Position numbers and translations under genes: made by a program
DNA from: Candidatus Goldiibacteriota bacterium HGW-Goldbacteria-1
Lineage (GTDB): Bacteria; Oederibacteriota; PGYV01
Length of the DNA: 64,000 bases
Direction: 5' to 3'
NCBI GenBank assembly: GCA_002839855.1
Contig: PGYV01000006.1
Coordinates: forward strand, 16,367 to 80,366
Notes under the pieces: generated by a model
Database searches by the model: none
What the model saw: only the letters and a program-made list of their open reading frames with translations
What the model was told of the DNA's origin: nothing
Shown: positions 1 through 64,000 of the stretch, piece by piece
Layout: each line of letters begins with the position of its first letter
Position numbering within the stretch: position 1 is the first letter of the stretch

Positions 1-921
1 GCAGGTTCTGTTGAAAGCGCGGTTAAACCCGGTGATGTTCCGGCTGTCGCGTGGCATGACGATATAGCCGGCCAGCAGGACGTGTACTATCTTTATCATA
101 TCTGCGGCTATGTAACGCCGACGCATACCCCTACTGTAACAATGACCGTTACCGTTACAAATACGGTCACCTGTACAGCCACAATAACATTAACACAACA
201 GATTACCCCGACAGCAACGTGCACTGTAACCGCCACTATTACGCCCGCGCCTGTTGATTTGAAACCCGTAAAAAAAGCTATTGGTGAAAATCCGCGTATT
301 GGTTCGGAAATCACATATGAAATTACCCTTGAAAACGATTCGGATTTTATTATCTATAATCCTGCTTTGTGGGACACGCTTCCGAATGAAATATATTACG
401 CTTCACGCATATCCGGTCCGGAGCCTGACACAGTATATAGTTCGGGAAATTATTATTACTGGAGCCTGCCCGATACCGCTTTAAATCCGGGCAGTTCAAT
501 TACCATAAGGTTCAGTACCAGGATAGCATCAATAAGGCCGGATGGAATAATAACGAATACTGTATATGCCGATTACATGGACCAGCATTATAATACCGAG
601 AATCACAGGCATCCGCCTGTATGCTCTGATATTTCTTATTTTCCGCAGGGAATCGCGGCAGTATACCCGAATCCGTTTAACCCCGCCACAGCTGTCGGCG
701 GTAATATGAAATTCATTAACCTTGTCCCTGATTCAAGGGTGGAAATATATAATATTTCCGGAGAACACATAATAAGTATGCATTCGCCGGGCGTTGTGGT
801 TTTTTGGAACGGGACAAACAGGGCGGGACAAAAAGTATCGCCCGGTGTTTATTATTATGTTATAATTAATTTAATTACCCGGGAAAAAATAAAGGGTAAA
901 TTTTTTGTTGTATCAAAATAA
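1..921 (+). CDS. C-terminal part of a secreted DUF11-repeat protein with a T-X linker and a canonical T9SS/FlgD-Ig-like C-terminal domain (5' partial)
   Basis: The open frame continues upstream of position 1. A TPTVTMTVTVTNTVT linker is present. A DUF11-like segment reads ITYEITLENDSDF..YNPALWDTLP. The C-terminus reads VYPNPFNP...VEIYNISGE...WNGTNRAGQKVSPGVYYYVI, which fits the Por-secretion-tail/FlgD-Ig consensus. Confidence 0.7.
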   Translation, partial: AGSVESAVKPGDVPAVAWHDDIAGQQDVYYLYHICGYVTPTHTPTVTMTVTVTNTVTCTATITLTQQITPTATCTVTATITPAPVDLKPVKKAIGENPRIGSEITYEITLENDSDFIIYNPALWDTLPNEIYYASRISGPEPDTVYSSGNYYYWSLPDTALNPGSSITIRFSTRIASIRPDGIITNTVYADYMDQHYNTENHRHPPVCSDISYFPQGIAAVYPNPFNPATAVGGNMKFINLVPDSRVEIYNISGEHIISMHSPGVVVFWNGTNRAGQKVSPGVYYYVIINLITREKIKGKFFVVSK

Positions 922-935
922 CGGAGGTAATATTA

Positions 936-1484
936 ATGAAAAAAATTCTTTTAGTTTCTGTCCTTGTAGCGGTTTTATGCGCGCCTGTATTAAGCGATGA
1001 GCTTTCTGCGGATACTAACGCCAATTCAAACGTTACCACAACAACTGTTTATGATATTTTTATGCACGAGGACATTGCCACAAACGTACTTATGGGATGG
1101 GGCGGACTGTCGCTTGGCACAGGTTTGGTAATGTTTTCGAACGGAAATGAATTTGTAAAAGGTTACGGGCTTACAAACCTGATATGGGGCGCGGTTGATA
1201 CGGCGCTTGGCATATGGGCAAAGCAGAGCATTGATTTTAGAAAGGCAAATATTACCCCGGAAAAAGAACTGCAGGAATTTAAAGATAATATCTGGCTGAA
1301 TATGATAATAGACGGCGCCTGTATTCTGGCGGGAACCGGAATGCTGGTATGGGGAAATGAAAGCGTAAAAGGGTATGGAGCGGGAGTTTTGACACAGGGT
1401 ATATTTTTAATTACCTTTGACGGCGTGAATTTCATGATGGCAGAGAACCTTTCGAAAAGATATCCGGATACAACCGCAAACTGA
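936..1484 (+). CDS. small secreted/membrane hypothetical protein with an internally duplicated Gly-rich hydrophobic segment
   Basis: RBS GGAGG lies 8 nt upstream. A signal peptide MKKILLVSVLVAVLCAPVLS is present. Two related halves occur: GWGGLSLGTGLVMFSNGNEFVKGYG and GTGMLVWGNESVKGYG. Confidence 0.5.
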   Translation: MKKILLVSVLVAVLCAPVLSDELSADTNANSNVTTTTVYDIFMHEDIATNVLMGWGGLSLGTGLVMFSNGNEFVKGYGLTNLIWGAVDTALGIWAKQSIDFRKANITPEKELQEFKDNIWLNMIIDGACILAGTGMLVWGNESVKGYGAGVLTQGIFLITFDGVNFMMAENLSKRYPDTTAN

Positions 1485-1752
1485 TTGAATTTAATAGGGC
1501 AGGGTTAAAACTTTGTTTACAGACTTGTGTATATTAAGCTGAGTAACAAAGAAAATAAATGCTATAAGCAGGTTTGACCCATATTAATCCTGCTTTCCAG
1601 GGATGCAGGAAAGAATAATACTGAAAACTCAGAACTGTTGAATGAAATACGCAACAGTAACATAGGGTGGATAATTTTAAAAGTAATGAATGGAACAAAA
1701 GAGGATAAAAAAGCAAAGCAGGAAGTGAATTAAATAATGAACTTATACAGGT

Positions 1753-3321
1753 ATGAGAAAAAATGAAAAATTAATAAGTGATAAAGGTTTGATCCCCGGC
1801 CCGCATAATCAACAAAACAAACGAAAGAGGAGTTCGCTGACTTTGAAAATAAAATTTTTAAACTTCATAATACCTGTTTTCTTATGTGTTCTTGCCTTTT
1901 CAATCGTTCTGCCGAACGCAGATAAATCAATTTGGTATGATGAAGCCTGTACTGTTGATTTTTCAAGGCTTGTTCCGTCCGGACTGACAGAAATGCTTTC
2001 ATCCGGCAATAATCTTCCGGCTTACTATTATTTTATGAGTGCATGGACCTTTGTTTTCGGAATTAGCGAGACAGCACTCCGGTTACCCGGGATATTCTTT
2101 TATATAATTTCAACTGTTCTTGTTTTTTTATTCGGGAAAAACCTTTTCAAAAACACCGGTTTTGCTTTCGTTTCAGCGCTTATATATCTTCTTTTGGAAA
2201 TAAACACAACAAACGCAGTCAGTGCCAGACCCTACGGAATGCTGGCATTGCTAAGCTTACTTTCGTTAATGCTATTTCATAAACTTTTTATCGAAAAAGA
2301 ATACAGTCTTGTCTCAGGCATATCTTTTGTGGCTGTAAATATTGCAGGTAGTTTTACCCACATTTGGTTTTTCTTTTCTGTGTTGCCGCAAATTATTTTT
2401 TATCTGAAAAGCAACAAAATCACAGGTAAACGTTTTCTTGTTCTGTTTTTGAGCTCTTTCACTCCTTTTATTTTATTATGGAGCCCTATATTGCTGGCTC
2501 AAATGCAAAACGCCAGCAATGATTGGATGTTATTTCGTGGAGACGATCTGAGAGTGACAATTCAGTATTTCACAGCCGGAAAATTAAATACTATCTTCAT
2601 GTTTTTTTTGATACCTGTACTTGCAGGAGTTTTAGTTTCAAGACTGAAAAAAGATACTGCCAAAATTAATTACTTTTCCGAAAATGCTTCTTTTCTTTTT
2701 ATTGTTATCACTTTCAGTCTGCTTACCCCATACCTGATTTCATATTTCAGGCCGATATATGTCGTTGACCGCGGCCCTATTATTGCCGCAGCTCCATTTG
2801 CCCTGCTTCTTGGTTATCTTGGAAGTATTTCATATAAACCTTTTTTTTATCCGGCCGCAGCCTACTTTTCGATTTTTTTGTATATTACGCTGTATTCATC
2901 GCGCGCTGTTTATTTCGATACCGACAAAATAATAACAAAGGTAATAATTTCAAACTCCCGCAACGTTCGGCAAATAGTTTTATTTAACGAATCACAAAGA
3001 CAGGTAAAATACTATTTTAACAGGCTGCACTTTAATGGAGAGGTTTCGTTCTCAGATATACCCCTTATACTGTCTTATTCAAATATCTCCGAGTGGCGGA
3101 AACTTCCTGACAATATCCAAAATAAACTTCTTAGTGAATATACAAACAGTTTGAACAGAGATGGAAATCTGCTTTTTGTTTTCAATGATGCTGATGTTGA
3201 AAAAGAAAACTTTGCTCCGATATTTGAAAGCCTGAGAAAAAGCCGCAACATTCTCAGCATCAAGGAAATGAAAAGTTTAAGTTTAATACTTATAAACTTC
3301 GGGCCGCCGGTTAAATACTAA
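1753..3321 (+). CDS. polytopic membrane protein, GT-C (ArnT/PMT_2-like) glycosyltransferase family candidate
   Basis: The 522-aa protein has at least 10 hydrophobic helices. A WYDEA motif sits in the first loop, matching the DE motif of GT-C fold glycosyltransferases. Confidence 0.45.
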   Translation: MRKNEKLISDKGLIPGPHNQQNKRKRSSLTLKIKFLNFIIPVFLCVLAFSIVLPNADKSIWYDEACTVDFSRLVPSGLTEMLSSGNNLPAYYYFMSAWTFVFGISETALRLPGIFFYIISTVLVFLFGKNLFKNTGFAFVSALIYLLLEINTTNAVSARPYGMLALLSLLSLMLFHKLFIEKEYSLVSGISFVAVNIAGSFTHIWFFFSVLPQIIFYLKSNKITGKRFLVLFLSSFTPFILLWSPILLAQMQNASNDWMLFRGDDLRVTIQYFTAGKLNTIFMFFLIPVLAGVLVSRLKKDTAKINYFSENASFLFIVITFSLLTPYLISYFRPIYVVDRGPIIAAAPFALLLGYLGSISYKPFFYPAAAYFSIFLYITLYSSRAVYFDTDKIITKVIISNSRNVRQIVLFNESQRQVKYYFNRLHFNGEVSFSDIPLILSYSNISEWRKLPDNIQNKLLSEYTNSLNRDGNLLFVFNDADVEKENFAPIFESLRKSRNILSIKEMKSLSLILINFGPPVKY

Positions 3322-3778
3322 TGTCCGCCTTTACTGTCTTTGCATTAACTTGGTTATGCTGTCAAAACCCGCTTACAGACTTTAGTATAATAGGAATAAG
3401 ATGAGCGGTAAAGAAAATTAACGCTGTAAACAGGGTTTGGCCGGATATTATAATTTTTTATAACCTTTGACGGCGTTTATTTCATGATGGCAGAGAACCT
3501 TTCAAAAAGGTATCCGGATACCGCTACAAACTGATTAGATATATTATGTAACCGGTTAATTGACCGGTAAAATAACCGTAAATGATTAGACACATTAACT
3601 TATACTGGAATAGTATCCTTTGACGTAGTCATGGCTTACTGTCCCTGTAAAATCCTTTGTTTTCGTGGGGGATTGCTTAATTTTACATAACGCAATAAAC
3701 ACCTTCTATTAAAATAATGCATTTATACAAACCTACAAATTCCAGAATATAAAATCTAACAATCCCAACATACAAATG

Positions 3779-3811
3779 TCCCTAAAGGCACAAATAGTGC
3801 CTTTAGGGACA
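3779..3811 (+). other. perfect 14-bp-stem hairpin in a ~590-bp AT-rich non-coding region
   Basis: GTCCCTAAAGGCAC-AAATA-GTGCCTTTAGGGAC lies about 100 nt upstream of CDS 3914. Confidence 0.6.
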
Positions 3812-3913
3812 TTTATTCAAAATAAATATTACATAATACCTATGTTTTGACAGTTTTTTGGAAGGAATGAATCTTGCTTATTGTTATATGTAAATTGCCA
3901 GGAGGTGAAAGTT

Positions 3914-4291
3914 ATGGAACCGGACTTCAATTTAGAGCTTGAACAGATGATAGCCAACAAGCACAGAGTTCATGTAAGTGAAGAGGTTCGCTATAAAATC
4001 CTGGACAGGGAAGATGAAGAGTTTCAGGGCCTTTATATGGAAGCAAGGACAATTTCAATAAGCAAGAAAGGGTTAATTCTTCTTATGAAACACAGGGTAA
4101 AACCCGAAGATGCAATGATTGTTGAACTGATACTTGGTGCGGAAAAACGTAAAATTAAGACCTGCTGTGAGTCAATTGGCTGCAGAAAGGAAAGTTTTAA
4201 CAAAGGATATGAAGTGGAAGTGCAGTTTTTGATCTTAAAAGATGAAGACAAAGAATACATTGAACATTATATGAAACAAAACAGCGCCTGA
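3914..4291 (+). CDS. small cytoplasmic protein, possible PilZ-like domain
   Basis: RBS GGAGGTG precedes the ATG. KHRVHV and ISISKKGLIL segments weakly resemble the PilZ RxxxR / DxSxxG motifs. Confidence 0.3.
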   Translation: MEPDFNLELEQMIANKHRVHVSEEVRYKILDREDEEFQGLYMEARTISISKKGLILLMKHRVKPEDAMIVELILGAEKRKIKTCCESIGCRKESFNKGYEVEVQFLILKDEDKEYIEHYMKQNSA

Positions 4292-4359
4292 CTTCTGTGG
4301 ATTATCACAAGTAATTAATAGTGCATGTGATAATCTGCAGAAATGCAAAAGCTCTTTTC

Positions 4360-4415
4360 GCGTCCCTGCCTAATTCACCGCCCCCCCCGAAAAAGGCAGG
4401 GACGCGCTTTTTAAT
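4360..4415 (+). terminator. rho-independent terminator downstream of CDS 3914..4291
   Basis: A 12-bp stem GCGTCCCTGCCT / AGGCAGGGACGC is followed by a TTTTT run. Confidence 0.6.
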
Positions 4416-4482
4416 TATGCTTTTAAATCATAATCTTGCGCCGCCGCCGCTATTGTTGTATAATAAATTTAAAGAGGTGGCT

Positions 4483-5040
4483 ATGGCTTTTAAATGTCCG
4501 CGTTGTAATCAGGTAAACAAAGATGGAAGCGATACGTGCTGGAGCTGCCATACCATATTTGCCACCGGCGAAAAAAAACCGCTTGATATGAAAGTTAAAA
4601 AGTCAATTTTCTCAACGTTAAAAAGGGAAAAGGTTGATTTTAAAGTGGTTTCATCTGATTTTCCCGGGACAATTGCATTATATTTTTCAGCCCCTCCCAA
4701 AGAACGTTATATTCTTGCAAGGCTTACCGTATTTTTTCTTGTACTAAACCTTTTTAATAACATTATTTTTTATTATTTTAAAGGCGTTACACAGGCACAG
4801 GAAAATGCGGGCAGCATAACGACTTTTCTGGTAGTTTTTATAGCTATATACAGCGCTGTTATCTGTATAGCGCGGCTTAAAGCTGACACGGATTTTCCCG
4901 GAAAAACAGCTTACTTTTTTTACCTGTTTTTTATTCCTATTTTCGCTTTTGGTTATATTGTCCCGTCTTATTACCCGAATTTCAGGTTATTTCTGGAAGG
5001 TGCGCTGCTTATATGGAATGCGGTTCTGTTAAGGCCATAG
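4483..5040 (+). CDS. zinc-ribbon membrane protein (hypothetical)
   Basis: RBS AGAGGTGG precedes the start. An N-terminal CPRC...CWSC zinc ribbon is followed by 3-4 hydrophobic helices. The ORF-track start at 4321 lies inside the upstream terminator and is unlikely to be the true start. Confidence 0.5.
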   Translation: MAFKCPRCNQVNKDGSDTCWSCHTIFATGEKKPLDMKVKKSIFSTLKREKVDFKVVSSDFPGTIALYFSAPPKERYILARLTVFFLVLNLFNNIIFYYFKGVTQAQENAGSITTFLVVFIAIYSAVICIARLKADTDFPGKTAYFFYLFFIPIFAFGYIVPSYYPNFRLFLEGALLIWNAVLLRP

Positions 5041-5049
5041 TTTTATAAG

Positions 5050-5078
5050 TTGACATAACCGCTTTTTTTTTATATATT
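5050..5078 (+). promoter_or_regulatory. sigma70-like promoter for the LacI-family gene
   Basis: TTGACA, a 17-nt spacer, then TATATT, about 30 nt upstream of the ATG at 5111. Confidence 0.4.
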
Positions 5079-5110
5079 TGTTTTAACGTTAAAATTAAAG
5101 GAGCCATAAA

Positions 5111-6103
5111 ATGAGCATTACAATAAAAGATGTTGCCAAAAAAGTCGGGGTTACCGCAACCACGGTATCAATGGTAATCCGCAACGACCCAAGGATAAGC
5201 GATAAAACCAAAGAGAAAGTTTTAAAGGCTGTAAAAGAGATGAATTATTATCCCAATCAGATTGGGCGAAGCCTTGTTAAAGGCAAGACAAATGTAATAG
5301 CCGTTGCGTCATCAATGTTTTATGGCCCTTTTAAAATAGATATCTTTAACGGGATAGACACCGGTGTCGTTGAAACGGATTATACCACACTGCATTTTTC
5401 AGCGCGCGCGGATCAGGAAGCTGAATTGTTAAAGGAAATTGTTTATGGAAGGCGTGCAGACGGCGTAATTGCAATTAACATGAGGACAGAAAAAGAAACA
5501 CTGCAGGCATACAATGATACCGGCCTGCCGATAGTATTTGTTGAAGAGACATTTGACGGTTTTGCCGGAGTTAAAGGCGACAGTTTTAAAGGCGCGTATA
5601 AAGCAACGGAGCGCTTTATTAAAACAGGAAAGAAAAACATAGGTTTAATCAGCGCCGTGTACACTCATCTTTCATGCGTGACCGACAGGGAGAAAGGTTT
5701 TATGCAGGCGCTGGCTGATAACGGGCTTAAATATGATGAAAGCAAGACACTGCGCAGTGCCGCTTATAATTTTCAGGAAGGGCAGGATTTGATGGACAAA
5801 ATTATAAATGATAAAATGCAGGTGGATGCGGTATTTTGCAGCGCCGGAGACCTTGTCGCAATGGGGATGATAAAAAGGGCCAAAGAAAAAGGCGTTAAAA
5901 TTCCCGATGATATTGCAATTATAGGATACGACGGGCTTGATACGGGCTCTCTTGTAACACCTTCGCTTACCACTTTAAAGCAGCCGGTTGTGGATATGGG
6001 GCGCGCTGCTTTTGATATGTTAAAGAAACTTATGGAAGAAAAGAATGTCAAAAAAGAAATAAAGGTATTTGAACCTGAACTGATTATCAGGGAAAGCGCT
6101 TAA
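5111..6103 (+). CDS. LacI-family transcriptional regulator
   Basis: The N-terminal HTH reads IKDVAKKVGVTATTVSMVIRN. A periplasmic-binding-protein-like effector domain follows. Confidence 0.9.
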   Translation: MSITIKDVAKKVGVTATTVSMVIRNDPRISDKTKEKVLKAVKEMNYYPNQIGRSLVKGKTNVIAVASSMFYGPFKIDIFNGIDTGVVETDYTTLHFSARADQEAELLKEIVYGRRADGVIAINMRTEKETLQAYNDTGLPIVFVEETFDGFAGVKGDSFKGAYKATERFIKTGKKNIGLISAVYTHLSCVTDREKGFMQALADNGLKYDESKTLRSAAYNFQEGQDLMDKIINDKMQVDAVFCSAGDLVAMGMIKRAKEKGVKIPDDIAIIGYDGLDTGSLVTPSLTTLKQPVVDMGRAAFDMLKKLMEEKNVKKEIKVFEPELIIRESA

Positions 6104-6130
6104 ACAAAAACACAAACACGGAGACTGAAA

Positions 6131-8191
6131 ATGGCTAAAAAGCACCTGATTGTTTTAACGTTAATTCTTATGGCTGCGTTTATTTACGCTTCGCCTGTTT
6201 CTGAAAACGGGCAGCTTAAAGTAAACGGGCTTCAGCTTGTTAATCAATGCGACACGCCGGTGCAGCTGCGCGGCGTTTCCACGCATGGTATAGGGTGGTT
6301 TGACGGCTGTTATACTCAGGCTGCGGTTCAGTACGCGGCAAATACAATGAATTCGGATTTGTTCAGGATTGCAATGTATGTAAAAGCTTCGGAAAGCGGC
6401 TATCTTCAGGACCCGGCGTATTGGACATCGCGCGTTAACCAGATGGTGGACTGGATAGGCGCGGCGGGAATGTACGCTTTAATTGACTGGCATATATTAA
6501 ATGATGACCCGAATAATTTTATAGAAGACGCAAGGATATTCTGGACTGCAATGGCAACAGAACACAAGGATAAAAACTTTGTGATATACGAATTATGCAA
6601 TGAACCTAACGGCGTGACCTGGGCTCAGATAAAAGCTTACGCCGAAGATATTATTCCGCGTATAAGGGCCATTGACCCGGACGCGGTTATTGTAGTCGGT
6701 ACGCCCAACTATTCGCAGCTGGGCGCCGATGTTGTAAATGACCAGATACTTGAACCCAATATAATGTACGCGTTTCACTTTTACGCGGGTACACATTCCA
6801 CGTCCATGCTTATACCATATATAAACCAGATTCCGATATTTGTATCCGAATGGGGCGCAAGCAATGCTTCCGGCGACGGCGGCGACAATTATCCGCGCGC
6901 GCAGCAGTTTATGGATATAATGTCCGGCGTTGACACGATAAACAATCCGCAGGGCATAAAACTAAGCTGGGCTTCATGGTCGTATTCCGACGACAGGGAC
7001 TGGGCAACTGACCAGCACTTAAAATCCACGTCGCATCTTACTTTAAATTCCTGCAGCACAACCGGCTGGACAATAGCAAATTTAAGCACGGCAGGGCAGT
7101 TTGTTGCCGCTAATATTACCAATCCTGCAAGAAATTTTATCTGCTGGACTGCAACTGAAACTCCTGTCGGCGACCCGCATACGCCGACAGTTACAAGGAC
7201 TGTAACGCCCACAAGAACAATAACTTCGACGCCTGTCCCTGATTTAATTTATAACGGCGATATCGCGGGTTATACACTTGCGGACGGCAGCGTCAACAAC
7301 GCGGCAATGTTTTCTGAACCGGCGGCGGGGAACACGGGCAATGCGATGCAGATTGCTTACACTGCGGGAGGATGGCAGGAAGCCCGGTGGATGACAACTG
7401 CAAGGCCCAGAAATGACAGGACATATATAAGTATTGATGTAAGGGCGACGGCAGGCACGATAAGCCAGCTGCTTTTTATACCTGATTGGAACACATGGAC
7501 AAACCGCGCAACAGATAATGATTTTAACGTTGCCGCATACGTGCCTGGCGGTGTGATAACAACAACATGGAAGACCGCGTATATCCCGCTTTCAAAAGTT
7601 TATAACCCGTATCCGACAACCCTTGGGACAATGAGGTTTATCTCTAACAGCGCCATATATACAGTTCAGATTGATAATATAAAGTTCTTTGACGCGTCAG
7701 TATGGACGCCCACAGTCACAAGGACAAGGACACCCACAAGGACAGCTACAAGGACAAGGACGCCCGCGGCAACAATGACTGCAACCCCCACTGTTACAAT
7801 GACTCCGCAGGCGACTTATACGCCCACGTTGACGGCTACTGTTTATGTGGAACCTACGGTTACGCCCACTATTTCCGCCAATATAAGGATAACAATAGGC
7901 GATCATTTTCCTTATCCCAACCCTTCAAACGGAAGAAGCGTTAATATACGTTACCAGATAAAGACCGGTTTCGCGAAAAATGTTAAAATACATATATATA
8001 CGCTTGGCGACAGAAAAATAGATATGATAAAGGATTCTGACAGCGCGCCCGGTTTTCACGATGTGCTGTGGCGACCCAAACAGCAGCTTTCCAACGGAAT
8101 GTACTATTATATAATGGAGGCTGACAACGGGCGGACAGGGGACAGATTAAAACGCGATGTGGTTCAGGGTGCGATTGTAGTGCTTAAATAA
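6131..8191 (+). CDS. secreted GH5 endoglucanase (cellulase) with an unclassified CBM-like domain, T-X linkers and a conserved C-terminal sorting domain
   Basis: A signal peptide is present. GH5_2 hallmarks are VIYELCNEPNG (acid/base), FHFYAGTHS and FVSEWG (nucleophile). The CBM-like domain lies at about 7244-7700. The C-terminal domain YPNPSNG..YYYIMEADNG..VVLK lies at 7880-8188. Confidence 0.9.
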   Translation: MAKKHLIVLTLILMAAFIYASPVSENGQLKVNGLQLVNQCDTPVQLRGVSTHGIGWFDGCYTQAAVQYAANTMNSDLFRIAMYVKASESGYLQDPAYWTSRVNQMVDWIGAAGMYALIDWHILNDDPNNFIEDARIFWTAMATEHKDKNFVIYELCNEPNGVTWAQIKAYAEDIIPRIRAIDPDAVIVVGTPNYSQLGADVVNDQILEPNIMYAFHFYAGTHSTSMLIPYINQIPIFVSEWGASNASGDGGDNYPRAQQFMDIMSGVDTINNPQGIKLSWASWSYSDDRDWATDQHLKSTSHLTLNSCSTTGWTIANLSTAGQFVAANITNPARNFICWTATETPVGDPHTPTVTRTVTPTRTITSTPVPDLIYNGDIAGYTLADGSVNNAAMFSEPAAGNTGNAMQIAYTAGGWQEARWMTTARPRNDRTYISIDVRATAGTISQLLFIPDWNTWTNRATDNDFNVAAYVPGGVITTTWKTAYIPLSKVYNPYPTTLGTMRFISNSAIYTVQIDNIKFFDASVWTPTVTRTRTPTRTATRTRTPAATMTATPTVTMTPQATYTPTLTATVYVEPTVTPTISANIRITIGDHFPYPNPSNGRSVNIRYQIKTGFAKNVKIHIYTLGDRKIDMIKDSDSAPGFHDVLWRPKQQLSNGMYYYIMEADNGRTGDRLKRDVVQGAIVVLK

Positions 8192-8205
8192 CGGCAGGAG
8201 ATAAA

Positions 8206-10473
8206 ATGCGTAAATTTTACCTGACACTCACCGCTCTTTTATGCTGTTCGGTTTTTCTTTCAGCCGCTGACAGCGATATTGTTTATTGCGGTGCAGGATA
8301 TAAACCTGTAATGTCAAAAAAGGCATCGGTTAATGTGCCCTGCACCTCGTTTCAGGTGCTTAGGTCATCGGATAATGCATCTGTTTATTCCGGCACTGCA
8401 TCAGCGCCTGTATATACTTCTGACAGCGAAAGAAATGTTTATGTTCTGGACTTTTCGCCGCTTACAACGCCGGGCAATTATTACATAAATGTGGACGGGG
8501 TGGGCAGGACGCAGGGTTTTGAAATTTCAGAAACGGTTTTTGAGGATGTTTTTAAAAAAGTTTTTCTTGGAATGTATATGTGGCGGTCCGGAACCGCGGT
8601 TTCTTATACTTACGGCAGTACAACATATTCCTGGAACGCCGGACATATGGCTAACGCGAATTTATACTATTCAAACGAGCCGTATTCAAATTCATACAAG
8701 GACGGCACAGGCGGCTGGTATGACGCTGGAGATTACGGAAGATACCTGGGAAATGTGGGGATAACAGTATGGCCTATGTTTATGGCGTGGGAAGATTTCG
8801 GCGATTCAATAAATGCCATGACATACGGGATTCCTGATTTAAATCCGGGGATGCCGGAATATCTTCAGGAAATAAAATGGGAAACCGACTGGCTGTTTAA
8901 AATGATGTACGCGGACGGCAGCGGTAAAATTCACGATAAGCTTACAAGCAAAAATCACACTTCAATGAACGTGTTGCCCGCGAATGACACTTCGCTTATG
9001 TATTTTCTTCCGTGGAGCACGTATGCCACTTCTAATTTCGCCGGCACGATGGCAATGGCGGCAAGATACTTCGCGCCCTATGATTCGTTTTACGCGCAGG
9101 AATGCCTTGACGCCGCGGAACTTGCGTTTCAGGCATTAATAGACAATCCGTCAATAGTAACATTTGACGCTTACGGGCTTGGTTTTTACACCGGCATTTA
9201 TAACGGAGATGACGCGGGCAACAGGATATGGGCGGCCGCGGAACTTTTTGCGTCCACGGGAAAAACGGTTTACCGCGATTATTTTGAAGCAAGGGCTTCA
9301 AGCGGATATATGCAGTCTATATATGACTGGAATAATCTTTTAGATATGGCTATGCTTACTTATTATTTCTGCGACAGGCCGGGTAAGAATTCGGTCATTA
9401 CGGACAGGATAAGAACCAACACGATAAATACAGCAAATGGGATTGTTTCATCCGTTAATTCTCATGGCTATGGAAGGTCAATGTCAAATCACTGGTGGGG
9501 AAGTAACGGCGTGGTGGCAAGGATGTCTGTGATTTTATATTCGGCTTTTAAAATGACAGGGGATTACAAATATAGAAATGCCGGCTTTGAAATATTAAGC
9601 CATCTGTTTGGCAGAAATCATTTTGGACGCTCTCAGGTAACGGGTATCGGCACTAACCCCGCGCTTTATCCGCATGACAGAAGGTGTAATGCCGACGGAA
9701 TTGCCGCGCCGATACCGGGGTATCTTGTGGGCGGTTCGCATGGGTCTAATAATACGGATGACCCGATAATTGGAGCAATGCCCGCTGGGCTTCCAAAGGC
9801 CGCGTATTGGGTCGATAATGTGGGTTCTTATTCATCAAATGAAATTGCCATTAACTGGCAGGCAGGGCTGATATACGGTGTTGCTGCTTTTTTAAAAGAC
9901 GGGCCGGCGCCTACGGTTACGCCTACCGTTACGGTAACCCTGACAAGAACAAACACTCCTATTGTATCGCCGACGCCGACAAGGACACTTACAGCGACAA
10001 AGACAGCCACAAGGACAATTACTTTTACAAGCACAGCTTCGCCTACGCCTACAATTACGTTGACATCAACGGTTACGCCGTTTGTGACATCCACGCCCAC
10101 GTTTACCATAACCATGACGTCAACAATAACAATTACAGCCACCCCAACTTCCGAAATTCCTTCGGTTTATATAACGGTGGGTGAACATTTTCCTTATCCA
10201 AACCCGTCAAAAGGAAATGAAATTAAAATAAGATATCAGATAATAAAAGGGCTGGCAAAAACAGTTAACATTCATTTTTACACCCTTGCAGACAGAAAGT
10301 TTGACACGATAAAAGAGAATAACATAGGTATAGGATGGCATGAAGTTTTGTGGAAGCCCAAAAAGAAACTTGCGTCCGGAATGTATTATTATGTCATTGA
10401 AGCGGACAACGGGAAGTTTGGTGGATTAAATAAGAAAGCTATAAAGCAGGGTGCGGTTGTGGTAATAAAATAG
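8206..10473 (+). CDS. secreted GH9 endoglucanase with N-terminal Ig-like domain, T-X linker and C-terminal sorting domain
   Basis: The GH9 signature GGWYDAGDYGRY is present. A CelD_N-like N-terminal domain precedes it. The linker PTVTPTVTVTLTRT lies at 9903-10155. The C-terminal domain lies at 10156-10470. Confidence 0.9.
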   Translation: MRKFYLTLTALLCCSVFLSAADSDIVYCGAGYKPVMSKKASVNVPCTSFQVLRSSDNASVYSGTASAPVYTSDSERNVYVLDFSPLTTPGNYYINVDGVGRTQGFEISETVFEDVFKKVFLGMYMWRSGTAVSYTYGSTTYSWNAGHMANANLYYSNEPYSNSYKDGTGGWYDAGDYGRYLGNVGITVWPMFMAWEDFGDSINAMTYGIPDLNPGMPEYLQEIKWETDWLFKMMYADGSGKIHDKLTSKNHTSMNVLPANDTSLMYFLPWSTYATSNFAGTMAMAARYFAPYDSFYAQECLDAAELAFQALIDNPSIVTFDAYGLGFYTGIYNGDDAGNRIWAAAELFASTGKTVYRDYFEARASSGYMQSIYDWNNLLDMAMLTYYFCDRPGKNSVITDRIRTNTINTANGIVSSVNSHGYGRSMSNHWWGSNGVVARMSVILYSAFKMTGDYKYRNAGFEILSHLFGRNHFGRSQVTGIGTNPALYPHDRRCNADGIAAPIPGYLVGGSHGSNNTDDPIIGAMPAGLPKAAYWVDNVGSYSSNEIAINWQAGLIYGVAAFLKDGPAPTVTPTVTVTLTRTNTPIVSPTPTRTLTATKTATRTITFTSTASPTPTITLTSTVTPFVTSTPTFTITMTSTITITATPTSEIPSVYITVGEHFPYPNPSKGNEIKIRYQIIKGLAKTVNIHFYTLADRKFDTIKENNIGIGWHEVLWKPKKKLASGMYYYVIEADNGKFGGLNKKAIKQGAVVVIK

Positions 10474-10478
10474 ACGGC

Positions 10479-10583
10479 GGCTAGGCAGCTAGGCAGCTAG
10501 GCAGCTAGGCAGCTAGGCAGCTAGGCAGCAAGGCGGCAAGGCGGCAAGGCGGCAAGGCGGCAAGGCGGCAAGGCGGCAAGGCG
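10479..10583. repeat. tandem octamer microrepeats, left arm of a composite intergenic element
   Basis: (GCTAGGCA)x6 followed by (CAAGGCGG)x7. The reverse-complement arm, (GCTTCCCA)x4 + CCGCCTAGCTGCCTAGCTGCC, lies at 10871..10925. Confidence 0.85.
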
Positions 10584-10870
10584 GGCGCACCTTTTAAGGT
10601 GCGGTTGTAGCGAGCATGCGAAGCGGAAATCCCGGCAATGAAGCGAGCTTGCAATCTGAAGCGGGCGGGACAGTTGGTTGTTAATATGAAGAATATTTTA
10701 AATAGAATAGAACCAGTATAAAACGGATTAATTATATAAAAACATAATCAAAACAACGCGGGCTAAAGACCCGCGTCTACCAAGGCACAAAGAAACTTCC
10801 AACCATCCAACCATCAAGGTGTCTTAAATATATTCCGTGCTTTTATCATCTATCTCTGATATGTCTTATA

Positions 10871-10925
10871 GCTTCCCAGCTTCCCAGCTTCCCAGCTTCC
10901 CAGCCGCCTAGCTGCCTAGCTGCCG
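10871..10925. repeat. reverse-complement tandem microrepeat arm, right end of the composite intergenic element 10479..10925
   Basis: CTTCCCAG is repeated 4 times, then CCGCCTAGCTGCCTAGCTGCC. This is the reverse complement of the left-arm motif. Confidence 0.85.
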
Positions 10926-11082
10926 TATTTCTCCCTTATTTCATTGCCAATCTATCCCTGTTTTAGTATAATAAACACCGTTTCAGAATTGCACTTTGAC
11001 CGAAACTTTAAACGCTTAAATTTGTCAAAATAATTGTTAAATGTGATAACCGCAAAAAGAATAATTTAAGGAGAAACGGCAC

Positions 11083-14000
11083 TTGAAAAAACTAACATTG
11101 CTGACTATAGCCGTTTTGTTTATAACAGTTAATATTTTTTCCGCACAAAATAATGCCATCCGCGTGGACATGGAGGGTTATAGAACCCTTGGTAATAAAT
11201 ATGTAATTCTTGTCGGGAATTCTGCTACATCATTCACCGTTAAAACTGTTTCGGGCGGTACAACTGTATTTACCGGCACTTTTTCGGCGGCTGTTGCCGA
11301 TGCCGCGTCCGGTGATTCTGTTAAAACAGGCGATTTTTCCGCGCTTACAACACCCGGCGAATACTACGTAGCGGTAACAGGGTTGGGCGAATCTTATAAC
11401 TTTAGAATATCCGATACCATTCATACTGACACTTTAACCACTCTTATGCGGGGATTTTACGGGCAGCGCTGCGGCGCATCTGTAACCTTAACTCACAGGG
11501 GAACCACTTTTACCCACGGCGCGTGCCATTTAAATGACGGAACTTACGCGGGTTCAACCGGATTAAACGGGACAAAGAATACAACCGGAGGCTGGCACGA
11601 CGCCGGCGATTACGGCAAGTACGCCTTAAACTGCGGCGTAACAAACGGCGAGCTTCTTCTTATGTACGAAAAATATTACGATGCGCTTGAACACATTAAT
11701 CTTGGGCTTCCATATTCCGGCGGCGCGCTGCCTGACGTTCTGACCGAAATTAAATACAACCTTGACTGGCATAAAAAAATGCAGCACACAAACGGCGGTG
11801 TTTTCCACAAACTTTCAAACGGCTTTCCTCAGAATATTATGCCGACGTCAGATACTGATACAAGGTATATCTTTGCAATATCTTCCGCCGCGACCGCGGA
11901 TTTTGCGGCTGTAATGGCAATTGCGGCGCGCGTTTTTGATATGTATGACGCCGCGTACGCCGCGGAATGCCTGACAGCCGCACAAAACGCGTGGGCTTTT
12001 TTACAGGCAAACCCCAATATTGTCCCGGCCGGCGGTTTTACTGACGGCAGTATGGGCGGAATTTACGGCGATACCGATGACAGTGATGAAAGGTTATGGG
12101 CGGCGGTTGAACTGTTTAACACCACAGGCGAGGCGCAGTATAATACTTATGTTGCCGCGCATTATACGGATAGAACGCTTACATTAATGTCTGACCTTGG
12201 CGATGATTGGAAAGAACTTCATCCCGTTGCTTATATGTCATATATGCAGTCCAAACAGCCATCGGTAAATACCACCGTGGTTAACGCTATGAAAACGTTA
12301 TTTCAGCCGCAGGTTAACACGTTCAGGAACAGGGTGCAGTCAACGAACGGGTATAAGTTTGTACTTAACTCCGGCGATTATTACTGGGGCTCAAACTCTG
12401 TTGCTTTAAACAGGGCGATACGGCTTGTTGCGGCATCGGAAATATTCGGAGATGATACTTATAAAGACGCCGCGGAAGAAGTGCTTCATTATATCCTTGG
12501 CAGAAACGCCATGAATAAATCTTATCTTACTTACGTCGGCGAGGTTTACACGAACCAGCCTCATCACCAGCCGTCTGCCGCGGATGGAATTACGCCGCCC
12601 TGGCCCGGGATTCTTGCCGGAGGGCCAAATGAATATTACGATACAATAGGGGCGCCGGCAAAATGTTATGTTGATGATGCAGGGAATTACACTTCCAACG
12701 AAGTGGCAATAAACTGGATGGCGGCGTACGCTTATGTGCTTGCGGCTTTTGTTCCGACGCCGGGGCCTACAAATACGCCTACCAATACCCCCACGTCTTT
12801 ATGCCACCCGCTTACATGTACTTTTACGCAGACAAGCACACCGACTGTCACTGCCACGCCGATAAATGTTTTAAGGGTAAATGTGGCGGGGGCTCAGGTA
12901 ACCACCGGCGGAAATGTCTGGCTTGCCGACAAAGCATATATAGCGGGAAGCTGGGGTTATAACACACCCGCAAATACCGGCGACCGTACCGCGCTTGGAA
13001 ATATTGTAAACAACACAACAGATGATGTTTTGTATCTTACGGAAAGATGGGGCGCGGCGCTTTCTTATACTTTTGACCTTGCAGACGGCTGGTATCTTGT
13101 CACGCTTAAATTTAATGAAATGTTTGTAAACAGCGCCAATGCCAGGCTGTTTAATATACTTCTTGAAGGGCAGGTTGTGGAATCGTCTTTTGACGTTTAT
13201 GCCGTTAATAACAGCCAGGCATACGCGGTTGACAGAAGTTATCCGGTATTGTTAACAGATGGAAAACTGAACATTGACCTTACGCAGGTAACCGAAATGT
13301 GTATTTTAAACGCGCTGCGGATAGAATCATATTACCCTCCAACCGCCACTTATACATACACTCCTTTAAACACAAATACGTTCACAAATACCGCGACAGC
13401 AACCGCTACATTTACAAATACATCCACAAGCGAATGCTATCCGCTTACATGTACGTTTACAAATACCAATACTTACACAAGCACACAAACGCCTACAAAC
13501 ACGCCTGTGCCCACTCCGATACGCGTAAACTGCGGAGGCGCGGCTTATCTTGACGGCGCGGGGAACACATGGGCTGCGGATTATGGGTTTACCGGCGGGA
13601 CTGCCACATCTGTAACTGACGCGATTGCAGGCACAACAGATGACACGCTTTATCAAAGCGAAAGGTACGGAAACCCGTCATATACTTTTACCGTTCCAAA
13701 CGGATATTATGATATTACGTTTAAGTTCGCTGAAACATGGTTCAACGCGGCAGGGGAGAGGATTTTTGACGTAAGTGTGGAGGGAGTAACTGTAATTGAC
13801 AATCTTGACTTATATGTATCAGCTCCCGGAGCAATGCGCGCGTATGATGTAATTATATCAAATGTTTTAATTACGGACGGGCAGATAAATATAACCGCTT
13901 CATCCGCGGTTGACAGCGCCAACTTCCGCGCCATTGCAATAATCCCCGCGGGCCCGGCGCCTACATTCACATATACAAATACGGTGCCTCCGACAAACAC

Positions 14001-15168
14001 ACATACGAACACAAATACCGATACTGCGACAGCCACATCCACTTTCACAAACACTTATACGGCAACAGATACCGCCACAAGCACATATACTTATACGCAT
14101 ACCAGTTCACATACCGCCACAAATACACCGGAGCCTCCCACAAATACACATACCGCAACTGATACCGCGACATATACTTATACGAATACAAATACATCCA
14201 CTTTCACATATACGCATACACATACGGCAACGCATACCAATACGGAAACCCCGACAGACACAAATACCGCAACAATTACAAACACTCCGCCGCCGGGCAG
14301 CACAAACACGCATACTTTCACAATTACATCAACTCCGTCGGATACTCATACCGCCACATATACTTATACTTACACATTTACAAATACGGCAACGCAGACC
14401 TATACCGAAGTGCCTCCGACCTTTACAGGTACTTTCACGGAAACGTTTACGTTCACATACACTTCAACTTACACGCACACGGCAACAATAACAGATACGG
14501 TTCCGCCGGGAAGCACGTCCACTAACACCCCCACGCAAACGCTGATTCCGTCAAATACCCACACGCATACGGCCACTGAAACAAGTACTTATACAAACAC
14601 TTATACCGCCACAAATACTTTTACGGAAACAAACACGGTTCCGCCGGGAAGTACAAACACTAACACTCCCACAGAAACGCTGATTCCGTCAAACACTGAT
14701 ACCGCTACACATACACACACGCATACGTTTACAAATACATACACGGCTACAAGTACACCTGTTATTCCGACTGATACGCATACGGCAACGGCAACGGTTC
14801 CGGCGCCCACAGCCACGATTACAAATACTCCCTCTTCCATTATCGCGGAAGACGCAAAACAGATAATTTCTGAAGTTATGATTTATCCAAATCCTTATAA
14901 TTCTAAAATTTCTCCGGCAGGACCCTTTGTCATATTTAAACTTGCGAAGAATGCCGCAGGAGTGTCGCTTAGAATATATTCATCTTCATTCAGGCTTGTG
15001 AAAAATATTGAATTTGAAGGAGTATTTACGGCAGGGTTGAACAGGGCGCATACCCGCGCAGAAGATTTTAAAAATCTTTCAAACGGCACTTATTATTTTG
15101 TCCTGACAGCGGACGGTGCATCAGGAAAAGCCAAAAGCAAAGCGGATAAGATGATTGTCTTAAAATAG
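11083..15168 (+). CDS. secreted GH9 endoglucanase with two malectin-like CBMs, a ~300-aa alternating-Thr region and C-terminal sorting domain
   Basis: A TTG start follows RBS AAGGAGAAA. GGWHDAGDYGKY marks the GH9 domain. Two INCGG / NCGGAAY...ERWG domains resembling malectin/CBM57 lie at about 12850-13320 and 13516-13945. A (T-X)n region lies at 13950-14830. The C-terminal domain lies at 14850-15165. Confidence 0.85.
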   Translation: MKKLTLLTIAVLFITVNIFSAQNNAIRVDMEGYRTLGNKYVILVGNSATSFTVKTVSGGTTVFTGTFSAAVADAASGDSVKTGDFSALTTPGEYYVAVTGLGESYNFRISDTIHTDTLTTLMRGFYGQRCGASVTLTHRGTTFTHGACHLNDGTYAGSTGLNGTKNTTGGWHDAGDYGKYALNCGVTNGELLLMYEKYYDALEHINLGLPYSGGALPDVLTEIKYNLDWHKKMQHTNGGVFHKLSNGFPQNIMPTSDTDTRYIFAISSAATADFAAVMAIAARVFDMYDAAYAAECLTAAQNAWAFLQANPNIVPAGGFTDGSMGGIYGDTDDSDERLWAAVELFNTTGEAQYNTYVAAHYTDRTLTLMSDLGDDWKELHPVAYMSYMQSKQPSVNTTVVNAMKTLFQPQVNTFRNRVQSTNGYKFVLNSGDYYWGSNSVALNRAIRLVAASEIFGDDTYKDAAEEVLHYILGRNAMNKSYLTYVGEVYTNQPHHQPSAADGITPPWPGILAGGPNEYYDTIGAPAKCYVDDAGNYTSNEVAINWMAAYAYVLAAFVPTPGPTNTPTNTPTSLCHPLTCTFTQTSTPTVTATPINVLRVNVAGAQVTTGGNVWLADKAYIAGSWGYNTPANTGDRTALGNIVNNTTDDVLYLTERWGAALSYTFDLADGWYLVTLKFNEMFVNSANARLFNILLEGQVVESSFDVYAVNNSQAYAVDRSYPVLLTDGKLNIDLTQVTEMCILNALRIESYYPPTATYTYTPLNTNTFTNTATATATFTNTSTSECYPLTCTFTNTNTYTSTQTPTNTPVPTPIRVNCGGAAYLDGAGNTWAADYGFTGGTATSVTDAIAGTTDDTLYQSERYGNPSYTFTVPNGYYDITFKFAETWFNAAGERIFDVSVEGVTVIDNLDLYVSAPGAMRAYDVIISNVLITDGQINITASSAVDSANFRAIAIIPAGPAPTFTYTNTVPPTNTHTNTNTDTATATSTFTNTYTATDTATSTYTYTHTSSHTATNTPEPPTNTHTATDTATYTYTNTNTSTFTYTHTHTATHTNTETPTDTNTATITNTPPPGSTNTHTFTITSTPSDTHTATYTYTYTFTNTATQTYTEVPPTFTGTFTETFTFTYTSTYTHTATITDTVPPGSTSTNTPTQTLIPSNTHTHTATETSTYTNTYTATNTFTETNTVPPGSTNTNTPTETLIPSNTDTATHTHTHTFTNTYTATSTPVIPTDTHTATATVPAPTATITNTPSSIIAEDAKQIISEVMIYPNPYNSKISPAGPFVIFKLAKNAAGVSLRIYSSSFRLVKNIEFEGVFTAGLNRAHTRAEDFKNLSNGTYYFVLTADGASGKAKSKADKMIVLK

Positions 15169-15485
15169 CAGCTAGGCAGCTCAGCAGCTTAGAAGCTCAG
15201 TTTAGATCTGGTAGGCGCACCCTTCAGGGTGCGGTTATAGCAAGCCTGCGAAGCGGAAATCCCGGCAATGAAGCGAGCTTGCGAGTGAAAGCAGGCGGGA
15301 CAGTTGAACTTGGTTGTAAACAAAACGACTTCTGCCTCTGTTATAACGACGTTATTACTATGCGTACGAAACAAAAAAAATCGCAACAATTAAATCTAAA
15401 CAGTACGGGATAAAAACCCACATCTACCAATACCAAACCTTCAGAGCCGCCAAGCCGCTTAGCTGCCCAGCTGCTTAGCTGCAGT
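15169..15485. repeat. composite palindromic intergenic element with microrepeat arms, hairpin A and a conserved 70-nt module
   Basis: Left arm GCAGCTAGGCAGCTCAGCAGCTTAGAAGCTCAG. Hairpin A lies at 15209-15240. The module GCGAAGCGGAAATCCCGGCAATGAAGCGAGCTTGC lies at 15249-15283. Right arm GCCGCCAAGCCGCTTAGCTGCCCAGCTGCTTAGCTGCAG. Confidence 0.8.
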
Positions 15486-15609
15486 CCTTTGTTAAACATT
15501 TAACCGCAACTTTTTAACGTTAAAACTGTCAAAAGTATGGTAATATACAGGAACGTGATTTTTCATTATGAAATGGCTTAAAATACCATGCAAAAAAGAG
15601 GAGATTTCA

Positions 15610-18546
15610 ATGAAAAAATCTTTAAACGCCTTATTAATGGTGTTTATCTTTATTCCTTTATTATATGCCACGCCTGTATCTGAAAACGGCGAGCTTAAGC
15701 TTGTCGGAAATCAGCTTTCCAATTCATGCGGAAATCCGGTCCAATTAAAAGGAATGTCCAGCATGGGGCTTCAGTGGTACGGCGTTGGTCAGTGTCTGGA
15801 TACCGCCACTATGGATTATATGGTTAATACAATTGGAATTGATGTATTCAGGGCTGCTATGTATGTTGATGAAGGCGGATACCTGACTGATAAAACGAAA
15901 TACTCTAATATGGTAAATACAATTGTTGACTGGTGCGAAGCACGGGGTATTTATGTGATAATTGACTGGCATATGCTTACGCCGGGCGATCCTAATGCTC
16001 ATATTAATGAGGCCAAAACTTTTTTCGCGGAAATGTCATTAAGGCATAAAGATAAAAAGCACGTAATATATGAAATCTGCAACGAACCTAACGGCGTTTC
16101 GTGGTCAACTGTTCAGACTTACGCGAATATCATAATCCCCATAATCCGCGCAAATGACCCTGACACCATAATAATAGTAGGTACGCCTAACTGGTCACAG
16201 CTTGGTACTGATGTTGCAAATAATAAATTAAACTATACAAATATTATGTACACGTTTCATTTCTATGCCGCATCACATTCCACCGGCTTAGTTACGCCCT
16301 TTACCGATAAACTTCCAATTTTCTGTACAGAGTGGGGCATAAGCGATGCAAGCGGAAACGGCGCAATTGACACTGCAAACGCCACGAATTTTTTAAACAT
16401 ATTTGACGGAGCCAATACAGGCGGTCAGAAAATAAGCTGGGCAGGGTGGTCGTGGTGTGATAAAAACGAATCTTCTGCGTATCTGCAGGCAGGGTCGTGC
16501 CTCAGCAACCCGCCAAGGTTTACAACCGCGGGTAACTATATAATAGGCAAGATTCAGACGAATCCGAATAACTGGACAGCGTGTAACGCGCAGACTCCCA
16601 CTTTTACAAAAACAATAACACCGGGCGGGCCTACGTTTACACCCACCAGAACGCCCACTCCTTTTGCAAGTTTGTTGGTCAACTGTGCCGGGCCGCAGTA
16701 TACAAATGCGGAAGGCGTATGGCAGGCTGATAAAGCTTACGCGGCAGGAAGCTGGGGATATGTGGGTGGTACGGTTGTAAGCAGGGGAAGTGTGGCAATT
16801 GGCAATACCACAGATGACACGCTGTATCAGACTGAACGTTATGCGGACCCGGTGGAATACAGGTTTGATATTCCTAACGGGACATATTCGGTTACGTTTA
16901 AAATGTGTGAATCTTATTGGGGAAACACGACAGGCGGAAACGGAAGCAGGATATTTGACATAGTAGCGGAAAACAATACTGTAGTAAACAACCTTGATTT
17001 GTACGCGGTGGCGGGATATAACAATGCTTATGACGTAACGGTCAATATTACCGTAAATGACGGGCAGCTTAATATATCAATGCCTGCTGATGTTGATAAC
17101 GGGCTTATTAACGCGATAAAAATTGTAAACGCGGCTTCTGTGACAAACACTCCCACAAGGACCAATACGTTTACCGCCACAAGGACGCATACAAATACGT
17201 TTACAAAAACATTCACGCACACTTTTACAAGGACGAATACTTTTACCGCGACAAGGACAAACACCTTTACCGCGACAATTACTCATACTTTTACAGCCAC
17301 AAGGACAAATACGCCCGTACCTCCCACAAACACGTTTACAAATACGGCTACAAGGACATATACGCCGGTACCTCCCACAAACACATTTACAAATACGGCG
17401 ACAAGGACATATACGCCGGTACCTCCCACAAACACATTTACAAATACGGCTACAAGGACATATACTCCTGTGCCGCCAACAAGCACATTTACTGACACAG
17501 CCACAAAGACAAATACGCCCGTTCCGCCTACAAACACGTTTACTAAAACGGCTACAAATACTGCAACAAACACATTTACAAATACGGCAACTAACACAGC
17601 CACAAAAACAAACACGCCTGTGCCGCCGACAAACACATTCACGAACACTGCCACAAAGACAAACACGCCGACTGTTACGGAAACACCTATCCCGGGCAGC
17701 ACTGATACGTTTACACATACAATAACAAATACATTTACAAAAACAAATACGTTTACAAATACGCATACTGCAACTGATACATTTACGCCTGTTCCGCCCA
17801 CAAGTACGTTCACAAACACGGCGACAAATACATTTACAAATTCCAATACCGCCACCAATACAAATACCGCCACAATTACAAACACGCCTCCGCCGGGAAG
17901 CACAAATACGTTTACGCACACAATAACAAATACATTTATAAATACGGCCACAAATACGTTCACGTCAGTGCCGCCGACAGCCACGCATACATATACAAGG
18001 ACGTTTGTAAATACGGCCACAAACACTTTCACGTCAGTGCCGCCGACAGCCACGCATACATTTACAAGGACGTTTATAAATACGGCCACAAATACGTTCA
18101 CGTCAGTGCCGCCGACAGCCACGCATACGTTTACCGTTTCTTATACTGAAACAGCCGTTGTTTTTACCCCCACATATACCTTTACGGCAACCGTAACTGT
18201 TGTGTTTACAGGTACGCCAACGCCGGTTGCTACTGAAGGCAAAAAAGCCGAAATTAAAGATGTTGATGTTTATCCGGTTCCTTTTGGAAAAAAAGGGAAC
18301 GTATATTTTGAATTTACCCTTACCAAAAGCATGAACTCCGTTGAGCTGAAGATTTATTCTTCGGGTTACAGGCTGTTAAAGAGAGTTGATGTTTCTTCGG
18401 CATGCGTTCCCGGAAGAAAGAAGAGCGCAATAGCGGCAGGGGAATTTGTAAATCTTGCAAATGGGACGTATTATTTTGTACTGGAAGGTAATAGCGCGGA
18501 CGGATATGTGAGAAGCAGGACAGAGAAGATGATAATTTTAAAATAG
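15610..18546 (+). CDS. secreted GH5 endoglucanase with a malectin-like CBM, a ~360-aa T-X/PVPP repeat region and C-terminal sorting domain
   Basis: RBS AGGAG precedes the ATG at 15610. GH5 hallmarks are [11 protein letters not shown] and FCTEWG. The malectin-like domain reads [10 protein letters not shown]...TERYADP. The repeats [17 protein letters not shown] occur 3 times. The C-terminal domain lies at 18240-18543. Confidence 0.85.
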
Positions 18547-18707
18547 AGGCTTGGATGCTTTGAGGCTTGGATGCTTTGAGGCTTGGAAAGCTTGGCAGCT
18601 CGGCTTGAGTCTTTTGTCATGGTAGGCGCACCCTTTAGGGTGCGGCAGTCAGCTGTGGTTAGGCATTTGTTGTCCTGGTAGACGCGGGTCTTTAGCCCGC
18701 GGCAGTT
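18547..18707. repeat. intergenic microrepeat arm plus hairpin families A and B
   Basis: (GAGGCTTGGATGCTT)x2.5 lies at 18547-18610. Hairpin A GGTAGGCGCACCCTTTAGGGTGCGGCAGT lies at 18621-18650. Hairpin B GGTAGACGCGGGTCTTTAGCCCGCGGCAGTT lies at 18676-18707. Confidence 0.85.
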
Positions 18708-18849
18708 GGATTTGTTTTAAAACAGAACACGCGCATAATACCGAGCAATGTAATAATAGGCTCGGTATTAAAAGGCGGGGCTACCAGGGCTTAATACATA
18801 AAAAATTATATTTAAGTTATTACAAATGACAGAACAGGAGAATGATTTT

Positions 18850-21800
18850 ATGAAAAAAGGGATACTGAAATTACTTACAGGGCTTTTAATATTAATCCCG
18901 TCGTTTATATTCTCTGCGGATTCTCAGGTTAGGGTAAATTCTGTGGGATTTCTTCCTGCAAATGACAAAGGGGCGTCGGTCTCTACGGCGGTTTCGGGCT
19001 TCAACAAACGCTGTTGTTTTTTCTTCAACCGCCGCTAATATCACCGGGCCGGTTAATGCAACTGATTCCAATGAAACTGTTTATAAACTTAATTTTACCT
19101 CTTTTACAACACCCGGCACCTATTATGTTGATGTGACCGGCGTCGGCAGGTCGGTTAATTTTACTATAGCGGATAATGTATATAATGATGCTTATATTAC
19201 TTCTTATAAATCCATGTATTACTGGCGCTGCGGAATGGCTGTCAGCGCTGTTACAAACGGGCAGACTTTCGGGCACGGCGCGTGCCATACAAATGACGCG
19301 AATCAGAACTACATAGGATTTGGAAGCAATATTAGGGACGGAAAAGGCGGCTGGCATGATGCCGGAGATTTTAACAAATATATAGTTAACGCAGGCATAA
19401 CAATGGGTATGTTCTTCATGGCGTGGGAACATTACGGAAGCGTACTGAACAATATCCCGCTTACATACATGCCGAATACAGTTGCAGGTTATCCGGAGTA
19501 TAATGTATCGGCGTATCCTGATTTTCTGAAAGAATTAAGGTGGGAAATGGACTGGGTTTTAAAAATGCAGTATCCGGACGGTTCCGGTAAAGTTTCCCAT
19601 AAATTAAGCACCCTGAATTTCGGCGGTTTTATAATGCCGGAAACAGAAACCGCAACCCGCTATTATGTTGACTGGGGTTCTGCGGCTACCGCTGATTTTG
19701 TGGCGATGTGCGCAATGGCTGCCAGAATTTTCTACCCGTATGACCCTGTGTACGCGCAGAAATGCCTTGACGCGGCATGGGTAAGTTATAATTTTCTGCG
19801 CACAAATACGGCGAATAAAAACCCGGATCAGTCCGCATTTACAACCGGAGGATATGGGACAACAGACAGCGACGACAGGCTATGGGCTGCAGCTGAAATG
19901 TGGGCCACGACAGGTGATGCCAATGCAAAGACAGACCTTGATAACAGGGCAAATGCTTATTCCGATAAAACGGATGAGGATTTTGACTGGGGCAACGTAA
20001 AAAATCTGGGCATGTACACGTATTTGATGTGCACAAGGACAGGCAAGAACACAGCTATTGTAAATGATATACAGGCTGATTTGATTGCCGATGCAAACAC
20101 TATAGTTACAAAGAAAAATAATCACGCGTATTCAAGGCCTTTGGGCACAAATTTTTACTGGGGCTGCAATGGTTCGGTAGCAAGGCAGACAATGCTGCTT
20201 CAGATTGCCAATATGGTGTCGCCCAACGCTAACTATGTTAATACAGCGCTTGATTCGCTTGGATATCTTCTTGGAAGAAACCCTTTCAGGCGTTCATATG
20301 TAACGGGAATCGGGACAAGCCCTCCGATGTACCCGCATGACAGGACGTCCGGCGCGGATGGTATAACAAATCCTGTGCCGGGATATCTTGTAGGCGGTTC
20401 TAACGGAACCAACAGCGGCGACCCCGCTTTAACCGCAATGCCGGCAGGCCTTGGTGCCGCTATGTACTGGACAGATAATCAGGATTCATATGCCTCAAAT
20501 GAAATTGCTATAAACTGGCAGGGAGCGCTTGTTTACGCGCTTGCGGGTTTTTGTAAAAATCCGTCAGTACCCACATTCACGCCCACTAATACAAATACGC
20601 CCGACGGCCCCACATATACTTTCACAAATACGGCTACGCAGACAAATACGTACACGCCGTCGCATACATTCACGGTTACACCCACTGTTGTATTACCTGT
20701 GGCAATTTGTTCCGGGCCATCTTTGATAATTGACGGAAGCCTGGATGAAGCTTTCTGGCAGGCAGGGGAATGGACTGAGGTTTTAAAAGTGGTTACGGGT
20801 ACAATGCCTGCGCCCGTATCCGCGCGTTATAAAGTGCGGTATGATGATTATGGTTTTACCCTTGGCGTGCAGATTACTGACAGCGCGCTTTACAATGATT
20901 CCGGCACAGAATGGTATAACGACGATTCGGTTGAACTTTACCTTGATGTTAATAATGATAAAAGCACAACATACGACGCTGATGATTATCAGTTCAGCGT
21001 GCGCTACGTCGAAGGTATAATAAGGGAACAAAGCGGTGATCCCGGAAACGCTTACGCTGCTTACGGCTATATTGTGGGAGGTTACACGGTTGAAATTGAT
21101 GTGCCATGGGCCGATTTGGGAGTTACCCCTTTTGAAGGCATGGTAATGGGTTTTGACGTAGGCGTAAATTATGACCAGGACGGCGATGAAAGGGAAGGTG
21201 TTTTGATGTGGAACGGCACAAGCACCAACTGGCAGAACCCTTCAAATTTCGGCGAAGTAACCCTTGGCGCGCCGTGCGGTGCCGCGGAAACGCCCACGCA
21301 CACTTATACCAACACATCCACTTACACGCATACTGCGTCATACACATCAACCTTTACAAACACAGCAACAGTGCCTACAAACACGTTTACAAGCACAGCA
21401 ACAGTGCCTACAAACACGTTTACAAACACAGCAACAGTGCCTACAAACACGTTTACAAGCACAGCAACTGCACCTACATATACTTTTACGAGCACAGCAA
21501 CTGCACCTGCAAATACGTTTACGAGCACAGCAACTGCACCTGCAAATACGTTTACGAGCACAGACGTTTACAAATACGGCAACTGTTCCGACAAATACTT
21601 TCACTAACACGGCAACTGTACCGACAAATACATTTACTAATACTGCAACAGTCCCTACAAATACGTTTACAAGTACTGTAACAGTCCCTACAAATACGTT
21701 TACAAGTACAGTAACAGTATCTACAAATACATTTACAAGCACAGCAACAGCGCCGACAAATACTTTCACTCAAACTCCAACAATTCCAACGCCTACATAT

Positions 21801-22139
21801 ACTGTAACCCCTGTGATACAGGAAGGGGATAAACAGAAGATTACGGATGTAATGGTTTTCCCGCACCCATATAACGCTTCCAAAAATCCTTACGCCGGCA
21901 TAAAGTTTAACCTTTCCAAAAGCGCGGCTGTGGTAAAGATAAGATTATATTCATCAGCTTTCAGGTTGTTGGAAGAATCGGACATAGCAAAAAACTGCCA
22001 CCCGGGCAGTAATATCGGCGCGATAAGCGGAAGAAGGCTGTCAACAATGTCCAACGGGACGTATTATTTTGTCCTGATCTCGGAAGATAATGCAACAGAG
22101 GTCAGAAGTAAAGTGGATAAGATGATAATAATGAAGTAA
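18850..22139 (+). pseudogene. GH9 endoglucanase - CBM9-like - T-X repeat - C-terminal-domain gene interrupted by two frameshifts
   Basis: Three consecutive ORFs in different frames together give a complete protein. The pieces are a signal peptide + Ig-like N-terminus (frame 1), a GH9 domain with GGWHDAGDFNKY plus a CBM9-like domain IDGSLDEAFW (frame 2), and TFTNTATVPTN repeats plus the C-terminal domain (frame 3). The shifts fall at about 18990-19000 and at 21563/21564, where one 33-nt repeat unit is truncated to 16 nt. Confidence 0.7.
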
Positions 22140-22140
22140 T

Positions 22141-22355
22141 GGTTAGAATGAAAACCTTATCCCATAACCTGTTATCCCATATCCCATAAATAAAGGCATA
22201 CATCCGGCCGCGTCTTTACCTATGGGATAGGTGAATGTTGGTATTATCAAATTTCGAATCTCGAATTTCGATTCTCGATACACTTCCGTCCCTCACGCTT
22301 TAAACCGTCCCTCATGTTTTCCTAGCTGCCTAGCTGCCTAGCTGCCTAGCCGCTT
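22141..22355. repeat. intergenic repeat cluster
   Basis: TTATCCCATA / TATGGGATA inverted pairs. An (AATTTCGA/ATCTCGA) tandem at 22249-22280. A CCGTCCCTC module. (CCTAGCTG)x4 at 22322-22354. Confidence 0.75.
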
Positions 22356-22448
22356 CTCTTTCCTCAATTTTTCTGCTATAATCATCACAACTTTATTCAT
22401 TTGTTTTTGTCCAAAAACGAATTAACGCCTTATATCAAAGGAGAAAAG

Positions 22449-25400
22449 ATGACACTTAAACGGGTTTTAGCCACGGTATTTCTTCTTTCCATATTAAACT
22501 CTTACATTATTAGTGCGCCGATAACAGAGCAGATTATCGTTGACCAGATAGGGTACAGGACAACTGCCGACAAATGGTTTATGATTGCGGATCCAAGGAC
22601 GGGTTATAACGCAGCTGTTACATACGTTCCGGGTGCAAGCGTGGAATTAAGGCGCGCATCTGATGATATATCGGTTATGACTATCCCCGTTACCGCATGG
22701 AATGCCGGCGCGGAACATTCCCAGTCCGGCGATGTGGTATGGCAGGGAAATTTTTCCGCATATACAACGCCCGGTACTTATTACATATTTGACACCACAA
22801 ACAATACTCAGTCATTTGATTTTGATATTGCGGATGATACGTATAACACAATTCTTGAAAGCTCTGTTAAATCCTATTATTACCAGCGGTGCGGTACGGC
22901 AATTACCGGCGCTCACGGCGGTACGTGGACACATGCCGCTTGCCATACAACCACTCAACAGACTGCGCGCCTTTACGACGCATCACTTGGCGGCGATCAG
23001 GGAGCGGCAACCGCACGCGACATTACCGGCGGATGGCACGATGCCGGCGATTACAGAAAGTACACATCTTGGATGGCTGTTATAGTATGGGACTTGGCTT
23101 ATGCTTACGAATGGAACCCGGACGCATTTTCGGATGCTACCGGAATTCCGGAATCTAACAATGGCGTACCGGATATATTAGATGAAATAAAATGGGAACT
23201 TGACTGGCTTTTGAGAATGCAGGGTACAAACGGCGCGCTTTATTCAGGCGCATTTGTCGTGACAGGAATAAACGGAACAGGAAACGGTATCGGAGACCCG
23301 TCAACAGAGAACAGGCAGTATTTTTATGCCAACTATTCAACAGCGGCCACAGGTTCCGGCTGTTCGTCATTCGCAATAGGCGCTCGCCTTTTTGCGCCTT
23401 ATGAAGCAGCTTATCCGGGTTATTCCGCCGCGCTTCAAATCGCCGCCGAAAACGCGTGGGCTTATCTTCAGGCAAATCCTTCGAATATTACTTACAATCA
23501 CACCGGGTTTGATAACGCCAACGCCAATAAAGGGGTTGATGCTGACAGGGGGCACAGGATAATGTCGGCAGCGGAACTATACAGGCTGACCGGAGATACA
23601 GATTATAGAACTTATATTGACGATCACTACGATGACCCGCCTTCTACCGGAGTGCATAATCCGATTACAAGCGGATATTTTGAAACAAGCGGTTCTTATG
23701 AAATTCAAAGGGGATTGATTTCTTACTGCCTGGTGCCGGGCGCCACGTCATCAGTTGTAACCGCGGTAAAAAATTCAATCAATCAGGGTATACAGAACCA
23801 GGCTTATGGCCAGCGCAATAACGACCCATATAAGTCTTATACTTGGGATGGCCATCACTGTTGGGGTTCAAACGGAATCAAATCTGAATGGGGCAATCTT
23901 TGCGTCTTTGGTAATAAGTTAAATGTTAACGCCGGGCTTTCTGCGGCATATTTAAAAACAGGCGAAGAGTATCTTCATTACATTCACGGGCGCAACCCTA
24001 ACGCGTTTAATTACATTACACAGTCTCAGCTTTACGGCGCGGATAAGCCGATAAAGCAGATATATCACGGCTGGTTTCACCACGGCACGGTTTGGGATAT
24101 AAATCCAGCGCCCGGAATATTATCCGGCGGGCCTAACTGGTACTTTGTTCCTGACGCTTCGTATATAGGCACAATAGAACCGCCGCAAAATCAGCCGCCC
24201 ATGAAATCATATAAGGATTGGAACACAAGCTGGCCGGAAAATTCATGGGAAGTAACGGAAAATTCAACGGGCTACCAGTCGCGATACACTCTGCTTGCTT
24301 CGTTTTTCGCCTCTGCCGCGGGCCCGACAGCCACGCCCACATATACTTTTACCTATACCGATACAATAACACCCGGCGGGCCTACGTTTACTTTTACGCA
24401 CACGCCCACTGAAACATTTACAAACAGCCACACTTCCACACAGACGCCCACGCCTGTAAGCGTGCTTTTTAATACCTGCGATACCATAAATTACAACGGC
24501 GCCTGGACAGAAACCGCTTCTACAATATCCATCAACACAATTGAAACAGCGGCCATTACGCAGGGGACAGGCGCGCTTCAGATTGATGTTGAAACAATTG
24601 CGGCATGGCAGGACGGAATAGCATCACTTGGCGGTTTTGTTCCGTCAGACTGGAGCGGTATTGCACGCATTGAAATGGATGTTTATATCGCGCCCGGCGA
24701 AGAACCTTGGGGCGCGGCAGATACTTATCATCAGCTTGTATTAGTTGTGGATTCAAATGATACTTCAAAATGGTACAGGACTATTACAGCAAATCAGAAT
24801 ATTACAACAGGCATGAACCACCTGGTGTTTACAATAAACTGGGCACTTGATTTGGACCCTGACCCGATACTGCCCATAGACGCAATTAGCAATCTTACAT
24901 TTATTATAAATTCAGAGACAGGAAATACAGGGACGTTATATTTTGACAATATGATCCTTTATTCAACAGCATCCCCGGAGACACCAACCGCCACGATAAC
25001 ACTTACCCCGGTAATTTCCGCGACGGCAACAGCGACAGTTACAATGACAGAAGTATTATCCGCCACGGCGACATTAACAGCAACTGCAACAGTTACAATG
25101 ACAGAGGTGTTTTCGTTAACTATAACCAAGACGCCTACCGCGACAGTAACTGTAACACAGGATATATCATCCACATCGACGCCGACGGCAACGGCAACAG
25201 GAACTTCGACGGTGGAGGTCTCCGCTACATCAACACAGACAGCAACCCCCACGGCAACGCATACGGAAGAATTATCCGCGACAGTTACAAATACAATCAC
25301 TGTAACAATAACAATTACTTCGTCCTTAACTTTTACGGCAACGCCGACCATAACGCTGACGCCGGTTATTTCCGCTACAAATACGGTTACAAGGACAATT

Positions 25401-25871
25401 ACTATCACGTCATTTACATCTCCGACACCAACAGTTACGCCTTCTATAACAGCCACTTTTACACGTACAATCACGGTGACGGTTACTCCCACTGTTACAA
25501 ATATTATAAACACATTAACCCCAACCGTTACGCTTACACCGGCAATTCAGGAAGGGGATAAACAGGAAATTACAGATGTATTTATTTACCCGCATCCGTT
25601 TAACCCTGAATCTGACGAGATGAAAATGTTTATCAGATACAAGCTTTCAAAAAGTACAGGGTTGGTGAAACTGCGTTTATATTCGTCGGCGTTCAGGCTG
25701 ATAAGCGAAACAGAAATATCCCAAAACTGCACCCCGGGAATAAACACCGGAAGCGTAAACAGGGGAAAACTGAAAAACCTTTCCACAGGAACGTATTATT
25801 TTGTGTTAACCACAGATAACGGCGAAGGCGAAATTAAAAGCAAGGTGGATAAACTGATTATAATGAAGTAG
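22449..25871 (+). CDS. secreted GH9-family glycoside hydrolase with N-terminal Ig-like domain, an unclassified CBM-like domain, a T/V-rich linker and C-terminal sorting domain
   Basis: RBS AAAGGAGAAAAG precedes the ATG. GGWHDAGDYRKY marks the GH9 domain. The CBM-like domain lies at about 24465-24965. A TATxTxT linker lies at 24966-25540. The C-terminal domain lies at 25545-25868. Confidence 0.8.
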   Translation: MTLKRVLATVFLLSILNSYIISAPITEQIIVDQIGYRTTADKWFMIADPRTGYNAAVTYVPGASVELRRASDDISVMTIPVTAWNAGAEHSQSGDVVWQGNFSAYTTPGTYYIFDTTNNTQSFDFDIADDTYNTILESSVKSYYYQRCGTAITGAHGGTWTHAACHTTTQQTARLYDASLGGDQGAATARDITGGWHDAGDYRKYTSWMAVIVWDLAYAYEWNPDAFSDATGIPESNNGVPDILDEIKWELDWLLRMQGTNGALYSGAFVVTGINGTGNGIGDPSTENRQYFYANYSTAATGSGCSSFAIGARLFAPYEAAYPGYSAALQIAAENAWAYLQANPSNITYNHTGFDNANANKGVDADRGHRIMSAAELYRLTGDTDYRTYIDDHYDDPPSTGVHNPITSGYFETSGSYEIQRGLISYCLVPGATSSVVTAVKNSINQGIQNQAYGQRNNDPYKSYTWDGHHCWGSNGIKSEWGNLCVFGNKLNVNAGLSAAYLKTGEEYLHYIHGRNPNAFNYITQSQLYGADKPIKQIYHGWFHHGTVWDINPAPGILSGGPNWYFVPDASYIGTIEPPQNQPPMKSYKDWNTSWPENSWEVTENSTGYQSRYTLLASFFASAAGPTATPTYTFTYTDTITPGGPTFTFTHTPTETFTNSHTSTQTPTPVSVLFNTCDTINYNGAWTETASTISINTIETAAITQGTGALQIDVETIAAWQDGIASLGGFVPSDWSGIARIEMDVYIAPGEEPWGAADTYHQLVLVVDSNDTSKWYRTITANQNITTGMNHLVFTINWALDLDPDPILPIDAISNLTFIINSETGNTGTLYFDNMILYSTASPETPTATITLTPVISATATATVTMTEVLSATATLTATATVTMTEVFSLTITKTPTATVTVTQDISSTSTPTATATGTSTVEVSATSTQTATPTATHTEELSATVTNTITVTITITSSLTFTATPTITLTPVISATNTVTRTITITSFTSPTPTVTPSITATFTRTITVTVTPTVTNIINTLTPTVTLTPAIQEGDKQEITDVFIYPHPFNPESDEMKMFIRYKLSKSTGLVKLRLYSSAFRLISETEISQNCTPGINTGSVNRGKLKNLSTGTYYFVLTTDNGEGEIKSKVDKLIIMK

Positions 25872-26130
25872 ACGCTTGGATGGTTAGATGGTTAGAGGCT
25901 TGGTTAATTCTTATGTCTTGGTAGACGCGGGTCTTTAGCCCGCGTTGTTTTGATTTGATTATGTAAAAACGGACCAACTGCCGCGGGCTAAAGACCCGCG
26001 TCTACCAAGACTAAAACAAACCGACCCTCTGCCCATCCAACCTTCCGACCTTCAGTTTTTACTTCCGTCCCTTCGTTCCTCATGTTTTTCCTAGCTGCCT
26101 AGCTACTTAGCTGCCAAGCTGCCGCCTTTT
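25871..26130. repeat. composite palindromic intergenic element
   Basis: Left arm GCTTGGATGGTTAGATGGTTAGAGGCTTGG. Hairpin B at 25919-25948 and its inverted copy at 25981-26008. Right arm CCATCCAACCTTCCGACC...CTAGCTGCCTAGCTACTTAGCTGCC. Confidence 0.8.
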
Positions 26131-26216
26131 AAACCATTTGACACTTTTGCCCTAATTTTGTATATTGTTTAAACGGTTAAACAATACGCCTTTATTAATA
26201 TTATCGGGAGAAAACT

Positions 26217-29200
26217 TTGCTGCGCAGAACGCTTTTTACAGTGATGGTTTTGCTTGTTTTTATTACCGGCCTGCGCGCTTCTTCTATAATACCAACCCAG
26301 GCGTGGTCGCGCGATGTGGGCGCTTCCGGCTATACCGACGGCGCGCCTATAGGCGGCTTTGGCGCAGGAACAATTACATGGAAAAATAACGGGGATTTTT
26401 ACCTTTCACGCCTTGACATTGGCGCCGGCGATGAAACGGGAACTTTTACCGCGGCCAACACTAACTGCAAATTCTTTATGTATCAGAAACCGGCGTCAGG
26501 TGCGGCTACAGTACAGCGCCTTGATTCTGCTAACTTAGGCACAGGGCAGGCTGTTTACAATTCGCTTTTTCCTTTTGCGTGGGTCAACTATTCCGGCAGC
26601 AGGTTTAATGTAAAAGCAAAAGTGACGCAATACTCTCCGCTTATTCCCGAAGATTATCAGCGCGTAAGTTATCCTGTGGGCGTTTATGAATGGGAGCTTA
26701 CAAACCCCACAACCCAGAACTATGACGCGGCAATAATGTTAACGTGGGAAAATCCCTATGGTTCTTCGGCTTCGCTTGTAACGGACGGAAATTATACCGG
26801 CCTTGTTTTAAACAAAGCAGGCACAGGCACGCCAACGCTTGAAACACAGGGTGAGTTCTGCCTTGCGTCTTTATCATCGGCGAACGTTACAGTCACAAGA
26901 ATGTCAGCGGCAAACAGGGCCGCCCTTGAAACTGATTTTTCCACGGACGGCGCGCTTTCAAATACAGTCGGCAGCAACACAATAGGCGCGGTTGCTTTTA
27001 AGGTCACCCTTGCGCCGGGTCAGACAGTAAGGATTCCAATAATATTATCGTGGGACATTCCAATAACACAGTCGCAGTATAACGCCAAGTGGTACAGAAA
27101 ATATACGCAGCACTTTAACCGCCTTGGGACAAATTCGTGGGCAATAGCGCGTGAAGCGCTTGCTGACAGGTCTGTGTGGGAACAGAAACTTGATGAATGG
27201 ATTCACAGGATAACCGATAACCCCAATTACCCCGAATGGCTTAAATCCATGCTGTTAAATGAAATGTATATTTATTTTACCGCAGGCACATACTGGGAAG
27301 CGGGCGCTGCTTCAGGGCAGGCGGACAACCCTTCGGAAAATATGTTTTCGCATCTGGAATCATATATTTATGATTTTTACGGCACGTCAGACGTAAGGTT
27401 TTACGGTTCATGGGCTTTGTTCATGAACTGGCCGGAAATTGACAAGCAGTGCATAAAACAATTTTCAGACTCTGTTTACAACAACCGCTCTGACAGGCCC
27501 GCGGGATTAGGGACAACCGCGCACGATATAGGTTCAAGGGCCGATGTCTTTACACGCTGGAACGCTTACGTGTACAGGGATTCCACAAACTGGAAAGATT
27601 TAAATTCCAAACTTGTGCTTATGGTTTACCGCGACTGGCACTTAACAGGCAGGACAGATTCGGCTTTTCTTGATTACTGCTGGCAGCCGTGCAAAATAGC
27701 AATGGAAAAAACCGCAACGCAGGACGCGGACGGCGACGGGCTGCCGGATTCCAACGGTATAGACCAGACTTATGATGACATGGATTTAACAGGCGACACT
27801 TCATACTGCGGCGGGCTGTATCTTGCGTCATTGCTTGCGGCAAAAGAAATGGCGCTGGCAAAGGGCGAAACCGCGCTTGCGCAGACGTATCAGGACAGGT
27901 TTGATTTCGCGCAGCCCAACTTTGAATCACAGCTGTGGACGGGGCAATATTACAGGATTGATACTGACAGCCATGATCCAACCAGGATAATGTCAGACCA
28001 GCTGTGCGGTCAGTGGTATAACAAAGCGCTTGGGCTTCCCGGAATAGTGTCAGACGCCAATGCGGTTTCTTCTTTTCAGAAAATATACGATAATAATTTT
28101 GCCAAATTCGGGAACGGCACGCACGGTGTAATTAACGTAATGAACGCGAACGGTACAATAGACACAACTTCAAGCCAGACAGAAGAATGCTGGGTTGGCA
28201 CTTCGTGGGGCGTTGCCGCGGGAATGATTCATCAGGGAATGGAAGCGCAGGCTGACGATATAGGCCAGTCGCTTTTAAACACAATCTGGAATACCGGGCA
28301 GTACTGGTTTAGGACACCCGAAGCGTTCCGCGTTAACCTTACAATACCAAGGGCGTTTTATTATATGAGGGCAACAGCGGTGTGGGCTGTTAAACACGCG
28401 TATGATTCCGTACATCCCGTGCCCACTTATACGCCTTCGCCCACTGCCACGAATACCAATACCTGGGACCCCGCGTATCCAACATATACTTTTACCAATA
28501 CAGCAACGGCAACCAATACAAGTACTTATACCCATACAGCCACAGTAACGCCTACATTTGCCGACATCAGGGTAAACTGCGGCGGGGCGGCACACAATGA
28601 CGGAACGCATATATGGGCGGCGGATTATGGTTACACCGCGGGTACGGCGGCAGGGCCTTCGGGTGCGGTTGCGGGCGCGCCTGCAGGGCAGGGAACGCTT
28701 TATCAGACCGAAAGATGGGGAATGTCCGCGTACACTTTTAATAACATTCCTTTTGGCACTTATGATATAACTTTAAAATTTGCGGAGACGTATTCGGGCG
28801 CTTATTCTGTGGGTGCAAGGGTATTTGATGTATTTATAGAAGGCACACGCGTACTTGATGATTTTGATATTTTTGCCGAAGCCGGCGCAAGCACGGCGCT
28901 GGATAAAGTGTTTAGCGCCGTTCAGGTTTCTGACGGAGTCTTAAATATTACTTTTTCGGCATCTGTTGACAACGCTAACATTACCGCCATTGAAGTTGTG
29001 CTTGTTTCGCAGATGCCCACTTCAACGCACACTTCAACCGCCACGCGCACGCCCACCGCCACTTCTACTTATACAGCCACGGACACACAGACACCTGACC
29101 CGTTATGGACAAAGACTTTTACCTATACATATACGGACACGGCAACAAACACGGCAACTTATACTTATACAAATACATATACAATCACAAACACGCCTAC

Positions 29201-30932
29201 AGCCACGTTTACCGCCTCAATCACGCCCACGCGGATTGATGACCTTTTTATTGACTGCGCGTCCAATGATAATTACACAGACGGGCAGGGAAATATCTGG
29301 CTTGCGGATCAGGCGTATGGCGGCGGCAACGCGTGGGGATATGTCACAGCAGGTTCCACAAATGACTGGTACACCGGCGAGATTACCTTAACAAATGATG
29401 ACGAACTGTATCAAAGCGAAAGGTGGTCGGGCAGCGGCAATACACTTTTACAGTATAACGCGGATACGGGAAATGGGATGTTTGAAGTTGAACTTCATTT
29501 TACAGAAGGGTTCTGCACGGCTGCGGGATGCAGGCAGTTTAATATCGCCCTTGAATCGCTTACAGTTGAAACCAATCTTGATATATACGCGGAAACAGGC
29601 GCGCAGCGTGCGGCGCTTGTAAAAACTTATTACGTTGAAGTTACAGACGGCACTTTAAATATTAATCTTACTCAGGGAAGCGCGGACTGGCCGCTTATTA
29701 ACGCGATAAGGATAAGTACGTATTATCCTCCCACAAACACGCCTACAAATACAGTCCCCGAGACACCCACATATACTTTCAGCGCCACAAGTACGTTCAG
29801 TAATACGCATACATATACAAATACACAAACTTATACTCAGACTCCCGTATCTACAAGCACTTATACTGATACCGCCACGCACACTTACACGGACACATAT
29901 ACTGAAACCGCCACAAACACACCTGTAAATACAGACACAAATACAAACACCGCCACATACACGCATACATACACGGTAACTGATACAGCCACAGACACGC
30001 ATACAGCAACCATAACTTATACCCCTTCGGATACGGTTACAGGCACACCGCCGTCAACGCACACGTTTACGGACACGCCCACAGAGACTTACACATATAC
30101 ATTCACACAGACTTATACTGAAACTCCTGCAGACACGTTTACGCACACCCCTGAAAATACCAATACAAATACACCCCAGGATACTTTCACACATACTTAT
30201 ACAGCCACATACACTTATACTTCAACAAATACAAACACAAGCACAGAAACATATACGCCTACTATTACGAATACCTTTACAGACACAATTACACCCGGCG
30301 GCCCCACGCTTACGTTTACTGATACGCCGACAGAAACCGGCACACCCACGCACACACATACAAGCTCAAATACAAACACCGCAACAAATACAAACACAGT
30401 TACTGATACGGCGACAAATACAGCAACTGATACCGTAACCCATACAAATACATACACCGCAACATTTACCGCCACATACTCACAGACACCGTCATATACA
30501 TCATCACTTACAGAAACTCCTGTTTTTACGCAGACACACACGTTTACTTATACGGCCACAGAAACGCCTGTCTTTACAGCAACACCGACATATACAAAGG
30601 TTCCCGCGGACAAACAGGAAATTACAGAAGTACTGCCATACCCAAATCCGTTTAACCCGTCGCGTTATAACTATGTAAGGATATCATTTAAAATAGCGCA
30701 GCCGGATACAGAACGCCTTTCGTTGAGGATATATTCATCGTCATACAGATTAATAAGGGAAGTATCGTACGAACGTGATGCCCTTACGCAGATTGTGAAC
30801 AGGGGATACATACAATACGAATCCAAACACCTTGAAACTTTATCCAACGGCACATACTATTTTGTCCTTTTAGCCGGAGAACAGGGCGACGAAACAAGAA
30901 GCAGGGTGCAGAAGATTATAATTATTAAATAG
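26217..30932 (+). CDS. secreted GH116-like (GBA2/DUF608-type beta-glucosidase family) enzyme with two malectin-like CBMs, a ~290-aa alternating-Thr region and C-terminal sorting domain
   Basis: A TTG start follows RBS GGGAGAAAA. The N-domain motifs PIGGFGAGTITW and LFPFAWVNYSG resemble the GH116 N-terminal domain and are followed by an (alpha/alpha)6-like region. Malectin-like domains IRVNCGGAAH...TERWG and IDCASNDNYTDG lie at about 28565-29010 and 29240-29710. The C-terminal domain lies at 30600-30929. Confidence 0.6.
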   Translation: MLRRTLFTVMVLLVFITGLRASSIIPTQAWSRDVGASGYTDGAPIGGFGAGTITWKNNGDFYLSRLDIGAGDETGTFTAANTNCKFFMYQKPASGAATVQRLDSANLGTGQAVYNSLFPFAWVNYSGSRFNVKAKVTQYSPLIPEDYQRVSYPVGVYEWELTNPTTQNYDAAIMLTWENPYGSSASLVTDGNYTGLVLNKAGTGTPTLETQGEFCLASLSSANVTVTRMSAANRAALETDFSTDGALSNTVGSNTIGAVAFKVTLAPGQTVRIPIILSWDIPITQSQYNAKWYRKYTQHFNRLGTNSWAIAREALADRSVWEQKLDEWIHRITDNPNYPEWLKSMLLNEMYIYFTAGTYWEAGAASGQADNPSENMFSHLESYIYDFYGTSDVRFYGSWALFMNWPEIDKQCIKQFSDSVYNNRSDRPAGLGTTAHDIGSRADVFTRWNAYVYRDSTNWKDLNSKLVLMVYRDWHLTGRTDSAFLDYCWQPCKIAMEKTATQDADGDGLPDSNGIDQTYDDMDLTGDTSYCGGLYLASLLAAKEMALAKGETALAQTYQDRFDFAQPNFESQLWTGQYYRIDTDSHDPTRIMSDQLCGQWYNKALGLPGIVSDANAVSSFQKIYDNNFAKFGNGTHGVINVMNANGTIDTTSSQTEECWVGTSWGVAAGMIHQGMEAQADDIGQSLLNTIWNTGQYWFRTPEAFRVNLTIPRAFYYMRATAVWAVKHAYDSVHPVPTYTPSPTATNTNTWDPAYPTYTFTNTATATNTSTYTHTATVTPTFADIRVNCGGAAHNDGTHIWAADYGYTAGTAAGPSGAVAGAPAGQGTLYQTERWGMSAYTFNNIPFGTYDITLKFAETYSGAYSVGARVFDVFIEGTRVLDDFDIFAEAGASTALDKVFSAVQVSDGVLNITFSASVDNANITAIEVVLVSQMPTSTHTSTATRTPTATSTYTATDTQTPDPLWTKTFTYTYTDTATNTATYTYTNTYTITNTPTATFTASITPTRIDDLFIDCASNDNYTDGQGNIWLADQAYGGGNAWGYVTAGSTNDWYTGEITLTNDDELYQSERWSGSGNTLLQYNADTGNGMFEVELHFTEGFCTAAGCRQFNIALESLTVETNLDIYAETGAQRAALVKTYYVEVTDGTLNINLTQGSADWPLINAIRISTYYPPTNTPTNTVPETPTYTFSATSTFSNTHTYTNTQTYTQTPVSTSTYTDTATHTYTDTYTETATNTPVNTDTNTNTATYTHTYTVTDTATDTHTATITYTPSDTVTGTPPSTHTFTDTPTETYTYTFTQTYTETPADTFTHTPENTNTNTPQDTFTHTYTATYTYTSTNTNTSTETYTPTITNTFTDTITPGGPTLTFTDTPTETGTPTHTHTSSNTNTATNTNTVTDTATNTATDTVTHTNTYTATFTATYSQTPSYTSSLTETPVFTQTHTFTYTATETPVFTATPTYTKVPADKQEITEVLPYPNPFNPSRYNYVRISFKIAQPDTERLSLRIYSSSYRLIREVSYERDALTQIVNRGYIQYESKHLETLSNGTYYFVLLAGEQGDETRSRVQKIIIIK

Positions 30933-31420
30933 AGGCTTGGACGCTTAGATGCTTAGATGCTTGGCAACATAGAGTCCGCGCGTTTTTGCTTTTGCTCTTG
31001 TAGGGATAGCGCTCCCGCGCTGTCCGGCTCTTTTTGTTTGGTATTAAATGTTTGGTAGGCGCACCTTTTAAGGTGCGGTAGTTGATTTTTTCTTTATGTT
31101 CTGGATCTTTTGTCCTGGTAGACGCGGGTCTTTAGCCCGCGGCAGTTATCTTGTCTTGGAACTTGTAGGGACGGCGTTCCCTCGCTGTCCGGTTCTTTTG
31201 TTGTCTGGTATTAAATGTTTGGTAGGCGCACCTTTTAAGGTGCGGCAGTTGATTTTAATCTGTGAATTAAATCAAAACAACGCGCCCTGAAAGGACGCGG
31301 CTACCACTGCCAAAACAAACTGACCCGCCGCCCCTCGCGTTTTAAACCGTCCCTCCGTGCATCTGTCCCTCCGTCCCTCGTGTTTTCCCAAGCCTCTAAC
31401 CATCCAAGCTTCCAAGCCTC
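30933..31420. repeat. composite palindromic intergenic element containing a duplicated ~95-nt unit
   Basis: Arms GAGGCTTGGACGCTTAGATGCTTAGATGCTTGG (30933-30969) and CCAAGCCTCTAACCATCCAAGCTTCCAAGCCTC (31385-31420). Hairpin A at 31054-31083 and 31220-31251. Hairpin B at 31116-31148. The unit CTTGTAGGGA..CGCTGTCCGG.TCTTTTGTT..GGTATTAAATGTTTGGTAGGCGCACC occurs twice. Confidence 0.8.
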
Positions 31421-31437
31421 AGTTGTTAAAAAAACAG

Positions 31438-31499
31438 TTGTCTGAACAAATAATTTCTGTTGACATCAGGCGGGATAATATATATACTTGTCCGAACAA
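31438..31499 (+). promoter_or_regulatory. sigma70-like promoter of the marR-OMF-RND operon flanked by two TTGTCYGAACAA palindromic boxes (candidate MarR operators)
   Basis: -35 TTGACA at 31460-65, a 17-nt spacer, -10 TATACT at 31483-88. TTGTCTGAACAA lies at 31438-49 and TTGTCCGAACAA at 31488-99. Confidence 0.45.
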
Positions 31500-31568
31500 C
31501 AATATAGTTGCTTAGACAAGTATTAACATTCCGTTAACTGTAAATTAGCGGAAGGAGAGCAGGTTGAG

Positions 31569-32051
31569 ATGACAGAACAGAAAAAGGATAAAAGCCTGAA
31601 TAACCAGGTGGGTTGGAACCTTTACCGCACGGGCATGATGATGCGCAGGGAAGGGGCAAGAATGCTTATGAGGTATAACCTTACCCCGGAGCAATGGCAG
31701 ATAATGATGATACTTGGAAGCAAAGGGGCGCTTACGCAGAAGGCGCTTGGCGATATTACGCTTCAGGACGCGCCTGCTGTTTCAAGGGCTGTTCAGCGCC
31801 TTATAGGAAAAAATTACGCCAAGAAAAGTTCAAGCGATAAAGACAAAAGGGCTGTGCAGGTGGAAATTACCGATAAGGGCGTGCTGCTTCTTTCGGATAT
31901 TGTATTAAGAATGAAAAAAGCGCACAGGGTTAAAGATATTTATCAGAACTTTTCTGATGCTAAAAAAAGGCAGCTTATAAAACTGCTTACTGAATTACGG
32001 TCAAATTTGGAAAATAATATACATCCGGATAACTTTGGAGGAGAAAAATGA
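31569..32051 (+). CDS. MarR-family transcriptional regulator
   Basis: A winged-helix region reads LTPEQWQIMMILGSKGALTQKALGD...DKRAVQVEITDKG. Confidence 0.85.
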   Translation: MTEQKKDKSLNNQVGWNLYRTGMMMRREGARMLMRYNLTPEQWQIMMILGSKGALTQKALGDITLQDAPAVSRAVQRLIGKNYAKKSSSDKDKRAVQVEITDKGVLLLSDIVLRMKKAHRVKDIYQNFSDAKKRQLIKLLTELRSNLENNIHPDNFGGEK

Positions 32052-33535
32052 AAAGATTAATAGCACTGGTTTTAAGCGCGGTATTTATCGCGGGCACGGT
32101 ATCGGCGGAGCCTTTGGCATTTAATGACGCTTTAAAAAACGCTTTTGAAAAAAATACATCCATAACAAAAGCGTATTCGGACTATAAAATTTCAAAAGCG
32201 GTGGTAGAACAGACATACGGCATGTTTGATGTAATGCTTGATGCCGGCGTCAATTATATAGAACAGAGGGACCTTGCAACTTCCCCGCTTTCGCCGTCCG
32301 AATTAAAAGTCCTTTCATATAATGTGGGGCTTTCAGAGAAAATATTCACAGGCGGGTTTCTTGGGTTAAAACTTACAAACGACAGAACCACAATGCTTTA
32401 TGGTGATATTGACCCCATGATGGCGGCGTTTTTAGGGCCGGCAGAAACATACGACCCTTCGCTTTCAATATCCCTTTCTCAGCCTCTGTTAAAAGGCGTA
32501 TGGGGCAGGCCTGATGAAAAAGCCATTGAGATAGGGAAAAAATCCATCCTTCTTTCAAAAGAAGCCCTGAAAAATACTGTTTATAATCAGATATCAGCCC
32601 TGCGTGAATCGTTTTATTTTGTATATATGTCCGATGAAATGCTGAAAACACAGAAAAAGCTGTACGAAGACGCAAGCAAGTTCTATAAGGAAACGCTGAA
32701 TTTAAAGCAGATAGGAATGAGGGAAACAAAAGATGTTTATCAGACGCAGGCTTCCTTATTATCGGCTGAAGCGGGCATTACACCTGCCGAGAATCAGCTT
32801 AAGTTTGCCAAAGAACAGTTTTTGAACCTTGCGGGTTACTCTGACGCGCAGTGGGAAAATATAGAAGTTGAAATGACAGGCGCTGTTGAAGAAATAGAGA
32901 TTCCCGGCGGACTGAATTCCCAAATGGAAGAAACCCTTGTTGATTTTCAGCCCGAAGTTGTAATGGCAAAGCTGGGGATGGATATGACCGGAATTGAAGA
33001 TGATATGAAATTCGCGGACATGCTTCCGGAACTTAACCTTATCGGCAGCTATGGAATTGACGGGCTTGGAACAGATATGGACGGTGCGTTTGATACTCTG
33101 TCCACAAATAATTACAATAACTTTATGGTGGGCGTGAATCTTAAATATTCATTTCCTAACAGGGGAAACATAGCCGCAAAAAGCCAGACAGAAGAAAAAC
33201 TGAAGAAAGCCCGGGAAGATTATGAATTTTTAAGAAGGCAGATGAAGATAATGATAAGGGACGGGTACAGAAAACTGCTTTCCGCTAAAAATGATTATGA
33301 AAAGAAAAAAGAAGCCACAGAACTTCAGAATAAAAGGCTTGGTATAGAAGAAAAAGATTTTAAACAGGGCAGGTCTTCAACAAGGGAACTGTTAATGGCG
33401 CAGACAGACGCTTCAACCGCAAAGTTAAGCGAGATAGGTTCTTTTATTACATATATTCAGGCGGTAAATAACTGGAGTAAAATTTCGGGAAAATATAACG
33501 GGTATTTTGAAGAATACCTTAAAGACAAGGAGTAA
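32048..33535 (+). CDS. outer-membrane efflux protein (TolC-like OEP family)
   Basis: A signal peptide is present and the length is ~495 aa. The architecture is two-repeat and coiled-coil rich. The gene overlaps marR by 4 nt and sits immediately upstream of RND pumps. Confidence 0.7.
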   Translation: MKRLIALVLSAVFIAGTVSAEPLAFNDALKNAFEKNTSITKAYSDYKISKAVVEQTYGMFDVMLDAGVNYIEQRDLATSPLSPSELKVLSYNVGLSEKIFTGGFLGLKLTNDRTTMLYGDIDPMMAAFLGPAETYDPSLSISLSQPLLKGVWGRPDEKAIEIGKKSILLSKEALKNTVYNQISALRESFYFVYMSDEMLKTQKKLYEDASKFYKETLNLKQIGMRETKDVYQTQASLLSAEAGITPAENQLKFAKEQFLNLAGYSDAQWENIEVEMTGAVEEIEIPGGLNSQMEETLVDFQPEVVMAKLGMDMTGIEDDMKFADMLPELNLIGSYGIDGLGTDMDGAFDTLSTNNYNNFMVGVNLKYSFPNRGNIAAKSQTEEKLKKAREDYEFLRRQMKIMIRDGYRKLLSAKNDYEKKKEATELQNKRLGIEEKDFKQGRSSTRELLMAQTDASTAKLSEIGSFITYIQAVNNWSKISGKYNGYFEEYLKDKE

Positions 33536-33538
33536 TTC

Positions 33539-36500
33539 ATGGGCCTGATACGTTATTTTGTAAAGAAAAGTATTTTAGTAAATTTAGTGGCGGTTTTCAT
33601 CACGTTAATCGGTTTCTTTATGTTCTTTACATCCGCAAAGGAAGTGTTTCCAAATATTCAGATGGGTTATATTGTAATAACAACCGTATATCCTCAGGCT
33701 GGTTCCGAAGAAGTTGAAAAGCTTGTCACCATACCCATTGAAAACGCCATAGAAGATGTTGACGGGATTGATAAAATCACTTCCTGGACATCTGAAGGCA
33801 TGTCAATGATAGGAATAGAACTTGTCGCTGACGCTAATATCAAAGAGGCTCTTGATGATATTGAAAAAGCGGTTGATGCTATAAGCGATCTGCCGGACGA
33901 AGCAATGGACCCCAATGTTTTTGAGATTGCGTCTGATATCTTTCCGGTTATTAATGTCTCTGTTTCCGGCGGCAAAGATTATGCACAGCTTAGGGAAGCT
34001 TCAAAAAGGCTTGAAGAAAGGCTTCTGGAAGTAAAGGGTGTGGGTGAAATTGAAATGTGGGGTTATTACGACAAAGCCCTTTGGATAGATGTAGACAAGA
34101 ACGAACTTGACAGATACGGCCTTACGCTTTTTAACTTCATTTCAACACTGCAGGACAGGGATATTTCAATGCCCGCGGGAAACAAGACGTTTGACAGGTA
34201 TGAATACGCGGTAAGGTTCCTGTCTCCCATGGACAGCAAAGAAGATGTTGAAAATGTAATCTTACGTTCTAATGATGCGGGCAGAAAACTTCAGGTAAAA
34301 AATGTCGCTGAAGTAATTGACGGTTTTCAGGACGAAGATATGTACCTGCGTTCGCAGGGCCAAAGGGCTGTTCTGTTTGATGTTTTAAAAAATCAGGGCA
34401 AAGACAGCATTAAAATAGCAAAGCAGGTCCGTGAAATAGCGCTTAACCTTGAAAAAGAATTCAACGGCGATATTAAAGTTTCATTTTCCAATGATATGTC
34501 CATTTACCTTCAGGACAGGCTGGATGTGCTTTATTCAAACGGCGCTTTTGGAGCGCTGCTGGTTGTGGGCATGCTTATGCTTCTGCTCCGCCCATCCATA
34601 GCTGTTTTTACCGCGCTTGGCCTTCCGGTGGCTTTTGGAATATCATTTTTTGCAACAAACCAGTTGGGCATTTCGTTCAACATGATGTCAATTTTCGGTT
34701 TCATAATGGTTCTGGGTATGCTTGTGGATGACGCGATTGTTGTCGGAGAAAATGTCTACCGGCATATGGAAATGGGAAAGGATACATATAACGCCGTTGT
34801 GGACGGGACATCGGAAATGATAATGCCGGTTATTGCTTCTGTGTCAACCACTATCGCGGCATTCTCGCCGCTGATGATGATTGGCGGCATGATGGGAGAA
34901 TTCCTATCTGCCATCCCCAAAGTTATAATTATTGCATTGGCAGCGTCTGTAATAGAATGCTTCTTTATTCTGCCTTCTCATCTGGCGGATTTTGTAAAGC
35001 AGAAAACGCGCGGTAAAGGCGAACAGTTACAGGAGCATTGGTTTGAAGTGCTTAAGGAAAAATACGGCAAACTTCTGGAAATATCCCTGTATAAAAGGGG
35101 TACAACCGCGGTTCTGATAGCCCTTATGTTTATTTTTGGAATAGGGCTTGAAATGAGAAACGGTTTTTCTTTTACTGATTCACAGGTAAATGAAATAGAG
35201 ATAAAACTAAAAACTAATAAAGAGTTTTCAGTGGATGATACGGAAAGAATTGTCAAAGATATAGAAAAAATAGTTTTGGAGCTTGATCCAAAAGACCTTG
35301 AAGCGGTTAACAGTTTTGTGGGTATGTGGAATTCCACAAACGGCCCGCCGACTTTTGCCCCGAATATCGGAAATATTGCGGTAATTCTTCATATAGAAGA
35401 TAACAGAAAGACGAAAGACGCCAATAAGATACTTGAAACGTTAAGAAACCGCATAGGCATGCCGGAAGGCGTAAAGACCCTTGATATTAAAGTTGTTAAA
35501 GGCGGCCCGCCGTCAGGCGAAGAAATTGATGTCGCCATATCCGCGGACAGTTTTGACAGGGCGGTTGCGGTTTCAGAAGAGTTTATGGAAGCGGTAAAAA
35601 AGATTAATTTTGCCGATACTAAAAAAGATTCCGCCGCGTTTTATAACCCTGTTGCTTCTTTAAATACGGATTTTGAAGAGGGCAAAAAAGAATTAAGGTT
35701 TGTTGTTGATGAAGCAAAAGCTTCAAGGGCGGGGGTAAACCTTACGCAGGCAAGTATAATAATGAGGTCCGCGATAGCCGGTTTTAAACTGAAAACCATT
35801 AAAAAACTGGGCGAAGACATAGAGGTTAAAGTAAGGGTGAACGAACAGTCAATTGCCACTATTGATGATGTGCTTCAGTTAAAGGTGCCAAACATGATGG
35901 GCAACAGGATTCTGCTGCGGGAAATCGTGAAAGTTGAACAGGGCACAACATATTCGCAGTTAAAGCATATTGACGGCAAAAAGAGCGTATCGGTAATTGG
36001 AACTCTTAAAAAACCCGTTAAAAAAGACAAAGGCGAATCAAACGTCGTTAAAGCAGAAGCGGATAAAACTGAAAAAACAAAGATAAAAAAAGAACCAAAT
36101 ATAAATGTTAACTTTTTTAACATGAAGATGAAAGGCGTTATTAAGGAATTTGAAGAAAAATATAAAGATGTGCGCTTTGAAACAGGCGGCGAGCAGGAAG
36201 CTATGGCGGAAGGTTTTCAGGATTTGGGAAAAGCTTTTGTTGTCGCGCTCTTTCTGATATTTATTATCCTTGCGACGCTGTTTAACTCGCTTGTTCAGCC
36301 GTTTATAATAATGCTTGCCATACCTTTTGGGTTTATAGGCGTTATGTGGACGCTTGTATTCCACGGCATGTCAATTTCATTTATGGCATTCATGGCGTTT
36401 GTGGGTTTAACGGGTGTTGTTGTAAATAATTCTCTTATTATGGTTTCTTTTATAAACGGCCTGATTGCGGAAGGAAAATCCTTTGAACACGCGATTATTG

Positions 36501-36790
36501 AAGGGTCTAAAACAAGATTAAGGCCGATAGTGCTTACGACTTTCACCACGGTAATCGGGCTTATGCCGCTGGGATACGGATGGTTTGGCGGAAATGACCC
36601 TATGATTACGCCTATGGCGGTTGTGTTTGCGTGGGGGCTGCTGTTTGCCTCTTTTGTAACGCTGTTCATTATTCCAAGTTTTATGGTAACTGTTAATAAT
36701 CTTAAAATTTCCATAAAAAGAAAACTTGGAAAAGGCGGGGAAGAGAAAAAGGCTTTCAGTAAGAAAGAAAGCAGTCAGAAGATAAGTTAA
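33539..36790 (+). CDS. RND efflux transporter (AcrB/HAE1-like), paralog 1
   Basis: The 1083-aa protein has 12 TM segments and two large periplasmic loops. Conserved RND motifs are GLPVAFG, VDDAIVVGEN and FNSLVQPFIIMLAIPFG. Confidence 0.9.
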   Translation: MGLIRYFVKKSILVNLVAVFITLIGFFMFFTSAKEVFPNIQMGYIVITTVYPQAGSEEVEKLVTIPIENAIEDVDGIDKITSWTSEGMSMIGIELVADANIKEALDDIEKAVDAISDLPDEAMDPNVFEIASDIFPVINVSVSGGKDYAQLREASKRLEERLLEVKGVGEIEMWGYYDKALWIDVDKNELDRYGLTLFNFISTLQDRDISMPAGNKTFDRYEYAVRFLSPMDSKEDVENVILRSNDAGRKLQVKNVAEVIDGFQDEDMYLRSQGQRAVLFDVLKNQGKDSIKIAKQVREIALNLEKEFNGDIKVSFSNDMSIYLQDRLDVLYSNGAFGALLVVGMLMLLLRPSIAVFTALGLPVAFGISFFATNQLGISFNMMSIFGFIMVLGMLVDDAIVVGENVYRHMEMGKDTYNAVVDGTSEMIMPVIASVSTTIAAFSPLMMIGGMMGEFLSAIPKVIIIALAASVIECFFILPSHLADFVKQKTRGKGEQLQEHWFEVLKEKYGKLLEISLYKRGTTAVLIALMFIFGIGLEMRNGFSFTDSQVNEIEIKLKTNKEFSVDDTERIVKDIEKIVLELDPKDLEAVNSFVGMWNSTNGPPTFAPNIGNIAVILHIEDNRKTKDANKILETLRNRIGMPEGVKTLDIKVVKGGPPSGEEIDVAISADSFDRAVAVSEEFMEAVKKINFADTKKDSAAFYNPVASLNTDFEEGKKELRFVVDEAKASRAGVNLTQASIIMRSAIAGFKLKTIKKLGEDIEVKVRVNEQSIATIDDVLQLKVPNMMGNRILLREIVKVEQGTTYSQLKHIDGKKSVSVIGTLKKPVKKDKGESNVVKAEADKTEKTKIKKEPNINVNFFNMKMKGVIKEFEEKYKDVRFETGGEQEAMAEGFQDLGKAFVVALFLIFIILATLFNSLVQPFIIMLAIPFGFIGVMWTLVFHGMSISFMAFMAFVGLTGVVVNNSLIMVSFINGLIAEGKSFEHAIIEGSKTRLRPIVLTTFTTVIGLMPLGYGWFGGNDPMITPMAVVFAWGLLFASFVTLFIIPSFMVTVNNLKISIKRKLGKGGEEKKAFSKKESSQKIS

Positions 36791-36893
36791 ATGGAAATCC
36801 CGGATTTATTTTACCGGGCATAACAGGCTGAATGTTATAATATAGTGGAAAGGCCGTTTACGGTTTTTCCACTATATATTTACAGGGGTGAAC

Positions 36894-39800
36894 ATGAAGA
36901 TAATTGAATTTTTTGCCAAGAAACACATACTGGTAAATCTTCTGGCTGTGTTTGTGACTGCCGCGGGTTTTTATACTTTTCTTACTTCGCCCAAAGAAGC
37001 TCTGCCTGAAATCAAATTCGGGCTGATAGTGATACAGACTCTTTATCCGTCAGCCGCGCCGCAGGAAGTTGAAAAACTTATTACCACCCCGATAGAAGAG
37101 GCAATAGACGGCATAAAGGGTATTGACAGTATTACATCTTCATCATCTGAAGGGGTTTCAATAGTAAGTATCACTTTAAAATCGGGAATTAAAGACGCTT
37201 CTGTTATTTTAAATGACATTAAAGGTGCAATTGATAAAATACGCACTCTGCCCGCTGACGCGCAGGACCCGGTTGTAAGCGAACTTACAACTGATGAATT
37301 TCCGGTAATACAGCTTTCCGTTTCCGGCGGAAGCAATTACGGCGAATTAAGAGAAGCCGCAAAATTTATAGAAAACAAACTGTCTAAAATCCGCGGCGTT
37401 ACAAAGGTTGATAAAATTGGTTATTATGACAAAGTTATATGGGTTGAATCTGACGCGGAAAAGGAAAGAAAGTACGGCGTTACTCTTTTTAACATTGCCA
37501 ATGCCCTTAAAAACAGGAATATTTCAATACCCGCCGGCAATAAGGTGTTTGACGGTTATGAGAATTCCATCAGGGCCCTTGCGGAAATTAAAGACAGCAA
37601 AGATGTCGGCGGTGTGATTCTAAGGTCAAACGATGTGGGCAGATACATAAATATTGCTGACGTGGCGGATGTTTATGAAGGATTTTCTGATTCAGACTTT
37701 TTAACAAGGGCGGACGGAGAGACCGCGATACTCTTTACAATACTTAAAACAAGCGGCGATGACACGCTTCGTATCAGCAGGGATGTAAAAGAAAATATAA
37801 AAAGCATAAAAACTCTTATACCGCCGTCGGTCAGGATAAAATTTTCCAATGACACATCATTATTTGTCAAAGACAGGCTTAATATTGTATTTTCAAACGG
37901 CATAGCCGGGGCGTTTTTGGTTGTAGCCATCCTGCTTTTGATGCTAAGGCCGTCAATAGCCGTAATGACCGCGCTTGGCCTTCCTGTGGCATTTGGACTT
38001 GCGCTTATAACTTTAAAAGCGCTTGGATTATCCTATAATATGCTTTCGCTTTTTGGCTTTGTTATGGCGCTTGGGCTTCTTGTAGATGACGCCATAGTTG
38101 TGGGGGAAAATGTTTTCAGGCATATGGAAATGGGAAAAAGCGCCATGCAGTCAGCTGTTGACGGGGCCGCGGAAATGGTAATTCCCGTAACCGCGTCAGT
38201 TGCAACCACTATAGCCGCGTTTTTTCCTCTGTTAATGGTAGGCGGTGTGCTTGGAAGTTTTCTGGCGCCTATTCCGACGGCGATTATTATAGCTATTACC
38301 GCGTCATTGATGGAATGCTACATAATACTGCCTTCGCATCTGGCTTATTTCGGGCAGTTTGGCGGTTCCGGCAGGCTGGCCCCGCTGCAGGATTCATTTA
38401 CAAACACACTGAAAAATATTTACCTGAAAGTTCTTACCCCGGTTCTTAAACACAGATGGAAATTTATCGGTGTTATGATGGTTATTTTCCTGGGGGCGGT
38501 TTTCGCGGGCGGGATGAAAGGGGTGGAATTTTTCAGCCAGGAAACTGACGCCATAAACATAAAAATAAAGTGTGATAATCTTTTTTCCATAACGGATACG
38601 GATAAGGTTGTAAGGCAGATAGAACAGAAGCTTGACGGAAATCTTTTAAAAGATGACGTGGAAACAATTTTCTACTATATAGGAAAGTATCCAAATTCCC
38701 AGGGGCAGCCCGAAACCGGCAGCAATCTTGCGCAGATAGAAATTTATCTGAAATTAAAAGCTGAAAGAAAAACCAAAGACACCAATGACGTGATAAGCGC
38801 GGTCAGGCAGTTTGTAGGCAAGCCCGAAGGTGTAACCGACATAAAAATATCCGGAGTCACCAGAGAAGGCGGACCGGGAAGAAATGACATTGATTATTCG
38901 GTTGTGGGCGATTCGTATGAAAAACTTCAGCCTGCGGTTTTGGAACTTATTACGGCCGCGAAAACCATCAGCGGGGTCACTGAAATATCGGCTAACCTTG
39001 AACAGGGAAAGAAAGAACTGCGCCTTATCATGGACGAAAAGAAAGCGTCACAGGCCGGTATTATGCTGTCGGATATAGGAATGATGCTGCGCGGAGCAGT
39101 AGCGGGCGTAAAAGTAACATCAATAAAGAGGGACGGGGAAGATATAGACGTCATAGTAAAGGCAAAAGATTCAGAGATAAAATCATTAGATGACCTGCTG
39201 TCCCTGAAAATCCCAAACAGGACAGGCGCAAATATACCCCTGAAGAATCTGGTATCAATAGAAAAAGGCTACAGCTATTCCGTGCTTAAACACAAGGATA
39301 CAAAAAAGGCAATAAGTGTTCTGGGGTCTATTGATAAAAAAGAAACAACCGTAAACAGCGTAAATTCAAAACTGCTTGAAAAAATAGCGGCGCTTAAGAT
39401 GAAATATCCGGATGTTGAATTTATAACAGGCGGGGAGTTTAAAGAGATGCGGGAAACGTTCAGGTCTTTGGGGAACGCTTTTGCCGTGGCATTATTCCTT
39501 ATATTCATTATATTGGCCACGCTTTTTAATTCACTGATTCAGCCGTTTATTATAATGCTTGCAATACCTTTTGGATTTATGGGAGTTATGCTTACGCTTG
39601 CAATTCACGGCATGCCTGTATCATTCGGAGCGTTTATGGGGTTTGTGGGGCTGTCAGGCGTGGTTGTAAATAACTCTTTGATAATGACGGATTTTATAAA
39701 CAAAAATATTAAAAGCGGGATTGCTTTTGAAGAAGCTGTTTTAAGCGGTGCAATATCAAGGTTAAGGCCTATCTTTCTTACAACCGCAACCACCGCGGCC

Positions 39801-40010
39801 GGTTTATTGCCGCTGGGATACGGCCTTTTCGGCGCAAACGACCCATTCTTAAAACCTGTAGCGCTTGTTTTTGCGTGGGGTCTGATATTTTCCACGGTGG
39901 TAACTCTTTTTATGATACCGGTATTTACCGTTATGATGCACAATTTAAAAGTAACCTTTTTACGCGTTTTCCGCAAAGACAAAAACAACGAATACGCGTT
40001 TAAAAAATAG
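36894..40010 (+). CDS. RND efflux transporter (AcrB/HAE1-like), paralog 2
   Basis: The same RND motifs are present and the protein is about 45% identical to paralog 1 by eye. RBS AGGGG precedes the ATG at 36894. Confidence 0.9.
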   Translation: MKIIEFFAKKHILVNLLAVFVTAAGFYTFLTSPKEALPEIKFGLIVIQTLYPSAAPQEVEKLITTPIEEAIDGIKGIDSITSSSSEGVSIVSITLKSGIKDASVILNDIKGAIDKIRTLPADAQDPVVSELTTDEFPVIQLSVSGGSNYGELREAAKFIENKLSKIRGVTKVDKIGYYDKVIWVESDAEKERKYGVTLFNIANALKNRNISIPAGNKVFDGYENSIRALAEIKDSKDVGGVILRSNDVGRYINIADVADVYEGFSDSDFLTRADGETAILFTILKTSGDDTLRISRDVKENIKSIKTLIPPSVRIKFSNDTSLFVKDRLNIVFSNGIAGAFLVVAILLLMLRPSIAVMTALGLPVAFGLALITLKALGLSYNMLSLFGFVMALGLLVDDAIVVGENVFRHMEMGKSAMQSAVDGAAEMVIPVTASVATTIAAFFPLLMVGGVLGSFLAPIPTAIIIAITASLMECYIILPSHLAYFGQFGGSGRLAPLQDSFTNTLKNIYLKVLTPVLKHRWKFIGVMMVIFLGAVFAGGMKGVEFFSQETDAINIKIKCDNLFSITDTDKVVRQIEQKLDGNLLKDDVETIFYYIGKYPNSQGQPETGSNLAQIEIYLKLKAERKTKDTNDVISAVRQFVGKPEGVTDIKISGVTREGGPGRNDIDYSVVGDSYEKLQPAVLELITAAKTISGVTEISANLEQGKKELRLIMDEKKASQAGIMLSDIGMMLRGAVAGVKVTSIKRDGEDIDVIVKAKDSEIKSLDDLLSLKIPNRTGANIPLKNLVSIEKGYSYSVLKHKDTKKAISVLGSIDKKETTVNSVNSKLLEKIAALKMKYPDVEFITGGEFKEMRETFRSLGNAFAVALFLIFIILATLFNSLIQPFIIMLAIPFGFMGVMLTLAIHGMPVSFGAFMGFVGLSGVVVNNSLIMTDFINKNIKSGIAFEEAVLSGAISRLRPIFLTTATTAAGLLPLGYGLFGANDPFLKPVALVFAWGLIFSTVVTLFMIPVFTVMMHNLKVTFLRVFRKDKNNEYAFKK

Positions 40011-40019
40011 TTTTTTAAT

Positions 40020-40255
40020 ATTGTTATAGTTTCGTCACCCGCATTGTCCGGCTCTTTTGTTTGGTAGGCGCACCTTTTAAGGTGCGGCAGTTTATCTTGT
40101 CTTTGAACTTGTATTAATATCACGAATGCCTGCGATGTCTCAACATTCACGCTATCCGGCTCTGTTTGCTCTTGTATCTTCCAATCATCCAACCCTCCGA
40201 CCTTCTGACCCTCAGTTTTCCTTCCGTCCCTCCGCACATCCGTCCCTCTGATCTA
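40020..40255. repeat. intergenic repeat cluster
   Basis: Hairpin A at 40062-40092. The CCAACCCTCCGACC / CCGTCCCTCCG module at 40181-40250. Confidence 0.75.
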
Positions 40256-40419
40256 TTTTTGCACAAAAATAACCACAACAAAAACGCTTTTTGTTTGTCT
40301 AAATATCATTGAAACTAAAGCGTTTTTGTTAAATCGGGAATAAAGCAATTGACGGGGGATTAATTAAAAGTTATTATTTAAATGAATTAAGGGAATCAAC
40401 AAATATACGGGAGAAATTA

Positions 40420-43400
40420 ATGAACAAACTGAAAGCTAAGCTGCTCTCCTTATTAATAATATTTATTCTGGCAGGCGCGGTATTCGCCGAACCCTATACC
40501 TGGAAAAGCGTGCAGGTGGGCGGCGGCGGATTTGTGACCGGTTTTGTTTATCACCCCCTTGAACAGAACCTTCTGTACGCGCGCACAGACATGGGCGGCG
40601 CTTACAGGTGGGACAATACAAACAGCAAATGGATTCCCATAACAGATTCCATGACAAGGGACAACGCCGATAATATGGGTATTTTAGGAATGGCGGTTGA
40701 CCCGTCTGATGTAAACAGAGTCTACATGCTTTGCGGCAAATACACACAGAGCTGGGCGGTCAATGGGAATTTTCTTGCGTCAAATGATAAAGGCAATACC
40801 TGGACAATTAACGCGCTTAACTTTAAAGTGGGCGGCAACGAAGTTGGCCGCGGCGCAGGCGAAAGGGTGGCGGTTGACCCTAATCTTGGAACTGTAATAT
40901 TTGTCGGAAGCTCCGGCACCACTCCAAGCGGATTATGGAAATCCACGAACAGAGGGACTTCCTTTACACAGGTAACATCATTCCCGCAGACAATAATAAA
41001 TTTTATTATCTTTGATAAAAATTCAACTGTCACAGCCGCCGGCACACAGACGGTTTATGTGGGAGCGGGCGTTAACGGCAGCAGCCTTTATAAAAGCACG
41101 GATGGCGGCGCTACATGGACTTTGGTTGCAGGGCAGCCGGCAGGCGTGCAGGCGTTCCGCGGAGTCTTAATCGGCACCACATTTTATCTTACATACGCAA
41201 GCAATAACGGGCCCAATAACAGCAACGCCACGGGTTATGTTTATAAATACAATACATCAACAGGGGCATTCACCAATATCACGCCTGTTACCACCGGCTT
41301 TGGTTATTCCGGTATATCGGTTGACCCACAGAACACTGACAACATAATTGTTTCCACGCTGTTTCGATGGACGCCAATGGACGCTATTTATTACTCCACA
41401 AACGGCGGCACAAGCTGGACAGAAAAAAATGCGACAGCCACATGGGACAGGACATACGCGCCATATTCTGCTTCAAGCAGCCCGCACTGGGTAACAGATG
41501 TTCAGATAGACCCGTTTAACTCCAACAAAGCAATCTGGAATACCGGATACGGATTATGGATGACTTCTAACCTGCAGAGCGCGCCTGTGAAATGGGAATT
41601 TAATAACAGGGACCTTGAAGAAACGGTTCCACTGCAGATTATAAGCCCGCCTTCCGGCGCTAATCTGCTGACCGCAATGGGCGATATAGACGGTTTCAGG
41701 CACAACGATTTGGATGTTTCTCCGCCGCAGGGAAGGTACAGCCCGAATAAAGGCACCACATTATCAATAGCATTCGCGGAAAGCGTACCGCTTAAAATTG
41801 TAAAAGGGTATAATTCATCTCCGTTCGGCGCTTATTCAACTGACGGCGGCACAACGTGGATAGATTTTTCTTCTTATCCTTCCGGTACTTCAGGCGGCGG
41901 CAGCAAGGCGATTGCAATTTCCGCAAACGGCACTAACATAGTCTGGTCGCCTGCAGGTGCTGCAGTTTCATACTCTACTAATAACGGCTCTTCGTGGACA
42001 ACATCAGCGGGAAGCCCGCCGGCGAATTTTAGCCCGGTGGCTGACAGAATAAATTCAAGTAAGTTTTATTTATATGACGGTGTTACCGGCACAATGTGGC
42101 GTTCCACAAATGGCGGCGCAACATTTGCCGCTGCAGCATCAGGGCTGCCAATGGTTCCAAGCTGGGCCCCGGCTGACGGCGTCTGCGCGGCAGCGCCGGG
42201 CAATGAAGGGCACTTATGGATAACAACAGCCGCAGGCGGACTTTACAGGTCAACTGATTCAGGCGCCACAGCGGTAAAAGTAAACAGCGTTACAGCGGCT
42301 TACAGAATTGGTTTTGGAATGGCGGCATCGGGCTACACGTATCCGGCAATTTATATGCAGGGGATTGTAGGCGGGGCCCTTGGTTTCTACCGGTCAATTG
42401 ACACGGGCGCAACGTGGGAAAGAATAAATACAATTGCCAATCAGTACGGCTACGTACATCAGATAACAGGCGATCCGCGAATTTACGGCAGGTGTTATGT
42501 TTCAGCAGAAGGCCGCGGCGCGCTTTACGGCGATCCTGCAGGCACCCCAACCGACACACCGACAAGCACTTACACAGTAACACCGGGCGGCCCCACATTC
42601 ACATTCACACAGACGCCCACAGATACGGCAACCGCAACGCCTACAAACGCGTACAAACTTATATATGACGGCGATACACCGGGATACATGCTTGCTGACG
42701 GCGCTATTAATACAAATACTGCCGGTTCTTTAACCGAAGGCGCAGGCGGAGTTACAGGAAATGGAATGATAGCCGCTTATACATCCCCGGCTTATTGGGG
42801 GCAGGCGCAGTGGGACATCCCCGGCGCAAACCAGCAGATGGACGGGAATACGGATATTGTATTTAACATAAAAGCTTTAACAGGTACTGTTTCACAGTAT
42901 CTGCTTTATCTTGACTGGACTTACGCGTTTATAACTGTCGCAAACTATCTTGAAGAAGGCGGCGCGATAGACACAACATGGAAGACTGTCAGAATTCCTA
43001 TAGCGGACGTACTTTCCAATACACATACTGCCATTTATTACCTTGCGTTTATTAACAACGCCGATACAGACTACTCCGTAATAGTTGACAATGTCCGCTT
43101 TGAAGGGGCGGCCGCGGTTTCAACATCCACGTTTACAAACACCGCGACACAAACAAGTACTTACACATCAACTTACACGGCTACAAATACATACACGCAA
43201 ACGGAAACAGAAGTGCCCGCGACAAATACTTTTACGCAGACGTATACCGAAACTTTTACTGCCACAGCAACAGACACAAACCTGATATCAACCAATACTT
43301 TTACATCAACGCCTACTGATACCTCAACAGCCACATATACCAATACAGAAACACAGACTTCGGCGGATACCCCCACAGACACATTCACCAACACGTCAAC

Positions 43401-45270
43401 TTATACAAACACAGAAACAGAAACCCCCACGCAGACTTACACATTCACGGACACGGTAACCCCGGGCGGGCCCACATTTACGGACACACCTACAGCCACA
43501 CAGACTTTTACGCCTATGCCTTGCGCGTGCGGTGTGGTTTACGGCAACACCAATACAACCGCAATGGTAGGGGCAAGTATATATAATTCGCTGACCGCCA
43601 TTCCTATATATGTTTCCGAAAACACAATAATGGAAAGCATGGGTGTCCACCTTGTCTCAAGCGCCGGCGGATATATAAAGATGGCGCTTTACACAAATGA
43701 CGGGTCAGCGCCTTTGAATCTTATTGTATCTTCAACAGACACGCCTTCGGCTGCGGGCTGGAATATCGTGGACGTTGTTGATACGCCTTTAACCGCGGGT
43801 GTTTATTGGATAGTTATAAATACAGAAAGCGGAATACTGGTAAGCGCAATGGCGGGAATGCAGAACGCGGAGCTTTACACCGGATATTTCAGTGAAGCTT
43901 CCGCAATGCCGGCAACATTCCCGACAGCCGGTGTATCGCCCGGCAACGGCAGTTACGCGCTTGTAATTAACGCGTGCCCGGGTTCATGTGACACACCCAC
44001 GGAAACGCCAACGCCTGTTCTGCCGTGCATGTGTGAAGATGATTTTGGTTTACAGTATACTCCGACAGCGGCAACGGTAAATATATCCGGTTATGTTTCC
44101 GCAAACGTTTATTATATGGGATATAACGGCACATTAAGCGGAATTGACCTGCACGTGGAATCGGGTTCGGGATATGTCCGCCTTGCGGTTTATTCAAATG
44201 ACAATTCCACGGGGACAAATGTCCCTTACATACTGCAGGTGCAGACAGAAGAAACTGCGGTAACAACAGGGGATAACTTAATACCGCTGCCGTCAGCTCA
44301 TTTGAATTCAGGAATCTATTGGATAGCAATTCAAATGTCGCCCGGACTTATGGTTTCAAGGGATATAGGCAGCAGCGGCGATGAAATGTATTATGAAATG
44401 ACTTACGGAAATTTTCCAGGATTTCTGCCGTGGCCAATGGGGCAAAGCGCGGGCAATTGGGCATTCAAGGTAAACTACTGCCCGGATACCTGCAATACCC
44501 CTACAGAGACTTTTACAGCCACTTATACTTACACAGACACACAGACGGCGACATTTACGCAGACGTACACAGAAACATATACCGCAACAGAAACAGTTAC
44601 AACAGGCGGGCCTACATTTACGTTTACTGATACGCCCACAGAAACCTTTACAGAAACTGCGACAGAAATATTTACAGAGACTCCCACGGAAACAGCGGCA
44701 GAGACTGCGACATACACAAACACCGTCCCGCCCGCGTCCACTTCAACATACACGCATACAATCACTGATACATACACTTATACAGCCACGCACACTTATA
44801 CAAACACAGCGACTTTTTCACACACAAACACTTTAATACCTTCAGACACTTACACACAGACTCCGTCACAGACGCCTACAAACACCAACACTTACACGGC
44901 AACAGTAAGTGTTCCCACAAACACATTCACGCCCACACCCGTGGCAACAGAAGCGGAATTTAAGGTGAAAGACCAGCTTGCTTACCCGAACCCGGTAAAC
45001 CCCGGCGACAACCCGTATATTTTTGTGAAGTATTACGCCACAAGAAATTACAAAGAGGTTCATTTCAGAATGTATTCGTCGTCGTTAAGGCTGGTGGATG
45101 AAATCGCGTATAAAAATTCTTATACAGCGGGCAATCACGTAATCCCGATACCGGATAAACATTTTAAAGGCCTCGCCAACGGCGCTTATTACTATTTAAT
45201 TCTGCTTATTGACAACGACGGCAAAGAAGCCCGCGGCCCGGTAGGGAAGATAATAGTTCTTAAGAAGTGA
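40420..45270 (+). CDS. secreted BNR/Asp-box repeat beta-propeller glycoside hydrolase (GH74-like) with a CBM-like domain, two Cys-bracketed unknown domains, T-X linkers and C-terminal sorting domain
   Basis: At least 8 S-x-D-x-G-x-T-W type motifs are present (STDGGATW, STNGGTSW, STDGGTTW, STNNGSSW, STNGGATF, STDSGATA, SIDTGATW). The CBM-like domain at 42655-43110 is homologous to the one at 7244-7700. The tandem domains lie at 43505-43990 and 44000-44490. The C-terminal domain lies at 44940-45267. Confidence 0.6.
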   Translation: MNKLKAKLLSLLIIFILAGAVFAEPYTWKSVQVGGGGFVTGFVYHPLEQNLLYARTDMGGAYRWDNTNSKWIPITDSMTRDNADNMGILGMAVDPSDVNRVYMLCGKYTQSWAVNGNFLASNDKGNTWTINALNFKVGGNEVGRGAGERVAVDPNLGTVIFVGSSGTTPSGLWKSTNRGTSFTQVTSFPQTIINFIIFDKNSTVTAAGTQTVYVGAGVNGSSLYKSTDGGATWTLVAGQPAGVQAFRGVLIGTTFYLTYASNNGPNNSNATGYVYKYNTSTGAFTNITPVTTGFGYSGISVDPQNTDNIIVSTLFRWTPMDAIYYSTNGGTSWTEKNATATWDRTYAPYSASSSPHWVTDVQIDPFNSNKAIWNTGYGLWMTSNLQSAPVKWEFNNRDLEETVPLQIISPPSGANLLTAMGDIDGFRHNDLDVSPPQGRYSPNKGTTLSIAFAESVPLKIVKGYNSSPFGAYSTDGGTTWIDFSSYPSGTSGGGSKAIAISANGTNIVWSPAGAAVSYSTNNGSSWTTSAGSPPANFSPVADRINSSKFYLYDGVTGTMWRSTNGGATFAAAASGLPMVPSWAPADGVCAAAPGNEGHLWITTAAGGLYRSTDSGATAVKVNSVTAAYRIGFGMAASGYTYPAIYMQGIVGGALGFYRSIDTGATWERINTIANQYGYVHQITGDPRIYGRCYVSAEGRGALYGDPAGTPTDTPTSTYTVTPGGPTFTFTQTPTDTATATPTNAYKLIYDGDTPGYMLADGAINTNTAGSLTEGAGGVTGNGMIAAYTSPAYWGQAQWDIPGANQQMDGNTDIVFNIKALTGTVSQYLLYLDWTYAFITVANYLEEGGAIDTTWKTVRIPIADVLSNTHTAIYYLAFINNADTDYSVIVDNVRFEGAAAVSTSTFTNTATQTSTYTSTYTATNTYTQTETEVPATNTFTQTYTETFTATATDTNLISTNTFTSTPTDTSTATYTNTETQTSADTPTDTFTNTSTYTNTETETPTQTYTFTDTVTPGGPTFTDTPTATQTFTPMPCACGVVYGNTNTTAMVGASIYNSLTAIPIYVSENTIMESMGVHLVSSAGGYIKMALYTNDGSAPLNLIVSSTDTPSAAGWNIVDVVDTPLTAGVYWIVINTESGILVSAMAGMQNAELYTGYFSEASAMPATFPTAGVSPGNGSYALVINACPGSCDTPTETPTPVLPCMCEDDFGLQYTPTAATVNISGYVSANVYYMGYNGTLSGIDLHVESGSGYVRLAVYSNDNSTGTNVPYILQVQTEETAVTTGDNLIPLPSAHLNSGIYWIAIQMSPGLMVSRDIGSSGDEMYYEMTYGNFPGFLPWPMGQSAGNWAFKVNYCPDTCNTPTETFTATYTYTDTQTATFTQTYTETYTATETVTTGGPTFTFTDTPTETFTETATEIFTETPTETAAETATYTNTVPPASTSTYTHTITDTYTYTATHTYTNTATFSHTNTLIPSDTYTQTPSQTPTNTNTYTATVSVPTNTFTPTPVATEAEFKVKDQLAYPNPVNPGDNPYIFVKYYATRNYKEVHFRMYSSSLRLVDEIAYKNSYTAGNHVIPIPDKHFKGLANGAYYYLILLIDNDGKEARGPVGKIIVLKK

Positions 45271-45271
45271 C

Positions 45272-45850
45272 GCAGCTTGGCAGCTAGGCGGCTAAGCAGC
45301 TAGGCTAAAAAAAAATAAGGTTTGGTAGGCGCACCCTTCAGGGTGCGGCAGTTGGTCTTGTTTTATTTCAATCTAAACACCGCACCCTAAAGGGTGCGGC
45401 TACCAAACCAAAGCAAATAACGGATTGTATATAAAAATGTTTCAGATGTGGTAGACGCGGGTCTTTATCCCGCGGCAGTTAATGTGTAAATCCCGGTAAT
45501 TTCTTCGCTATAGCTTAATTGCTTAACCCGCTTATGCTTAATATTTATAATGCCATTTGTGACTATAATCACTGTTTTTTCATCTTTATTAAGTATAATT
45601 GTTATAGATGTAGGGGCGGTGTTTTAGGCAGAGATGGTGAGGTAAAAGCGGCGGATGAAAATCCGCCGCTTTTATTTTTAGCAAATATGTTTTTTAAAGT
45701 AGAGACGCAACATGTTGCGTCTCTACTTTAAAATATAAAACCCGCACCCTAAAGGGTACGCCTACCAGATCCATGCCAAACCTTCCGTCCCTCCGGCCAT
45801 CGTGTTTTTATGCCAAGCCTCCAACCATCCAAGCCTCTAAGCCTCCGCCT
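45272..45850. repeat. composite palindromic intergenic element
   Basis: Arm (GCAGCTWGGC)n at 45272-45305. Hairpin A at 45323-54 and its inverted copy at 45379-45408. Hairpin B at 45448-80. A terminator-like hairpin at 45645-80. Palindrome C at 45697-45730. Inverted hairpin A at 45741-68. Right arm CCGTCCCTCC...CCAAGCCTCCAACCATCCAAGCCTCTAAGCCTCC at 45781-45850. Confidence 0.8.
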
Positions 45851-45897
45851 TTAAAAAACAATATCTTTATCTCAATAATTATTATATAATTTTCATC

Positions 45898-47487
45898 ATG
45901 TCATCAAAACAAATTGCAAAATCAGCCGCTATAGTCAGTTTAATTACCATGCTAAGCAGGGTGCTTGGCTATGTGCGCGACGCCATTTCAGCGGCTATTT
46001 TAGGCGTTGGCTGGGTCTCTGATGCGTTCTTTGTGGCATTCCGCATACCCAACATGCTCCGCAGCCTTCTGGCAGAAGGCGCCTTGTCATCCGCTTTCAT
46101 CCCCGTATTTACAGATTACCTTGAGAAAAAGGACAGAAGGGAAACCTGGCTTCTTGCTGTTAATGTCTTAAACGCGTTATCACTTTTATTAGTCCTTATA
46201 ACCTTCGCGGGAATTGTATTCGCGCCGTTTATTGTAACCATAATGGCGCCCGGCTTTATCAATGACCCGCAGAAATTTCAGCTGACAGTATCGCTTACGC
46301 GGTGGCTTTTTCCTTTTATACTTTTTGTAAGCATTGCAGCTTTGTTTCTTGGAATATTAAACTCGCTTAAAAAATTCTCCATTCCTGCATTTGCGCCGGT
46401 TGTCCTTAATATCTCCATGATTTTATCCGGAGTATTTATCTGCCCGCGCCTTGGCGACACCCCGGAAACGCAGGTCTACGGCTGGGTATTTGGCGCGCTA
46501 TTTGGGTCATTTCTTGAAATATTAATCCAGTGGATACCTTCTGTAAAAGAAGGGCTTGCATGGAAACCGTTTATTAATTTAAAAGATGAAGGTTTGCGCA
46601 GAATAGGCAAGCTAATGATACCCGCCACACTGGCGCAGTCGGTCACGCAGATTAACCTTCTGGTAAATACAATCCTTGCATCACTGCTTGTAGAAGGCGC
46701 AGTCACATATCTTTATTACGGCAACCGCCTTATGCAGCTGCCGCTTGGGGTATTTGGTGTTGCCGTGGCAACTGTTTCTTTCCCGTTTATATCACAGTAC
46801 GCGTCAAGAGGGGATTTTGATTCTCTCCGCGACACCATACATTCATCACTTAAGCAGGCATTTTTTGTCGTCCTGCCCGCATCCGCGGGTTTAATAGCGT
46901 TAAGTGTGCCGATAAACCTGCTTCTTTTTAACTACGGCCGTTTTCAATACGACGACGCCATAAAAACAGCAGGCGTTTCCGCGGTTTACTGCACAGCCAT
47001 ATTCGCGCACACAGGGGTAAAGATTCTAACCCAGGTTTTCTACGCCATAAACAAAGCAGGAACAGCGGTAAAAATTTCCGTCTCTTCCATGATAATAAAC
47101 ATTCTTCTATGCGTTTCGCTTATGTTTTCCATGAATTACCTTGGTTTGGCGCTTGCCACATCACTTGCCGCGTTGATTCAGTTCATAGCGCTATATTTTT
47201 ACCTGTCTAAGTTCATCAACGGCTTAAAGACAAAAGAATTCCTGGCATATTGTGCAAAGGTCACGGTAATTTCGCTGATTATGGCGGGATTGTCGTATTT
47301 AACTTACTATCTGTTAAATGCCAACTTTAACGCCGCAGATTTCTCCCGCACTATTAACGGCTTTATAGTCCTTGCCGCAATAACGGTGGGAGTTATCTCA
47401 TATGGAATAATGGCAAAACTCTCCGGCCTTGATTACGCGGAAAGAATAATGCAGGGGATTGTTAACAGGTTTAACAAGAAAAAGTAG
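45898..47487 (+). CDS. murJ: lipid II flippase MurJ (MviN)
   Basis: The N-terminus SRVLGYVRDAISAAILGVGWVSDAFFVAFRIPNMLRSLLAEGALSSAFIPVF is diagnostic. The protein has 14 TM helices and 529 aa. Confidence 0.93.
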   Translation: MSSKQIAKSAAIVSLITMLSRVLGYVRDAISAAILGVGWVSDAFFVAFRIPNMLRSLLAEGALSSAFIPVFTDYLEKKDRRETWLLAVNVLNALSLLLVLITFAGIVFAPFIVTIMAPGFINDPQKFQLTVSLTRWLFPFILFVSIAALFLGILNSLKKFSIPAFAPVVLNISMILSGVFICPRLGDTPETQVYGWVFGALFGSFLEILIQWIPSVKEGLAWKPFINLKDEGLRRIGKLMIPATLAQSVTQINLLVNTILASLLVEGAVTYLYYGNRLMQLPLGVFGVAVATVSFPFISQYASRGDFDSLRDTIHSSLKQAFFVVLPASAGLIALSVPINLLLFNYGRFQYDDAIKTAGVSAVYCTAIFAHTGVKILTQVFYAINKAGTAVKISVSSMIINILLCVSLMFSMNYLGLALATSLAALIQFIALYFYLSKFINGLKTKEFLAYCAKVTVISLIMAGLSYLTYYLLNANFNAADFSRTINGFIVLAAITVGVISYGIMAKLSGLDYAERIMQGIVNRFNKKK

Positions 47488-47692
47488 TTTGTGTACTTGT
47501 TTTCTTTTTCTAATGTAGAGACGCAACATGTTGCGTCTCGCTTTTATGTGTGAATTTAAATTCTTGGTAGACACGGGTCTTTAGCCCGCGGCAGTAGATT
47601 TGATTCTGTTTATATCAGAAATCGCTCCTACGCTGTCAGCGTTTTTACAATGATTTGATAAGGGTAGTTGTTTAATTTTTCGCCAAAAATAG

Positions 47693-48133
47693 GTGGAGTT
47701 TATGAATAATAAAAATTCTTTAATTGTTTTCATTTCTTTTGTGTTTTGTTCTGTGTTTAGTGTCGTGTTTTTTTATCTTGTTAAAGGGGGATATGATTCA
47801 AACTCGGCGATTCGTTCATACTTTCTACTTGGCCAGTTGATGTGCGTCCTGATGATTGTCTATGCTGATGTTACGTATTTCTCGAATATTGACAAAGACA
47901 ATATGTTTAGATTTTTATTTCATCAAGTTATTATTTCTGTTACGTCGTTAATGAATTTAGTAATCATTCAACATTATATGGGAGTAATACTATTGTTCAA
48001 ACTACCGGTCGGATTTTTAATAATGATTAACATACTTATATTAACAACTGTTTTAGCTGCTATTTTATTTTCTCTTGAAAAAATATTCTTAAAATTTTGG
48101 GTTAAAGATAAAAGTGACACAATTCATTATTAA
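47693..48133 (+). CDS. hypothetical small membrane protein
   Basis: Four hydrophobic helices. No recognisable motif. Confidence 0.35.
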   Translation: MEFMNNKNSLIVFISFVFCSVFSVVFFYLVKGGYDSNSAIRSYFLLGQLMCVLMIVYADVTYFSNIDKDNMFRFLFHQVIISVTSLMNLVIIQHYMGVILLFKLPVGFLIMINILILTTVLAAILFSLEKIFLKFWVKDKSDTIHY

Positions 48134-48439
48134 AAAAAACACTGTTAGATCCTAGTTAATGCCTTGATGATTTAAATTCAACTACCGCGGGCTGAAGACC
48201 CGCGTCTACCAGGACGAAACAACTACTCGAAAACCACGCGCCCTGCCGACTCCTCCATAGCAAATGACATTTCCGCGACGGCAGGAAAAGGACGCGGCTA
48301 CCGGAATTTAATACAAAATAAAAAACAACATAATACTTTTTATCCTGTTTAGGTGTTAAATAGGTTGACTAATACCCAAAAAATTATTAAAATATGGGGT
48401 ATTCGGGCTTAATTCTGTCTATGGAAAGGGATTTTTATA

Positions 48440-49384
48440 ATGCGGAAAAGGACTGTTGTATTATTTGTGATTTTATTATTTGTATTATATTTATTTTCCG
48501 TGAAAGACGCTGATAAAACGGAAAACACGAATAAAAAACAGACTAAAGCGTCAATTAACCCAATAAATAAAGGCAAAATCGCTTTAATAGACATATACGG
48601 GGAAATTGGGGATACCACTTACGTTCTAAAACAGCTGCACAATTTCAGCAATATGAAAAATGTTAAAGCGATCGTCCTTCGCATAAACAGCGGCGGCGGC
48701 GCAATGGCCGCTTCGCAGGAAGTTTACAGCCTTGTAAGAAGAATCAGTTTAAGCGGCAAGCCCGTGGTTGTTTCAATGGGCGACGTGGCAGCTTCCGGCG
48801 CTTATTACATTGCTGCCGCGGCTGACAGGGTTGTGGCAAATTCAGGCACATTAACCGGCAGCATAGGCGTTATTATGATGTACATGACAGCGCGCGGCCT
48901 TTTGGATAAAATAGGCGTTGATTACGTTACTTTAAAGACGGGAAAATATAAAGATATCGGCTCTTTTGCGCGCGCCGCAACCAAAGAAGAAAAAGACCTT
49001 ATGATGTCCGTCCTTAAAGACGCGTTAAGCCAGTTTGTGGATGATATAGTGGAAGTGCGCTATGAAGCAATTGCCGCAGGCGCGGGTATCAAGGCAAAAA
49101 ATGATAAAGTAAAAAAACGGCTGGTAAAAGCTTACATGCTTTCCAATATAGCGGACGGCAGGCTTTTTACGGGTAATCAGGCGTTTAAACTTGGGCTTGT
49201 GGATTCCATAGGCACTATTGACGACGCAATTGAAGACGCGGCAAAAATGGCCGGTATAACAGGAAGGCCTTTTGTCGTAAAAGAAAGGTACAAACCAACT
49301 TTTTACGGCCTGCTGGAATCATCGCTTGCCGGGCTTGGTTTTAAATCAAAAATTCCATTAAATGGAAAATACTCATTAAGATAA
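48440..49384 (+). CDS. sppA: signal peptide peptidase SppA (36K type, S49 family)
   Basis: An N-terminal TM segment is present. The S49 core reads GGAMAASQEV...VVVSMGDVAASGAYYIAAAADRVVANSGTLTGSIGVI. Confidence 0.88.
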   Translation: MRKRTVVLFVILLFVLYLFSVKDADKTENTNKKQTKASINPINKGKIALIDIYGEIGDTTYVLKQLHNFSNMKNVKAIVLRINSGGGAMAASQEVYSLVRRISLSGKPVVVSMGDVAASGAYYIAAAADRVVANSGTLTGSIGVIMMYMTARGLLDKIGVDYVTLKTGKYKDIGSFARAATKEEKDLMMSVLKDALSQFVDDIVEVRYEAIAAGAGIKAKNDKVKKRLVKAYMLSNIADGRLFTGNQAFKLGLVDSIGTIDDAIEDAAKMAGITGRPFVVKERYKPTFYGLLESSLAGLGFKSKIPLNGKYSLR

Positions 49385-49402
49385 GCATATACACGGAGGT
49401 TC

Positions 49403-51871
49403 ATGATGGCAGACGCAAATAAAGGACCGAAAGATATGACACCTAATCCGCTTGAAGACGCGGAAAAGGCAAAAAAGGGTAAAGAAGAAAAGGCGGCAGC
49501 TCCCGCGGAACCCGAAGTTCCCGCAGGCCCAACGCCGGAAGAAATTGCGGCGCAGAAAGCCGAAGAGGAACAAAGTTCAATAATGTGGACGCGCGCGCTT
49601 CAGGTGGCGCTTTTAATCGGCGGCGCATTCCTGTTATTTCTGGGATTATCAGGCGAAAAGTTAATGTCGCTGCCCGCGGTAGCCGGCGGACTTTTATTTG
49701 TGCTGGCGGCTTTAATAGGCACAAAACTTTATCCCAGAATAAAAAAAGAAAACGCTTCAAAGCTGGGTTCGGTATTAAGGCTGGTGTTATTAGGCCTTGC
49801 ATCCGCTCTGGCAATATTTTACATAGTACAGCTGTTTAAACCGTTATCGCAGAAAATAAATATGGACGTAATAATGGCGGTACTTGCCGCGTGCTTTATA
49901 ATTTTCTGCGTTGAATTTATTGCCTACATGATTCACAACCCCAAGAAAATTTTATCTGACATCCTTATGTTTATAGCAACAGTGCTTTCAGCGGGAATGA
50001 TACTTGCTTTTTACTGGCACTTTGTTGTGCCTGCAATTGTGGCTGCCGCATTGGCTATAGCGCTTGTTTTATACGCGGTTAACAAAGACCCGTTAAAAGA
50101 TGACGGAAGGCTTGGTTTCAGGCTGTCAATGGCGGCAATAACGCTGCTTTTAAGCGGCCTTGTACTTGTTTACGCCGCGGGAATTTTTAATTATGCCAAA
50201 CAGGAAGTTTTAAGTTACACTGAAATAACACCGGCTTATAATAACGCCCCGCAGAACCTTGCGTGGTCAAATGACAGCTGGGCTCTTGCTTATACGGTTT
50301 TTAACCCCAAGAAAGGCGAAAACACGGTTAACATTATTCATGGCCTTACAAGGGGAATTACCGAAATAAAGACCACTCAGGAAACCGCAATACCGCGTTA
50401 TCTGGATGCGCCTGTCTGGAATAAAAACGGAAACCTGCTTATATTCTCCGGCGCTGCAACTGAAAATGGCGCCAGAAATATCTGGGCCGCTTCGTTTAAC
50501 CTTACATTAATGGAACTGCCCGATAATCTCCGCGAAAAATACGGCGATTACACGTACAACGCGATAAAGATGAAAGAAGAAAAAAAGAAAAACATATTTA
50601 ACTGGTTTGGAAAGAAAAAAGTTAAACCCTTATACACGGGAGACATAGAAACATTTGAAGACCAGGAAGCAAAGATAAAATACGAAAAACAGCTCCGTTC
50701 CAAAGAGCCTTCCGCTCCGCCCGGATTACCCAAGACCCTTGTAACAAGTTTTGACAAGGTAATTGATATGCCTTCAAACGCCATCACGCATAAAACCGCA
50801 TGGTCGCCGGACGCAAAAAGTTTTGTTGTGGCTGCAGCTGCACAAGATGGCGGCGATAATAACCTTTGGACAACAAACACCGAAAAACAGGAAATGTCAC
50901 AGCTTACAAAAGGGTTCAATAAATTTATGCCCCTTTGGTCTCCTGACGGTTCCAAGATATTATATGTAAGCAAGATTGACAGCTATACTTTCCTTGAAGT
51001 GAAAAACGAAAACGGTTCAGACGCAAGGGAATTAAACGTAAACAGGGCAAAAGACAAAGCCCTTTTCCCGTTGTGGAATTCACAGCAGAATAAGGTTATT
51101 TACATCAAGAATAATAAATTTGTTATTATGAATGCGGATTCAACCAACGGCAAGAACCTTTCAAAAGAAACGCTTCCGGATTCGCCTTTCTGGCTGACTT
51201 CTGAAAAGAAAAAGGTTATCCTTAATTTCACGGAAAGCGGCGAGATATGGAGAATCTGGACAATTAATAAAGACGGCAAAAACAATAAGGAAATTTTCAA
51301 GAGAAGCTGTGCGGGCTTTTCACAGCCAAAATGGTCATATGACGGCAAGGCAATTGCGGTCGGCGTAAATCACAAGGAAAGCGGCGAAATATGGCGCCTT
51401 GACGGAACCGGCGGAAACGAGCTTAACCTGTTTACAACAAAAAATGCCGTAACAGAACTTGAATGGGGCCCGTCATCTGAAAGGCTTGCGTTTATCGTTA
51501 AAAAAGGCCCTGCGGATAAGACCACGTTACAGGAAATGTGGGTGGTTGATAAAGAAGCCACCAATCCTTTACGTATTTATTACACCCAAAAGGGGAAGAT
51601 AAGCAACATGACATGGGACCATCAGAGCAAACGCCTTGCCTTTGAAGAGACATACCACAAATTTTACTTTCATGATGACGTAACAACAATAAGGATAGTT
51701 CACGCGATAGACGGGGAATTATGGGAATTGCTTCCCTATGAATTCTTCGGCAAAAACCCCGTCTGGACAGACGACGGCGATGTAATTGCGTACGTAGGCT
51801 GGAACAATTTCATAATGCCATCCATGCCCGGCATTTCAAGTTATAAGCTGTGGGCGGCAAGGGTACAGTAA
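49403..51871 (+). CDS. membrane protein with a charged N-terminus, ~6 TM helices and a C-terminal TolB-like PD40 beta-propeller
   Basis: RBS GGAGG is present. A KE/PA-rich N-terminus is followed by TM helices at aa 60-260. PD40-type repeats include WSPDAKSFVVAA and WSPDGSKILYVS. Confidence 0.6.
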   Translation: MMADANKGPKDMTPNPLEDAEKAKKGKEEKAAAPAEPEVPAGPTPEEIAAQKAEEEQSSIMWTRALQVALLIGGAFLLFLGLSGEKLMSLPAVAGGLLFVLAALIGTKLYPRIKKENASKLGSVLRLVLLGLASALAIFYIVQLFKPLSQKINMDVIMAVLAACFIIFCVEFIAYMIHNPKKILSDILMFIATVLSAGMILAFYWHFVVPAIVAAALAIALVLYAVNKDPLKDDGRLGFRLSMAAITLLLSGLVLVYAAGIFNYAKQEVLSYTEITPAYNNAPQNLAWSNDSWALAYTVFNPKKGENTVNIIHGLTRGITEIKTTQETAIPRYLDAPVWNKNGNLLIFSGAATENGARNIWAASFNLTLMELPDNLREKYGDYTYNAIKMKEEKKKNIFNWFGKKKVKPLYTGDIETFEDQEAKIKYEKQLRSKEPSAPPGLPKTLVTSFDKVIDMPSNAITHKTAWSPDAKSFVVAAAAQDGGDNNLWTTNTEKQEMSQLTKGFNKFMPLWSPDGSKILYVSKIDSYTFLEVKNENGSDARELNVNRAKDKALFPLWNSQQNKVIYIKNNKFVIMNADSTNGKNLSKETLPDSPFWLTSEKKKVILNFTESGEIWRIWTINKDGKNNKEIFKRSCAGFSQPKWSYDGKAIAVGVNHKESGEIWRLDGTGGNELNLFTTKNAVTELEWGPSSERLAFIVKKGPADKTTLQEMWVVDKEATNPLRIYYTQKGKISNMTWDHQSKRLAFEETYHKFYFHDDVTTIRIVHAIDGELWELLPYEFFGKNPVWTDDGDVIAYVGWNNFIMPSMPGISSYKLWAARVQ

Positions 51872-51886
51872 AAATTTAGTTTTTAA

Positions 51887-52090
51887 AGTAGAGACGCAAC
51901 ATGTTGCGTCTGGTTTTAAATAAAAAAAGAGGCGCAGAAATGCGCCTCTTTTTTTTGTCTGTTTTTAGTATTGTTTATATATGTATTGGTATATGCAGAT
52001 CTCTTGTATTTATAACGTAGAGACGTATCATGATACGTCTCGTTTTTGATTTTTAACAGCGAGACGCAATGTATTGCGTCTCTACATTAA
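51887..52090. repeat. cluster of family-C palindromes plus a bidirectional rho-independent terminator
   Basis: GTAGAGACGCAACATGTTGCGTCT at 51887-51912. Terminator AGAGGCGCAGAAATGCGCCTCTTTTTTTT at 51926-51957. Variants CGTAGAGACGTATCATGATACGTCTCG at 52017-45 and GCGAGACGCAATGTATTGCGTCTCTAC at 52061-90. Confidence 0.85.
51926..51957 (+). terminator. rho-independent terminator after the PD40 membrane-protein gene
   Basis: A 9-bp GC-rich stem with a GAAA loop and a T8 run, flanked 5' by an A7 run (bidirectional). Confidence 0.75.
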
Positions 52091-52311
52091 ACAACAAACT
52101 ACAAAATCTAGCGGGATAAAGACCCGCGACTATCAACGCTCTTATGTTTGACCGAGCTGCCGTTCTTCGTTTTTCCCAAGCATCTAACCATCCAATCTTC
52201 CAAGCATCCATATTGCATCTACTTTCAAAATCCTATTGACAACAAATTGCTAATCTGACAAAATAGTGATAATGGCATAGTAGTTCCACCAAACAAAACA
52301 GGAGAAACACA

Positions 52312-54255
52312 TTGTTTAAAAAGACTATACTGACATTAGCGGTATTTTTCCTGCTAAGCGGAACAGCATTTTCAGATATAGCACAAATCGGGACTACTTC
52401 TAACAACTTTCTGAAGATTATGGCACCCGCAAAGGCCGCCGCAATGGGTGAAACTTATGTTGCGCTGGCGGATGATGTGAATTCCATTCAATATAATCCG
52501 GCGGGATTGTCAAAAAGCATGCTTTCAGGAATATCGTTCACTCATATTATATGGTTTCAGGACATCGCGTTTGAAAACCTTAACCTTTCTTTTCCTTCAC
52601 CTGCGGGCACTTTTGGTTTTTCAATTAATTGGATGCACTTTGCCGACACAATGTTTAAAACAGAAGTTGACCCCGCTTCCATAACAGGATATTCCACAGA
52701 ATACGAATTCAGCCCTTATAGTTTTTACGGAACTCTGGCGTACAGCAAAGAATTTTCACGCGACTTTTACATAGGCGCAGCCCTTAAAATATTAAATTAC
52801 GCCATTGACCCCAATGACGACAAAGGTTCCGCGTTATCATTTATGGCTGATTTTGGACTTATCTATGACATGGAATTTTTAGAAGGGCTGTCCGCGGGCG
52901 TATCATTTAAGAACCTTGGCCCCGGCACTTCTTTTGTAAAAGAAACTTACCTTCAGCCTATGAACATCCTTGCCGGAATAGGCTTTGAAAGCCAATACTT
53001 TGACATAGAAGGCGGCGTTGAATATTACTCTGACAACAATATAAATTACTCCATCGGCGCAAATATCACTCTGTTTGAAGCCTTAAATTTAAGGGCCGGA
53101 TACAAAGGCGGCACAGTGCCGCGCCTTTCTTTTGGCGGCGGCATAGAATTCGGCGGAGCGGCAATTGATTACGCTTTTGTTCCTTATACTATAGACGGGC
53201 TTGGTTATACGCACAGGGCCACATTAACTTACAGCTTCGGCTCTCCGGAAGTTAAATTAAAAACTTATCCTGCTGTGTTCTCGCCAAACGGGGACAAAGT
53301 TGTGGATTACGTAAGGTTATTACCCGATGTCATGTCGCCGTCCAAAGCAAGGGCCGCGTCAATAAAAATTACAGACGCAATGGGAATAGCGGTCAGGACA
53401 GTAAAAATAAATCTCCGCAAAAAACTGTTCTGGAACGGAATGGATTCTCTTGGCATGCCTGCCGCAGAAGGCGATTACTTTATTCAGCTTGATGTTGATT
53501 ATGGCAAGGGAATTAAATCATCCTCCGCGCCGGCAAGGGTAGAAGTGGACTTAACACCGCCTTCTATTACTGTTGACGGCAGCCCCAAACTTGTAAAGCC
53601 GGGCAGGCTTGATACCCTGCTTGTACCGGTTAATTTTAACCTGTCCGCTTTTGACAAAAACGGCATTGGGCAGTGGAAACTTGTCATCTACGGCCCTGAT
53701 AACCTGCCTTTCAGAACTTATACGGGAACAGGCGACCCTATGATGGTAACATGGGACGGCAAAGACGACCTTGGCATAAACCAGGTGGATACAGGCAAAA
53801 CATATTCGTACGCGCTGTTTGCCTCTGACAGCGTTGGCAACTGGGGCAAAAGCAGGGCTAAACAGGTAAAAATACTTTTCAGAGAAGTGGTTATTAACCT
53901 TTCCGCTGACACGCTTTTTGACCTTGGCAAAGCGGACGTAAAGATAGCGGTTTACAGCGATATCAAAAAGATTGCCGACCAGATAAAGGGCTATCAGAAC
54001 CCCAAAATAACAGTGGAAGGCCATACAGATAACCTGCAGATGAAGCGCGGTGTTTACGCGGACAATATGGAACTTTCAAAAGCCAGGGCGCAGGCGGTTG
54101 TTAATTTCTTTGTGGAACTTTTTGAAATGGACAGGAATATTTTCAGGGTGGTGGGTTATGGCGAAAGCAGGCCGGTTGCTGATAATAACACTCCTGAAGG
54201 CAGGCGTGATAACAGAAGGGTTACAATAAGAATTTCAGGGATTGTTTATGAATAA
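52312..54255 (+). CDS. outer-membrane protein: N-terminal PorV/FadL-like beta-barrel + two FlgD-Ig-like domains + C-terminal OmpA peptidoglycan-binding domain
   Basis: A TTG start follows RBS AGGAGAAA, and a signal peptide is present. The N-terminal motif AKAAAMGETYVALADDVNSIQYNPAGLS resembles the PorV/UPF0164 barrel signature. FSPNGDKVVDY...WNGMD..G..AAEGDY and a second similar unit follow. The C-terminus VEGHTDNLQ...LSKARAQAV...RRVTIRI is a classic OmpA_C domain. Confidence 0.6.
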   Translation: MFKKTILTLAVFFLLSGTAFSDIAQIGTTSNNFLKIMAPAKAAAMGETYVALADDVNSIQYNPAGLSKSMLSGISFTHIIWFQDIAFENLNLSFPSPAGTFGFSINWMHFADTMFKTEVDPASITGYSTEYEFSPYSFYGTLAYSKEFSRDFYIGAALKILNYAIDPNDDKGSALSFMADFGLIYDMEFLEGLSAGVSFKNLGPGTSFVKETYLQPMNILAGIGFESQYFDIEGGVEYYSDNNINYSIGANITLFEALNLRAGYKGGTVPRLSFGGGIEFGGAAIDYAFVPYTIDGLGYTHRATLTYSFGSPEVKLKTYPAVFSPNGDKVVDYVRLLPDVMSPSKARAASIKITDAMGIAVRTVKINLRKKLFWNGMDSLGMPAAEGDYFIQLDVDYGKGIKSSSAPARVEVDLTPPSITVDGSPKLVKPGRLDTLLVPVNFNLSAFDKNGIGQWKLVIYGPDNLPFRTYTGTGDPMMVTWDGKDDLGINQVDTGKTYSYALFASDSVGNWGKSRAKQVKILFREVVINLSADTLFDLGKADVKIAVYSDIKKIADQIKGYQNPKITVEGHTDNLQMKRGVYADNMELSKARAQAVVNFFVELFEMDRNIFRVVGYGESRPVADNNTPEGRRDNRRVTIRISGIVYE

Positions 54256-54290
54256 AAAAAATATTTTTAAATTTAAGGGGAGGCAGTAAA

Positions 54291-55070
54291 TTGAGAAGAA
54301 AACAGTCGTATGACACAACAGTACAGTCGGTAGAAAGGACGCTGGATATTATAGAGACTTTAAGCGCGCACAAAACAGGCGTGGGAGTAACAACTCTTTC
54401 CAAAGAACTTAAACTTCACAAAAGCACTGTTCACAGGCTTTTAACCACGTTGATGCTGCGCAAATACGTGGAACAGGACACAGAGACTTCCAAATACCGC
54501 CTTGGAATGCGTTTATTTGAACTTGGAAACGCCGTGCTTTCAAAGCTTGATATCCGTCAGCACGCCATGCCTTATTTAAGGCAGCTGTGGAGGGAAACCG
54601 GCGAGACGATAGGCCTTGCCATTGTTGACCAGTATAAAGTCCTTTACGTTGACGTCCTTGAAACCCTTGAACGCGTAGGGGTAAAGTCCAACGTCGGCGA
54701 ACGCATGCCGCTGCACGCTTCTGCCTGCGGAAAAACATGGCTTGCCAGCCTTCCGGACGAGAGAATAAACGAAGTTATTAAACTTATCAAATTTGAACCT
54801 ATGACGCCTTACACGATAGATAACGAAGCCAAATTAAAGGAAGCCATAAAACAAAGCCGCGACATTGGTTATTCCGTGGACAATCAGGAATATTCGCCCG
54901 ATTTAATCTCTGTGGCTGCAGCTGTAAGAAACTTCAGAGGCAGGGTAATTGCATGCGTTGCAATCACTGCGCCTGCGTTAAGGACAGACGAAGCAAGAAT
55001 CAAAGACCTTGGCGAGCGTGTAAAGGTTGCTTCGCAGAAAATTTCCCAGAGCATGGGGTTTAATAAATAA
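54291..55070 (+). CDS. IclR-family transcriptional regulator
   Basis: A TTG start follows RBS AAGGGGAGG. The HTH reads VGVTTLSKELKLHKSTVHRLLTTL. A C-terminal IclR effector domain is present. Confidence 0.85.
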   Translation: MRRKQSYDTTVQSVERTLDIIETLSAHKTGVGVTTLSKELKLHKSTVHRLLTTLMLRKYVEQDTETSKYRLGMRLFELGNAVLSKLDIRQHAMPYLRQLWRETGETIGLAIVDQYKVLYVDVLETLERVGVKSNVGERMPLHASACGKTWLASLPDERINEVIKLIKFEPMTPYTIDNEAKLKEAIKQSRDIGYSVDNQEYSPDLISVAAAVRNFRGRVIACVAITAPALRTDEARIKDLGERVKVASQKISQSMGFNK

Positions 55071-55074
55071 GAAC

Positions 55075-55325
55075 AGGTTACAAGTAACAGGTTACAAGTA
55101 ACAGGTTACAGGTTACAGGTGACAGGTGACAAGTTACAGGTGACAGGTGACAAGTTACAGGTGATACGGCACAGGTTTGGGTTTGGTAGGCGCACCCTTT
55201 AGGGTGCGGCAGTTGAATGGCTTAGATTTGGTAGACGCGGGTCTTTAGCCCGCGGCAGTTGAAGTTGGTTATCAGCTGTAACTTGTAAGCTGTAACTTGT
55301 AACTTGTAAGTTGTTACTTGTTACA
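55075..55325. repeat. composite palindromic intergenic element
   Basis: Left arm (CAGGTTACAAGTAA / CAGGTGACAAGTTA)n at 55075-55165. Hairpin A at 55184-55215. Hairpin B at 55228-55260. Right arm (CTGTAACTTGTAAG)n at 55270-55325 in reverse complement. Confidence 0.85.
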
Positions 55326-55367
55326 ACTTTTTTTTAACACTTCATTTTAACGATAAAAGGAGACATT

Positions 55368-57543
<2,176 letters not shown>

Positions 57544-57597
57544 CAATTCCGTACGGGTAACACCCGGGAAATGCAAAAAAATGGAGGTTCTATTATT

Positions 57598-57972
57598 ATG
57601 TTTACAACTTTACTTTTCGCAGCAGAATCAGCAGTACCGGCAGCAGGAGCGGCAGCACCGGGCCAGCCGTCAATGATTGCATCTTTTTTACCTTTGGTTC
57701 TTATTTTTGTGGTTTTCTATTTTATGTTCATCATGCCGCAGCGCAAGGAACAGAAGAAACTTAAAGAAATGATGGCTTCACTTAAGGTCGGCGATAAGGT
57801 TGTTACCAACGCAGGCATAGTGGGAACCATAGGCAAGATACTTGAAAAAGACGACGTTCTTGCCATAAAGTGCGGAGAAAACACCACGATAAACGTACTT
57901 AGGGCTTATGTTTCCAGAAAAATAGAAAAAGAAGATGCTTCGCCTGTACAGGCAGAAGAACCTAAAAAATAA
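57598..57972 (+). CDS. yajC: preprotein translocase subunit YajC
   Basis: RBS GGAGG is present. A single TM segment is followed by FIMPQRKEQKKLKEMMASLKVGDKVVTNAGIVGTI. Confidence 0.88.
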   Translation: MFTTLLFAAESAVPAAGAAAPGQPSMIASFLPLVLIFVVFYFMFIMPQRKEQKKLKEMMASLKVGDKVVTNAGIVGTIGKILEKDDVLAIKCGENTTINVLRAYVSRKIEKEDASPVQAEEPKK

Positions 57973-58955
57973 TGTCGGAATTCCGTAAGGATCCGCTAAG
58001 CAATCGGTGGATAATCACACTGGATGACAAGACTTTCATCCCCACAACCGGCAGGGCATTGCCTGCAGACCTTCCTGAAAAGGACGAAAACTGTCCTTTT
58101 TGTCCGGGCAATGAAGATAAAGCCGGCAAAGAAATATACAAAGTGGATTCTGCCAAGGGCGAATGGGCCATACGGGTGGTTCCTAATAACAATCCTTACC
58201 TTCAGATAGAGACACAGCTTAAGAAAAAAGGCGACACCATATATGATATCATTGCCGGCACAGGGGCTAACGAGGTAATAATAGAAACCCCGCTTCACAA
58301 TGGCGGCTTTGATAACATTTCGCAGGAGCAAGCCGCGGAAATTATCAAGGTTTACAGGGCAAGAATGTTAGACCTTTTAAAGGATGACCGCCTTGAATAC
58401 ATCCTTATCTTTAAAAACAAGGGCTCTCGCGCTGGGGCAAACCTTGTGCATCCGCATTCCCAGTTAATGGCAATGCCTGTAATTCCAAAGACAATTTCAG
58501 ACGAGATGACAGAAGCAGAGCAGTATTATAAATTCAAAACCCGCTGCCCTTTCTGTGATACGCTGGAAGCGGAGCTTTCCTCGCGCTTAAGGCTTATAAA
58601 AGAGAGCGAAAACTTTGTAAGCTTTGTCCCGTTTGCTTCAAGGACGCCTTTTGAAGTCTGGATAATGCCAAAACATCACACAAGCCATTTCTACACCATA
58701 AACGACGCCATGTCGGCGGAACTGGGCGCCCTGTTAAAAGATTCCATTTCAAGGGTCAACAAGGCCCTAAATCACCCGCCTTACAACTACATGATACACA
58801 CCGCTCCGGCAAAATCACCGGAAATTCCTTTCTTCCACTGGCACATAGAAATTCTGCCAAGGGTTAAAAGTATTGCCGGGTTTGAATGGGGAAGCGGTTT
58901 TTACATTAATCCCACACTGCCGGAAGAGTCCGCGGAATACTTAAGGGGGCTTTAA
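57972..58955 (+). CDS. galT: galactose-1-phosphate uridylyltransferase family (HIT-like, COG1085)
   Basis: The zinc site CPFCPGNE and the HIT-like HPHSQLMA are present. The second half carries CPFCD and HWHIEILPR. Confidence 0.75.
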   Translation: MSEFRKDPLSNRWIITLDDKTFIPTTGRALPADLPEKDENCPFCPGNEDKAGKEIYKVDSAKGEWAIRVVPNNNPYLQIETQLKKKGDTIYDIIAGTGANEVIIETPLHNGGFDNISQEQAAEIIKVYRARMLDLLKDDRLEYILIFKNKGSRAGANLVHPHSQLMAMPVIPKTISDEMTEAEQYYKFKTRCPFCDTLEAELSSRLRLIKESENFVSFVPFASRTPFEVWIMPKHHTSHFYTINDAMSAELGALLKDSISRVNKALNHPPYNYMIHTAPAKSPEIPFFHWHIEILPRVKSIAGFEWGSGFYINPTLPEESAEYLRGL

Positions 58956-60175
58956 TGCCTTCCGCCAAATCCGAAGACAGGATACTTACGGTATCAGAAG
59001 CCTCTGTGATTGTTAAAGAGTTACTTGAGGGCGGGCTTAATAATGTATGGATTAAAGGCGAAATATCAAATTATTCAACCCCTTCTTCAGGCCATGTTTA
59101 CTTCACCTTAAAGGATAACGACAACCAGATTAAGGTGGCGTATTTCAGGGGTGCGTCCAAATGCAATAAATTAGGGATTGAAGACGGCAAAGAAATAATG
59201 GTTTTTGGAAGGGTGTCAGCTTACGGCAAGCGTTCCGAATACCAGCTTATTGCTTCTGAAATTCAGGTAACAGGAGTTGGTGCGTTACTTGTAGAATTCG
59301 AGAAATTAAAGAAAAAACTTAGCGATAAAGCTTTATTTAAAGAAGAACATAAACGCCAAATACCTTATCCGCCTGCGCGCATCGCGATAGTGACAAGCCC
59401 TACGGGCGCCGCCATCAGGGATGTCATTAAGATTCTTAAAAAAAGATACACATCGCTTTATGTTCTTGTGTGCCCATCTTTAATGCAGGGCAACGAAGCT
59501 CCCGCGCAGATAATTAAAGCCATTAACGATATCAACGAAGACGGCAGTTTTGACGTTATCCTTTTGACACGCGGCGGCGGCTCTATGGAAGATTTATGGG
59601 CTTTTAACGACGAAAACCTGGCACACGCCATATATGATTCCAAAACACCGGTAATTTCCGCCGTAGGCCACGAAATAGACTTTACCATAGCGGATTTTGT
59701 GGCTGACATGCGCGCTCCTACGCCTTCGGGCGCCGCAGAGATGCTTGTCCCGGACACCGCGGACATTGTCCGCAGGCTTACGGTAATCAGGGACAGAATT
59801 AGTTCTTCGCTGGAATCCATTGTGGACTTAGGGCAGGAGCGGTTAACCAAACTTATGCAGAGATACGGCTTTAAAATGCCGTTTAAAATTTATGAAGACT
59901 CTTCACGGCAGCTGGATGAACTTCAAATACGGTTAAAAAAAGCGTTGTCTTACAGCGTTGAGGGCACGGAATCAAAACTTAACCTTTTAAAAGAGAAAAT
60001 GCAGCTGTTAAACCCGCTGGCAGTTTTAAAAAAAGGCTATTCTGTAGTCTATGAAACATCCACGGGAAAAGTGGTGACTGACGCGTCGCGCTTAAAAGCG
60101 GGCGATAATCTTGACATTAAAGTATTCAGCGGGCAAATAGCAGCCACTGTAGACACCATAAAAAAGAACAAATAA
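58955..60175 (+). CDS. xseA: exodeoxyribonuclease VII large subunit
   Basis: An OB-fold N-terminus reads VWIKGEISNY...GHVYFTLKD. The catalytic core reads RIAIVTSPTGAAIRD...LTRGGGSMEDLWAFNDE. Confidence 0.9.
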   Translation: MPSAKSEDRILTVSEASVIVKELLEGGLNNVWIKGEISNYSTPSSGHVYFTLKDNDNQIKVAYFRGASKCNKLGIEDGKEIMVFGRVSAYGKRSEYQLIASEIQVTGVGALLVEFEKLKKKLSDKALFKEEHKRQIPYPPARIAIVTSPTGAAIRDVIKILKKRYTSLYVLVCPSLMQGNEAPAQIIKAINDINEDGSFDVILLTRGGGSMEDLWAFNDENLAHAIYDSKTPVISAVGHEIDFTIADFVADMRAPTPSGAAEMLVPDTADIVRRLTVIRDRISSSLESIVDLGQERLTKLMQRYGFKMPFKIYEDSSRQLDELQIRLKKALSYSVEGTESKLNLLKEKMQLLNPLAVLKKGYSVVYETSTGKVVTDASRLKAGDNLDIKVFSGQIAATVDTIKKNK

Positions 60176-60202
60176 AACGGTTAATAAAACCGGGAGGTAA
60201 TA

Positions 60203-60526
60203 ATGGCAAAAAAAGCGCAGGAAGCAAAAGCGGGATTTGAAATTTTCTTAAACGAAATAGAACAGATAGTGGACAGCCTTGAATCAGGGGAGCTGTCACT
60301 TGATGACGCCATAGCACAGTATGAAAAAGGAATGGCGCTTGCGGAAAAATGTGAAAAATCACTTAAAGAAGCCAAGATGAAAATTGAAATTGTGAAAAAG
60401 AAAACTGTAAAAGGGCTGGAAACAGAAAATTTTGAAGACGGCGATGACGACGAAGATGAAAACGGCCCCGAAGATAACGACGATGATGATGACAATGACA
60501 ACAACGACGGAAAGCTTCCGTTTTAA
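60203..60526 (+). CDS. xseB: exodeoxyribonuclease VII small subunit with an acidic D/E-rich tail
   Basis: FEIFLNEIEQIVDSLESGELSLDDAIAQYEKGMAL is present. The gene position after xseA is typical. Confidence 0.85.
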   Translation: MAKKAQEAKAGFEIFLNEIEQIVDSLESGELSLDDAIAQYEKGMALAEKCEKSLKEAKMKIEIVKKKTVKGLETENFEDGDDDEDENGPEDNDDDDDNDNNDGKLPF

Positions 60527-60544
60527 ACATCAGCAGAGGATAAT

Positions 60545-61426
60545 ATGAAAAAACTATTAAATGAACTTATACAGATGACTGACGGCGCGCTTAAAGGTTA
60601 TTTATTGCCGCAAAAAGGCCACCCCGCGCGCATTTATAAAGCCATGCAGTACAGCATCTTTGCCGGCGGAAAAAGACTAAGGCCTGTTTTATGCCTTATG
60701 GCGGCCAAAGCTTGCGGCCTTTCATACAAAGACGCGCTTCCTGCGGCATGCGCGCTGGAAATGATTCATACCTATTCGCTTATTCACGACGACCTGCCGG
60801 CAATGGATAATGATGACTTGCGCAGGGGCAAACCCACCTGCCATAAAAAATTTGACGAAGCTACGGCAATTCTTGCCGGCGATGCGCTTTTAACAAAGGC
60901 ATTCGAAACCGCGTTAAGCGCTTCAGAAAATAAAAAGACATCCAAAACAGCACTTCGTGCGGCTTTAGAAATTGCCAAAGGCGCGGGCGCAGAAGGCATG
61001 GTTGGCGGACAAATGGCGGACATAGAAAACGAAGGCAAAAAACACACAAAAAAGGCGCTGTTATATATTCACGGCCATAAAACAGGGTCGTTAATAACCG
61101 CGGCAGTTACGGCAGGCGCGATACTTGCGGGCGCTGACACTAAAAAAGAAAAACTTTTCCGCGCTTTCGGCGAAAAAATAGGCCTTGCGTTCCAGATAGC
61201 CGATGACATACTTGACGAGACCGGCGATGAAAAAAAGATGGGCAAGAAGTTAAGAAAAGACAGCGGCGCCGGAAAACTGACCTGGCCCGCAGTATTCGGC
61301 CTTGATGAATCACGCAAAAAAGCTTTTAAATTACTCTTTGAAGCAAGGCAGATTTTAGGTAAAATAGGTACCGGTACAAAAGGCTTATCCGCGCTTGCGG
61401 AATTGTTTGTAAACAGAACACACTAA
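60545..61426 (+). CDS. ispA: farnesyl-diphosphate synthase (geranyltranstransferase)
   Basis: FARM LIHDDLPAMDNDDLRRGKPT and SARM FQIADDILD are present. Confidence 0.9.
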   Translation: MKKLLNELIQMTDGALKGYLLPQKGHPARIYKAMQYSIFAGGKRLRPVLCLMAAKACGLSYKDALPAACALEMIHTYSLIHDDLPAMDNDDLRRGKPTCHKKFDEATAILAGDALLTKAFETALSASENKKTSKTALRAALEIAKGAGAEGMVGGQMADIENEGKKHTKKALLYIHGHKTGSLITAAVTAGAILAGADTKKEKLFRAFGEKIGLAFQIADDILDETGDEKKMGKKLRKDSGAGKLTWPAVFGLDESRKKAFKLLFEARQILGKIGTGTKGLSALAELFVNRTH

Positions 61427-61438
61427 AGGAGATTATAA

Positions 61439-61918
61439 ATGAGTTCATTTGTTGACGGATTAAAGGACTTTTGGGATGTATTAATTGTTATAATTACCCA
61501 CAAAATATTTTATACCACTTTTATTTCGTGGTTTGCTGCGCAGTTTATTAAGTTCGCGCTTAACCTGATACTGCACCACAAAATAAATTTTCACCTGCTG
61601 GTGGGGACCGGCGGAATGCCTTCATCGCACACAGCCACCGTTATCGCGGTTACAAACGCGGTTGGAATGGATTCGGGTTATGATTCGGCGGTCTTTATGG
61701 TGGCGCTGTGCTACTGTATCGTGGTTATAAGCGACGCAATGGGCGTAAGAAGGGCTGCGGGCAAGCAGGCGGAAGTGCTTAACAAAATGATGGATGAATT
61801 CGGGCACCAGAAGTTTTCGCCGAACCGGTTAAAAGAACTGCTTGGCCATACGCCCCTTGAAGCTATTGCCGGAATTCTTATAGGGCTTTTCCTTTCCATC
61901 ATTATTTATAACTGGTAA
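61439..61918 (+). CDS. divergent PAP2/DUF212 family membrane protein (YuiD-like)
   Basis: GMPSSHTATV and ISDAMGVRRAAGKQAEVLNKM match the acid-phosphatase/vanadium-haloperoxidase-related DUF212 pattern. Confidence 0.65.
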   Translation: MSSFVDGLKDFWDVLIVIITHKIFYTTFISWFAAQFIKFALNLILHHKINFHLLVGTGGMPSSHTATVIAVTNAVGMDSGYDSAVFMVALCYCIVVISDAMGVRRAAGKQAEVLNKMMDEFGHQKFSPNRLKELLGHTPLEAIAGILIGLFLSIIIYNW

Positions 61919-61920
61919 TC

Positions 61921-63813
61921 ATGAAAAAATACACCGTTTTAAACAGGGTAAATTTACCGTCAGACATAAAAAAACTTGACGCGGCGGAATTAAACACGCT
62001 TGCCGCCGAAGTGCGTTCCTATATGACCGATGTTGTTTCGCGGACCGGCGGGCATCTTGCTTCGTCGCTTGGCGCGGTGGATGTTACCATAGCGCTTTTA
62101 AAATGTTTTGACACCCCCAACGATAAAATAATCTGGGACGTGGGCCATCAGTCATACGGTTATAAAATACTTACAGGCAGAAAGCACGCCTTTAAAACTT
62201 TAAGGCAGTACGGCGGAATTTCCGGTTTTTTAAAACGGGATGAAAGCAGATACGACGCTTTTGGCGCGGGGCACACATCCACATCCATCTCCGCGGCTAT
62301 GGGTTTTGCCACAGCCCGCGACGTAAACAATAAAAACAACTTTGTAACCGCCGTAATAGGCGACGCTTCGCTTGCAAACGGAATGGCGCTTGAAGCAATG
62401 AACCACATAGGCTCTGAAAAAACAGACATGCTTATAGTGGTTATAGACAATGAAATGTCAATTTCTCCCACGGTGGGCGCACTGTCCACACATTTAAACA
62501 GGATTATTTCCGGAAAATTCTACAACGACCTGCGCGCGTCCGCGAAAAACGTAATAGAAAAAATACCCAAAATAGGCGTCCCTGCTTCCCATGTAATCAA
62601 GCACCTTGAAGAAGGGGTTAAATCCATTTTTTCGCGCGGTATTATCTTTGAAGACCTTGGTTTTATGTGTTATGGCCCCATAGACGGGCATGATATAGAA
62701 CTTCTTTGTTTCGCCATTAACAATATGAAAATGATAAAGGGGCCAAAACTGCTTCACGTTATCACTAAAAAAGGCAAAGGGTATGAACCGGCAGAAAAAA
62801 ATCCCACGCTGTTTCACGGAATCGGCGGTTTTGACAGGGAAACAGGCGAACCTTTAAAGCCCAAAATATGCGGCACGGCTTATTCCAAAGTATTCTCTGA
62901 AAAACTTGTCAGGCTTGCTTCTAAAAACAAAAAAATAATAGCCATCGTGGCGGCAATGATAGAAGGCACCAACTTAATAAAATTTAAAGAGAAATTTCCT
63001 TCGCGTTTTTTTGACGTGGGCATAGCCGAAGAACACGCCGTAACTTTTGCGGCAGGGCTTGCGGCAGAGGGTTTTAAACCGGTTGTTGCCGTTTATTCCA
63101 CCTTTATGCAGCGGGCTTACGACCAGATAATTCACGACACGGCAATGCAGAAACTTCCCGTGATATTCGCGCTTGACCGCGCCGGCATTGTCGGCGAAGA
63201 CGGCCCCACACATCACGGCGCGTTTGACATAGCATTTATGCGTTCGGTGCCCGGTATGGTGGTAATGGCGCCTTCAGATGCCGCGGAACTTGAAAAAATG
63301 CTTGAAACTGCCGCCGCCTATAACGAAGGCCCCGTAAGCATAAGGTTCCCGCGCGGCGATTCCTGGACATTTGACGGCAACGGCAATAAACCCGTTAAAA
63401 TAGGCAGGTCAAGAACCATTAAAAAGGGCGTTTCGCTTACCGTTGTATGCCTTGGGCATCCGCTTCCGGAAGTAATTAAAGCCGCGGCGCAGGCAGAAAA
63501 AAACAGAAGGGTTTCAATAGAGATAATTGACGCGCGTTTTGCCAAACCGATTGACATCTCAACAGTTCTTGCGTCTGTTTCAAAAACAAAAAGACTTATA
63601 ACTGTGGAAGAAGGCGGTATAGAAGGCGGTTTTGGCCAGGCGTTAATATCAGGGCTTCATCAGGCGGGGCTGAATAAATTTGAATCGCATATAATTGCCA
63701 TAAAGGATTCTTTTGCGGGCCAGGGAAAAATGAGCGCCATTAAACACGACTGCGGCCTTGACAGTGCGGGCATTTTAAAAGAAATCAATAAGATGCTTTT
63801 TAAAAGCAGATAA
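61921..63813 (+). CDS. dxs: 1-deoxy-D-xylulose-5-phosphate synthase
   Basis: The TPP motifs GHQSYGYKILTGR and GDASLANGMALEAMNH are present. The transketolase-like C-terminus runs to 630 aa. Confidence 0.95.
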   Translation: MKKYTVLNRVNLPSDIKKLDAAELNTLAAEVRSYMTDVVSRTGGHLASSLGAVDVTIALLKCFDTPNDKIIWDVGHQSYGYKILTGRKHAFKTLRQYGGISGFLKRDESRYDAFGAGHTSTSISAAMGFATARDVNNKNNFVTAVIGDASLANGMALEAMNHIGSEKTDMLIVVIDNEMSISPTVGALSTHLNRIISGKFYNDLRASAKNVIEKIPKIGVPASHVIKHLEEGVKSIFSRGIIFEDLGFMCYGPIDGHDIELLCFAINNMKMIKGPKLLHVITKKGKGYEPAEKNPTLFHGIGGFDRETGEPLKPKICGTAYSKVFSEKLVRLASKNKKIIAIVAAMIEGTNLIKFKEKFPSRFFDVGIAEEHAVTFAAGLAAEGFKPVVAVYSTFMQRAYDQIIHDTAMQKLPVIFALDRAGIVGEDGPTHHGAFDIAFMRSVPGMVVMAPSDAAELEKMLETAAAYNEGPVSIRFPRGDSWTFDGNGNKPVKIGRSRTIKKGVSLTVVCLGHPLPEVIKAAAQAEKNRRVSIEIIDARFAKPIDISTVLASVSKTKRLITVEEGGIEGGFGQALISGLHQAGLNKFESHIIAIKDSFAGQGKMSAIKHDCGLDSAGILKEINKMLFKSR

Positions 63814-63828
63814 AACGGGGTTAAACTT

Positions 63829-64000
63829 ATGCTTTCGGAAATTAAAATACAGAATTACGCGCTGTTAAAAGAGGTTCGGGTGGAATTTCACCCCGGCCTG
63901 AATATTTTAACCGGCGAAACCGGCGCGGGAAAATCCATTATAATCGGCGCGCTTGACATAGCGTTAGGGGAACGCGGATACGTGGAAAACATCCGCACAG
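63829..64000 (+). CDS. recN: DNA repair protein RecN (5' partial, continues beyond window)
   Basis: MLSEIKIQNYALL...LNILTGETGAGKSIIIGAL is the Walker A of the SMC-like RecN. Confidence 0.8.
   Translation, partial: MLSEIKIQNYALLKEVRVEFHPGLNILTGETGAGKSIIIGALDIALGERGYVENIRT

Follow-up and report, generated by a model that had tools for sequence, protein, structure and literature searches.

The repeated intergenic hairpins described here are very probably GTAG-tagged REPs of a REP-RAYT ("REPtron") system in an uncultured, cellulolytic, Goldbacteria-like lineage, and they are thereby a new example of an already known kind of element, the classical REPs. The window, by which we mean the whole 64-kb stretch of DNA that was analysed, holds about 25 copies of a repeat unit of 32-33 nt, composed of TGGTAG, a base N, a 7-bp stem of CGC... 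type with a TTTA-type loop, and G-CAGTTG. In related contigs and MAGs, genes for RAYT transposases are bracketed by inverted copies of the same hairpins.

Anatomy and location of the repeat units

A loose pattern (TGGTAGNCGC(N13)GCG, at most two mismatches) gave 25 matches in the window, as compared with 3.75 +/- 1.89 (maximum 9) in a control of 100 dinucleotide-preserving shuffles. Individual copies were listed from every TGGTAG on both strands together with a hairpin-aware scan (Table 1). The listing bore out the repeated hairpins of the earlier note at every position given there, its counts of at least nine copies each of types A and B (10 and 11 were found) and the use of both orientations by both types. 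It also added copies beyond those already known, namely a type C copy at 31306 (-), long-loop copies at 18786 (-) and 48303 (-), and minus-strand copies at 10782 and 15429. The two stem families that had been proposed, A and B, both stand, a third family, C, having been overlooked.

The aligned copies are made up of the TGGTAG head, one variable base, the 7-bp stem, which begins CGC and finishes GCG, a T-rich loop (TTTA or CTTTA), one further base and the CAGTTG tail. Alignment of all copies upholds the flanks claimed to be shared by the two stems: TGGTAG shows 90-100% conservation (alignments A1 and A2), the T before GGTAG is present in 217 of 227 classified copies among the matches listed, and GCAGTTG is the majority tail, with a minority of copies carrying TTGTTTTGATTT in its place. 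At least three stem families, A, B and C, are distinguished by their four inner stem pairs. The structure and covariation check that had been advised supports the hairpin, with 95.9% of stem cells paired (28 distinct copies) and compensatory changes between families in five of the seven pairs; the B and C stems include a T.G pair that is present on the top strand only. Single units fold as ssDNA at -7 to -11 kcal/mol (z -3 to -4) with GTAG unpaired in the minimum-energy folds, and the units are thus stem-loop palindromes within the 20-50 nt of GTAG-tagged REPs and carry a conserved, unpaired GTAG at the 5' foot. An outer G.U helix of UGGUAG with CAGUUG, although 83% "paired", showed zero compensatory change, and because its arms do not covary it is not claimed here.

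All window ORFs, of any size, lie on the plus strand, and by the ORF map intergenic DNA amounts to ~6.4 kb of 64 kb (~10%). Every copy falls within this fraction, as the earlier note had stated, and both strands are used; across 83 contiguous kb, all 24-26 copies lie between ORFs. Copies in the window are confined to 10.5-55.3 kb, where intergenic regions are long, and beyond its edges there is one C copy 3.1 kb to the left and none in the 10 kb to the right, which places the 24 good copies of the 83 kb within a 45-kb stretch plus one outlier. Most plus-strand copies are found 50-120 nt downstream of the stop codons of plus-strand genes. The A copy at 18620 and the B copy at 18676 form a head-to-tail pair, and the B 33-mer of 18676..18708 was found identical in MAG JAKQNO01 and beside RAYT genes. 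The reported pairing of A with B was confirmed for 18620/18676, 31053/31116 and 55184/55229, with gaps of 13-31 nt. Three inverted doublets in the window fold at -22 to -38 kcal/mol; direct pairs and singletons are more numerous.

Table 1. Positions of REP units, arrays and accompanying modules (window coordinates unless a locus is named)
Feature	Position	Strand	Detail
Type A, all copies (n = 10)	10585 (headless), 15209, 18620, 31053, 31220, 40062, 45323, 55184	+	
	45405, 45767	-	
Type B, all copies (n = 11)	18676, 25919, 31116, 45449, 47565, 55229	+	
	10782, 26007, 48211, 52135, 15429 (degenerate)	-	
REP A without TGGTAG head	10585..10676	+	abuts 8-mer array; ~65 nt insert between 3' stem and CAGTTG
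REP B	10750..10782	-	tail variant TTGTTTTGATT
REP A	15209..15306	+	~65 nt insert before CAGTTG, as in 10585 copy
Degenerate REP B	15397..15429	-	TGGTAGATGTGGGTTTTTATCCCGTA
REP A TGGTAGGCGCACCCTTTAGGGTGCGGCAGTCA	18620..18651	+	TGGTAG-G-CGCACCC-TTTA-GGGTGCG-G-CAGTCA; ssDNA hairpin -10.7 kcal/mol, z -4.3, GTAG unpaired
REP B TGGTAGACGCGGGTCTTTAGCCCGCGGCAGTTG	18676..18708	+	TGGTAG-A-CGCGGGT-CTTTA-GCCCGCG-G-CAGTTG; ssDNA fold -9.3 kcal/mol, z -3.1
Long-loop REP variant (TGGTAG-CCCCGCC...)	18730..18786	-	nested AATACCGAGC...GCTCGGTATT hairpin; resembling variant in Goldbacteria MAG locus L247
Inverted doublet B(+)/B(-)	25919..26007	.	GTAG outside, REPIN-like, 89 nt; one ssDNA hairpin -38.5 kcal/mol, z -11.5
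REP A	31053..31084	+	stem variant CGCACCT/AGGTGCG (compensatory change)
REP B	31116..31148	+	
Inverted heterodimer A(+)/C(-)	31220..31306	.	ssDNA fold -21.6 kcal/mol, z -4.6
Type C unit of this heterodimer	31306	-	TGGTAG-C-CGCGTCC-TTTCA-GGGCGCG-TTGTTTT
REP A	40062..40093	+	
Inverted doublet A(+)/A(-)	45323..45405	.	GTAG outside; ssDNA fold -32.9 kcal/mol, z -10.7
REP B	45449..45481	+	loop variant CTTTAT
REP A	45736..45767	-	CGTACCC variant
REP B	47565..47597	+	ACACGGG variant; left flank of insert absent from syntenic relative
REP B	48179..48211	-	right flank of insert absent from syntenic relative
Long-loop REP C variant	48237..48303	-	CGGTAG-CCGCGTCC...GGGCGCG; similar variant in L106
REP B	52103..52135	-	degenerate head TGATAG
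Head-to-tail pair, A then B	55184..55261	+	enclosed by inverted 7-mer arrays 55073-55164 / 55277-55321; whole region one hairpin, z -10.3
G-rich 8-mer arrays	10476-10584, 15167-15200, 18546-18610, 25872-25905, 30930-30962, 45272-45305		
C-rich 8-mer arrays	10798-10924, 15445-15482, 22321-22350, 26021-26123, 31347-31417, 45813-45846, 52176-52210		
7-mer arrays	55073-55164, 55277-55321		
~65 nt module	10605-10670, 15235-15300; L247 2300-2375; L060 6555-6630; L106 6060-6130		
CCGTCCCTCCGTSCATCYGTCCCTC module	31347-31379, 40225-40260, 45785-45810, 26060-26090; L019 3325-3345; L106 7070-7100		
CTTGTAGGGAYRGCGYTCCC.CGCTGTCCGGYTCTTTTGTT module	30995-31040, 31163-31205, 40030-40060; L019 3420-3450		
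GTAGAGACGCAACATGTTGCGTCTC(TAC) palindrome	45699-45726, 47516-47539, 51888-51911		also in L106 and L019
	52017-52041	+	
	52061-52085	-	
Thr-X repeat linkers	13360-14800, 17130-18160, 21270-21840, 24300-24450, 28470-30600, 42540-44840		

RAYT genes and the hairpins that bracket them

The GTAG head led us to suspect classical REPs, and E. coli K-12 rayT was therefore used as the query against all ORFs of the fetched loci. One match, in locus L238, was an ORF of 154 aa that contains the HuH motif PDHMHMIL and a catalytic-Tyr motif, scores 35.5 bits against Pfam Y1_Tnp (cutoff 23) and has E. coli TnpA_REP, 4ER8, as its best PDB match (E 1.7e-6). A B(+) unit starts 64 nt upstream of this gene and a B(-) unit starts 70 nt past its end. 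The RAYT proteins of related contigs and MAGs are Y1/HuH transposases of 152-157 aa that have the Y1 HuH fold, the HuH motif, the catalytic Tyr and the RAYT-type motifs; H59, H61, Y115, W94, Q95 and R104 (E. coli RayT numbering) are invariant in the alignment, identity to E. coli RayT is only 20-27%, and many homologs carry the JGI name "REP element-mobilizing transposase RayT".

Nine loci encode a B-type RAYT (L238, L245, L246, L253, L254 and L256-L259, the eight beyond L238 belonging to its 90% cluster), and in all of them a B(+) unit has its start 63-64 nt upstream of the gene and a B(-) unit its start 15-70 nt past the gene's end, with arrays of one to five B copies upstream. A further three loci encode an A-type RAYT flanked by A REPs, namely L247 (Candidatus Goldbacteria MAG GCA_016937715.1), L251 and, as a partial gene, L160. 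In these nine B-type and three A-type loci a RAYT gene is bracketed by its own inverted REPs, the arrangement of a REPtron, which favours the REP-associated tyrosine transposase among the recognition proteins suggested in the earlier note. The idea of one common protein for both stems is not borne out, as B units flank one RAYT type and A units flank a paralog 64% identical to it. Stems A and B each have their own paralogous RAYT, and the flanks that they have in common point to membership of one RAYT clade rather than to recognition by a single protein. More distant RAYTs, L252 (51% identity) and L248 (45% identity), are flanked by GGTAG-CCGCxxxx-TTTA hairpins with other stems (GGTAG-CCGCAACC, GGTAG-CCGCGGGC and GGTAG-CCGCAGGA, with TTTA-type loops). 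The hairpins beside these distant RAYTs keep the GGTAG head and the TTTA loop, so the head, stem base and loop appear to belong to the whole RAYT clade, and the inner stem appears to track the individual RAYT.

The RAYT search that had been recommended was thus successful in related contigs and MAGs, but not closer to the window: Pfam scans revealed no RAYT among 28 window ORFs, and neither phmmer with E. coli RayT nor tblastn with five RAYTs detected one in the window or 10 kb to each side. Among the B-type RAYT cluster members looked up in search of the window organism's own RAYT, none came from samples 3300038334 or ERZ27239242, and no RAYT flanked by type C hairpins was found in the loci examined. 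Two ORFs bracketed by inverted REPs were considered as RAYTs and rejected, one in the window (47693-48133, 146 aa; a predicted membrane protein with no Pfam hit) and one in L032 (449-1183, 244 aa; no Pfam hit). In contigs of several samples, the B-type RAYT often has gpmI upstream and/or msrAB (SelR/PMSR) downstream, a conserved context that fits vertical inheritance. The tandem B REPs upstream of the gene (47-nt spacing) vary among near-identical contigs from different samples, with three copies in L256, three in L257 and five in L258; the L256 contig starts 27 nt upstream of its first tandem B copy. The repeats also break metagenome assemblies, as the RAYT contigs L246 and L251 end in REPs.

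By analogy with the TnpA_REP biochemistry of E. coli, Stenotrophomonas and Marinomonas (PMC8266576, PMC3479197), the RAYT would bind the top strand of a REP folded as an ssDNA hairpin, read GTAG at its 5' foot, cut at a nearby CT or CA via the catalytic tyrosine and then rejoin the strands. We propose the conserved CA, one base past the stem in G-CAGTTG, as a candidate cleavage site, and the top-strand-only T.G pairs of the B and C stems are the sole hint of strand-specific RAYT action. Acting in trans, the RAYT may spread REPs into intergenic DNA, where they would pile up as singletons, head-to-tail arrays and inverted doublets able to fold as one long hairpin in a REPIN-like manner. Most plus-strand copies, being just past stop codons, would enter 3' UTRs on transcription, and a secondary host role such as mRNA 3'-end protection or insulation of neighbouring genes is plausible.

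The position of plus-strand copies behind stop codons and the T.G pairs that work on the top strand only would equally suit host RNA elements, that is, terminators, mRNA 3'-end stabilisers or insulators between GH genes that are kept by selection and whose link to RAYT is incidental, but ~40% of the copies are antisense to the only transcribed strand. The terminator scan flags only minus-strand copies, those with TTGTTT tails, and passes over the plus-strand GCAGTTG-tailed copies, which are not terminator-like. T-rich tails and very stable hairpins across whole intergenic regions also speak for RNA elements, yet canonical terminators stand elsewhere in those spacers (e.g. 45645-45680 and 51922-51955), a conserved unpaired GTAG is needless for terminators, and the bracketing of RAYT genes is left unexplained. 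As the primary explanation a host RNA element is therefore improbable, and it may well apply as a secondary function.

Operator or nucleoid-protein sites co-regulating the cellulase gene cluster are highly improbable: although in 83 kb the copies are concentrated in the GH9/GH5/GH116 cluster (10-55 kb) and LacI, MarR and IclR regulators are encoded nearby, this concentration follows the length of the intergenic spacers, most copies are downstream of genes and not at promoters, and unrelated genes are flanked as well, in the window MurJ, the S49 peptidase and an OmpA-like gene and in further contigs gpmI/msrAB, rsmB and nuo genes. Least credible of all are MITEs from a DDE-type insertion sequence or a small structured RNA family, since the units, short, repeated and partly palindromic as they are and with inverted doublets that resemble terminal inverted repeats, are individually asymmetric (GTAG head, CAGTTG tail) and occur on both strands, the doublets inspected (25919/26007 and 45323/45405) have flanks that extend the palindrome (GTCT...AGAC and GGTT...AACC) in place of the direct target-site duplication that would accompany the terminal inverted repeats of a MITE, viral contigs gave zero matches to the units, and Rfam 15 gave no match at gathering score in the window and none on the hairpins at E<=1, so that the structured RNAs proposed earlier find no support. 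Integron attC sites were considered for their GTTRRRY-like tails and rejected, given misfitting tails, large genes and no sign of an integrase. tRNA genes are absent from the window.

Turnover among relatives and comparison with known systems

The window encodes GH9, GH5 and GH116 glycoside hydrolases with Thr-rich linkers, T9SS-related domains (CHU_C, PorV), efflux pumps and housekeeping proteins, and its TGT is 72% identical to the TGT of two Candidatus Goldbacteria MAGs and ~62% identical outside that group. The Candidatus Goldbacteria phylum already includes a cellulose degrader (PMC7031533), in the text of which the words palindrome, transposase and intergenic are absent and "repeat" occurs in the methods only. 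The GH genes contain long Thr-X linkers, (ACNNNN)n with a 6-nt period, together with 33-, 51- and 69-nt tandem repeats, which dominate the direct-repeat output. Within a region of 33-nt tandem repeats, a GH9/CBM9 ORF (18962-21607) and a 291-aa ORF read in a different frame (21264-22139) overlap, which suggests a frameshift, either real or from repeat assembly.

Most of the at least 120 matches of the genome-collection scan, whose pattern was loose, are chance or a conserved Hymenobacter locus, and the useful ones are seven JAKQNO01 loci; this MAG carries identical A, B and C units and otherwise has no nucleotide similarity to the window. The metagenome scan, which specified the flanks only, gave at least 120 loci, mostly from digester and activated-sludge samples, some of which represent one organism sampled twice, and the hairpin tallies are to be read as counts and not as independent events. 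Related contigs, picked for carrying a copy, hold 239 GGTAG-hairpins in 804 kb among the matches listed (114 B, 74 A, 39 C and 12 other). Neighbouring pairs, again among the matches listed, have GTAG outside in 28 cases, mostly 66-123 nt apart, and inside in 3, and 53 are direct.

Gain or loss of copies is indicated by the comparison with a syntenic relative, L265, whose TGT is 86% identical and whose genes share 65-70% DNA identity. Gene order is kept from MurJ to beyond dxs, but no unit is present in 21 kb of the relative and none of nine window copies is found at the orthologous intergenic regions, so that, since the two diverged, one lineage has acquired units or the other has lost them. 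In the relative the IclR-GH5 spacer spans 96 nt and contains an ordinary terminator, as against 298 nt with arrays, A and B in the window, and the MurJ-S49 spacer is <100 nt versus ~950 nt. In this ~950 nt segment (47488-48439), B(+) and B(-) enclose a predicted membrane ORF of 146 aa, and a C variant is present as well; missing from L265 between MurJ and the S49 peptidase gene, the segment is a REP-flanked insertion or deletion. Separately, in L106 (6150-6940) two direct copies of a ~60 nt block, each a B REP plus a GAGACGC palindrome, flank a ~650 nt insert with two small minus-strand ORFs (87 and 92 aa), which resembles a small cassette between REP copies.

In the GTAG super-family (Di Nocera et al. 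2013, PMC3733652) the stems have 6-9 bp and often contain G.T pairs, several families occur per genome, each with its own REPtrons, inverted dimers preferentially place GTAG outside, and the elements are located downstream of ORFs. The units described here share with it the short palindrome with an unpaired GTAG at one end, the extragenic location, mostly downstream of ORFs, the G.T stem pairs, the coexistence of families, the family-specific RAYT bracketed by its own REPs and the GTAG-outside dimers, and their RAYTs keep the HuH and Tyr catalytic residues of TnpA_REP/RAYT (Corneloup et al. 2021, PMC8266576; 4ER8, PMC3479197). They differ from classical GTAG families in the head extended to TGGTAG, the G-CAGTTG tail common to three families and the adjoining 8-mer arrays. 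The host lineage here is Goldbacteria-like, and the survey names eight phyla (PMC3733652). Members of different families abundantly lie head to tail (53 direct versus 31 inverted neighbours among the matches listed), an arrangement seldom seen in most GTAG families described so far (PMC3733652).

Pseudomonas REPINs, inverted REPs with a short spacer that form one long hairpin (Bertels and Rainey 2011, PMC3116915), are matched by 25919-26007 and 45323-45405, and their mobilisation in trans by one single-copy RAYT has been proposed (PMC3116915); here, however, only a minority of copies are in doublets, and heterodimers (A/C, B/A) are common. Intergenic REP clusters, alternating or tandem and with other short motifs between, recall E. 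coli BIMEs, but the stems here are short and near-perfect in contrast to the long, bulged (group 2) stems of E. coli, and the accompanying motifs are period-8 tandem arrays and not BIME linker motifs. Bertels et al. reportedly sorted RAYTs into five groups in 2017. In form, the short near-perfect palindromes are like group 3 REPs (PMC8266576), the RAYT comparison being with E. coli RayT (group 2) only. The Y1 HuH enzyme with ssDNA hairpins is also shared with IS200/IS605, and the tetranucleotide 5' of the hairpin occupies the guide-sequence position of those elements; in contrast to them, the gene is not repeated together with the hairpins, which far outnumber it, and in several contigs the chromosomal surroundings of the B-type gene (gpmI, msrAB) are conserved.

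These findings extend REP-RAYT biology, experimentally characterised mainly in Gammaproteobacteria, to an uncultured cellulolytic candidate phylum. The three REP families, with identical head, stem base, loop and tail and only four differing inner stem pairs, constitute a natural co-evolution experiment, and since two of them are matched to 64%-identical paralogous RAYTs, the specificity determinants are directly testable by stem and protein swaps. The repeats are also worth masking when small RNAs or terminators are annotated in these genomes.

Tandem arrays and long spacer palindromes

The spacers that carry the REPs are mosaics, which recur in the related MAG and in metagenome loci. G-rich tandem 8-mers (GCAGCTAG, GCTTGGAT, GGCGGCAA), or 7-mers ACAGGTT at 55073, stand right after stop codons, and reverse complements of the arrays lie before the next gene. 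Over all loci, and among the matches listed, 18% of REPs have a period-8 array at most 100 nt 5' of the head; 3' of the REPs the proportion is 6.8%, and the background level is 1.7%. Periods of 6, 7, 9 and 10 did not exceed 3%, and in 30 of 40 cases the G-rich strand of the array is the REP top strand. As the arrays form inverted outer arms, whole spacers fold as one hairpin (z -10.3 and -11.3).

It is conceivable, though we regard it as rather doubtful, that the REPs are the core of a larger composite in which fixed-orientation G-rich period-8 arrays 5' of the heads build a locus-specific long palindrome for each GH-cluster spacer. The layout would then run from an array after the stop codon through REPs in mid-spacer to an inverted array before the next promoter. 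Provided that the RAYT makes or mobilises the arrays along with the REPs, or that selection maintains them as pairing arms that insulate or process neighbouring transcripts, this would represent a new REP-associated architecture with host function. A few species are known to have REP dimers within longer palindromes, without tandem 8-mer arms (PMC3733652 section 7). As in Anabaena variabilis GTAG-15, Halothiobacillus CGTC-1 (PMC3733652 section 7) and Neisseria mosaic regions, REPs and other repeats together form a palindrome as long as the intergenic region; unlike in those mosaics, the outer arms here are tandem 8-mers (7-mers once) whose sequence differs by intergenic region.

Several other repeats were observed in the same spacers. 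A fourth family is the palindrome GTAGAGACGCAACATGTTGCGTCTC(TAC), which starts with GTAG (on both strands in the full copy, 45699-45726) and is usually followed by a T-run, so that the terminator scan flags it; the copy at 52017 shows compensatory stem changes, and the family may be another GTAG-tagged REP doubling as a terminator. A module of ~65 nt (TTGKAGCGAGCMTGCG..GCGGAAATCCC...GGGA), conserved in several genomes, lies between the type A 3' stem and the CAGTTG tail. A C-rich module (CCGTCCCTCCGTSCATCYGTCCCTC) is located upstream of genes, adjoining C-rich 8-mer arrays, in the window and the related MAG, and the module CTTGTAGGGAYRGCGYTCCC.CGCTGTCCGGYTCTTTTGTT recurs just 5' of some type A REPs.

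What the first reader, a model, noticed from the sequence alone, without database searches (positions are those of the whole stretch)
18985..21570. GH9 gene split by two frameshifts, one an out-of-phase deletion inside a 33-nt tandem repeat array
Its three ORFs (18826-19038, 18962-21607, 21264-22139) each carry a legitimate piece of one GH9-CBM9-(TX)n-CTD protein. Shift 1 lies at about 18990-19000, between the Ig-like N-terminus and the rest. Shift 2 lies at 21563/21564. There, a 33-nt unit ACGTTTACGAGCACAGCAACTGCACCTGCAAAT is truncated to 16 nt before the array continues in another frame. Three explanations are possible: a decaying paralog, slipped-strand switching in a repeat tract, or assembly collapse inside the repeats.
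Basis: seen in the sequence. Interest (0 to 1): 0.55.

Follow-up and report, generated by a model that had tools for sequence, protein, structure and literature searches.

The report
Assembly-error frameshifts in a cellulase gene
The two frame breaks that split this cellulase gene are in the deposited sequence, but two other assemblies of the same strain read the gene intact or unresolved there, so they are most likely contig-joining errors rather than a decaying or switchable gene.

Summary
ORFs 18826-19038, 18962-21607 and 21264-22139 are three pieces of one CelD_N-GH9-CBM9-(TX)n-CTD endoglucanase. The frame breaks lie at 18997/18998 and 21563/21564, and the second follows a 33-nt unit cut to 16 nt.

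The window comes from the NCBI MAG HGW-Goldbacteria-1; the 881-aa ORF is PKL91436.1. Two other assemblies of the same strain, one from ENA and one from JGI, show no substitution against the window across all 64 kb. The window stands alone only at these two sites.

- **Site 1:** the window lacks 17 nt and has one mismatch 3 nt upstream. ENA reads through in frame. JGI has a run of 10 N exactly there.
- **Site 2:** the window lacks 116 nt relative to JGI (50 relative to ENA), joined out of register. Both other assemblies are in frame.

Restoring the missing bases gives a single 1148-aa ORF. Between strains dN/dS is 0.08. The MAG was built from IDBA-UD scaffolds patched automatically with the ra2 suite, a pipeline whose authors report local scaffolding errors that split genes.

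Verdict: most likely an assembly or scaffold-join artefact (about 0.8). A real double-hit null allele is not excluded without reads (about 0.15). Slipped-strand switching fails because 33 is a multiple of 3. Interest is low.

The parts
18850..18997 (+). Piece 1, frame 1: start codon (ATG at 18850 preceded by GGAGA; an alternative ATG at 18826), signal-peptide-like N-terminus and the first part of the CelD_N Ig-like domain
   Evidence: ORF list. Pfam CelD_N profile 3-25 at residues 32-54. Identical to the N-terminus of intact P0126 up to residue 56.
18994..18994 (+). Single mismatch (T here; A in the ENA assembly and in L001), 3 nt upstream of junction 1. Apart from the array rearrangement, it is the only substitution in the whole window relative to the other assemblies of the strain.
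   Evidence: It changes Thr to Ser at residue 57 of the repaired protein.
18997..18998 (+). Junction 1: 17 nt (CATTTACGCTTAAAAAC) present in intact copies are missing. There is no microhomology. The frame goes from 1 to 2.
   Evidence: Alignments to L001, L002 and L003. L003 has 10 N at this exact place (L003 9844-9853).
18998..21563 (+). Piece 2, frame 2: the rest of CelD_N (18998-19147), the GH9 catalytic domain (19181-20542, with HDAGD at 19355-19369 and NEIA at 20498-20509), CBM9 (20729-21265), a TX linker, and array units 1-6 plus the 16-nt stub
   Evidence: Pfam. Motif coordinates. 100% identical to L002 and L003 from 18998 to 21534.
21350..21761 (+). 33-nt tandem array encoding TFT(N/S)TA(T)(V/A)PTN: 12 full units plus one 16-nt stub (412 nt). 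The same array has 14 units in the ENA assembly, 16 in the JGI assembly and 13 in strain L001, all in frame.
21563..21564 (+). Junction 2: out-of-register join GCACAG|ACGTTT. 116 nt (17 + 3x33) are missing relative to JGI L003, or 50 nt plus a 7-substitution cluster relative to ENA L002. The frame goes from 2 to 0.
   Evidence: The junction 20-mer is unique in the window.
21564..22139 (+). Piece 3, frame 0: array units 8-13, a linker, a C-terminal domain of about 95 aa (from about 21852) and the stop codon (22137-22139)
   Evidence: Identical to the C-terminus of P0124 and P0126.

Best explanation
The gene is intact in the organism. It encodes a secreted endoglucanase of about 1126-1148 aa: signal peptide, CelD_N Ig-like domain, GH9 catalytic domain, CBM9, Thr-rich linker built from 33-nt repeats, and a C-terminal sorting-type domain. 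The two frame breaks in the window are local errors of the deposited short-read MAG (HGW-Goldbacteria-1). Inferred mechanism: the assembler's contigs ended at these two places, and the ends were joined, or an error or gap was patched, without the intervening bases and without Ns. That removed 17 nt at site 1 and 116 nt at site 2. Shown: the window alone carries the breaks among assemblies of the same strain, site 1 is also unresolved in a second assembly, site 2 is a repeat that three assemblies reconstruct three different ways, and the source pipeline is documented to make such errors. Inferred: the exact software step that produced each join, and that the ENA assembly derives from the same reads as the MAG.
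For: (1) Identity of the record: the window's 881-aa ORF equals PKL91436.1 of HGW-Goldbacteria-1, on a contig of 179,810 bp. (2) Same strain elsewhere: ENA ERZ27239242 k141_100772 (179,725 bp) and JGI 3300038334 Ga0246094_000018 (685 kb) show no substitution against the window over 1-64000 outside the two sites. Logan contigs of runs SRR3546450 and SRR3546451 are also 100% identical where they overlap. (3) The window stands alone only at 18994-18997 and 21535-21563. The other differences are in-register repeat collapses unique to the ENA assembly. (4) At site 1, ENA and strain L001 read through in frame, JGI has 10 N exactly there, and the window has a mismatch 3 nt before the join. (5) At site 2, the window matches JGI base for base through two TAPAN units plus 16 nt, then jumps 116 nt. 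JGI's perfectly periodic stretch there is 116 nt. Unit counts are 12.5, 14 and 16 in the three assemblies. (6) Restoring 17 + 116 nt and A at 18994 gives one 1148-aa ORF equal to JGI P0124 and ENA P0126. (7) No other damage: the catalytic motifs are present. dN/dS is 0.08 against strain L001 (21 synonymous, 6 non-synonymous). All eight other members of the 90% cluster and the 65-66% orthologs are in frame wherever they cover the sites. (8) Methods of the source paper: HiSeq2000, IDBA-UD with k 40-100, scaffolds automatically curated with the ra2 suite (PMC5520028 main text and supplement). [quoted passage not shown] (9) The frameshifted products are on record in no other assembly.
Against: No raw reads could be examined, so the junctions are not shown to lack read support. 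The link between the ENA or Logan assemblies and the MAG's own sample rests on near-equal contig length and consecutive accession numbers, not on a record I could read. Site 1 is in unique sequence with no significant hairpin (z = -0.39), so I cannot say why two assemblers failed there. Population heterogeneity at that site could also break assemblies. Two errors in one gene, within an otherwise error-free 64 kb, is a coincidence that I can explain only for site 2 (the repeat).
Confidence: 0.8

Rival explanations
1. Real deletions: the sampled population, or a sub-population that the IDBA-UD assembly happened to follow, carries a null allele of this GH9 gene with two independent out-of-frame deletions. 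That would be a very recent pseudogene in a locus with several redundant cellulases.
For: The breaks are in the deposited record. The locus holds at least four GH9 and several GH5 genes, so loss of one could be tolerated. A polymorphic indel at site 1 could explain why a second assembler left a gap there. Both junctions are unique k-mers that a pure de Bruijn walk would not invent.
Against: Two complex events would have to occur in one gene while the other 64 kb accumulated no substitution relative to two intact or unresolved assemblies of the same strain. One event is a 17-nt loss with an adjacent substitution; the other is a 116-nt out-of-register loss. Neither allele appears in any other assembly. 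The gene is under strong purifying selection between strains (dN/dS 0.08). The pipeline scaffolds and patches contigs, so junction k-mers need not come from reads.
Confidence: 0.15
2. Phase variation: slipped-strand mispairing in the 33-nt array switches the C-terminal sorting domain in and out of frame.
For: Copy number of the array differs between assemblies and strains: 13, 14 and 16 units.
Against: The unit is 33 nt, a multiple of 3, so gain or loss of whole units never changes the frame. All observed copy-number variants are in frame. The window's break is a non-integral loss (3.5 units) with no microhomology at the join. Site 1 is not in a repeat. At least some of the copy-number differences are assembler collapses, since ENA also collapses the neighbouring GH5 linker.
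Confidence: 0.02
3. Recoding: the protein is made from the sequence as written, through two programmed +1 ribosomal frameshifts or through transcriptional slippage.
For: Both breaks need a shift in the same direction, +1. A T6 run lies at 19018-19023, inside the overlap of frames 1 and 2.
Against: Every relative encodes the same protein in a single frame, so the shift is not conserved. A shift in the window would still lack conserved residues (..AFTLKNA..) of the Ig-like domain. I did not recognise a +1 shift site at either junction when reading the sequence; no formal motif scan was run.
Confidence: 0.01

Closest known systems
Local scaffolding or patching errors in IDBA-UD + ra2 metagenome-assembled genomes ('split genes')
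   Same: A short-read MAG from that pipeline. Small loss of bases at a join. The gene is split into adjacent ORFs. The error is absent from other assemblies of the same strain. One site coincides with an N-gap in another assembly and the other lies in a tandem repeat. The phenomenon is described by the same laboratory (PMC4384745; PMC5220378).
   Different: The defining proof, zero perfectly mapped reads across the join, could not be obtained here. Site 1 has no repeat or structure that explains the break.
Endoglucanase CelD of Acetivibrio (Clostridium) thermocellus, GH9 with an N-terminal Ig-like domain (PDB 1CLC, 4CJ0)
   Same: The repaired protein aligns over residues 29-584 with E = 7e-187 and about 52% identity (P0062). 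It has the same Ig-like + GH9 arrangement, with the HDAGD and NEIA motifs present.
   Different: It has no dockerin. Instead it carries a CBM9 related to that of Thermotoga maritima Xyn10A (1I82, E = 5e-25), Thr-rich repeat linkers and a C-terminal sorting-type domain.
Bacterial pseudogenes formed by frameshifting deletions
   Same: As written, the record shows one gene broken by two out-of-frame deletions.
   Different: There is no independent support for the deletions, no further decay, and intact copies exist in the same strain.

Membership tests
GH9 endoglucanase, CelD-like (Ig-like N-domain + GH9) | CelD_N Ig-like domain directly upstream of the catalytic domain | tested here: met
   Pfam PF02927 is split across pieces 1 and 2 (profile 3-25 and 39-85). 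It is continuous in intact P0126 and P0001.
GH9 endoglucanase, CelD-like (Ig-like N-domain + GH9) | Full-length GH9 catalytic domain with the catalytic Asp pair (DAGD) and the Glu of the NE(I/V)A motif. The role of these residues is from established knowledge of GH9. | tested here: met
   PF00759 profile positions 1-444 of 444, E 5e-77. HDAGD at 19355-19369 and NEIA at 20498-20509. 1CLC match E 7e-187.
GH9 endoglucanase, CelD-like (Ig-like N-domain + GH9) | Endo-beta-1,4-glucanase activity | not testable with these tools
   Needs an enzyme assay.
Assembly or scaffolding artefact | The difference is confined to the join, and the flanks are identical to other assemblies of the same genome | tested here: met
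   No substitution over 64 kb. The window is unique only at 18994-18997 and 21535-21563.
Assembly or scaffolding artefact | The site coincides with a place that assemblers cannot resolve (a gap or a repeat) | tested here: met
   10 N at site 1 in the JGI scaffold. Site 2 lies in a 33-nt array with a 116-nt perfectly periodic stretch, and three assemblies give three lengths.
Assembly or scaffolding artefact | No reads support the junction sequence | not testable with these tools
No Logan contig covering the gene could be retrieved.
Pseudogene (real inactivation) | The disruption is reproducible in independent sequence of the same organism | tested here: not met
   ENA is in frame at both sites. 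JGI is in frame at site 2 and has Ns at site 1. The frameshifted products are not on record elsewhere.
Pseudogene (real inactivation) | Signs of relaxed constraint, such as further lesions or raised dN/dS | tested here: not met
   No other lesion. dN/dS is 0.08 between strains. The test is uninformative for a very recent event.
Phase-variable contingency locus (slipped-strand mispairing) | A repeat unit whose gain or loss changes the reading frame (unit length not a multiple of 3) | tested here: not met
   The unit is 33 nt. All whole-unit variants (13, 14 and 16 units) are in frame.
Programmed ribosomal frameshift | The frameshift and its shift site are conserved in orthologs | tested here: not met
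   All orthologs are single-frame.

The most novel reading that the evidence does not exclude
The deletions are real and mark a freshly inactivated cellulase in a sub-population of this deep-subsurface Goldbacteria strain. Site 1 would then be a truly polymorphic spot that defeats two different assemblers, which would show ongoing gene loss within a redundant cellulase super-locus in a population that is otherwise clonal over 64 kb.
Probability: 0.12. Interest if true: 0.3.

Novelty: not a real feature. Interest (0 to 1): 0.07.

Why it matters
The biological weight is small, but there is practical value.

- **Database record:** PKL91436.1 sits in public databases as an 881-aa 'hypothetical protein'. 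It should be read as part of an endoglucanase of about 1126-1148 aa with CelD_N, GH9, CBM9 and a sorting-type domain.
- **Downstream analyses:** HGW-Goldbacteria-1 is the founding genome of its candidate phylum and was singled out for its cellulase complement. CAZyme counts, pseudogene counts and domain-architecture surveys based on this record inherit the error.
- **Scan design:** the case shows that two frameshifts in one gene of a short-read MAG, especially at or near Thr-rich repeat linkers, should first be checked against other assemblies of the same population.

Tried and rejected
- **Exact look-ups of the window's frameshifted products.** The 881-aa and 70-aa products and P0125 are not on record in the contig index. 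The NCBI contig itself could therefore not be pulled, and no second instance of the broken allele was found.
- **Pattern scans across site 1.** A variable-gap pattern that would catch both alleles found nothing in metagenome contigs or genome contigs. It did not even catch the JGI scaffold, so these collections apparently lack the strain, or the Ns blocked the match.
- **The search for related loci in genome contigs.** It returned only one 65%-identical ortholog, which is intact (L016).
- **Read-level proxy.** Logan contigs of SRR3546450 and SRR3546451 were found for other genes of the window and are 100% identical. None covering this gene could be retrieved, and no Logan-derived fragment appears in the 90% cluster.
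- **A hard-to-sequence hairpin at site 1.** An 8-bp inverted repeat CGGCGGTT/AACCGCCG brackets the site. The fold is no better than shuffles (z = -0.39), so this gives no support.
- **A hypervariable or diversity-generating target at site 1.** Rejected. The peptide ..AVTAFTLKNASTNAVVF.. is conserved in all close relatives, the window holds no second copy of the region, and no reverse transcriptase appears in the gene lists.
- **The equal 17-nt size of both gaps relative to L001.** I considered whether it points to a systematic cause. Against the most complete assembly, site 2 is 116 nt (17 + 99), so the equality may be coincidence. I could not tie it to a software parameter.
- **Planted edit.** Rejected, because the out-of-frame head and tail are in NCBI's own protein record.

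Full report
**1. What is in the sequence**

The ORF list gives 18826-19038 (frame 1), 18962-21607 (frame 2) and 21264-22139 (frame 0). Pfam finds the first quarter of the CelD_N Ig-like domain in piece 1. It finds the rest of CelD_N, a complete GH9 domain (E 5e-77) and CBM9 (E 2e-34) in piece 2. Piece 3 carries Thr-X repeats and a C-terminal domain of about 95 aa that at least nine secreted proteins of the window share.

The array parses into six full 33-nt units (21350-21547), a 16-nt stub ACGTTTACGAGCACAG (21548-21563) and six more full units (21564-21761) in the next frame. Tandem Repeats Finder splits it at the same place. Both breaks shift the frame by +1.

**2. Where the window comes from**

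A search with the conceptually repaired protein found a 90% cluster whose members include an 881-aa NCBI protein, PKL91436.1 (CVV21_07580). It belongs to 'Candidatus Goldiibacteriota bacterium HGW-Goldbacteria-1' and sits on a 179,810-bp contig. Its sequence equals the window's middle ORF, including the out-of-frame head MTKGRRSLRRFRAS and tail DVYKYGNCSDKYFH. So the breaks are in the public record and are not peculiar to the window.

The MAG was published by Hernsdorf et al. 2017 (PMC5520028). The reads were Illumina HiSeq2000 and the assembler was IDBA-UD with k 40-100. [quoted passage not shown]

**3. The same strain, assembled twice more**

The cluster also holds full-length proteins. Their contigs were fetched:

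- **ENA:** ERZ27239242 k141_100772, 179,725 bp, gene intact at 1126 aa.
- **JGI:** 3300038334 Ga0246094_000018, 685 kb, gene called as 108 + 1040 aa.
- **L001:** a 97%-identical sister strain, ENA ERZ27297473, gene intact at 1115 aa.

Three-way alignments covering window 1-64000 show no substitution between the window and the ENA and JGI contigs outside the two sites. Logan contigs of runs SRR3546450 and SRR3546451 are likewise 100% identical where they overlap.

The window differs from both other assemblies in only two places, 18994-18997 and 21535-21563. The only other differences are in-register losses unique to the ENA assembly: 102 and 138 nt in the neighbouring GH5 linker and 66 nt in this array. 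These look like repeat collapses.

**4. Site 1**

The intact copies read GGCGGTTACGG-CATTTACGCTTAAAAAC-GCTTC. The window reads GGCGGTTTCGG-GCTTC. That is 17 nt missing with no microhomology, plus an A-to-T mismatch 3 nt before the join.

The JGI scaffold has a run of 10 N at exactly this spot: GGCGG-N10-ACGCTTAAAAACGCTTC. This is why JGI's gene call is also split. Two assemblies therefore failed here, while the two MEGAHIT-style (k141-named) ENA contigs, L002 and L001, read through in frame.

All close relatives encode ..AVTAFTLKNASTNAVVF.. across the site. I found no repeat or significant secondary structure that would explain the difficulty. That remains unexplained.

**5. Site 2**

The three assemblies compare as follows:

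| Assembly | Units in the array | In frame? |
|---|---|---|
| JGI (L003) | 16, including three identical TFTSTATAPAN units | yes |
| ENA (L002) | 14 | yes |
| Sister strain (L001) | 13 | yes |
| Window | 12 full units plus a 16-nt stub | no |

In JGI the perfectly 33-periodic stretch is 116 nt. The window agrees with JGI base for base through two TAPAN units and the first 16 nt of the third. It then jumps to the unit ACGTTTACAAATACGG.., omitting 116 nt (17 + 3x33).

Aligned to ENA instead, the same difference appears as a cluster of seven substitutions followed by a 50-nt gap. That is an alignment artefact of ENA's collapse. The join GCACAG|ACGTTT is out of register and has no microhomology.

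**6. Repair test**

I restored A at 18994, the 17 nt at site 1 and the 116 nt at site 2. The result is a single 1148-aa ORF without internal stops. It is identical to the JGI product over that product's whole length, and identical to the ENA product apart from the two TAPAN units.

The catalytic signatures HDAGD and NEIA are present. The closest solved structure is C. thermocellum endoglucanase CelD (1CLC, E 7e-187). Between this strain and L001, the 2541-nt non-repeat part has 21 synonymous and 6 non-synonymous differences, giving dN/dS of 0.08. More distant orthologs (65-66% identity, 1121-1122 aa) are also in a single frame.

**7. Interpretation**

The simplest account is that contigs of the IDBA-UD assembly ended at these two places. 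They were then joined or patched without the intervening bases and without Ns.

The laboratory that produced the MAG has described this error class. [quoted passage not shown] It wrote ra2.py to correct such errors or replace them with Ns (PMC5220378). The exact step that produced each join is inferred, not shown. I give this explanation about 0.8.

**8. Rivals**

- **A real double-hit null allele (about 0.15).** It cannot be excluded without reads. It would require two complex deletions in one gene of a population that is otherwise identical over 64 kb to assemblies lacking them, and neither allele is seen anywhere else.
- **Slipped-strand phase variation (about 0.02).** It fails arithmetically. 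The unit is 33 nt, so whole-unit changes keep the frame, as all observed variants do.
- **Programmed frameshifting (about 0.01).** It is contradicted by the single-frame orthologs and by the loss of conserved residues at site 1.
- **A diversity-generating target at site 1.** I considered and rejected this: the peptide is conserved, there is no template copy, and no reverse transcriptase lies nearby.

**9. Novelty and verdict**

The feature is real in the record but most probably not in the organism, so I rate it 'not a real feature' with low interest. The useful outcomes are a corrected gene model for PKL91436.1, and a caution about frameshifts at or near repeat linkers in short-read MAGs.

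The decisive test is to count reads of PRJNA321556 that carry the two junction words and compare them with reads that carry the intact words.

Noticed in passing
window 18618-18649, 18668-18706, 25977-25993 (-), 31130-31146, 31233-31249, 40075-40091, 45336-45352, 45463-45479, 47579-47595, 48181-48197 (-), 55197-55213, 55243-55259: A small REP-like intergenic hairpin element with core CTTTAG-NNN-GCGGCAGT (for example GGTAGACGCGGGTCTTTAGCCCGCGGCAGT). There are 14 matches in the window against 0.37 expected by chance. Most of those I checked against the ORF list lie between genes, often just downstream of a gene. Strain L001 carries a copy, in reverse orientation, downstream of the GH9 gene where the window has none (27-nt insert).
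   Followed up: partly
C-termini of ORFs 82-921, 6131-8191, 8206-10473, 11083-15168, 15568-18546, 21264-22139, 22401-25871, 26217-30932, 40420-45270: At least nine secreted proteins share a C-terminal domain of about 85-100 aa (YPNP.. / ..IYSSxxRL.. / ..NGTYYFVL.. / K-hhhh-K). Some copies weakly match T9SS sorting domains: TIGR04183 at 23.4 bits against a cut-off of 23, plus PF18962 and CHU_C. The GH9's own copy matches no model on its own. This suggests a T9SS-like sorting signal in Goldbacteria.
   Followed up: partly
window 17335-17436 and 17935-18072 (GH5 gene 15568-18546): The ENA MEGAHIT-style assembly lacks 102 and 138 nt of the Thr-rich linker of the neighbouring GH5 (912 aa against 992 aa). 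The window and JGI agree with each other there. This is a second example of repeat linkers being assembled differently; here the window appears to be correct.
   Followed up: yes
window 22140-22284; L001 5529-5696; window 25832-26007: The intergenic region downstream of the GH9 gene is not homologous between the window and the 97%-identical strain L001. L001's version instead resembles the 3' end and downstream region of the next GH9 gene in the window (92.7% over 177 nt). This suggests recombination between paralogous gene ends.
   Followed up: partly
window 18546-18587, 22250-22278, 22321-22350: Short perfect or near-perfect intergenic tandem repeats: GAGGCTTGGATGCTTT x2.6 directly after the GH5 stop codon, AATTTCGAATCTCG x2, and CCTAGCTG x3.8 upstream of the next GH9. 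Their function is unknown.
   Followed up: no
window 40420-45270: A 1616-aa ORF has no Pfam family on record, yet it ends in the same C-terminal sorting-type domain as the glycoside hydrolases. It is an uncharacterised large secreted protein beside an RND efflux operon.
   Followed up: no

What the first reader, a model, noticed from the sequence alone, without database searches (positions are those of the whole stretch)
26290..28420. GH116-like (GBA2-type) catalytic region secreted and fused to two malectin-like CBMs
Characterised bacterial and archaeal GH116 / DUF608 beta-glucosidases are mostly standalone enzymes. Here the GGxGxG / FPxAW N-domain and the (alpha/alpha)6 region carry a signal peptide. 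They are followed by two INCGG malectin-like modules, a (TX)n region and the CTD. This implies an extracellular role on glucan rather than intracellular glucosylceramide or glucoside turnover.
Basis: partly seen in the sequence, partly recalled or inferred. Interest (0 to 1): 0.5.

Follow-up and report, generated by a model that had tools for sequence, protein, structure and literature searches.

The report
Secreted GH116 beta-glucosidase in cellulase cluster
This gene encodes a secreted enzyme of the GH116 beta-glucosidase family carrying two sugar-binding modules and a surface-export tail, placed last in a row of cellulase genes of an uncultured Goldbacteria-like bacterium, so it most likely trims cellulose fragments to glucose outside the cell, a role not yet shown by experiment for this family.

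Summary
Window 26217..30932 (+) is one intact 1571-aa ORF. It comprises a Sec-type signal peptide, the GH116 N-domain (Pfam 2.5e-52), the GH116 catalytic domain (6.6e-100), two malectin/CBM57 modules, three Thr-rich TxT linkers and a ~110-aa C-terminal domain. The nucleophile (E381), acid/base (D520) and every glucose-binding residue of the solved homologue TxGH116 are conserved. An AlphaFold model (pLDDT 94) superposes on TxGH116 at TM 0.93.

The gene closes a run of GH5 and GH9 cellulase genes that share the same linkers, malectins and C-terminal domain. It belongs to a distinct clade (51-75% identity; about 34-40% to TxGH116-type enzymes) in which nearly all full-length members have signal peptides. 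Within that clade GH116 carries the module of its neighbouring cellulases or of the host's cellulase system: malectin in Goldbacteria, CBM2 in another lineage, dockerin in a probable Acetivibrio cellulolyticus genome.

Best reading: a cell-surface or extracellular exo-beta-glucosidase/cellodextrinase that completes cellulose hydrolysis. The C-terminal domain resembles a type IX secretion (T9SS) sorting domain only weakly. Substrate and location are inferred, not shown. The family membership is known; the architecture is uncharacterised but already public and auto-annotated. Moderate interest.

The parts
26138..26166 (+). Promoter-like site TTGACA-N17-TATATT (11 of 12 matches) upstream of the gene
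   Evidence: Consensus scan, best site in the region. A consensus match only.
26206..26210 (+). Shine-Dalgarno GGGAG, 6 nt before the TTG start codon at 26217
   Evidence: Read directly from the sequence. Supports the TTG start over the ATG at 26244 used by a public gene call.
26217..26285 (+). Sec-type signal peptide, aa 1-23 (MLRRTLFTVMVLLVFITGLRASS), predicted cleavage before I24
   Evidence: n/h/c regions and the -3/-1 rule, read by eye. Homologues have a hydrophobic N-terminal segment ending just before the conserved IPxxAWSRD. SignalP was not run.
26340..27179 (+). GH116 N-terminal beta-sandwich domain, aa 42-321
   Evidence: Pfam PF12215, E 2.5e-52. Mostly beta strands in the AF2 model.
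27345..28391 (+). GH116 (alpha/alpha)6 catalytic domain, aa 377-725. It holds nucleophile E381 (27357-27359), acid/base D520 (27774-27776) and the glucose-binding residues D392, H436, T518, Q654, E657, W659, E702, R712 and R718
   Evidence: Pfam PF04685, E 6.6e-100. Alignment to TxGH116, E 7e-138. Residue roles taken from PMC10167657. The residues are invariant or nearly so in 58 sequences. Model TM 0.93 to TxGH116.
28413..28562 (+). Thr/Pro-rich linker 1, aa 733-782
   Evidence: 38% Thr.
28566..29006 (+). Malectin (CBM57-type) module 1, aa 784-930, with the RVNCGG motif
   Evidence: Pfam PF11721, E 8.3e-28. Animal malectin structures hit at E 3e-10. 51% identical to the second malectin of the GH9 enzyme at 11083-15168.
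29007..29231 (+). Thr-rich linker 2, aa 931-1005
   Evidence: 44% Thr.
29244..29708 (+). Malectin module 2, aa 1010-1164, second subtype (FIDCAS)
   Evidence: Pfam PF11721, E 2.8e-25. 44% identical to the first malectin of the GH9 enzyme at 11083-15168. Only 33% identical to module 1.
29721..30602 (+). Long TxT linker, aa 1169-1462 (294 aa, 43% Thr)
   Evidence: Composition and T-x-T periodicity.
30603..30929 (+). C-terminal beta-sandwich domain resembling a T9SS sorting domain, aa 1463-1571 (YPNPFNP ... RIYSS ... NGTYYFVL ... KIIIIK)
   Evidence: Related copies end eight other coding regions in the window. It matches the C-terminal ~100 positions of the NCBIfam PorU model at E 1.6e-5. A profile of these domains reaches proteins carrying PF18962/PF13860. 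AF2 model pLDDT 88; best PDB match is P. gingivalis PorU, TM 0.68.
31004..31025 (+). Terminator-like hairpin followed by a T-run, downstream of the stop codon
   Evidence: Consensus scan.

Best explanation
The gene encodes a secreted, modular enzyme of glycoside hydrolase family 116, in the TxGH116/GBA2 subfamily. Proposed mechanism:

1. Export. The Sec signal peptide takes it across the inner membrane. The C-terminal beta-sandwich domain, which resembles a type IX secretion sorting domain, then directs it across or onto the outer membrane. This step is inferred.
2. Reach and targeting. A ~300-residue Thr-rich spacer, possibly O-glycosylated, holds the enzyme away from the cell. Two malectin-type binding modules, one of each of two subtypes, keep it on the same substrate as the neighbouring GH9 and GH5 endoglucanases, which carry the same modules. 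The binding specificity is inferred.
3. Catalysis. The catalytic domain works as a retaining exo-beta-glucosidase. E381 attacks C1, D520 protonates the leaving group, and D392, H436, T518, E702, R712 and R718 hold the non-reducing glucose. It removes glucose from cellobiose and cellodextrins released by the cellulases. This finishes cellulose hydrolysis outside the cell and would relieve product inhibition.

What is shown: family membership, the catalytic machinery, the modular anatomy and the gene neighbourhood. What is inferred: substrate, cellular location and physiological role.
For: Family and fold.
- Pfam GH116N and GH116 catalytic domain.
- E 7e-138 to TxGH116.
- AF2 model pLDDT 94, TM 0.93 and 34% identity to TxGH116, ahead of TeGH116, ExoMA2 and GH52.

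Active site. All TxGH116 catalytic and -1 subsite residues named in PMC10167657 are present. That includes the two residues that bind the glucose 6-OH (E777/R786 = E702/R712). Ten of the eleven listed active-site residues are invariant in the 57 sequences most similar to this one. The eleventh, E657, is replaced in two of them.

Activity of the closest characterised relative. TxGH116 hydrolyses cello-oligosaccharides of DP2-6 and laminari-oligosaccharides of DP2-5 at similar rates.

Context in the window. LacI regulator, GH5, GH9, GH9 + 2 malectin, GH5 + malectin, GH9 + CBM9, GH9, then this gene. The GHs have N-terminal signal-like segments where the N-terminus is clear, plus Thr-rich linkers and the C-terminal domain.

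Shared modules. The two malectin subtypes are shared with the GH9 enzyme at 11083-15168.

Synteny. In the Goldbacteria/FCPU426 contigs L001/L019 and L003, GH9-malectin lies directly before GH116-malectin. In L007 and L021, GH9-CBM9 (plus GH5 and LacI in L021) lies upstream of GH116-malectin.

Independent lineages.
- GH116-CBM2 sits inside an array of GH9-CBM3-CBM2, GH5-CBM2 and GH12-CBM2 genes.
- GH116-dockerin occurs in assembly GCA_000179595.2.
- Other clade members come from Sorangium and Byssovorax. Sorangium's cellulose-degrading potential is described in PMC12093494; that Byssovorax is cellulolytic is from my own knowledge.

Secretion.
- A signal-like N-terminus precedes the conserved IPxxAWSRD in nearly all full-length clade members.
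- A PorV/PorQ-family protein is encoded at 52312-54255, scoring 131.6 bits against a cut-off of 90.
- The C-terminal domain model's best structural match is P. gingivalis PorU. The NCBIfam hit maps it to the C-terminal ~100 positions of the PorU model.
Against: - No activity, binding or localisation data exist for any member of this clade. Literature searches found none.
- Malectin/CBM57 specificity for cellulose or cello-oligosaccharides is not established. Animal malectin binds alpha-linked di-glucose (my own knowledge).
- One clade member lies next to a GH94-like gene and two GH16 genes, which is a beta-1,3 or mixed-linkage glucan setting. Two others have no glucanase neighbours. The clade is therefore not tied to cellulose everywhere.
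- This protein's C-terminal domain does not reach the curated cut-off of any T9SS sorting-domain model.
- No core T9SS genes other than the PorV/PorQ-like one were looked for outside the window.
- The gene has its own promoter-like site, with a terminator-like hairpin before it. Co-transcription with the cellulase genes is not implied.
Confidence: 0.7

Rival explanations
1. The enzyme is a secreted exo-beta-glucosidase whose main substrates are beta-1,3 or mixed-linkage gluco-oligosaccharides (laminarin, lichenan, callose or fungal wall fragments) rather than cellodextrins.
For: TxGH116 cleaves laminari-oligosaccharides as well as cello-oligosaccharides. The Bacillota clade member L022 (56% identity) lies between a GH94-like gene and two GH16 genes, with a two-component regulator and an ABC permease.
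Against: In this window, in four related Goldbacteria-type contigs and in the CBM2 lineage, the neighbours are GH5, GH9 and GH12 cellulase families and CBM2/CBM3/CBM9. No GH16, GH17, GH55 or GH81 domain was found among the window ORFs scanned. The two activities are not mutually exclusive.
Confidence: 0.15
2. The enzyme acts directly on the polymer. Held on cellulose by its binding modules, it removes glucose from non-reducing chain ends (glucan 1,4-beta-glucosidase). It would then supply the exo-acting component in a system where the window shows no GH6, GH7 or GH48 enzyme.
For: It carries two binding modules plus a long spacer, which is unusual for an enzyme that acts on soluble sugars. Clade relatives carry CBM2, a module that binds crystalline cellulose (my own knowledge), or a dockerin. 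No GH6, GH7 or GH48 domain was found among the window ORFs scanned. TxGH116 activity does not fall with chain length up to DP6.
Against: The characterised GH116 enzymes I know of act on small substrates, and I know of no polymer activity reported for the family. The -1 subsite is unchanged. Model coordinates could not be inspected, so no cleft opening could be shown. Only 64 kb of the genome was examined, so exo-cellulases may lie elsewhere.
Confidence: 0.12
3. The enzyme is a glycolipid hydrolase like GBA2, acting on glucosylceramide or other beta-glucosyl lipids of neighbouring cells or of its own envelope.
For: It belongs to the same GH116 subfamily as human GBA2 (E 2e-83 to PDB 9wiz). JGI annotates many relatives as 'non-lysosomal glucosylceramidase'.
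Against: Those names are transferred by homology. The gene context is cellulases. The appended modules are carbohydrate-binding modules and dockerin. The closest characterised relative is an oligosaccharide beta-glucosidase.
Confidence: 0.03
4. The protein stays in the periplasm. The C-terminal domain is only a structural Ig-like domain, so cellodextrins are taken up first and cleaved inside the outer membrane.
For: The C-terminal domain misses the curated cut-offs of the T9SS sorting-domain models. As far as I know, type IX secretion has not been established for Goldbacteria.
Against: The same C-terminal domain is on the GH5 and GH9 cellulases, which must reach insoluble cellulose. A PorV/PorQ-family gene is in the window. 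The domain resembles the C-terminal part of PorU by sequence and model. The ~300-aa spacer and the binding modules make sense only outside the cell.
Confidence: 0.1

Closest known systems
TxGH116, beta-glucosidase of Thermoanaerobacterium xylanolyticum (PDB 5BVU and related entries)
   Same: It has the same two-domain GH116 fold (TM 0.93). The nucleophile, acid/base and all -1 subsite residues are identical. Its measured activity is exo-hydrolysis of beta-1,4 and beta-1,3 gluco-oligosaccharides.
   Different: Identity is only 34% in the structural alignment. The catalytic region here is about 50 residues shorter through several loop deletions, one directly before H436. TxGH116 has no binding modules, Thr-rich linkers or C-terminal sorting-like domain. 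Its gene context was not compared.
Human GBA2 (non-lysosomal glucosylceramidase, GH116)
   Same: Same family and subfamily (E 2e-83), with the same catalytic motifs (LE nucleophile, DQTYD acid/base).
   Different: GBA2 is a cytosol-facing, membrane-associated enzyme acting on a glycolipid (my own knowledge). It has no signal peptide and no binding modules. Here the setting is bacterial cellulases.
Uncharacterised clade relatives: Sorangium cellulosum So ce56 SCE_RS22635, the dockerin-bearing GH116 in GCA_000179595.2 (Acetivibrio cellulolyticus CD2, from memory), GH116-CBM2 on locus L026, and Goldbacteria GH116-malectin proteins
   Same: They share 51-75% identity, the N-terminal signal followed by IPxxAWSRD, and an invariant active site. 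Several lie in cellulase clusters and carry the local cellulase-targeting module. PMC12093494 mentions the Sorangium-Acetivibrio link in passing.
   Different: None has been characterised. Of the listed relatives with both ends of the gene, this protein has the longest Thr-rich spacer. It carries two malectins, as some but not all Goldbacteria relatives do.
Extracellular or cell-bound beta-glucosidases and cellodextrinases of families GH1 and GH3 in cellulolytic bacteria and fungi (for example periplasmic GH3 BglB of Cytophaga hutchinsonii, and engineered cellulosome-tethered BglA of Clostridium thermocellum; my own knowledge)
   Same: The proposed role is the same: converting cellobiose and cellodextrins to glucose close to the cellulases and relieving product inhibition.
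   Different: The fold and family are unrelated (GH116 is a beta-sandwich plus an (alpha/alpha)6 domain). Here the tethering is natural, through malectin modules and a sorting-like C-terminal domain.

Membership tests
Glycoside hydrolase family 116 (TxGH116/GBA2 subfamily) | N-terminal beta-sandwich domain (Pfam PF12215) | tested here: met
   E 2.5e-52, 178.8 bits against a cut-off of 30.2, aa 42-321.
Glycoside hydrolase family 116 (TxGH116/GBA2 subfamily) | (alpha/alpha)6 catalytic domain (Pfam PF04685) | tested here: met
   E 6.6e-100, 335.3 bits against a cut-off of 26.3, aa 377-725, covering the full profile.
Glycoside hydrolase family 116 (TxGH116/GBA2 subfamily) | Catalytic nucleophile Glu (TxGH116 E441) and acid/base Asp (D593) | tested here: met
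   E381 lies in HLE and D520 in DQTYD, and both align to E441 and D593. Both are invariant in 58 sequences.
Glycoside hydrolase family 116 (TxGH116/GBA2 subfamily) | Glucose-binding -1 subsite (TxGH116 D452, H507, T591, E777, R786, R792) | tested here: met
   D392, H436, T518, E702, R712 and R718 are all present and invariant.
Glycoside hydrolase family 116 (TxGH116/GBA2 subfamily) | Three-dimensional fold matching solved GH116 structures | tested here: met
   AF2 model pLDDT 94. Foldseek TM 0.93 and rmsd 2.5 A to TxGH116. GH52 reaches only TM 0.67-0.69.
Glycoside hydrolase family 116 (TxGH116/GBA2 subfamily) | Retaining beta-glucosidase activity | not testable with these tools
   Needs an enzyme assay.
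Malectin / CBM57 carbohydrate-binding module | Match to Pfam PF11721 above the curated cut-off | tested here: met
   Two copies scoring 97.8 and 89.6 bits against a cut-off of 23. Module 1 hits animal malectin structures at E 3e-10.
Malectin / CBM57 carbohydrate-binding module | Demonstrated glycan binding, and which glycan | not testable with these tools
   No characterised bacterial relative was found. Ligand residues could not be mapped reliably.
Type IX secretion (T9SS) type A C-terminal sorting domain | Match to TIGR04183 or PF18962 above the curated cut-off | tested here: not met
   No hit for this protein's C-terminal domain in Pfam. In NCBIfam it matches only the C-terminal ~100 positions of the PorU model (E 1.6e-5, 22.8 bits). 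The neighbouring GH9's domain hits PF18962 at E 0.065.
Type IX secretion (T9SS) type A C-terminal sorting domain | Terminal ~100-aa Ig-like beta-sandwich resembling solved sorting domains | tested here: inconclusive
   AF2 model pLDDT 88. The best PDB match is P. gingivalis PorU at TM 0.68, E 6e-5. Other matches are generic Ig/FN3 folds. A profile of nine window domains reaches PF18962/PF13860 proteins at E 1e-9 to 1e-4.
Type IX secretion (T9SS) type A C-terminal sorting domain | T9SS machinery in the same genome | tested here: inconclusive
   A PorV/PorQ-family protein above cut-off lies at 52312-54255. SprA, PorK-N and PorU were not searched for outside the 64-kb window.
Sec-dependent secreted protein | Cleavable N-terminal signal peptide | tested here: inconclusive
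   The rule-based reading fits: two Arg, a 15-residue hydrophobic core, and A-S-S before I24. Clade homologues show the same layout. No dedicated predictor was available.

The most novel reading that the evidence does not exclude
This clade of secreted GH116 enzymes may be a so far unrecognised, recurrent component of bacterial cellulase systems. In each lineage it carries that lineage's own targeting device: malectin, CBM2 or dockerin. It could work at the cellulose surface either as a natural tethered beta-glucosidase that removes cellobiose inhibition, or as a glucose-releasing exo-glucanase. In the second case it would supply the exo-acting component in this cluster, where no GH6, GH7 or GH48 enzyme was seen. 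The dockerin form would be a native cellulosomal beta-glucosidase, something otherwise obtained by engineering (my own knowledge).
Probability: 0.2. Interest if true: 0.6.

Novelty: new variant of a known kind. Interest (0 to 1): 0.36.

Why it matters
The GH116 enzymes studied so far that I know of are single-module enzymes acting on small glucosides or glycolipids. If this clade works outside the cell as part of cellulase systems, it adds a third beta-glucosidase family (after GH1 and GH3) to extracellular cellulose breakdown.

It would also offer naturally substrate-tethered beta-glucosidases for enzyme cocktails. It would give bacterial malectin (CBM57) modules a testable ligand. Finally, it would help explain how little-known cellulolytic phyla such as Goldbacteria finish hydrolysis at the cell surface.

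The finding is incremental. The family, the fold and the chemistry are all known.

Tried and rejected
Literature. Searches for GH116 together with malectin, cellulosome, dockerin, or signal peptide/extracellular found only genome inventories. The same was true of a search combining Acetivibrio cellulolyticus, DUF608 and glucosylceramidase. None reported a characterised secreted or modular GH116. The Goldbacteria single-cell paper does not mention GH116, malectin or T9SS. The TxGH116 crystallisation paper (PMC4304745) is not held. So whether TxGH116 itself has a signal peptide was not checked.

C-terminal domain. A sequence search of PDB with it gave nothing meaningful. Only the structure-based search did.

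Sorangium locus. Its context could not be read because the high-GC sequence gives many overlapping spurious ORFs.

Model inspection. Model coordinates are not exposed to scripts. Pocket versus cleft geometry and the effect of the loop deletions could not be examined.

Malectin ligand residues. Mapping was abandoned because the numbering of the animal protein could not be tied to the alignment.

Rejected readings.
- GH52 or GH63 assignment: GH52 is only a distant fold match (TM 0.67-0.69) and no GH63 structure appears among the 50 matches listed.
- Beta-D-arabinofuranosidase of the ExoMA2 type: E 6.5e-14 over a partial alignment, 17% identity.
- Lipoprotein: there is no Cys in the N-terminal 80 residues.
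Full report
**1. What is there**

The flagged stretch (26290..28420) lies inside one uninterrupted ORF, 26217..30932 on the + strand, of 1571 aa. Pfam places these domains on it:
- the GH116 N-terminal domain at aa 42-321 (E 2.5e-52);
- the GH116 catalytic domain at aa 377-725 (E 6.6e-100);
- two malectin domains. Scanned alone, the two modules score 8.3e-28 and 2.8e-25.

Between and after these lie three Thr-rich linkers, aa 733-782, 931-1005 and 1169-1462. They are 38-44% Thr with a marked T-x-T periodicity. A ~110-aa C-terminal domain follows.

The 'INCGG' motif is RVNCGG in module 1 but FIDCAS in module 2.

**2. Start codon and signal peptide**

The TTG at 26217 is preceded by GGGAG at a spacing of 6 nt. 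A near-consensus TTGACA-N17-TATATT lies about 50 nt upstream of the start. From this start the N-terminus is MLRR-TLFTVMVLLVFITGL-RASS, followed by IIPTQAW. That gives a charged n-region, a 15-residue hydrophobic core and an A-x-S cleavage site. There is no lipobox Cys.

A public gene call of the identical protein starts at the ATG nine codons downstream, giving 1562 aa. That start would remove the n-region, so I prefer the TTG.

Among the ~80 closest database clusters, nearly all full-length proteins have a hydrophobic N-terminal segment ending just before the conserved IPxxAWSRD. No SignalP-type tool was available, so the signal peptide is well supported but not formally predicted.

**3. Catalytic machinery**

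The region aligns with the solved beta-glucosidase TxGH116 over aa 38-732 at E 7e-138. Chain index plus 15 gives the published TxGH116 numbering. The correspondences are:

| TxGH116 residue | Role | Residue here |
|---|---|---|
| E441 | nucleophile | E381 |
| D593 | acid/base | D520 |
| D452 | glucose binding | D392 |
| H507 | glucose binding | H436 |
| T591 | glucose binding | T518 |
| E777 | glucose binding (6-OH) | E702 |
| R786 | glucose binding (6-OH) | R712 |
| R792 | glucose binding | R718 |

The roles come from PMC10167657. Q654, E657 and W659 match TxGH116 Q727, E730 and W732.

In an alignment of 58 sequences, ten of the eleven active-site residues are invariant in the 57 sequences most similar to this one. 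E657 is replaced in two of them. The residues that bind the glucose 6-OH are retained, which argues for glucose rather than xylose or arabinofuranose.

An AlphaFold model built on that alignment has pLDDT 94 and pTM 0.93. Foldseek against PDB gives:
- TxGH116: TM 0.93, 34% identity;
- TeGH116: TM 0.89-0.90;
- ExoMA2: TM 0.80;
- GH52 xylosidases: TM 0.66-0.69.

TxGH116 hydrolyses cello-oligosaccharides of DP2-6 and laminari-oligosaccharides of DP2-5 at about half the rate of pNP-glucoside. Membership in GH116, in the TxGH116/GBA2 subfamily, is met on every feature that could be tested.

**4. Surroundings**

Upstream on the same strand lie, in order:
- a LacI regulator (5111-6103);
- GH5 (6131-8191);
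- GH9 (8206-10473);
- GH9 with two malectins (11083-15168);
- GH5 with one malectin (15568-18546);
- GH9 with CBM9 (18962-21607);
- GH9 (22401-25871).

These enzymes have N-terminal signal-like segments where the N-terminus is clear. They also have Thr-rich linkers and a related C-terminal domain with the motifs YPNPFNP, RIYSS and NGTYYFVL and an ending of K-x-I-I-x-K. The same features are found on a 1616-aa ORF at 40420-45270.

The two malectins here belong to two subtypes that are only 33% identical to each other. Module 1 is closest to the second malectin of the GH9 enzyme (51%). Module 2 is closest to its first (44%). So both enzymes carry one module of each subtype, in opposite order.

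The GH116 gene has its own promoter-like site, and terminator-like hairpins lie on either side. I therefore describe a gene cluster, not an operon.

**5. Relatives**

A database search splits the hits sharply. About 79 clusters are 51-74% identical. Next comes the bulk of TxGH116-like enzymes at 34-37% by BLASTP. These score 38-40% in the multiple alignment.

The best named hits are from Candidatus Goldbacteria (Goldiibacteriota, FCPU426). Species-representative genomes add Sorangium species including So ce56, Byssovorax cruenta, a Spirochaetota MAG and a Bacillota MAG. Sorangium's cellulose-degrading potential is described in PMC12093494. That Byssovorax is cellulolytic is my own knowledge.

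About a third of the clade carries extra modules: malectin, CBM6/CBM35/F5-8C, CBM2 or dockerin, or is over 1000 aa long.

Gene contexts:
- Goldbacteria-type contigs. In L001/L019 and L003, GH9-malectin lies directly before GH116-malectin, with LacI genes nearby. L001/L019 also carries GH9-CBM9 and GH5 upstream. In L007 and L021, GH9-CBM9 lies upstream of GH116-malectin, plus GH5 and LacI in L021.
- Unrelated 2-Mb contig L026. GH116-CBM2 sits inside an array of four GH9-CBM3-CBM2 genes, three GH5 genes carrying CBM2 (one a mannosidase type) and one GH12-CBM2 gene.
- Assembly GCA_000179595.2, which I recall as Acetivibrio cellulolyticus CD2. The clade member ends in a dockerin. PMC12093494 independently notes that the So ce56 GH116 is closest to A. 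cellulolyticus proteins.
- Bacillota MAG L022. The neighbours are a GH94-like gene and two GH16 genes.
- Two further loci have no glucanase neighbours.

The pattern is that GH116 takes on whatever targeting device the local cellulase system uses. That is the strongest indirect evidence that it works alongside the cellulases. The L022 context shows the clade is not tied to cellulose everywhere.

At 50% clustering, the GH116 family has 302 clusters at E ≤ 1e-30. Only about five full-length representatives belong to this clade.

**6. C-terminal domain and export**

This protein's C-terminal domain misses the curated sorting-domain models. It does match the C-terminal ~100 positions of the NCBIfam PorU model (E 1.6e-5). 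A profile of the nine window domains reaches proteins that carry PF18962, PF13860 or CHU_C at E 1e-9 to 1e-4.

The AlphaFold model (pLDDT 88) is a beta-sandwich. Its best PDB match is P. gingivalis PorU (TM 0.68). The window also encodes a PorV/PorQ-family protein fused to an OmpA domain, scoring 131.6 bits against a cut-off of 90. An ORF at 82-921 has a tail that just reaches TIGR04183.

I therefore infer export to the cell surface that depends on this C-terminal domain. I do not file the domain as a T9SS type A sorting domain, because that test was not met.

**7. Mechanism, rivals and novelty**

Most likely (0.7) this is a surface-tethered or released retaining exo-beta-glucosidase/cellodextrinase. 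It would convert the products of the adjacent GH5 and GH9 enzymes to glucose.

Rival readings:
- a main role on beta-1,3 or mixed-linkage oligosaccharides (0.15);
- direct exo-attack on cellulose chain ends (0.12);
- periplasmic retention (0.1);
- glycolipid hydrolysis (0.03).

The literature searches found no characterised secreted or modular GH116. However, identical and similar proteins are already public and are auto-annotated as GH116.

I rate it a new variant of a known kind. The chemistry and fold are known. What is uncharacterised is the extracellular, binding-module-bearing, cellulase-associated form. Interest is moderate.

Noticed in passing
window 10757, 18677, 25920, 25982, 31117, 45450, 47566, 48186, 55230 (25-nt cores): A 25-nt hairpin-forming repeat, GGTAGACGCGGGTCTTTAGCCCGCG, occurs 9 times where 0 are expected. 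None lies inside a large annotated ORF. Two copies face each other just upstream of the GH116 gene and form a ~90-nt palindrome. It looks like a REP-like or terminator element.
   Followed up: partly
window 18962-22139: The GH9-CBM9 gene loses its reading frame inside its Thr-rich linker. Its C-terminal domain is readable only in another frame (21264-22139). This is either a frameshift from sequencing error in low-complexity DNA or a pseudogene.
   Followed up: no
window 52312-54255: The protein combines a PorV/PorQ-family barrel (NCBIfam 131.6 bits against a cut-off of 90), a FlgD-Ig-like domain and a C-terminal OmpA peptidoglycan-binding domain. This is an unusual fusion. It hints at a type IX-like export route in a Goldbacteria-type genome.
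   Followed up: partly
window 40420-45270: A 1616-aa secreted protein has the same Thr-rich linkers and C-terminal domain but no Pfam hit. Its only match is weak, to the NCBIfam F510_1955 glycosylhydrolase family (E 1.3e-13, below cut-off). It may be an uncharacterised glycoside hydrolase of the same system.
   Followed up: no
window 11083-15168 and 28566-29708: There are two malectin subtypes, about 33% identical to each other. The GH9 enzyme and the GH116 enzyme each carry one of each, in opposite order. This suggests two distinct binding specificities that are kept as a pair.
   Followed up: partly
window 1753-3321: A membrane protein gives a weak match to PMT_2, a mannosyltransferase-like family (E 1.2e-4, below cut-off), just upstream of the cellulase cluster. 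It could be linked to O-glycosylation of the Thr-rich linkers. This is speculative.
   Followed up: no
L026 1-18817 (ENA ERZ25039512 contig_42712): A dense array of nine secreted glycoside hydrolases, all ending in CBM2: four GH9-CBM3, three GH5, one GH12 and one GH116. This is an independent lineage in which GH116 is embedded in a cellulase array. The organism was not identified.
   Followed up: partly
L004 10001-12529 (GCA_000179595.2): A GH116 clade member ends in a type I dockerin, so it is presumably a cellulosome component. No paper in the library describes it.
   Followed up: partly
L022 6788-13825: In a Bacillota MAG the GH116 clade member lies between a GH94-like phosphorylase-type gene and two GH16 genes. 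This is a beta-1,3 or mixed-linkage glucan setting rather than a cellulose one.
   Followed up: partly
window 26217 vs 26244: The public gene call for this protein (1562 aa, JGI 3300038334) starts at an internal ATG and cuts off the charged start of the signal peptide. The TTG start has a proper Shine-Dalgarno. Automated signal-peptide surveys could therefore miss this protein.
   Followed up: yes
L007 (CALJNE010000084.1): A contig labelled 'uncultured Bacteroidales' carries GH9-CBM9 followed by GH116 with two malectins, 69% identical to the window protein. That is closer than some of the Goldbacteria/FCPU426-labelled contigs. The contig may be mis-binned.
   Followed up: no

What the first reader, a model, noticed from the sequence alone, without database searches (positions are those of the whole stretch)
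31569..40010. MarR-OMF-RND-RND efflux operon with no periplasmic adaptor (MFP) gene
Tripartite RND pumps normally need a membrane-fusion protein encoded next to the pump. Here a TolC-like OMF and two paralogous RND transporters follow a MarR regulator, with 4-nt and 3-nt gene overlaps indicating translational coupling. No MFP gene is present. Two tandem RND genes recall heteromeric pumps such as MdtBC. Sitting between polysaccharide-degradation loci, the operon could export something other than drugs, for example oligosaccharide-derived or lignin-derived toxic compounds.
Basis: partly seen in the sequence, partly recalled or inferred. Interest (0 to 1): 0.55.

Follow-up and report, generated by a model that had tools for sequence, protein, structure and literature searches.

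The report
Efflux pump operon lacking its adaptor
This candidate-phylum bacterium carries a drug-efflux-type operon (regulator, outer-membrane channel, two inner-membrane pumps) with no gene for the periplasmic adaptor considered essential for such pumps, and the same adaptor-less layout is conserved in a whole clade of related pumps across many phyla, so it may be a naturally two-part pump.

Summary
The four genes are real and sit at the stated coordinates. They are MarR (31569-32051), a TolC-type outer-membrane factor or OMF (32048-33535), RND1 (33539-36790) and RND2 (36894-40010). The window comes from Ca. Goldiibacteriota HGW-Goldbacteria-1.

Two junction details need correcting. OMF and RND1 are separated by a 3-nt spacer, not an overlap. 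RND1 and RND2 are separated by 103 nt containing a 17-bp hairpin.

No membrane-fusion protein (MFP, the periplasmic adaptor) is encoded anywhere in the 64 kb, by Pfam or by a six-frame search with my own MFP model.

The absence is a lineage trait, not a local accident. In 22 non-redundant related loci, 0 have an MFP and 19 have an OMF fused tightly to the RND gene. These loci come from Goldbacteria, Omnitrophota, Spirochaetota, Planctomycetota, Zetaproteobacteria and others. In the next-closest RND lineages, 50 of 60 loci have an MFP. The adaptor-less pumps form one clade (bootstrap 91/100) nested among adaptor-bearing pumps.

Both proteins have canonical folds. The clade carries its own conserved motifs at the RND crown hairpins and at the OMF periplasmic tips.

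Best reading: a MarR-controlled two-component RND-OMF pump that docks directly. An MFP encoded elsewhere in the genome could not be excluded. The cellulase neighbourhood is not conserved, so the substrate guess has no support.

The parts
31438..31520 (+). Promoter-like site (TTGACA-17 nt-TATACT, 31460-31488) flanked and overlapped by three copies of a TTGTC[TC]GAACAA-type box (31438-31449, 31488-31499, inverted copy about 31508-31520). Putative MarR operator.
   Evidence: 11 of 12 consensus match, the best in the region; direct repeat D2 and inverted repeats I1 and I2. The operator role is inferred.
31569..32051 (+). MarR-family transcriptional regulator (160 aa).
   Evidence: MarR_2 E 5e-13, MarR E 4e-10; only sub-threshold matches to named MarR equivalogs. 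A MarR gene precedes the OMF in most clade loci.
32048..33535 (+). TolC-type outer-membrane factor (495 aa). It has a signal peptide without a lipobox. It overlaps MarR by 4 nt.
   Evidence: OEP E 3e-33, two repeats. AF2 pLDDT 87, long helices of 67 and 68 aa. Foldseek probability 1.0, TM 0.63-0.73 to TolC, CmeC and OprM at 12-16% identity; no lipobox.
33539..36790 (+). RND permease 1 (1083 aa), AcrB-type with complete docking domain. A Lys-rich disordered insert lies at residues 827-853.
   Evidence: 100% identical to a Ca. Goldiibacteriota HGW-Goldbacteria-1 protein. AF2 pLDDT 80.5. TM 0.84-0.88 to AcrB, AdeJ and AcrD; domain lengths. D407, D408, R971 and T978 equivalents kept.
36840..36877 (+). 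17-bp stem-loop in the RND1-RND2 spacer, with no clear U-tract. Possible attenuator or mRNA-processing or stabilising element.
   Evidence: dG -36.4 kcal/mol, z = -5.4, 0 of 200 shuffles as stable; a terminator-like hairpin at the same position in L005, none in L011.
36894..40010 (+). RND permease 2 (1038 aa from ATG 36894; the longest ORF starts at GTG 36888). It is a paralogue of RND1 at 47-48% identity.
   Evidence: the RND2-type group has bootstrap 100/100, with orthologues in L005 and L011. The second RND gene of L100 was not placed in the tree.
40063..40087 (+). Copy of a genome-wide intergenic hairpin repeat (GGTAGGCGCACCTTTTAAGGTGCGG) 53 nt after the RND2 stop. Likely the operon's 3' boundary.
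   Evidence: 10 copies in the window against 0 expected, nearly all just downstream of genes..

Best explanation
This is a MarR-controlled efflux operon from a distinct, phylogenetically coherent clade of AcrB-type RND pumps. The clade has lost the periplasmic adaptor (MFP). Its members are encoded only with a non-lipoprotein TolC-type OMF, whose gene is translationally coupled to the RND gene.

Most likely mechanism:
- The RND trimer and the OMF trimer form a two-component conduit by direct docking. The two crown beta-hairpins of the RND docking domain would meet the helix-turn-helix tips of the OMF.
- MarR represses the operon at boxes overlapping the promoter until a ligand, typically a phenolic or other toxic compound, releases it.
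- RND2 is an old accessory paralogue. It carries the same crown motifs and probably uses the same OMF, either as an alternative homotrimer or in mixed trimers.

Shown: gene content, absence of an MFP in the 64-kb window and in the 2-8 kb of flank held on each side for 21 further clade loci, clade monophyly, canonical folds, clade-specific motifs, and tight OMF-RND coupling.

Inferred: direct docking, operator function, substrate class, and the role of RND2.
For: 1. No MFP was found in the window by Pfam or by six-frame HMM. The same HMM finds MFPs next to 50 of 60 more distant RND loci.
2. In 22 non-redundant clade loci, 0 have an MFP and 19 have an adjacent OMF (Fisher p = 1.3e-12 against outside loci). 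Eight Pfam-annotated contexts all show OEP-RND without an MFP: seven drawn from public gene calls and one more from Bdellovibrionota.
3. The adaptor-less RNDs are monophyletic (NJ bootstrap 91/100) and nested among MFP-bearing lineages, so the loss is derived.
4. OMF-to-RND junctions run from -8 to +10 nt in 22 of 23 cases, which implies co-translation of two partners.
5. RND1 keeps a full AcrB-type docking domain, with DN 86 aa and DC 89 aa, and has TM 0.84-0.88 to AcrB. RNDs that work without an OMF (MmpL3, HpnN) lack this domain, from general knowledge.
6. The clade has invariant motifs at both crown hairpins. These are [IV]R[SA]N[DE]xG and xN..G, at AcrB positions 252/254 and 793. It also has motifs at both OMF tips, G[LM]xE..D and [FY]..GRS[ST]. 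They differ from the motifs of adaptor-bearing relatives.
7. No other gene is conserved next to the module, so no non-homologous adaptor candidate exists.
8. A natural pump with a hairpin-less adaptor (BesA) already implies closer RND-OMF apposition in some lineages (PMC3807786).
Against: - Whole genomes could not be searched, so an MFP supplied from elsewhere is not excluded. AcrD borrowing AcrA in E. coli is a precedent, from general knowledge.
- In the best-studied pumps the RND and OMF do not touch, and the MFP forms part of the duct and assembles the complex (PMC4754349). Direct docking would therefore need a different gating mechanism.
- The OMF helical barrel has standard length. A two-part pump would span only about 17 nm, and whether these organisms have a periplasm that narrow is unknown.
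- The sister clades also have conserved crown motifs, though different ones. The clade motifs show remodelling, not contact.
- Some clade members are orphan RNDs with no adjacent OMF (Leptospira L018, L020, L095). In L021 the upstream 487-aa ORF was not checked as a possible divergent OMF.
- No multimer prediction could be run.
Confidence: 0.5

Rival explanations
1. This is a conventional tripartite pump whose adaptor is encoded elsewhere in the genome. A shared or unlinked MFP would bridge this RND and OMF.
For: Only 64 kb of the genome was visible, and 2-8 kb of flank on each side in relatives. Trans-acting partners exist in E. coli, where AcrD uses AcrA and TolC is unlinked (general knowledge). 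Canonical assemblies need the MFP (PMC4754349; PMC3807786).
Against: The MFP is normally the partner most tightly linked to the RND gene (50 of 60 outside loci). Here it is absent in 22 of 22 loci from many phyla, while the usually looser partner, the OMF, is fused to the RND gene. The loss coincides with a switch from NodT-type lipoprotein OMFs to a non-lipoprotein TolC-type OMF. It also coincides with remodelled crown and tip motifs.
Confidence: 0.25
2. The RND and OMF do not form a sealed complex. The RND acts alone, moving substrate from the inner membrane or cytoplasm to the periplasm or outer leaflet. The OMF acts separately, or only transiently, as an exit.
For: Some clade members are orphan RNDs without an adjacent OMF (L018 Leptospira, L020, L095). 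MFP- and OMF-independent RNDs exist (MmpL3, HpnN, SecDF; general knowledge).
Against: Translational coupling of OMF and RND holds in 22 of 23 junctions. The full TolC-docking domain is retained. TolC-type channels are closed at rest and need a partner to open (general knowledge).
Confidence: 0.13
3. RND1 and RND2 form an obligate MdtBC-like heterotrimer. This is the first reader's sub-hypothesis and is compatible with any of the assembly models above.
For: The tandem pair is ancient. The window, L005 and L011 each have one RND1-type and one RND2-type gene (bootstrap 100/100 each), and L100 also has two adjacent RND genes. Some copies in relatives have DN instead of DD in TM4, hinting at division of labour.
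Against: RND1-type genes occur alone with the OMF in L001, L004 and L099, so homotrimers suffice. Both window copies keep the full proton relay. The genes are separated by 103 nt with a hairpin, and in L005 by a terminator-like element. They are not MdtB/MdtC orthologues, and no MdtA is present.
Confidence: 0.25
4. The missing MFP is an artefact: a small, frameshifted or highly divergent adaptor gene was overlooked.
For: A very divergent adaptor, or a non-homologous protein doing the same job, could escape an HMM.
Against: A six-frame stop-to-stop search at E <= 10 found nothing in the window or in 21 clade loci. Intergenic space is 3 nt and 103 nt, and no unassigned ORF lies within the operon. 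No other conserved neighbour exists.
Confidence: 0.02

Closest known systems
AcrAB-TolC / MexAB-OprM (HAE-1 tripartite RND pumps)
   Same: The RND permease has the same fold, with 12 TM helices, porter subdomains and DN/DC docking subdomains (TM 0.84-0.88). It keeps the D407/D408/R971/T978 proton-relay equivalents. The OMF has the TolC fold with helices of the same length. A MarR-family regulator is present, as with MexR or MarR.
   Different: No MFP gene is present. Identity is only 18-20% to solved RNDs and 12-16% to solved OMFs. The TM10 lysine (K940) is replaced by Asn. Asn is found at that position in 50 of the 54 MFP-bearing sequences compared, so this is not peculiar to the clade. Scores fall below all NCBIfam curated cut-offs. 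In AcrAB-TolC the RND and OMF do not touch (PMC4754349).
BesABC of Borrelia burgdorferi (adaptor lacking the alpha-hairpin)
   Same: This natural RND pump lacks the adaptor element that normally recruits and opens the OMF, which implies much closer RND-OMF apposition (PMC3807786). Several members of the present clade are also from Spirochaetota.
   Different: [quoted passage not shown] Here no adaptor-like protein of any kind was detected.
MdtABC (two tandem RND paralogues forming a heterotrimer)
   Same: Two adjacent paralogous RND genes lie in one cluster.
   Different: There is no MdtA-type MFP. The two genes are not orthologous to MdtB/MdtC and are separated by a structured spacer. The RND1 type occurs alone in close relatives.
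Adaptor- and OMF-independent RNDs (MmpL3, HpnN, SecDF)
   Same: They work without an MFP.
   Different: Those proteins lack the TolC-docking domain and are not encoded with an OMF (general knowledge). Here the docking domain is complete and the OMF gene is translationally coupled to the RND gene.

Membership tests
RND superfamily, AcrB-type (Pfam ACR_tran) | 12-TM permease with two large periplasmic loops forming porter and docking subdomains | tested here: met
   (E 2e-152 and 6e-184); domain-by-domain lengths match AcrB, MdtB, MdtC and CusA. AF2 model with TM 0.84-0.88 to AcrB.
RND superfamily, AcrB-type (Pfam ACR_tran) | Proton-relay residues D407, D408, K940, R971, T978 (AcrB numbering) | tested here: inconclusive
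   D407, D408, R971 and T978 are kept in both paralogues. The K940 position is Asn, as in 50 of the 54 MFP-bearing sequences compared.
NCBIfam multidrug RND permease subfamilies (NF033617, NF000282, TIGR00915, TIGR00914) | Score above the curated cut-off | tested here: not met
   Best scores are 446 bits (RND1) and 513 bits (RND2) against a cut-off of 1250 for NF033617.
Outer membrane factor (TolC/OEP family) | Two OEP repeats; TolC fold with a 12-helix barrel and a beta-barrel | tested here: met
   The score is below the TIGR01844 cut-off (86 against 225 bits). There is no PDB sequence match at E <= 1e-3, so this is a divergent member.
Canonical tripartite RND efflux system (RND + MFP + OMF) | MFP/periplasmic adaptor gene in the operon or adjacent | tested here: not met
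   for the window. for 22 of 22 clade loci.
Canonical tripartite RND efflux system (RND + MFP + OMF) | An MFP somewhere in the genome that serves this pump | not testable with these tools
   Only the 64-kb window and 2-8 kb flanks of relatives could be read.
MdtBC-type heteromeric RND | Orthology to MdtB/MdtC with an MdtA adaptor upstream | tested here: not met
   the window paralogues group with each other's lineage, far from MdtB/MdtC. No MFP was found.
MdtBC-type heteromeric RND | Physical heterotrimer of the two paralogues | not testable with these tools
   No multimer prediction or experiment was available.
BesABC-type pump (hairpin-less adaptor) | [quoted passage not shown] | tested here: not met
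   the MFP HMM covers those domains and gave no hit at E <= 10. Caveat: the HMM was not validated on BesA itself.
MarR-family regulator | Winged helix-turn-helix MarR domain | tested here: met
   (MarR_2 at 49 bits against a cut-off of 27). No named equivalog reaches its cut-off.
OMF-independent RNDs (MmpL/HpnN type) | Absence of the TolC-docking subdomains | tested here: not met
   DN 86 aa and DC 89 aa are present..

The most novel reading that the evidence does not exclude
A widespread, previously undescribed class of naturally adaptor-free, two-component RND-OMF efflux pumps. The RND crown hairpins (R-x-N-[DE]-x-G and N-x-x-G) dock directly on, and open, a TolC-type channel (tips G-[LM]-x-E and G-R-S-[ST]). 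The class is found mainly in uncultured phyla: Goldbacteria, Omnitrophota, Spirochaetota, Planctomycetota, Bdellovibrionota and Zetaproteobacteria. It would be a natural realisation of the abandoned 'direct docking' model of RND pump assembly.
Probability: 0.45. Interest if true: 0.8.

Novelty: new variant of a known kind. Interest (0 to 1): 0.65.

Why it matters
Periplasmic adaptors are regarded as essential parts of every RND-OMF pump. In solved assemblies they form the duct between two proteins that do not touch (PMC3807786, PMC4754349).

A conserved, multi-phylum clade that keeps the OMF tightly coupled to the RND but has no adaptor has two possible explanations:
- It is a different assembly solution, with direct docking and adaptor-free gating of a TolC-type channel.
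- It is a systematic case of trans-encoded adaptors.

Either answer changes how efflux systems are annotated in uncultured bacteria. Either also gives a minimal two-gene system for studying how OMF channels are opened.

The question is directly testable by whole-genome MFP searches, multimer modelling and expression of two genes.

Tried and rejected
- Looked for an overlooked adaptor with Pfam on all large ORFs and with a six-frame HMM at E <= 10. Nothing was found.
- Looked for a domain insertion in the RND or OMF that could replace an adaptor. RND domain lengths are standard. The only RND1-specific insert is a disordered Lys-rich stretch absent from RND2 and variable in relatives. OMF helices and the equatorial domain have standard length.
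- At first I took the ~40-aa extension of the first beta segment of the clade OMFs as a signature linked to adaptor loss. I rejected this. 147 of 150 top OMF relatives have the extension. Relatives carrying it also occur as orphan OMFs (P0147, P0145) and in an OMF-MFP-ABC type-1 secretion operon (P0171). It is a lineage feature of this OMF subfamily.
- Looked for another conserved neighbour as a non-homologous adaptor. None was found beyond the synteny of close relatives.
- Considered the substrate inference from the cellulase neighbourhood and rejected it, because the context is not conserved.
- Literature searches for adaptor-less RND-OMF systems found nothing relevant. Nikaido's 2018 review could not be read.
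- PDB sequence search with the OMF gave no hit.
Full report
**Observation**

The interval 31569-40010 holds four + strand ORFs. Pfam identifies them as a MarR-family regulator, an OEP/TolC-family outer-membrane factor (OMF) and two ACR_tran RND permeases. NCBIfam gives only sub-threshold hits to generic RND and TolC models, so all four are divergent family members. RND1 is 100% identical to a protein of Candidatus Goldiibacteriota bacterium HGW-Goldbacteria-1.

- MarR and OMF overlap by 4 nt, ATGA.
- OMF and RND1 are separated by a 3-nt spacer, with an AAGGAG Shine-Dalgarno sequence over the OMF stop.
- RND1 and RND2 are separated by 103 nt. The RND2 start at ATG 36894 aligns with the RND1 start.
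- That spacer contains a very stable 17-bp hairpin at 36840-36877 (dG -36.4 kcal/mol, z = -5.4).

The operon boundaries look clear. The best sigma-70-like promoter match in the region (11 of 12) lies at 31460-31488. It is flanked and overlapped by three TTGTC[TC]GAACAA-type boxes that are candidate MarR operators. A copy of a genome-wide hairpin repeat follows the RND2 stop at 40063-40087.

**Is the adaptor really missing?**

Pfam scans of every large ORF in the 64 kb found no HlyD/MFP-type domain. I then built an MFP (membrane-fusion protein, the periplasmic adaptor) HMM. Its seeds were E. coli AcrA, MdtA and CusB, and I iterated it on related loci. The HMM detects an MFP beside the RND gene in 50 of 60 more distant loci. 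With all filters off and E <= 10, it finds only noise in a six-frame translation of the whole window and of 21 related loci. The 3-nt and 103-nt spacers leave no room for a hidden gene.

**Relatives**

Public gene calls around close and distant homologues of RND1 show the same module and no MFP. The module is a regulator (usually MarR), then OEP, then RND.

| Homologue | Identity to RND1 | Source (where named) |
|---|---|---|
| P0004 | 59% | |
| P0006 | 57% | |
| P0013 | 52% | |
| P0033 | 36% | |
| P0037 | 36% | Omnitrophica |
| P0103 | 34% | Bdellovibrionota |
| P0003 | 62% | |
| P0017 | 50% | |

A scan of one genome per species returned 80 loci at 51-27% identity. I annotated them with my own HMMs:
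- All loci at roughly 33% identity or more that carry an OMF show [MarR]-OMF-RND(-RND) without an MFP.
- These come from Spirochaetia, Brevinematales, Omnitrophota, Planctomycetia, Zetaproteobacteria, Neomarinimicrobiota and Thioalkalispiraceae.
- Loci at 27-30% identity nearly all show (OMF)-MFP-RND.
- Inside the clade, 0 of 22 loci have an MFP and 19 of 22 have an adjacent OMF. Outside it, 50 of 60 have an MFP (Fisher p = 1.3e-12; the loci are not phylogenetically independent).

An NJ tree of 87 full-length RNDs, with AcrB, MdtB, MdtC and CusA as references, puts all adaptor-less OMF-linked RNDs in one clade. That clade is nested among MFP-bearing lineages and has bootstrap support of 91/100. 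The loss is therefore derived and old.

OMF-to-RND junctions in the clade run from -8 to +10 nt in 22 of 23 cases. No other gene is conserved next to the module.

A few clade members are orphan RNDs with neither partner adjacent. These are Leptospira L018, Spirochaetota L020 and L095, and possibly L021, where the upstream 487-aa ORF was not checked as a divergent OMF.

**The proteins**

RND1:
- The AF2 model (pLDDT 80.5) superposes on AcrB, AdeJ and AcrD with TM 0.84-0.88.
- Every subdomain, including the OMF-docking DN and DC subdomains, has the length seen in MdtB, MdtC and CusA. Nothing in the RND replaces an adaptor.
- Both paralogues keep the equivalents of AcrB D407, D408, R971 and T978.
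- The K940 position is Asn, as in 50 of the 54 MFP-bearing sequences compared.

OMF:
- The AF2 model (pLDDT 87) has the TolC fold (Foldseek probability 1.0, TM 0.63-0.73, 12-16% identity).
- Its long helices are 67 and 68 residues, the same as in TolC.
- It has no lipobox. By contrast, 17 of 22 OMFs in MFP-bearing sister operons are NodT/OprM-type lipoproteins. The OMF lineage changed together with the loss of the MFP.
- Clade OMFs have a first beta segment about 40 aa longer than usual. That feature belongs to a large OMF subfamily (147 of 150 top relatives). Relatives with it also occur as orphan OMFs and as a type-1-secretion OMF. It is not tied to adaptor loss.

Motifs:
- Residues invariant in the clade but rare in sister RNDs include both crown hairpin tips.
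- The DN hairpin reads [IV]R[SA]N[DE]xG (RND1 R243 and N245, AcrB positions 252 and 254).
- The DC hairpin reads xN..G (RND1 N785, AcrB position 793). Sister RNDs have T..DG and RTPxG instead.
- These are the hairpins that face the OMF. From general knowledge, they could be cross-linked to TolC tips (Tamura et al. 2005, cited).
- The OMF tips also carry clade-specific motifs: G[LM]xE..D and [FY]..GRS[ST], against Y..GL.[DT]Y in sister OMFs.
- The opposite charges (Arg and acid on each side) fit a direct interface, but this is inference only.

**Mechanism**

In AcrAB-TolC and MexAB-OprM the RND and OMF do not touch, and the adaptor forms the connecting duct (PMC4754349). Adaptors are described as essential (PMC3807786). 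The Borrelia adaptor BesA lacks the alpha-hairpin, which already implies closer RND-OMF apposition in some bacteria.

The clade combines four features: an OMF coupled to an RND with an intact docking domain, no adaptor, remodelled crown and tip motifs, and no alternative conserved partner. The best-supported explanation is a two-component pump with direct crown-to-tip docking, repressed by MarR. I put this at about 0.5.

The main rival is an MFP encoded elsewhere, at about 0.25. A looser 'RND alone plus separate OMF' model is less likely, given the translational coupling and the retained docking domain. An annotation artefact is essentially excluded.

**The two RND genes**

RND1 and RND2 are 47-48% identical. 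The window, L005 and L011 each have one RND1-type and one RND2-type gene. Each group has bootstrap 100/100, so the duplication predates those lineages. L100 also carries two adjacent RND genes.

RND1-type genes occur alone with the OMF in L001, L004 and L099. RND2 is therefore accessory, and RND1 homotrimers must be functional.

The spacer between the paralogues is structured in the window. It looks like an intrinsic terminator in L005, is unstructured in L011, and is only 17 nt in L100. Co-transcription and MdtBC-like heterotrimers remain possible but unsupported. The two genes are not MdtB/MdtC orthologues.

**Substrate**

Upstream genes are indeed GH5, GH9 and GH116 enzymes with malectin and CBM9 domains. 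Orthologous operons elsewhere sit next to unrelated housekeeping genes. The MarR matches no characterised equivalog. The substrate is unknown. MarR control fits inducible efflux of toxic small molecules, from general knowledge.

**Novelty**

Full-text searches found no description of adaptor-less OMF-RND systems. No solved structure comes from this clade; the nearest are MexK and TriC at E of about 1e-64 to 1e-58. I classify this as a new variant of a known kind, and it is moderately to highly interesting. The key question, direct docking or a trans adaptor, can be answered by whole-genome MFP searches, multimer modelling and a two-gene reconstitution.

Noticed in passing
window 10580, 15210, 18621, 31054, 31221, 40063, 45324, 45380(-), 45742(-), 55185: A REP-like intergenic hairpin repeat (GGTAGGCGCACCTTTTAAGGTGCGG and variants) occurs 10 times against 0 expected, almost always just downstream of a gene. 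It is often accompanied by 'GTCCGGCTCTTTTGT' and by 'CCGTCCCTCCG' tracts, for example at 31340-31380 and 40220-40250. It is probably a genome-wide terminator or repeat element family. Copies flank the efflux operon on both sides.
   Followed up: partly
window 6131-30932 and 55368-56450: A dense array of large secreted glycoside hydrolases (GH5, GH9 with CelD_N, GH116), many fused to malectin or CBM9 domains. A LacI regulator lies at 5111-6103. T9SS-related proteins (CHU_C at 82-921; PorV/OmpA-like at 52312-54255) are also present. This fits the cellulolytic lifestyle proposed for Goldbacteria.
   Followed up: no
window 40420-45270: A 1616-aa ORF immediately downstream of the operon has no Pfam domain (best hit DUF6629, E 0.017). 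Large domain-less ORFs also follow the RND gene in L009 (1197 aa) and L095 (1278 aa), but they are not detectably homologous to each other.
   Followed up: partly
window 36017-36097 (RND1 residues 827-853): A Lys-rich, predicted-disordered insert (pLDDT < 50) lies in the PC2 subdomain of RND1. It is absent from RND2 and varies among RND1 orthologues.
   Followed up: partly
RND alignment, AcrB position 940 (RND1 N963): The TM10 proton-relay lysine of HAE-1 pumps is Asn (motif GVVVN[DN]S) in all 20 adaptor-less sequences and in 50 of the 54 MFP-bearing sequences compared. These pumps may therefore use a different proton-relay geometry from AcrB.
   Followed up: partly
L022 (JAIWAR010000002.1, labelled Methanosarcinales archaeon): A complete MarR-OMF-RND module closely related to Omnitrophota versions sits in a MAG labelled as an archaeon. 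Since the module includes an outer-membrane channel, a binning error is more likely than a true archaeal locus.
   Followed up: no
L005 11187-11266: Between the two RND genes of this relative lies a GC-rich hairpin followed by a T-run (intrinsic-terminator-like) and then a TATAAT. This suggests RND2 may be transcribed separately or attenuated in that genome.
   Followed up: partly
L029 (Poribacteria), L031/L034/L035 (Planctomycetaceae): Outside the clade, other RND genes (a tandem pair in L029; 1125-1141 aa proteins in the Planctomycetaceae) also have neither an MFP nor an OMF within the flanks. These may be further independent adaptor-less lineages.
   Followed up: no
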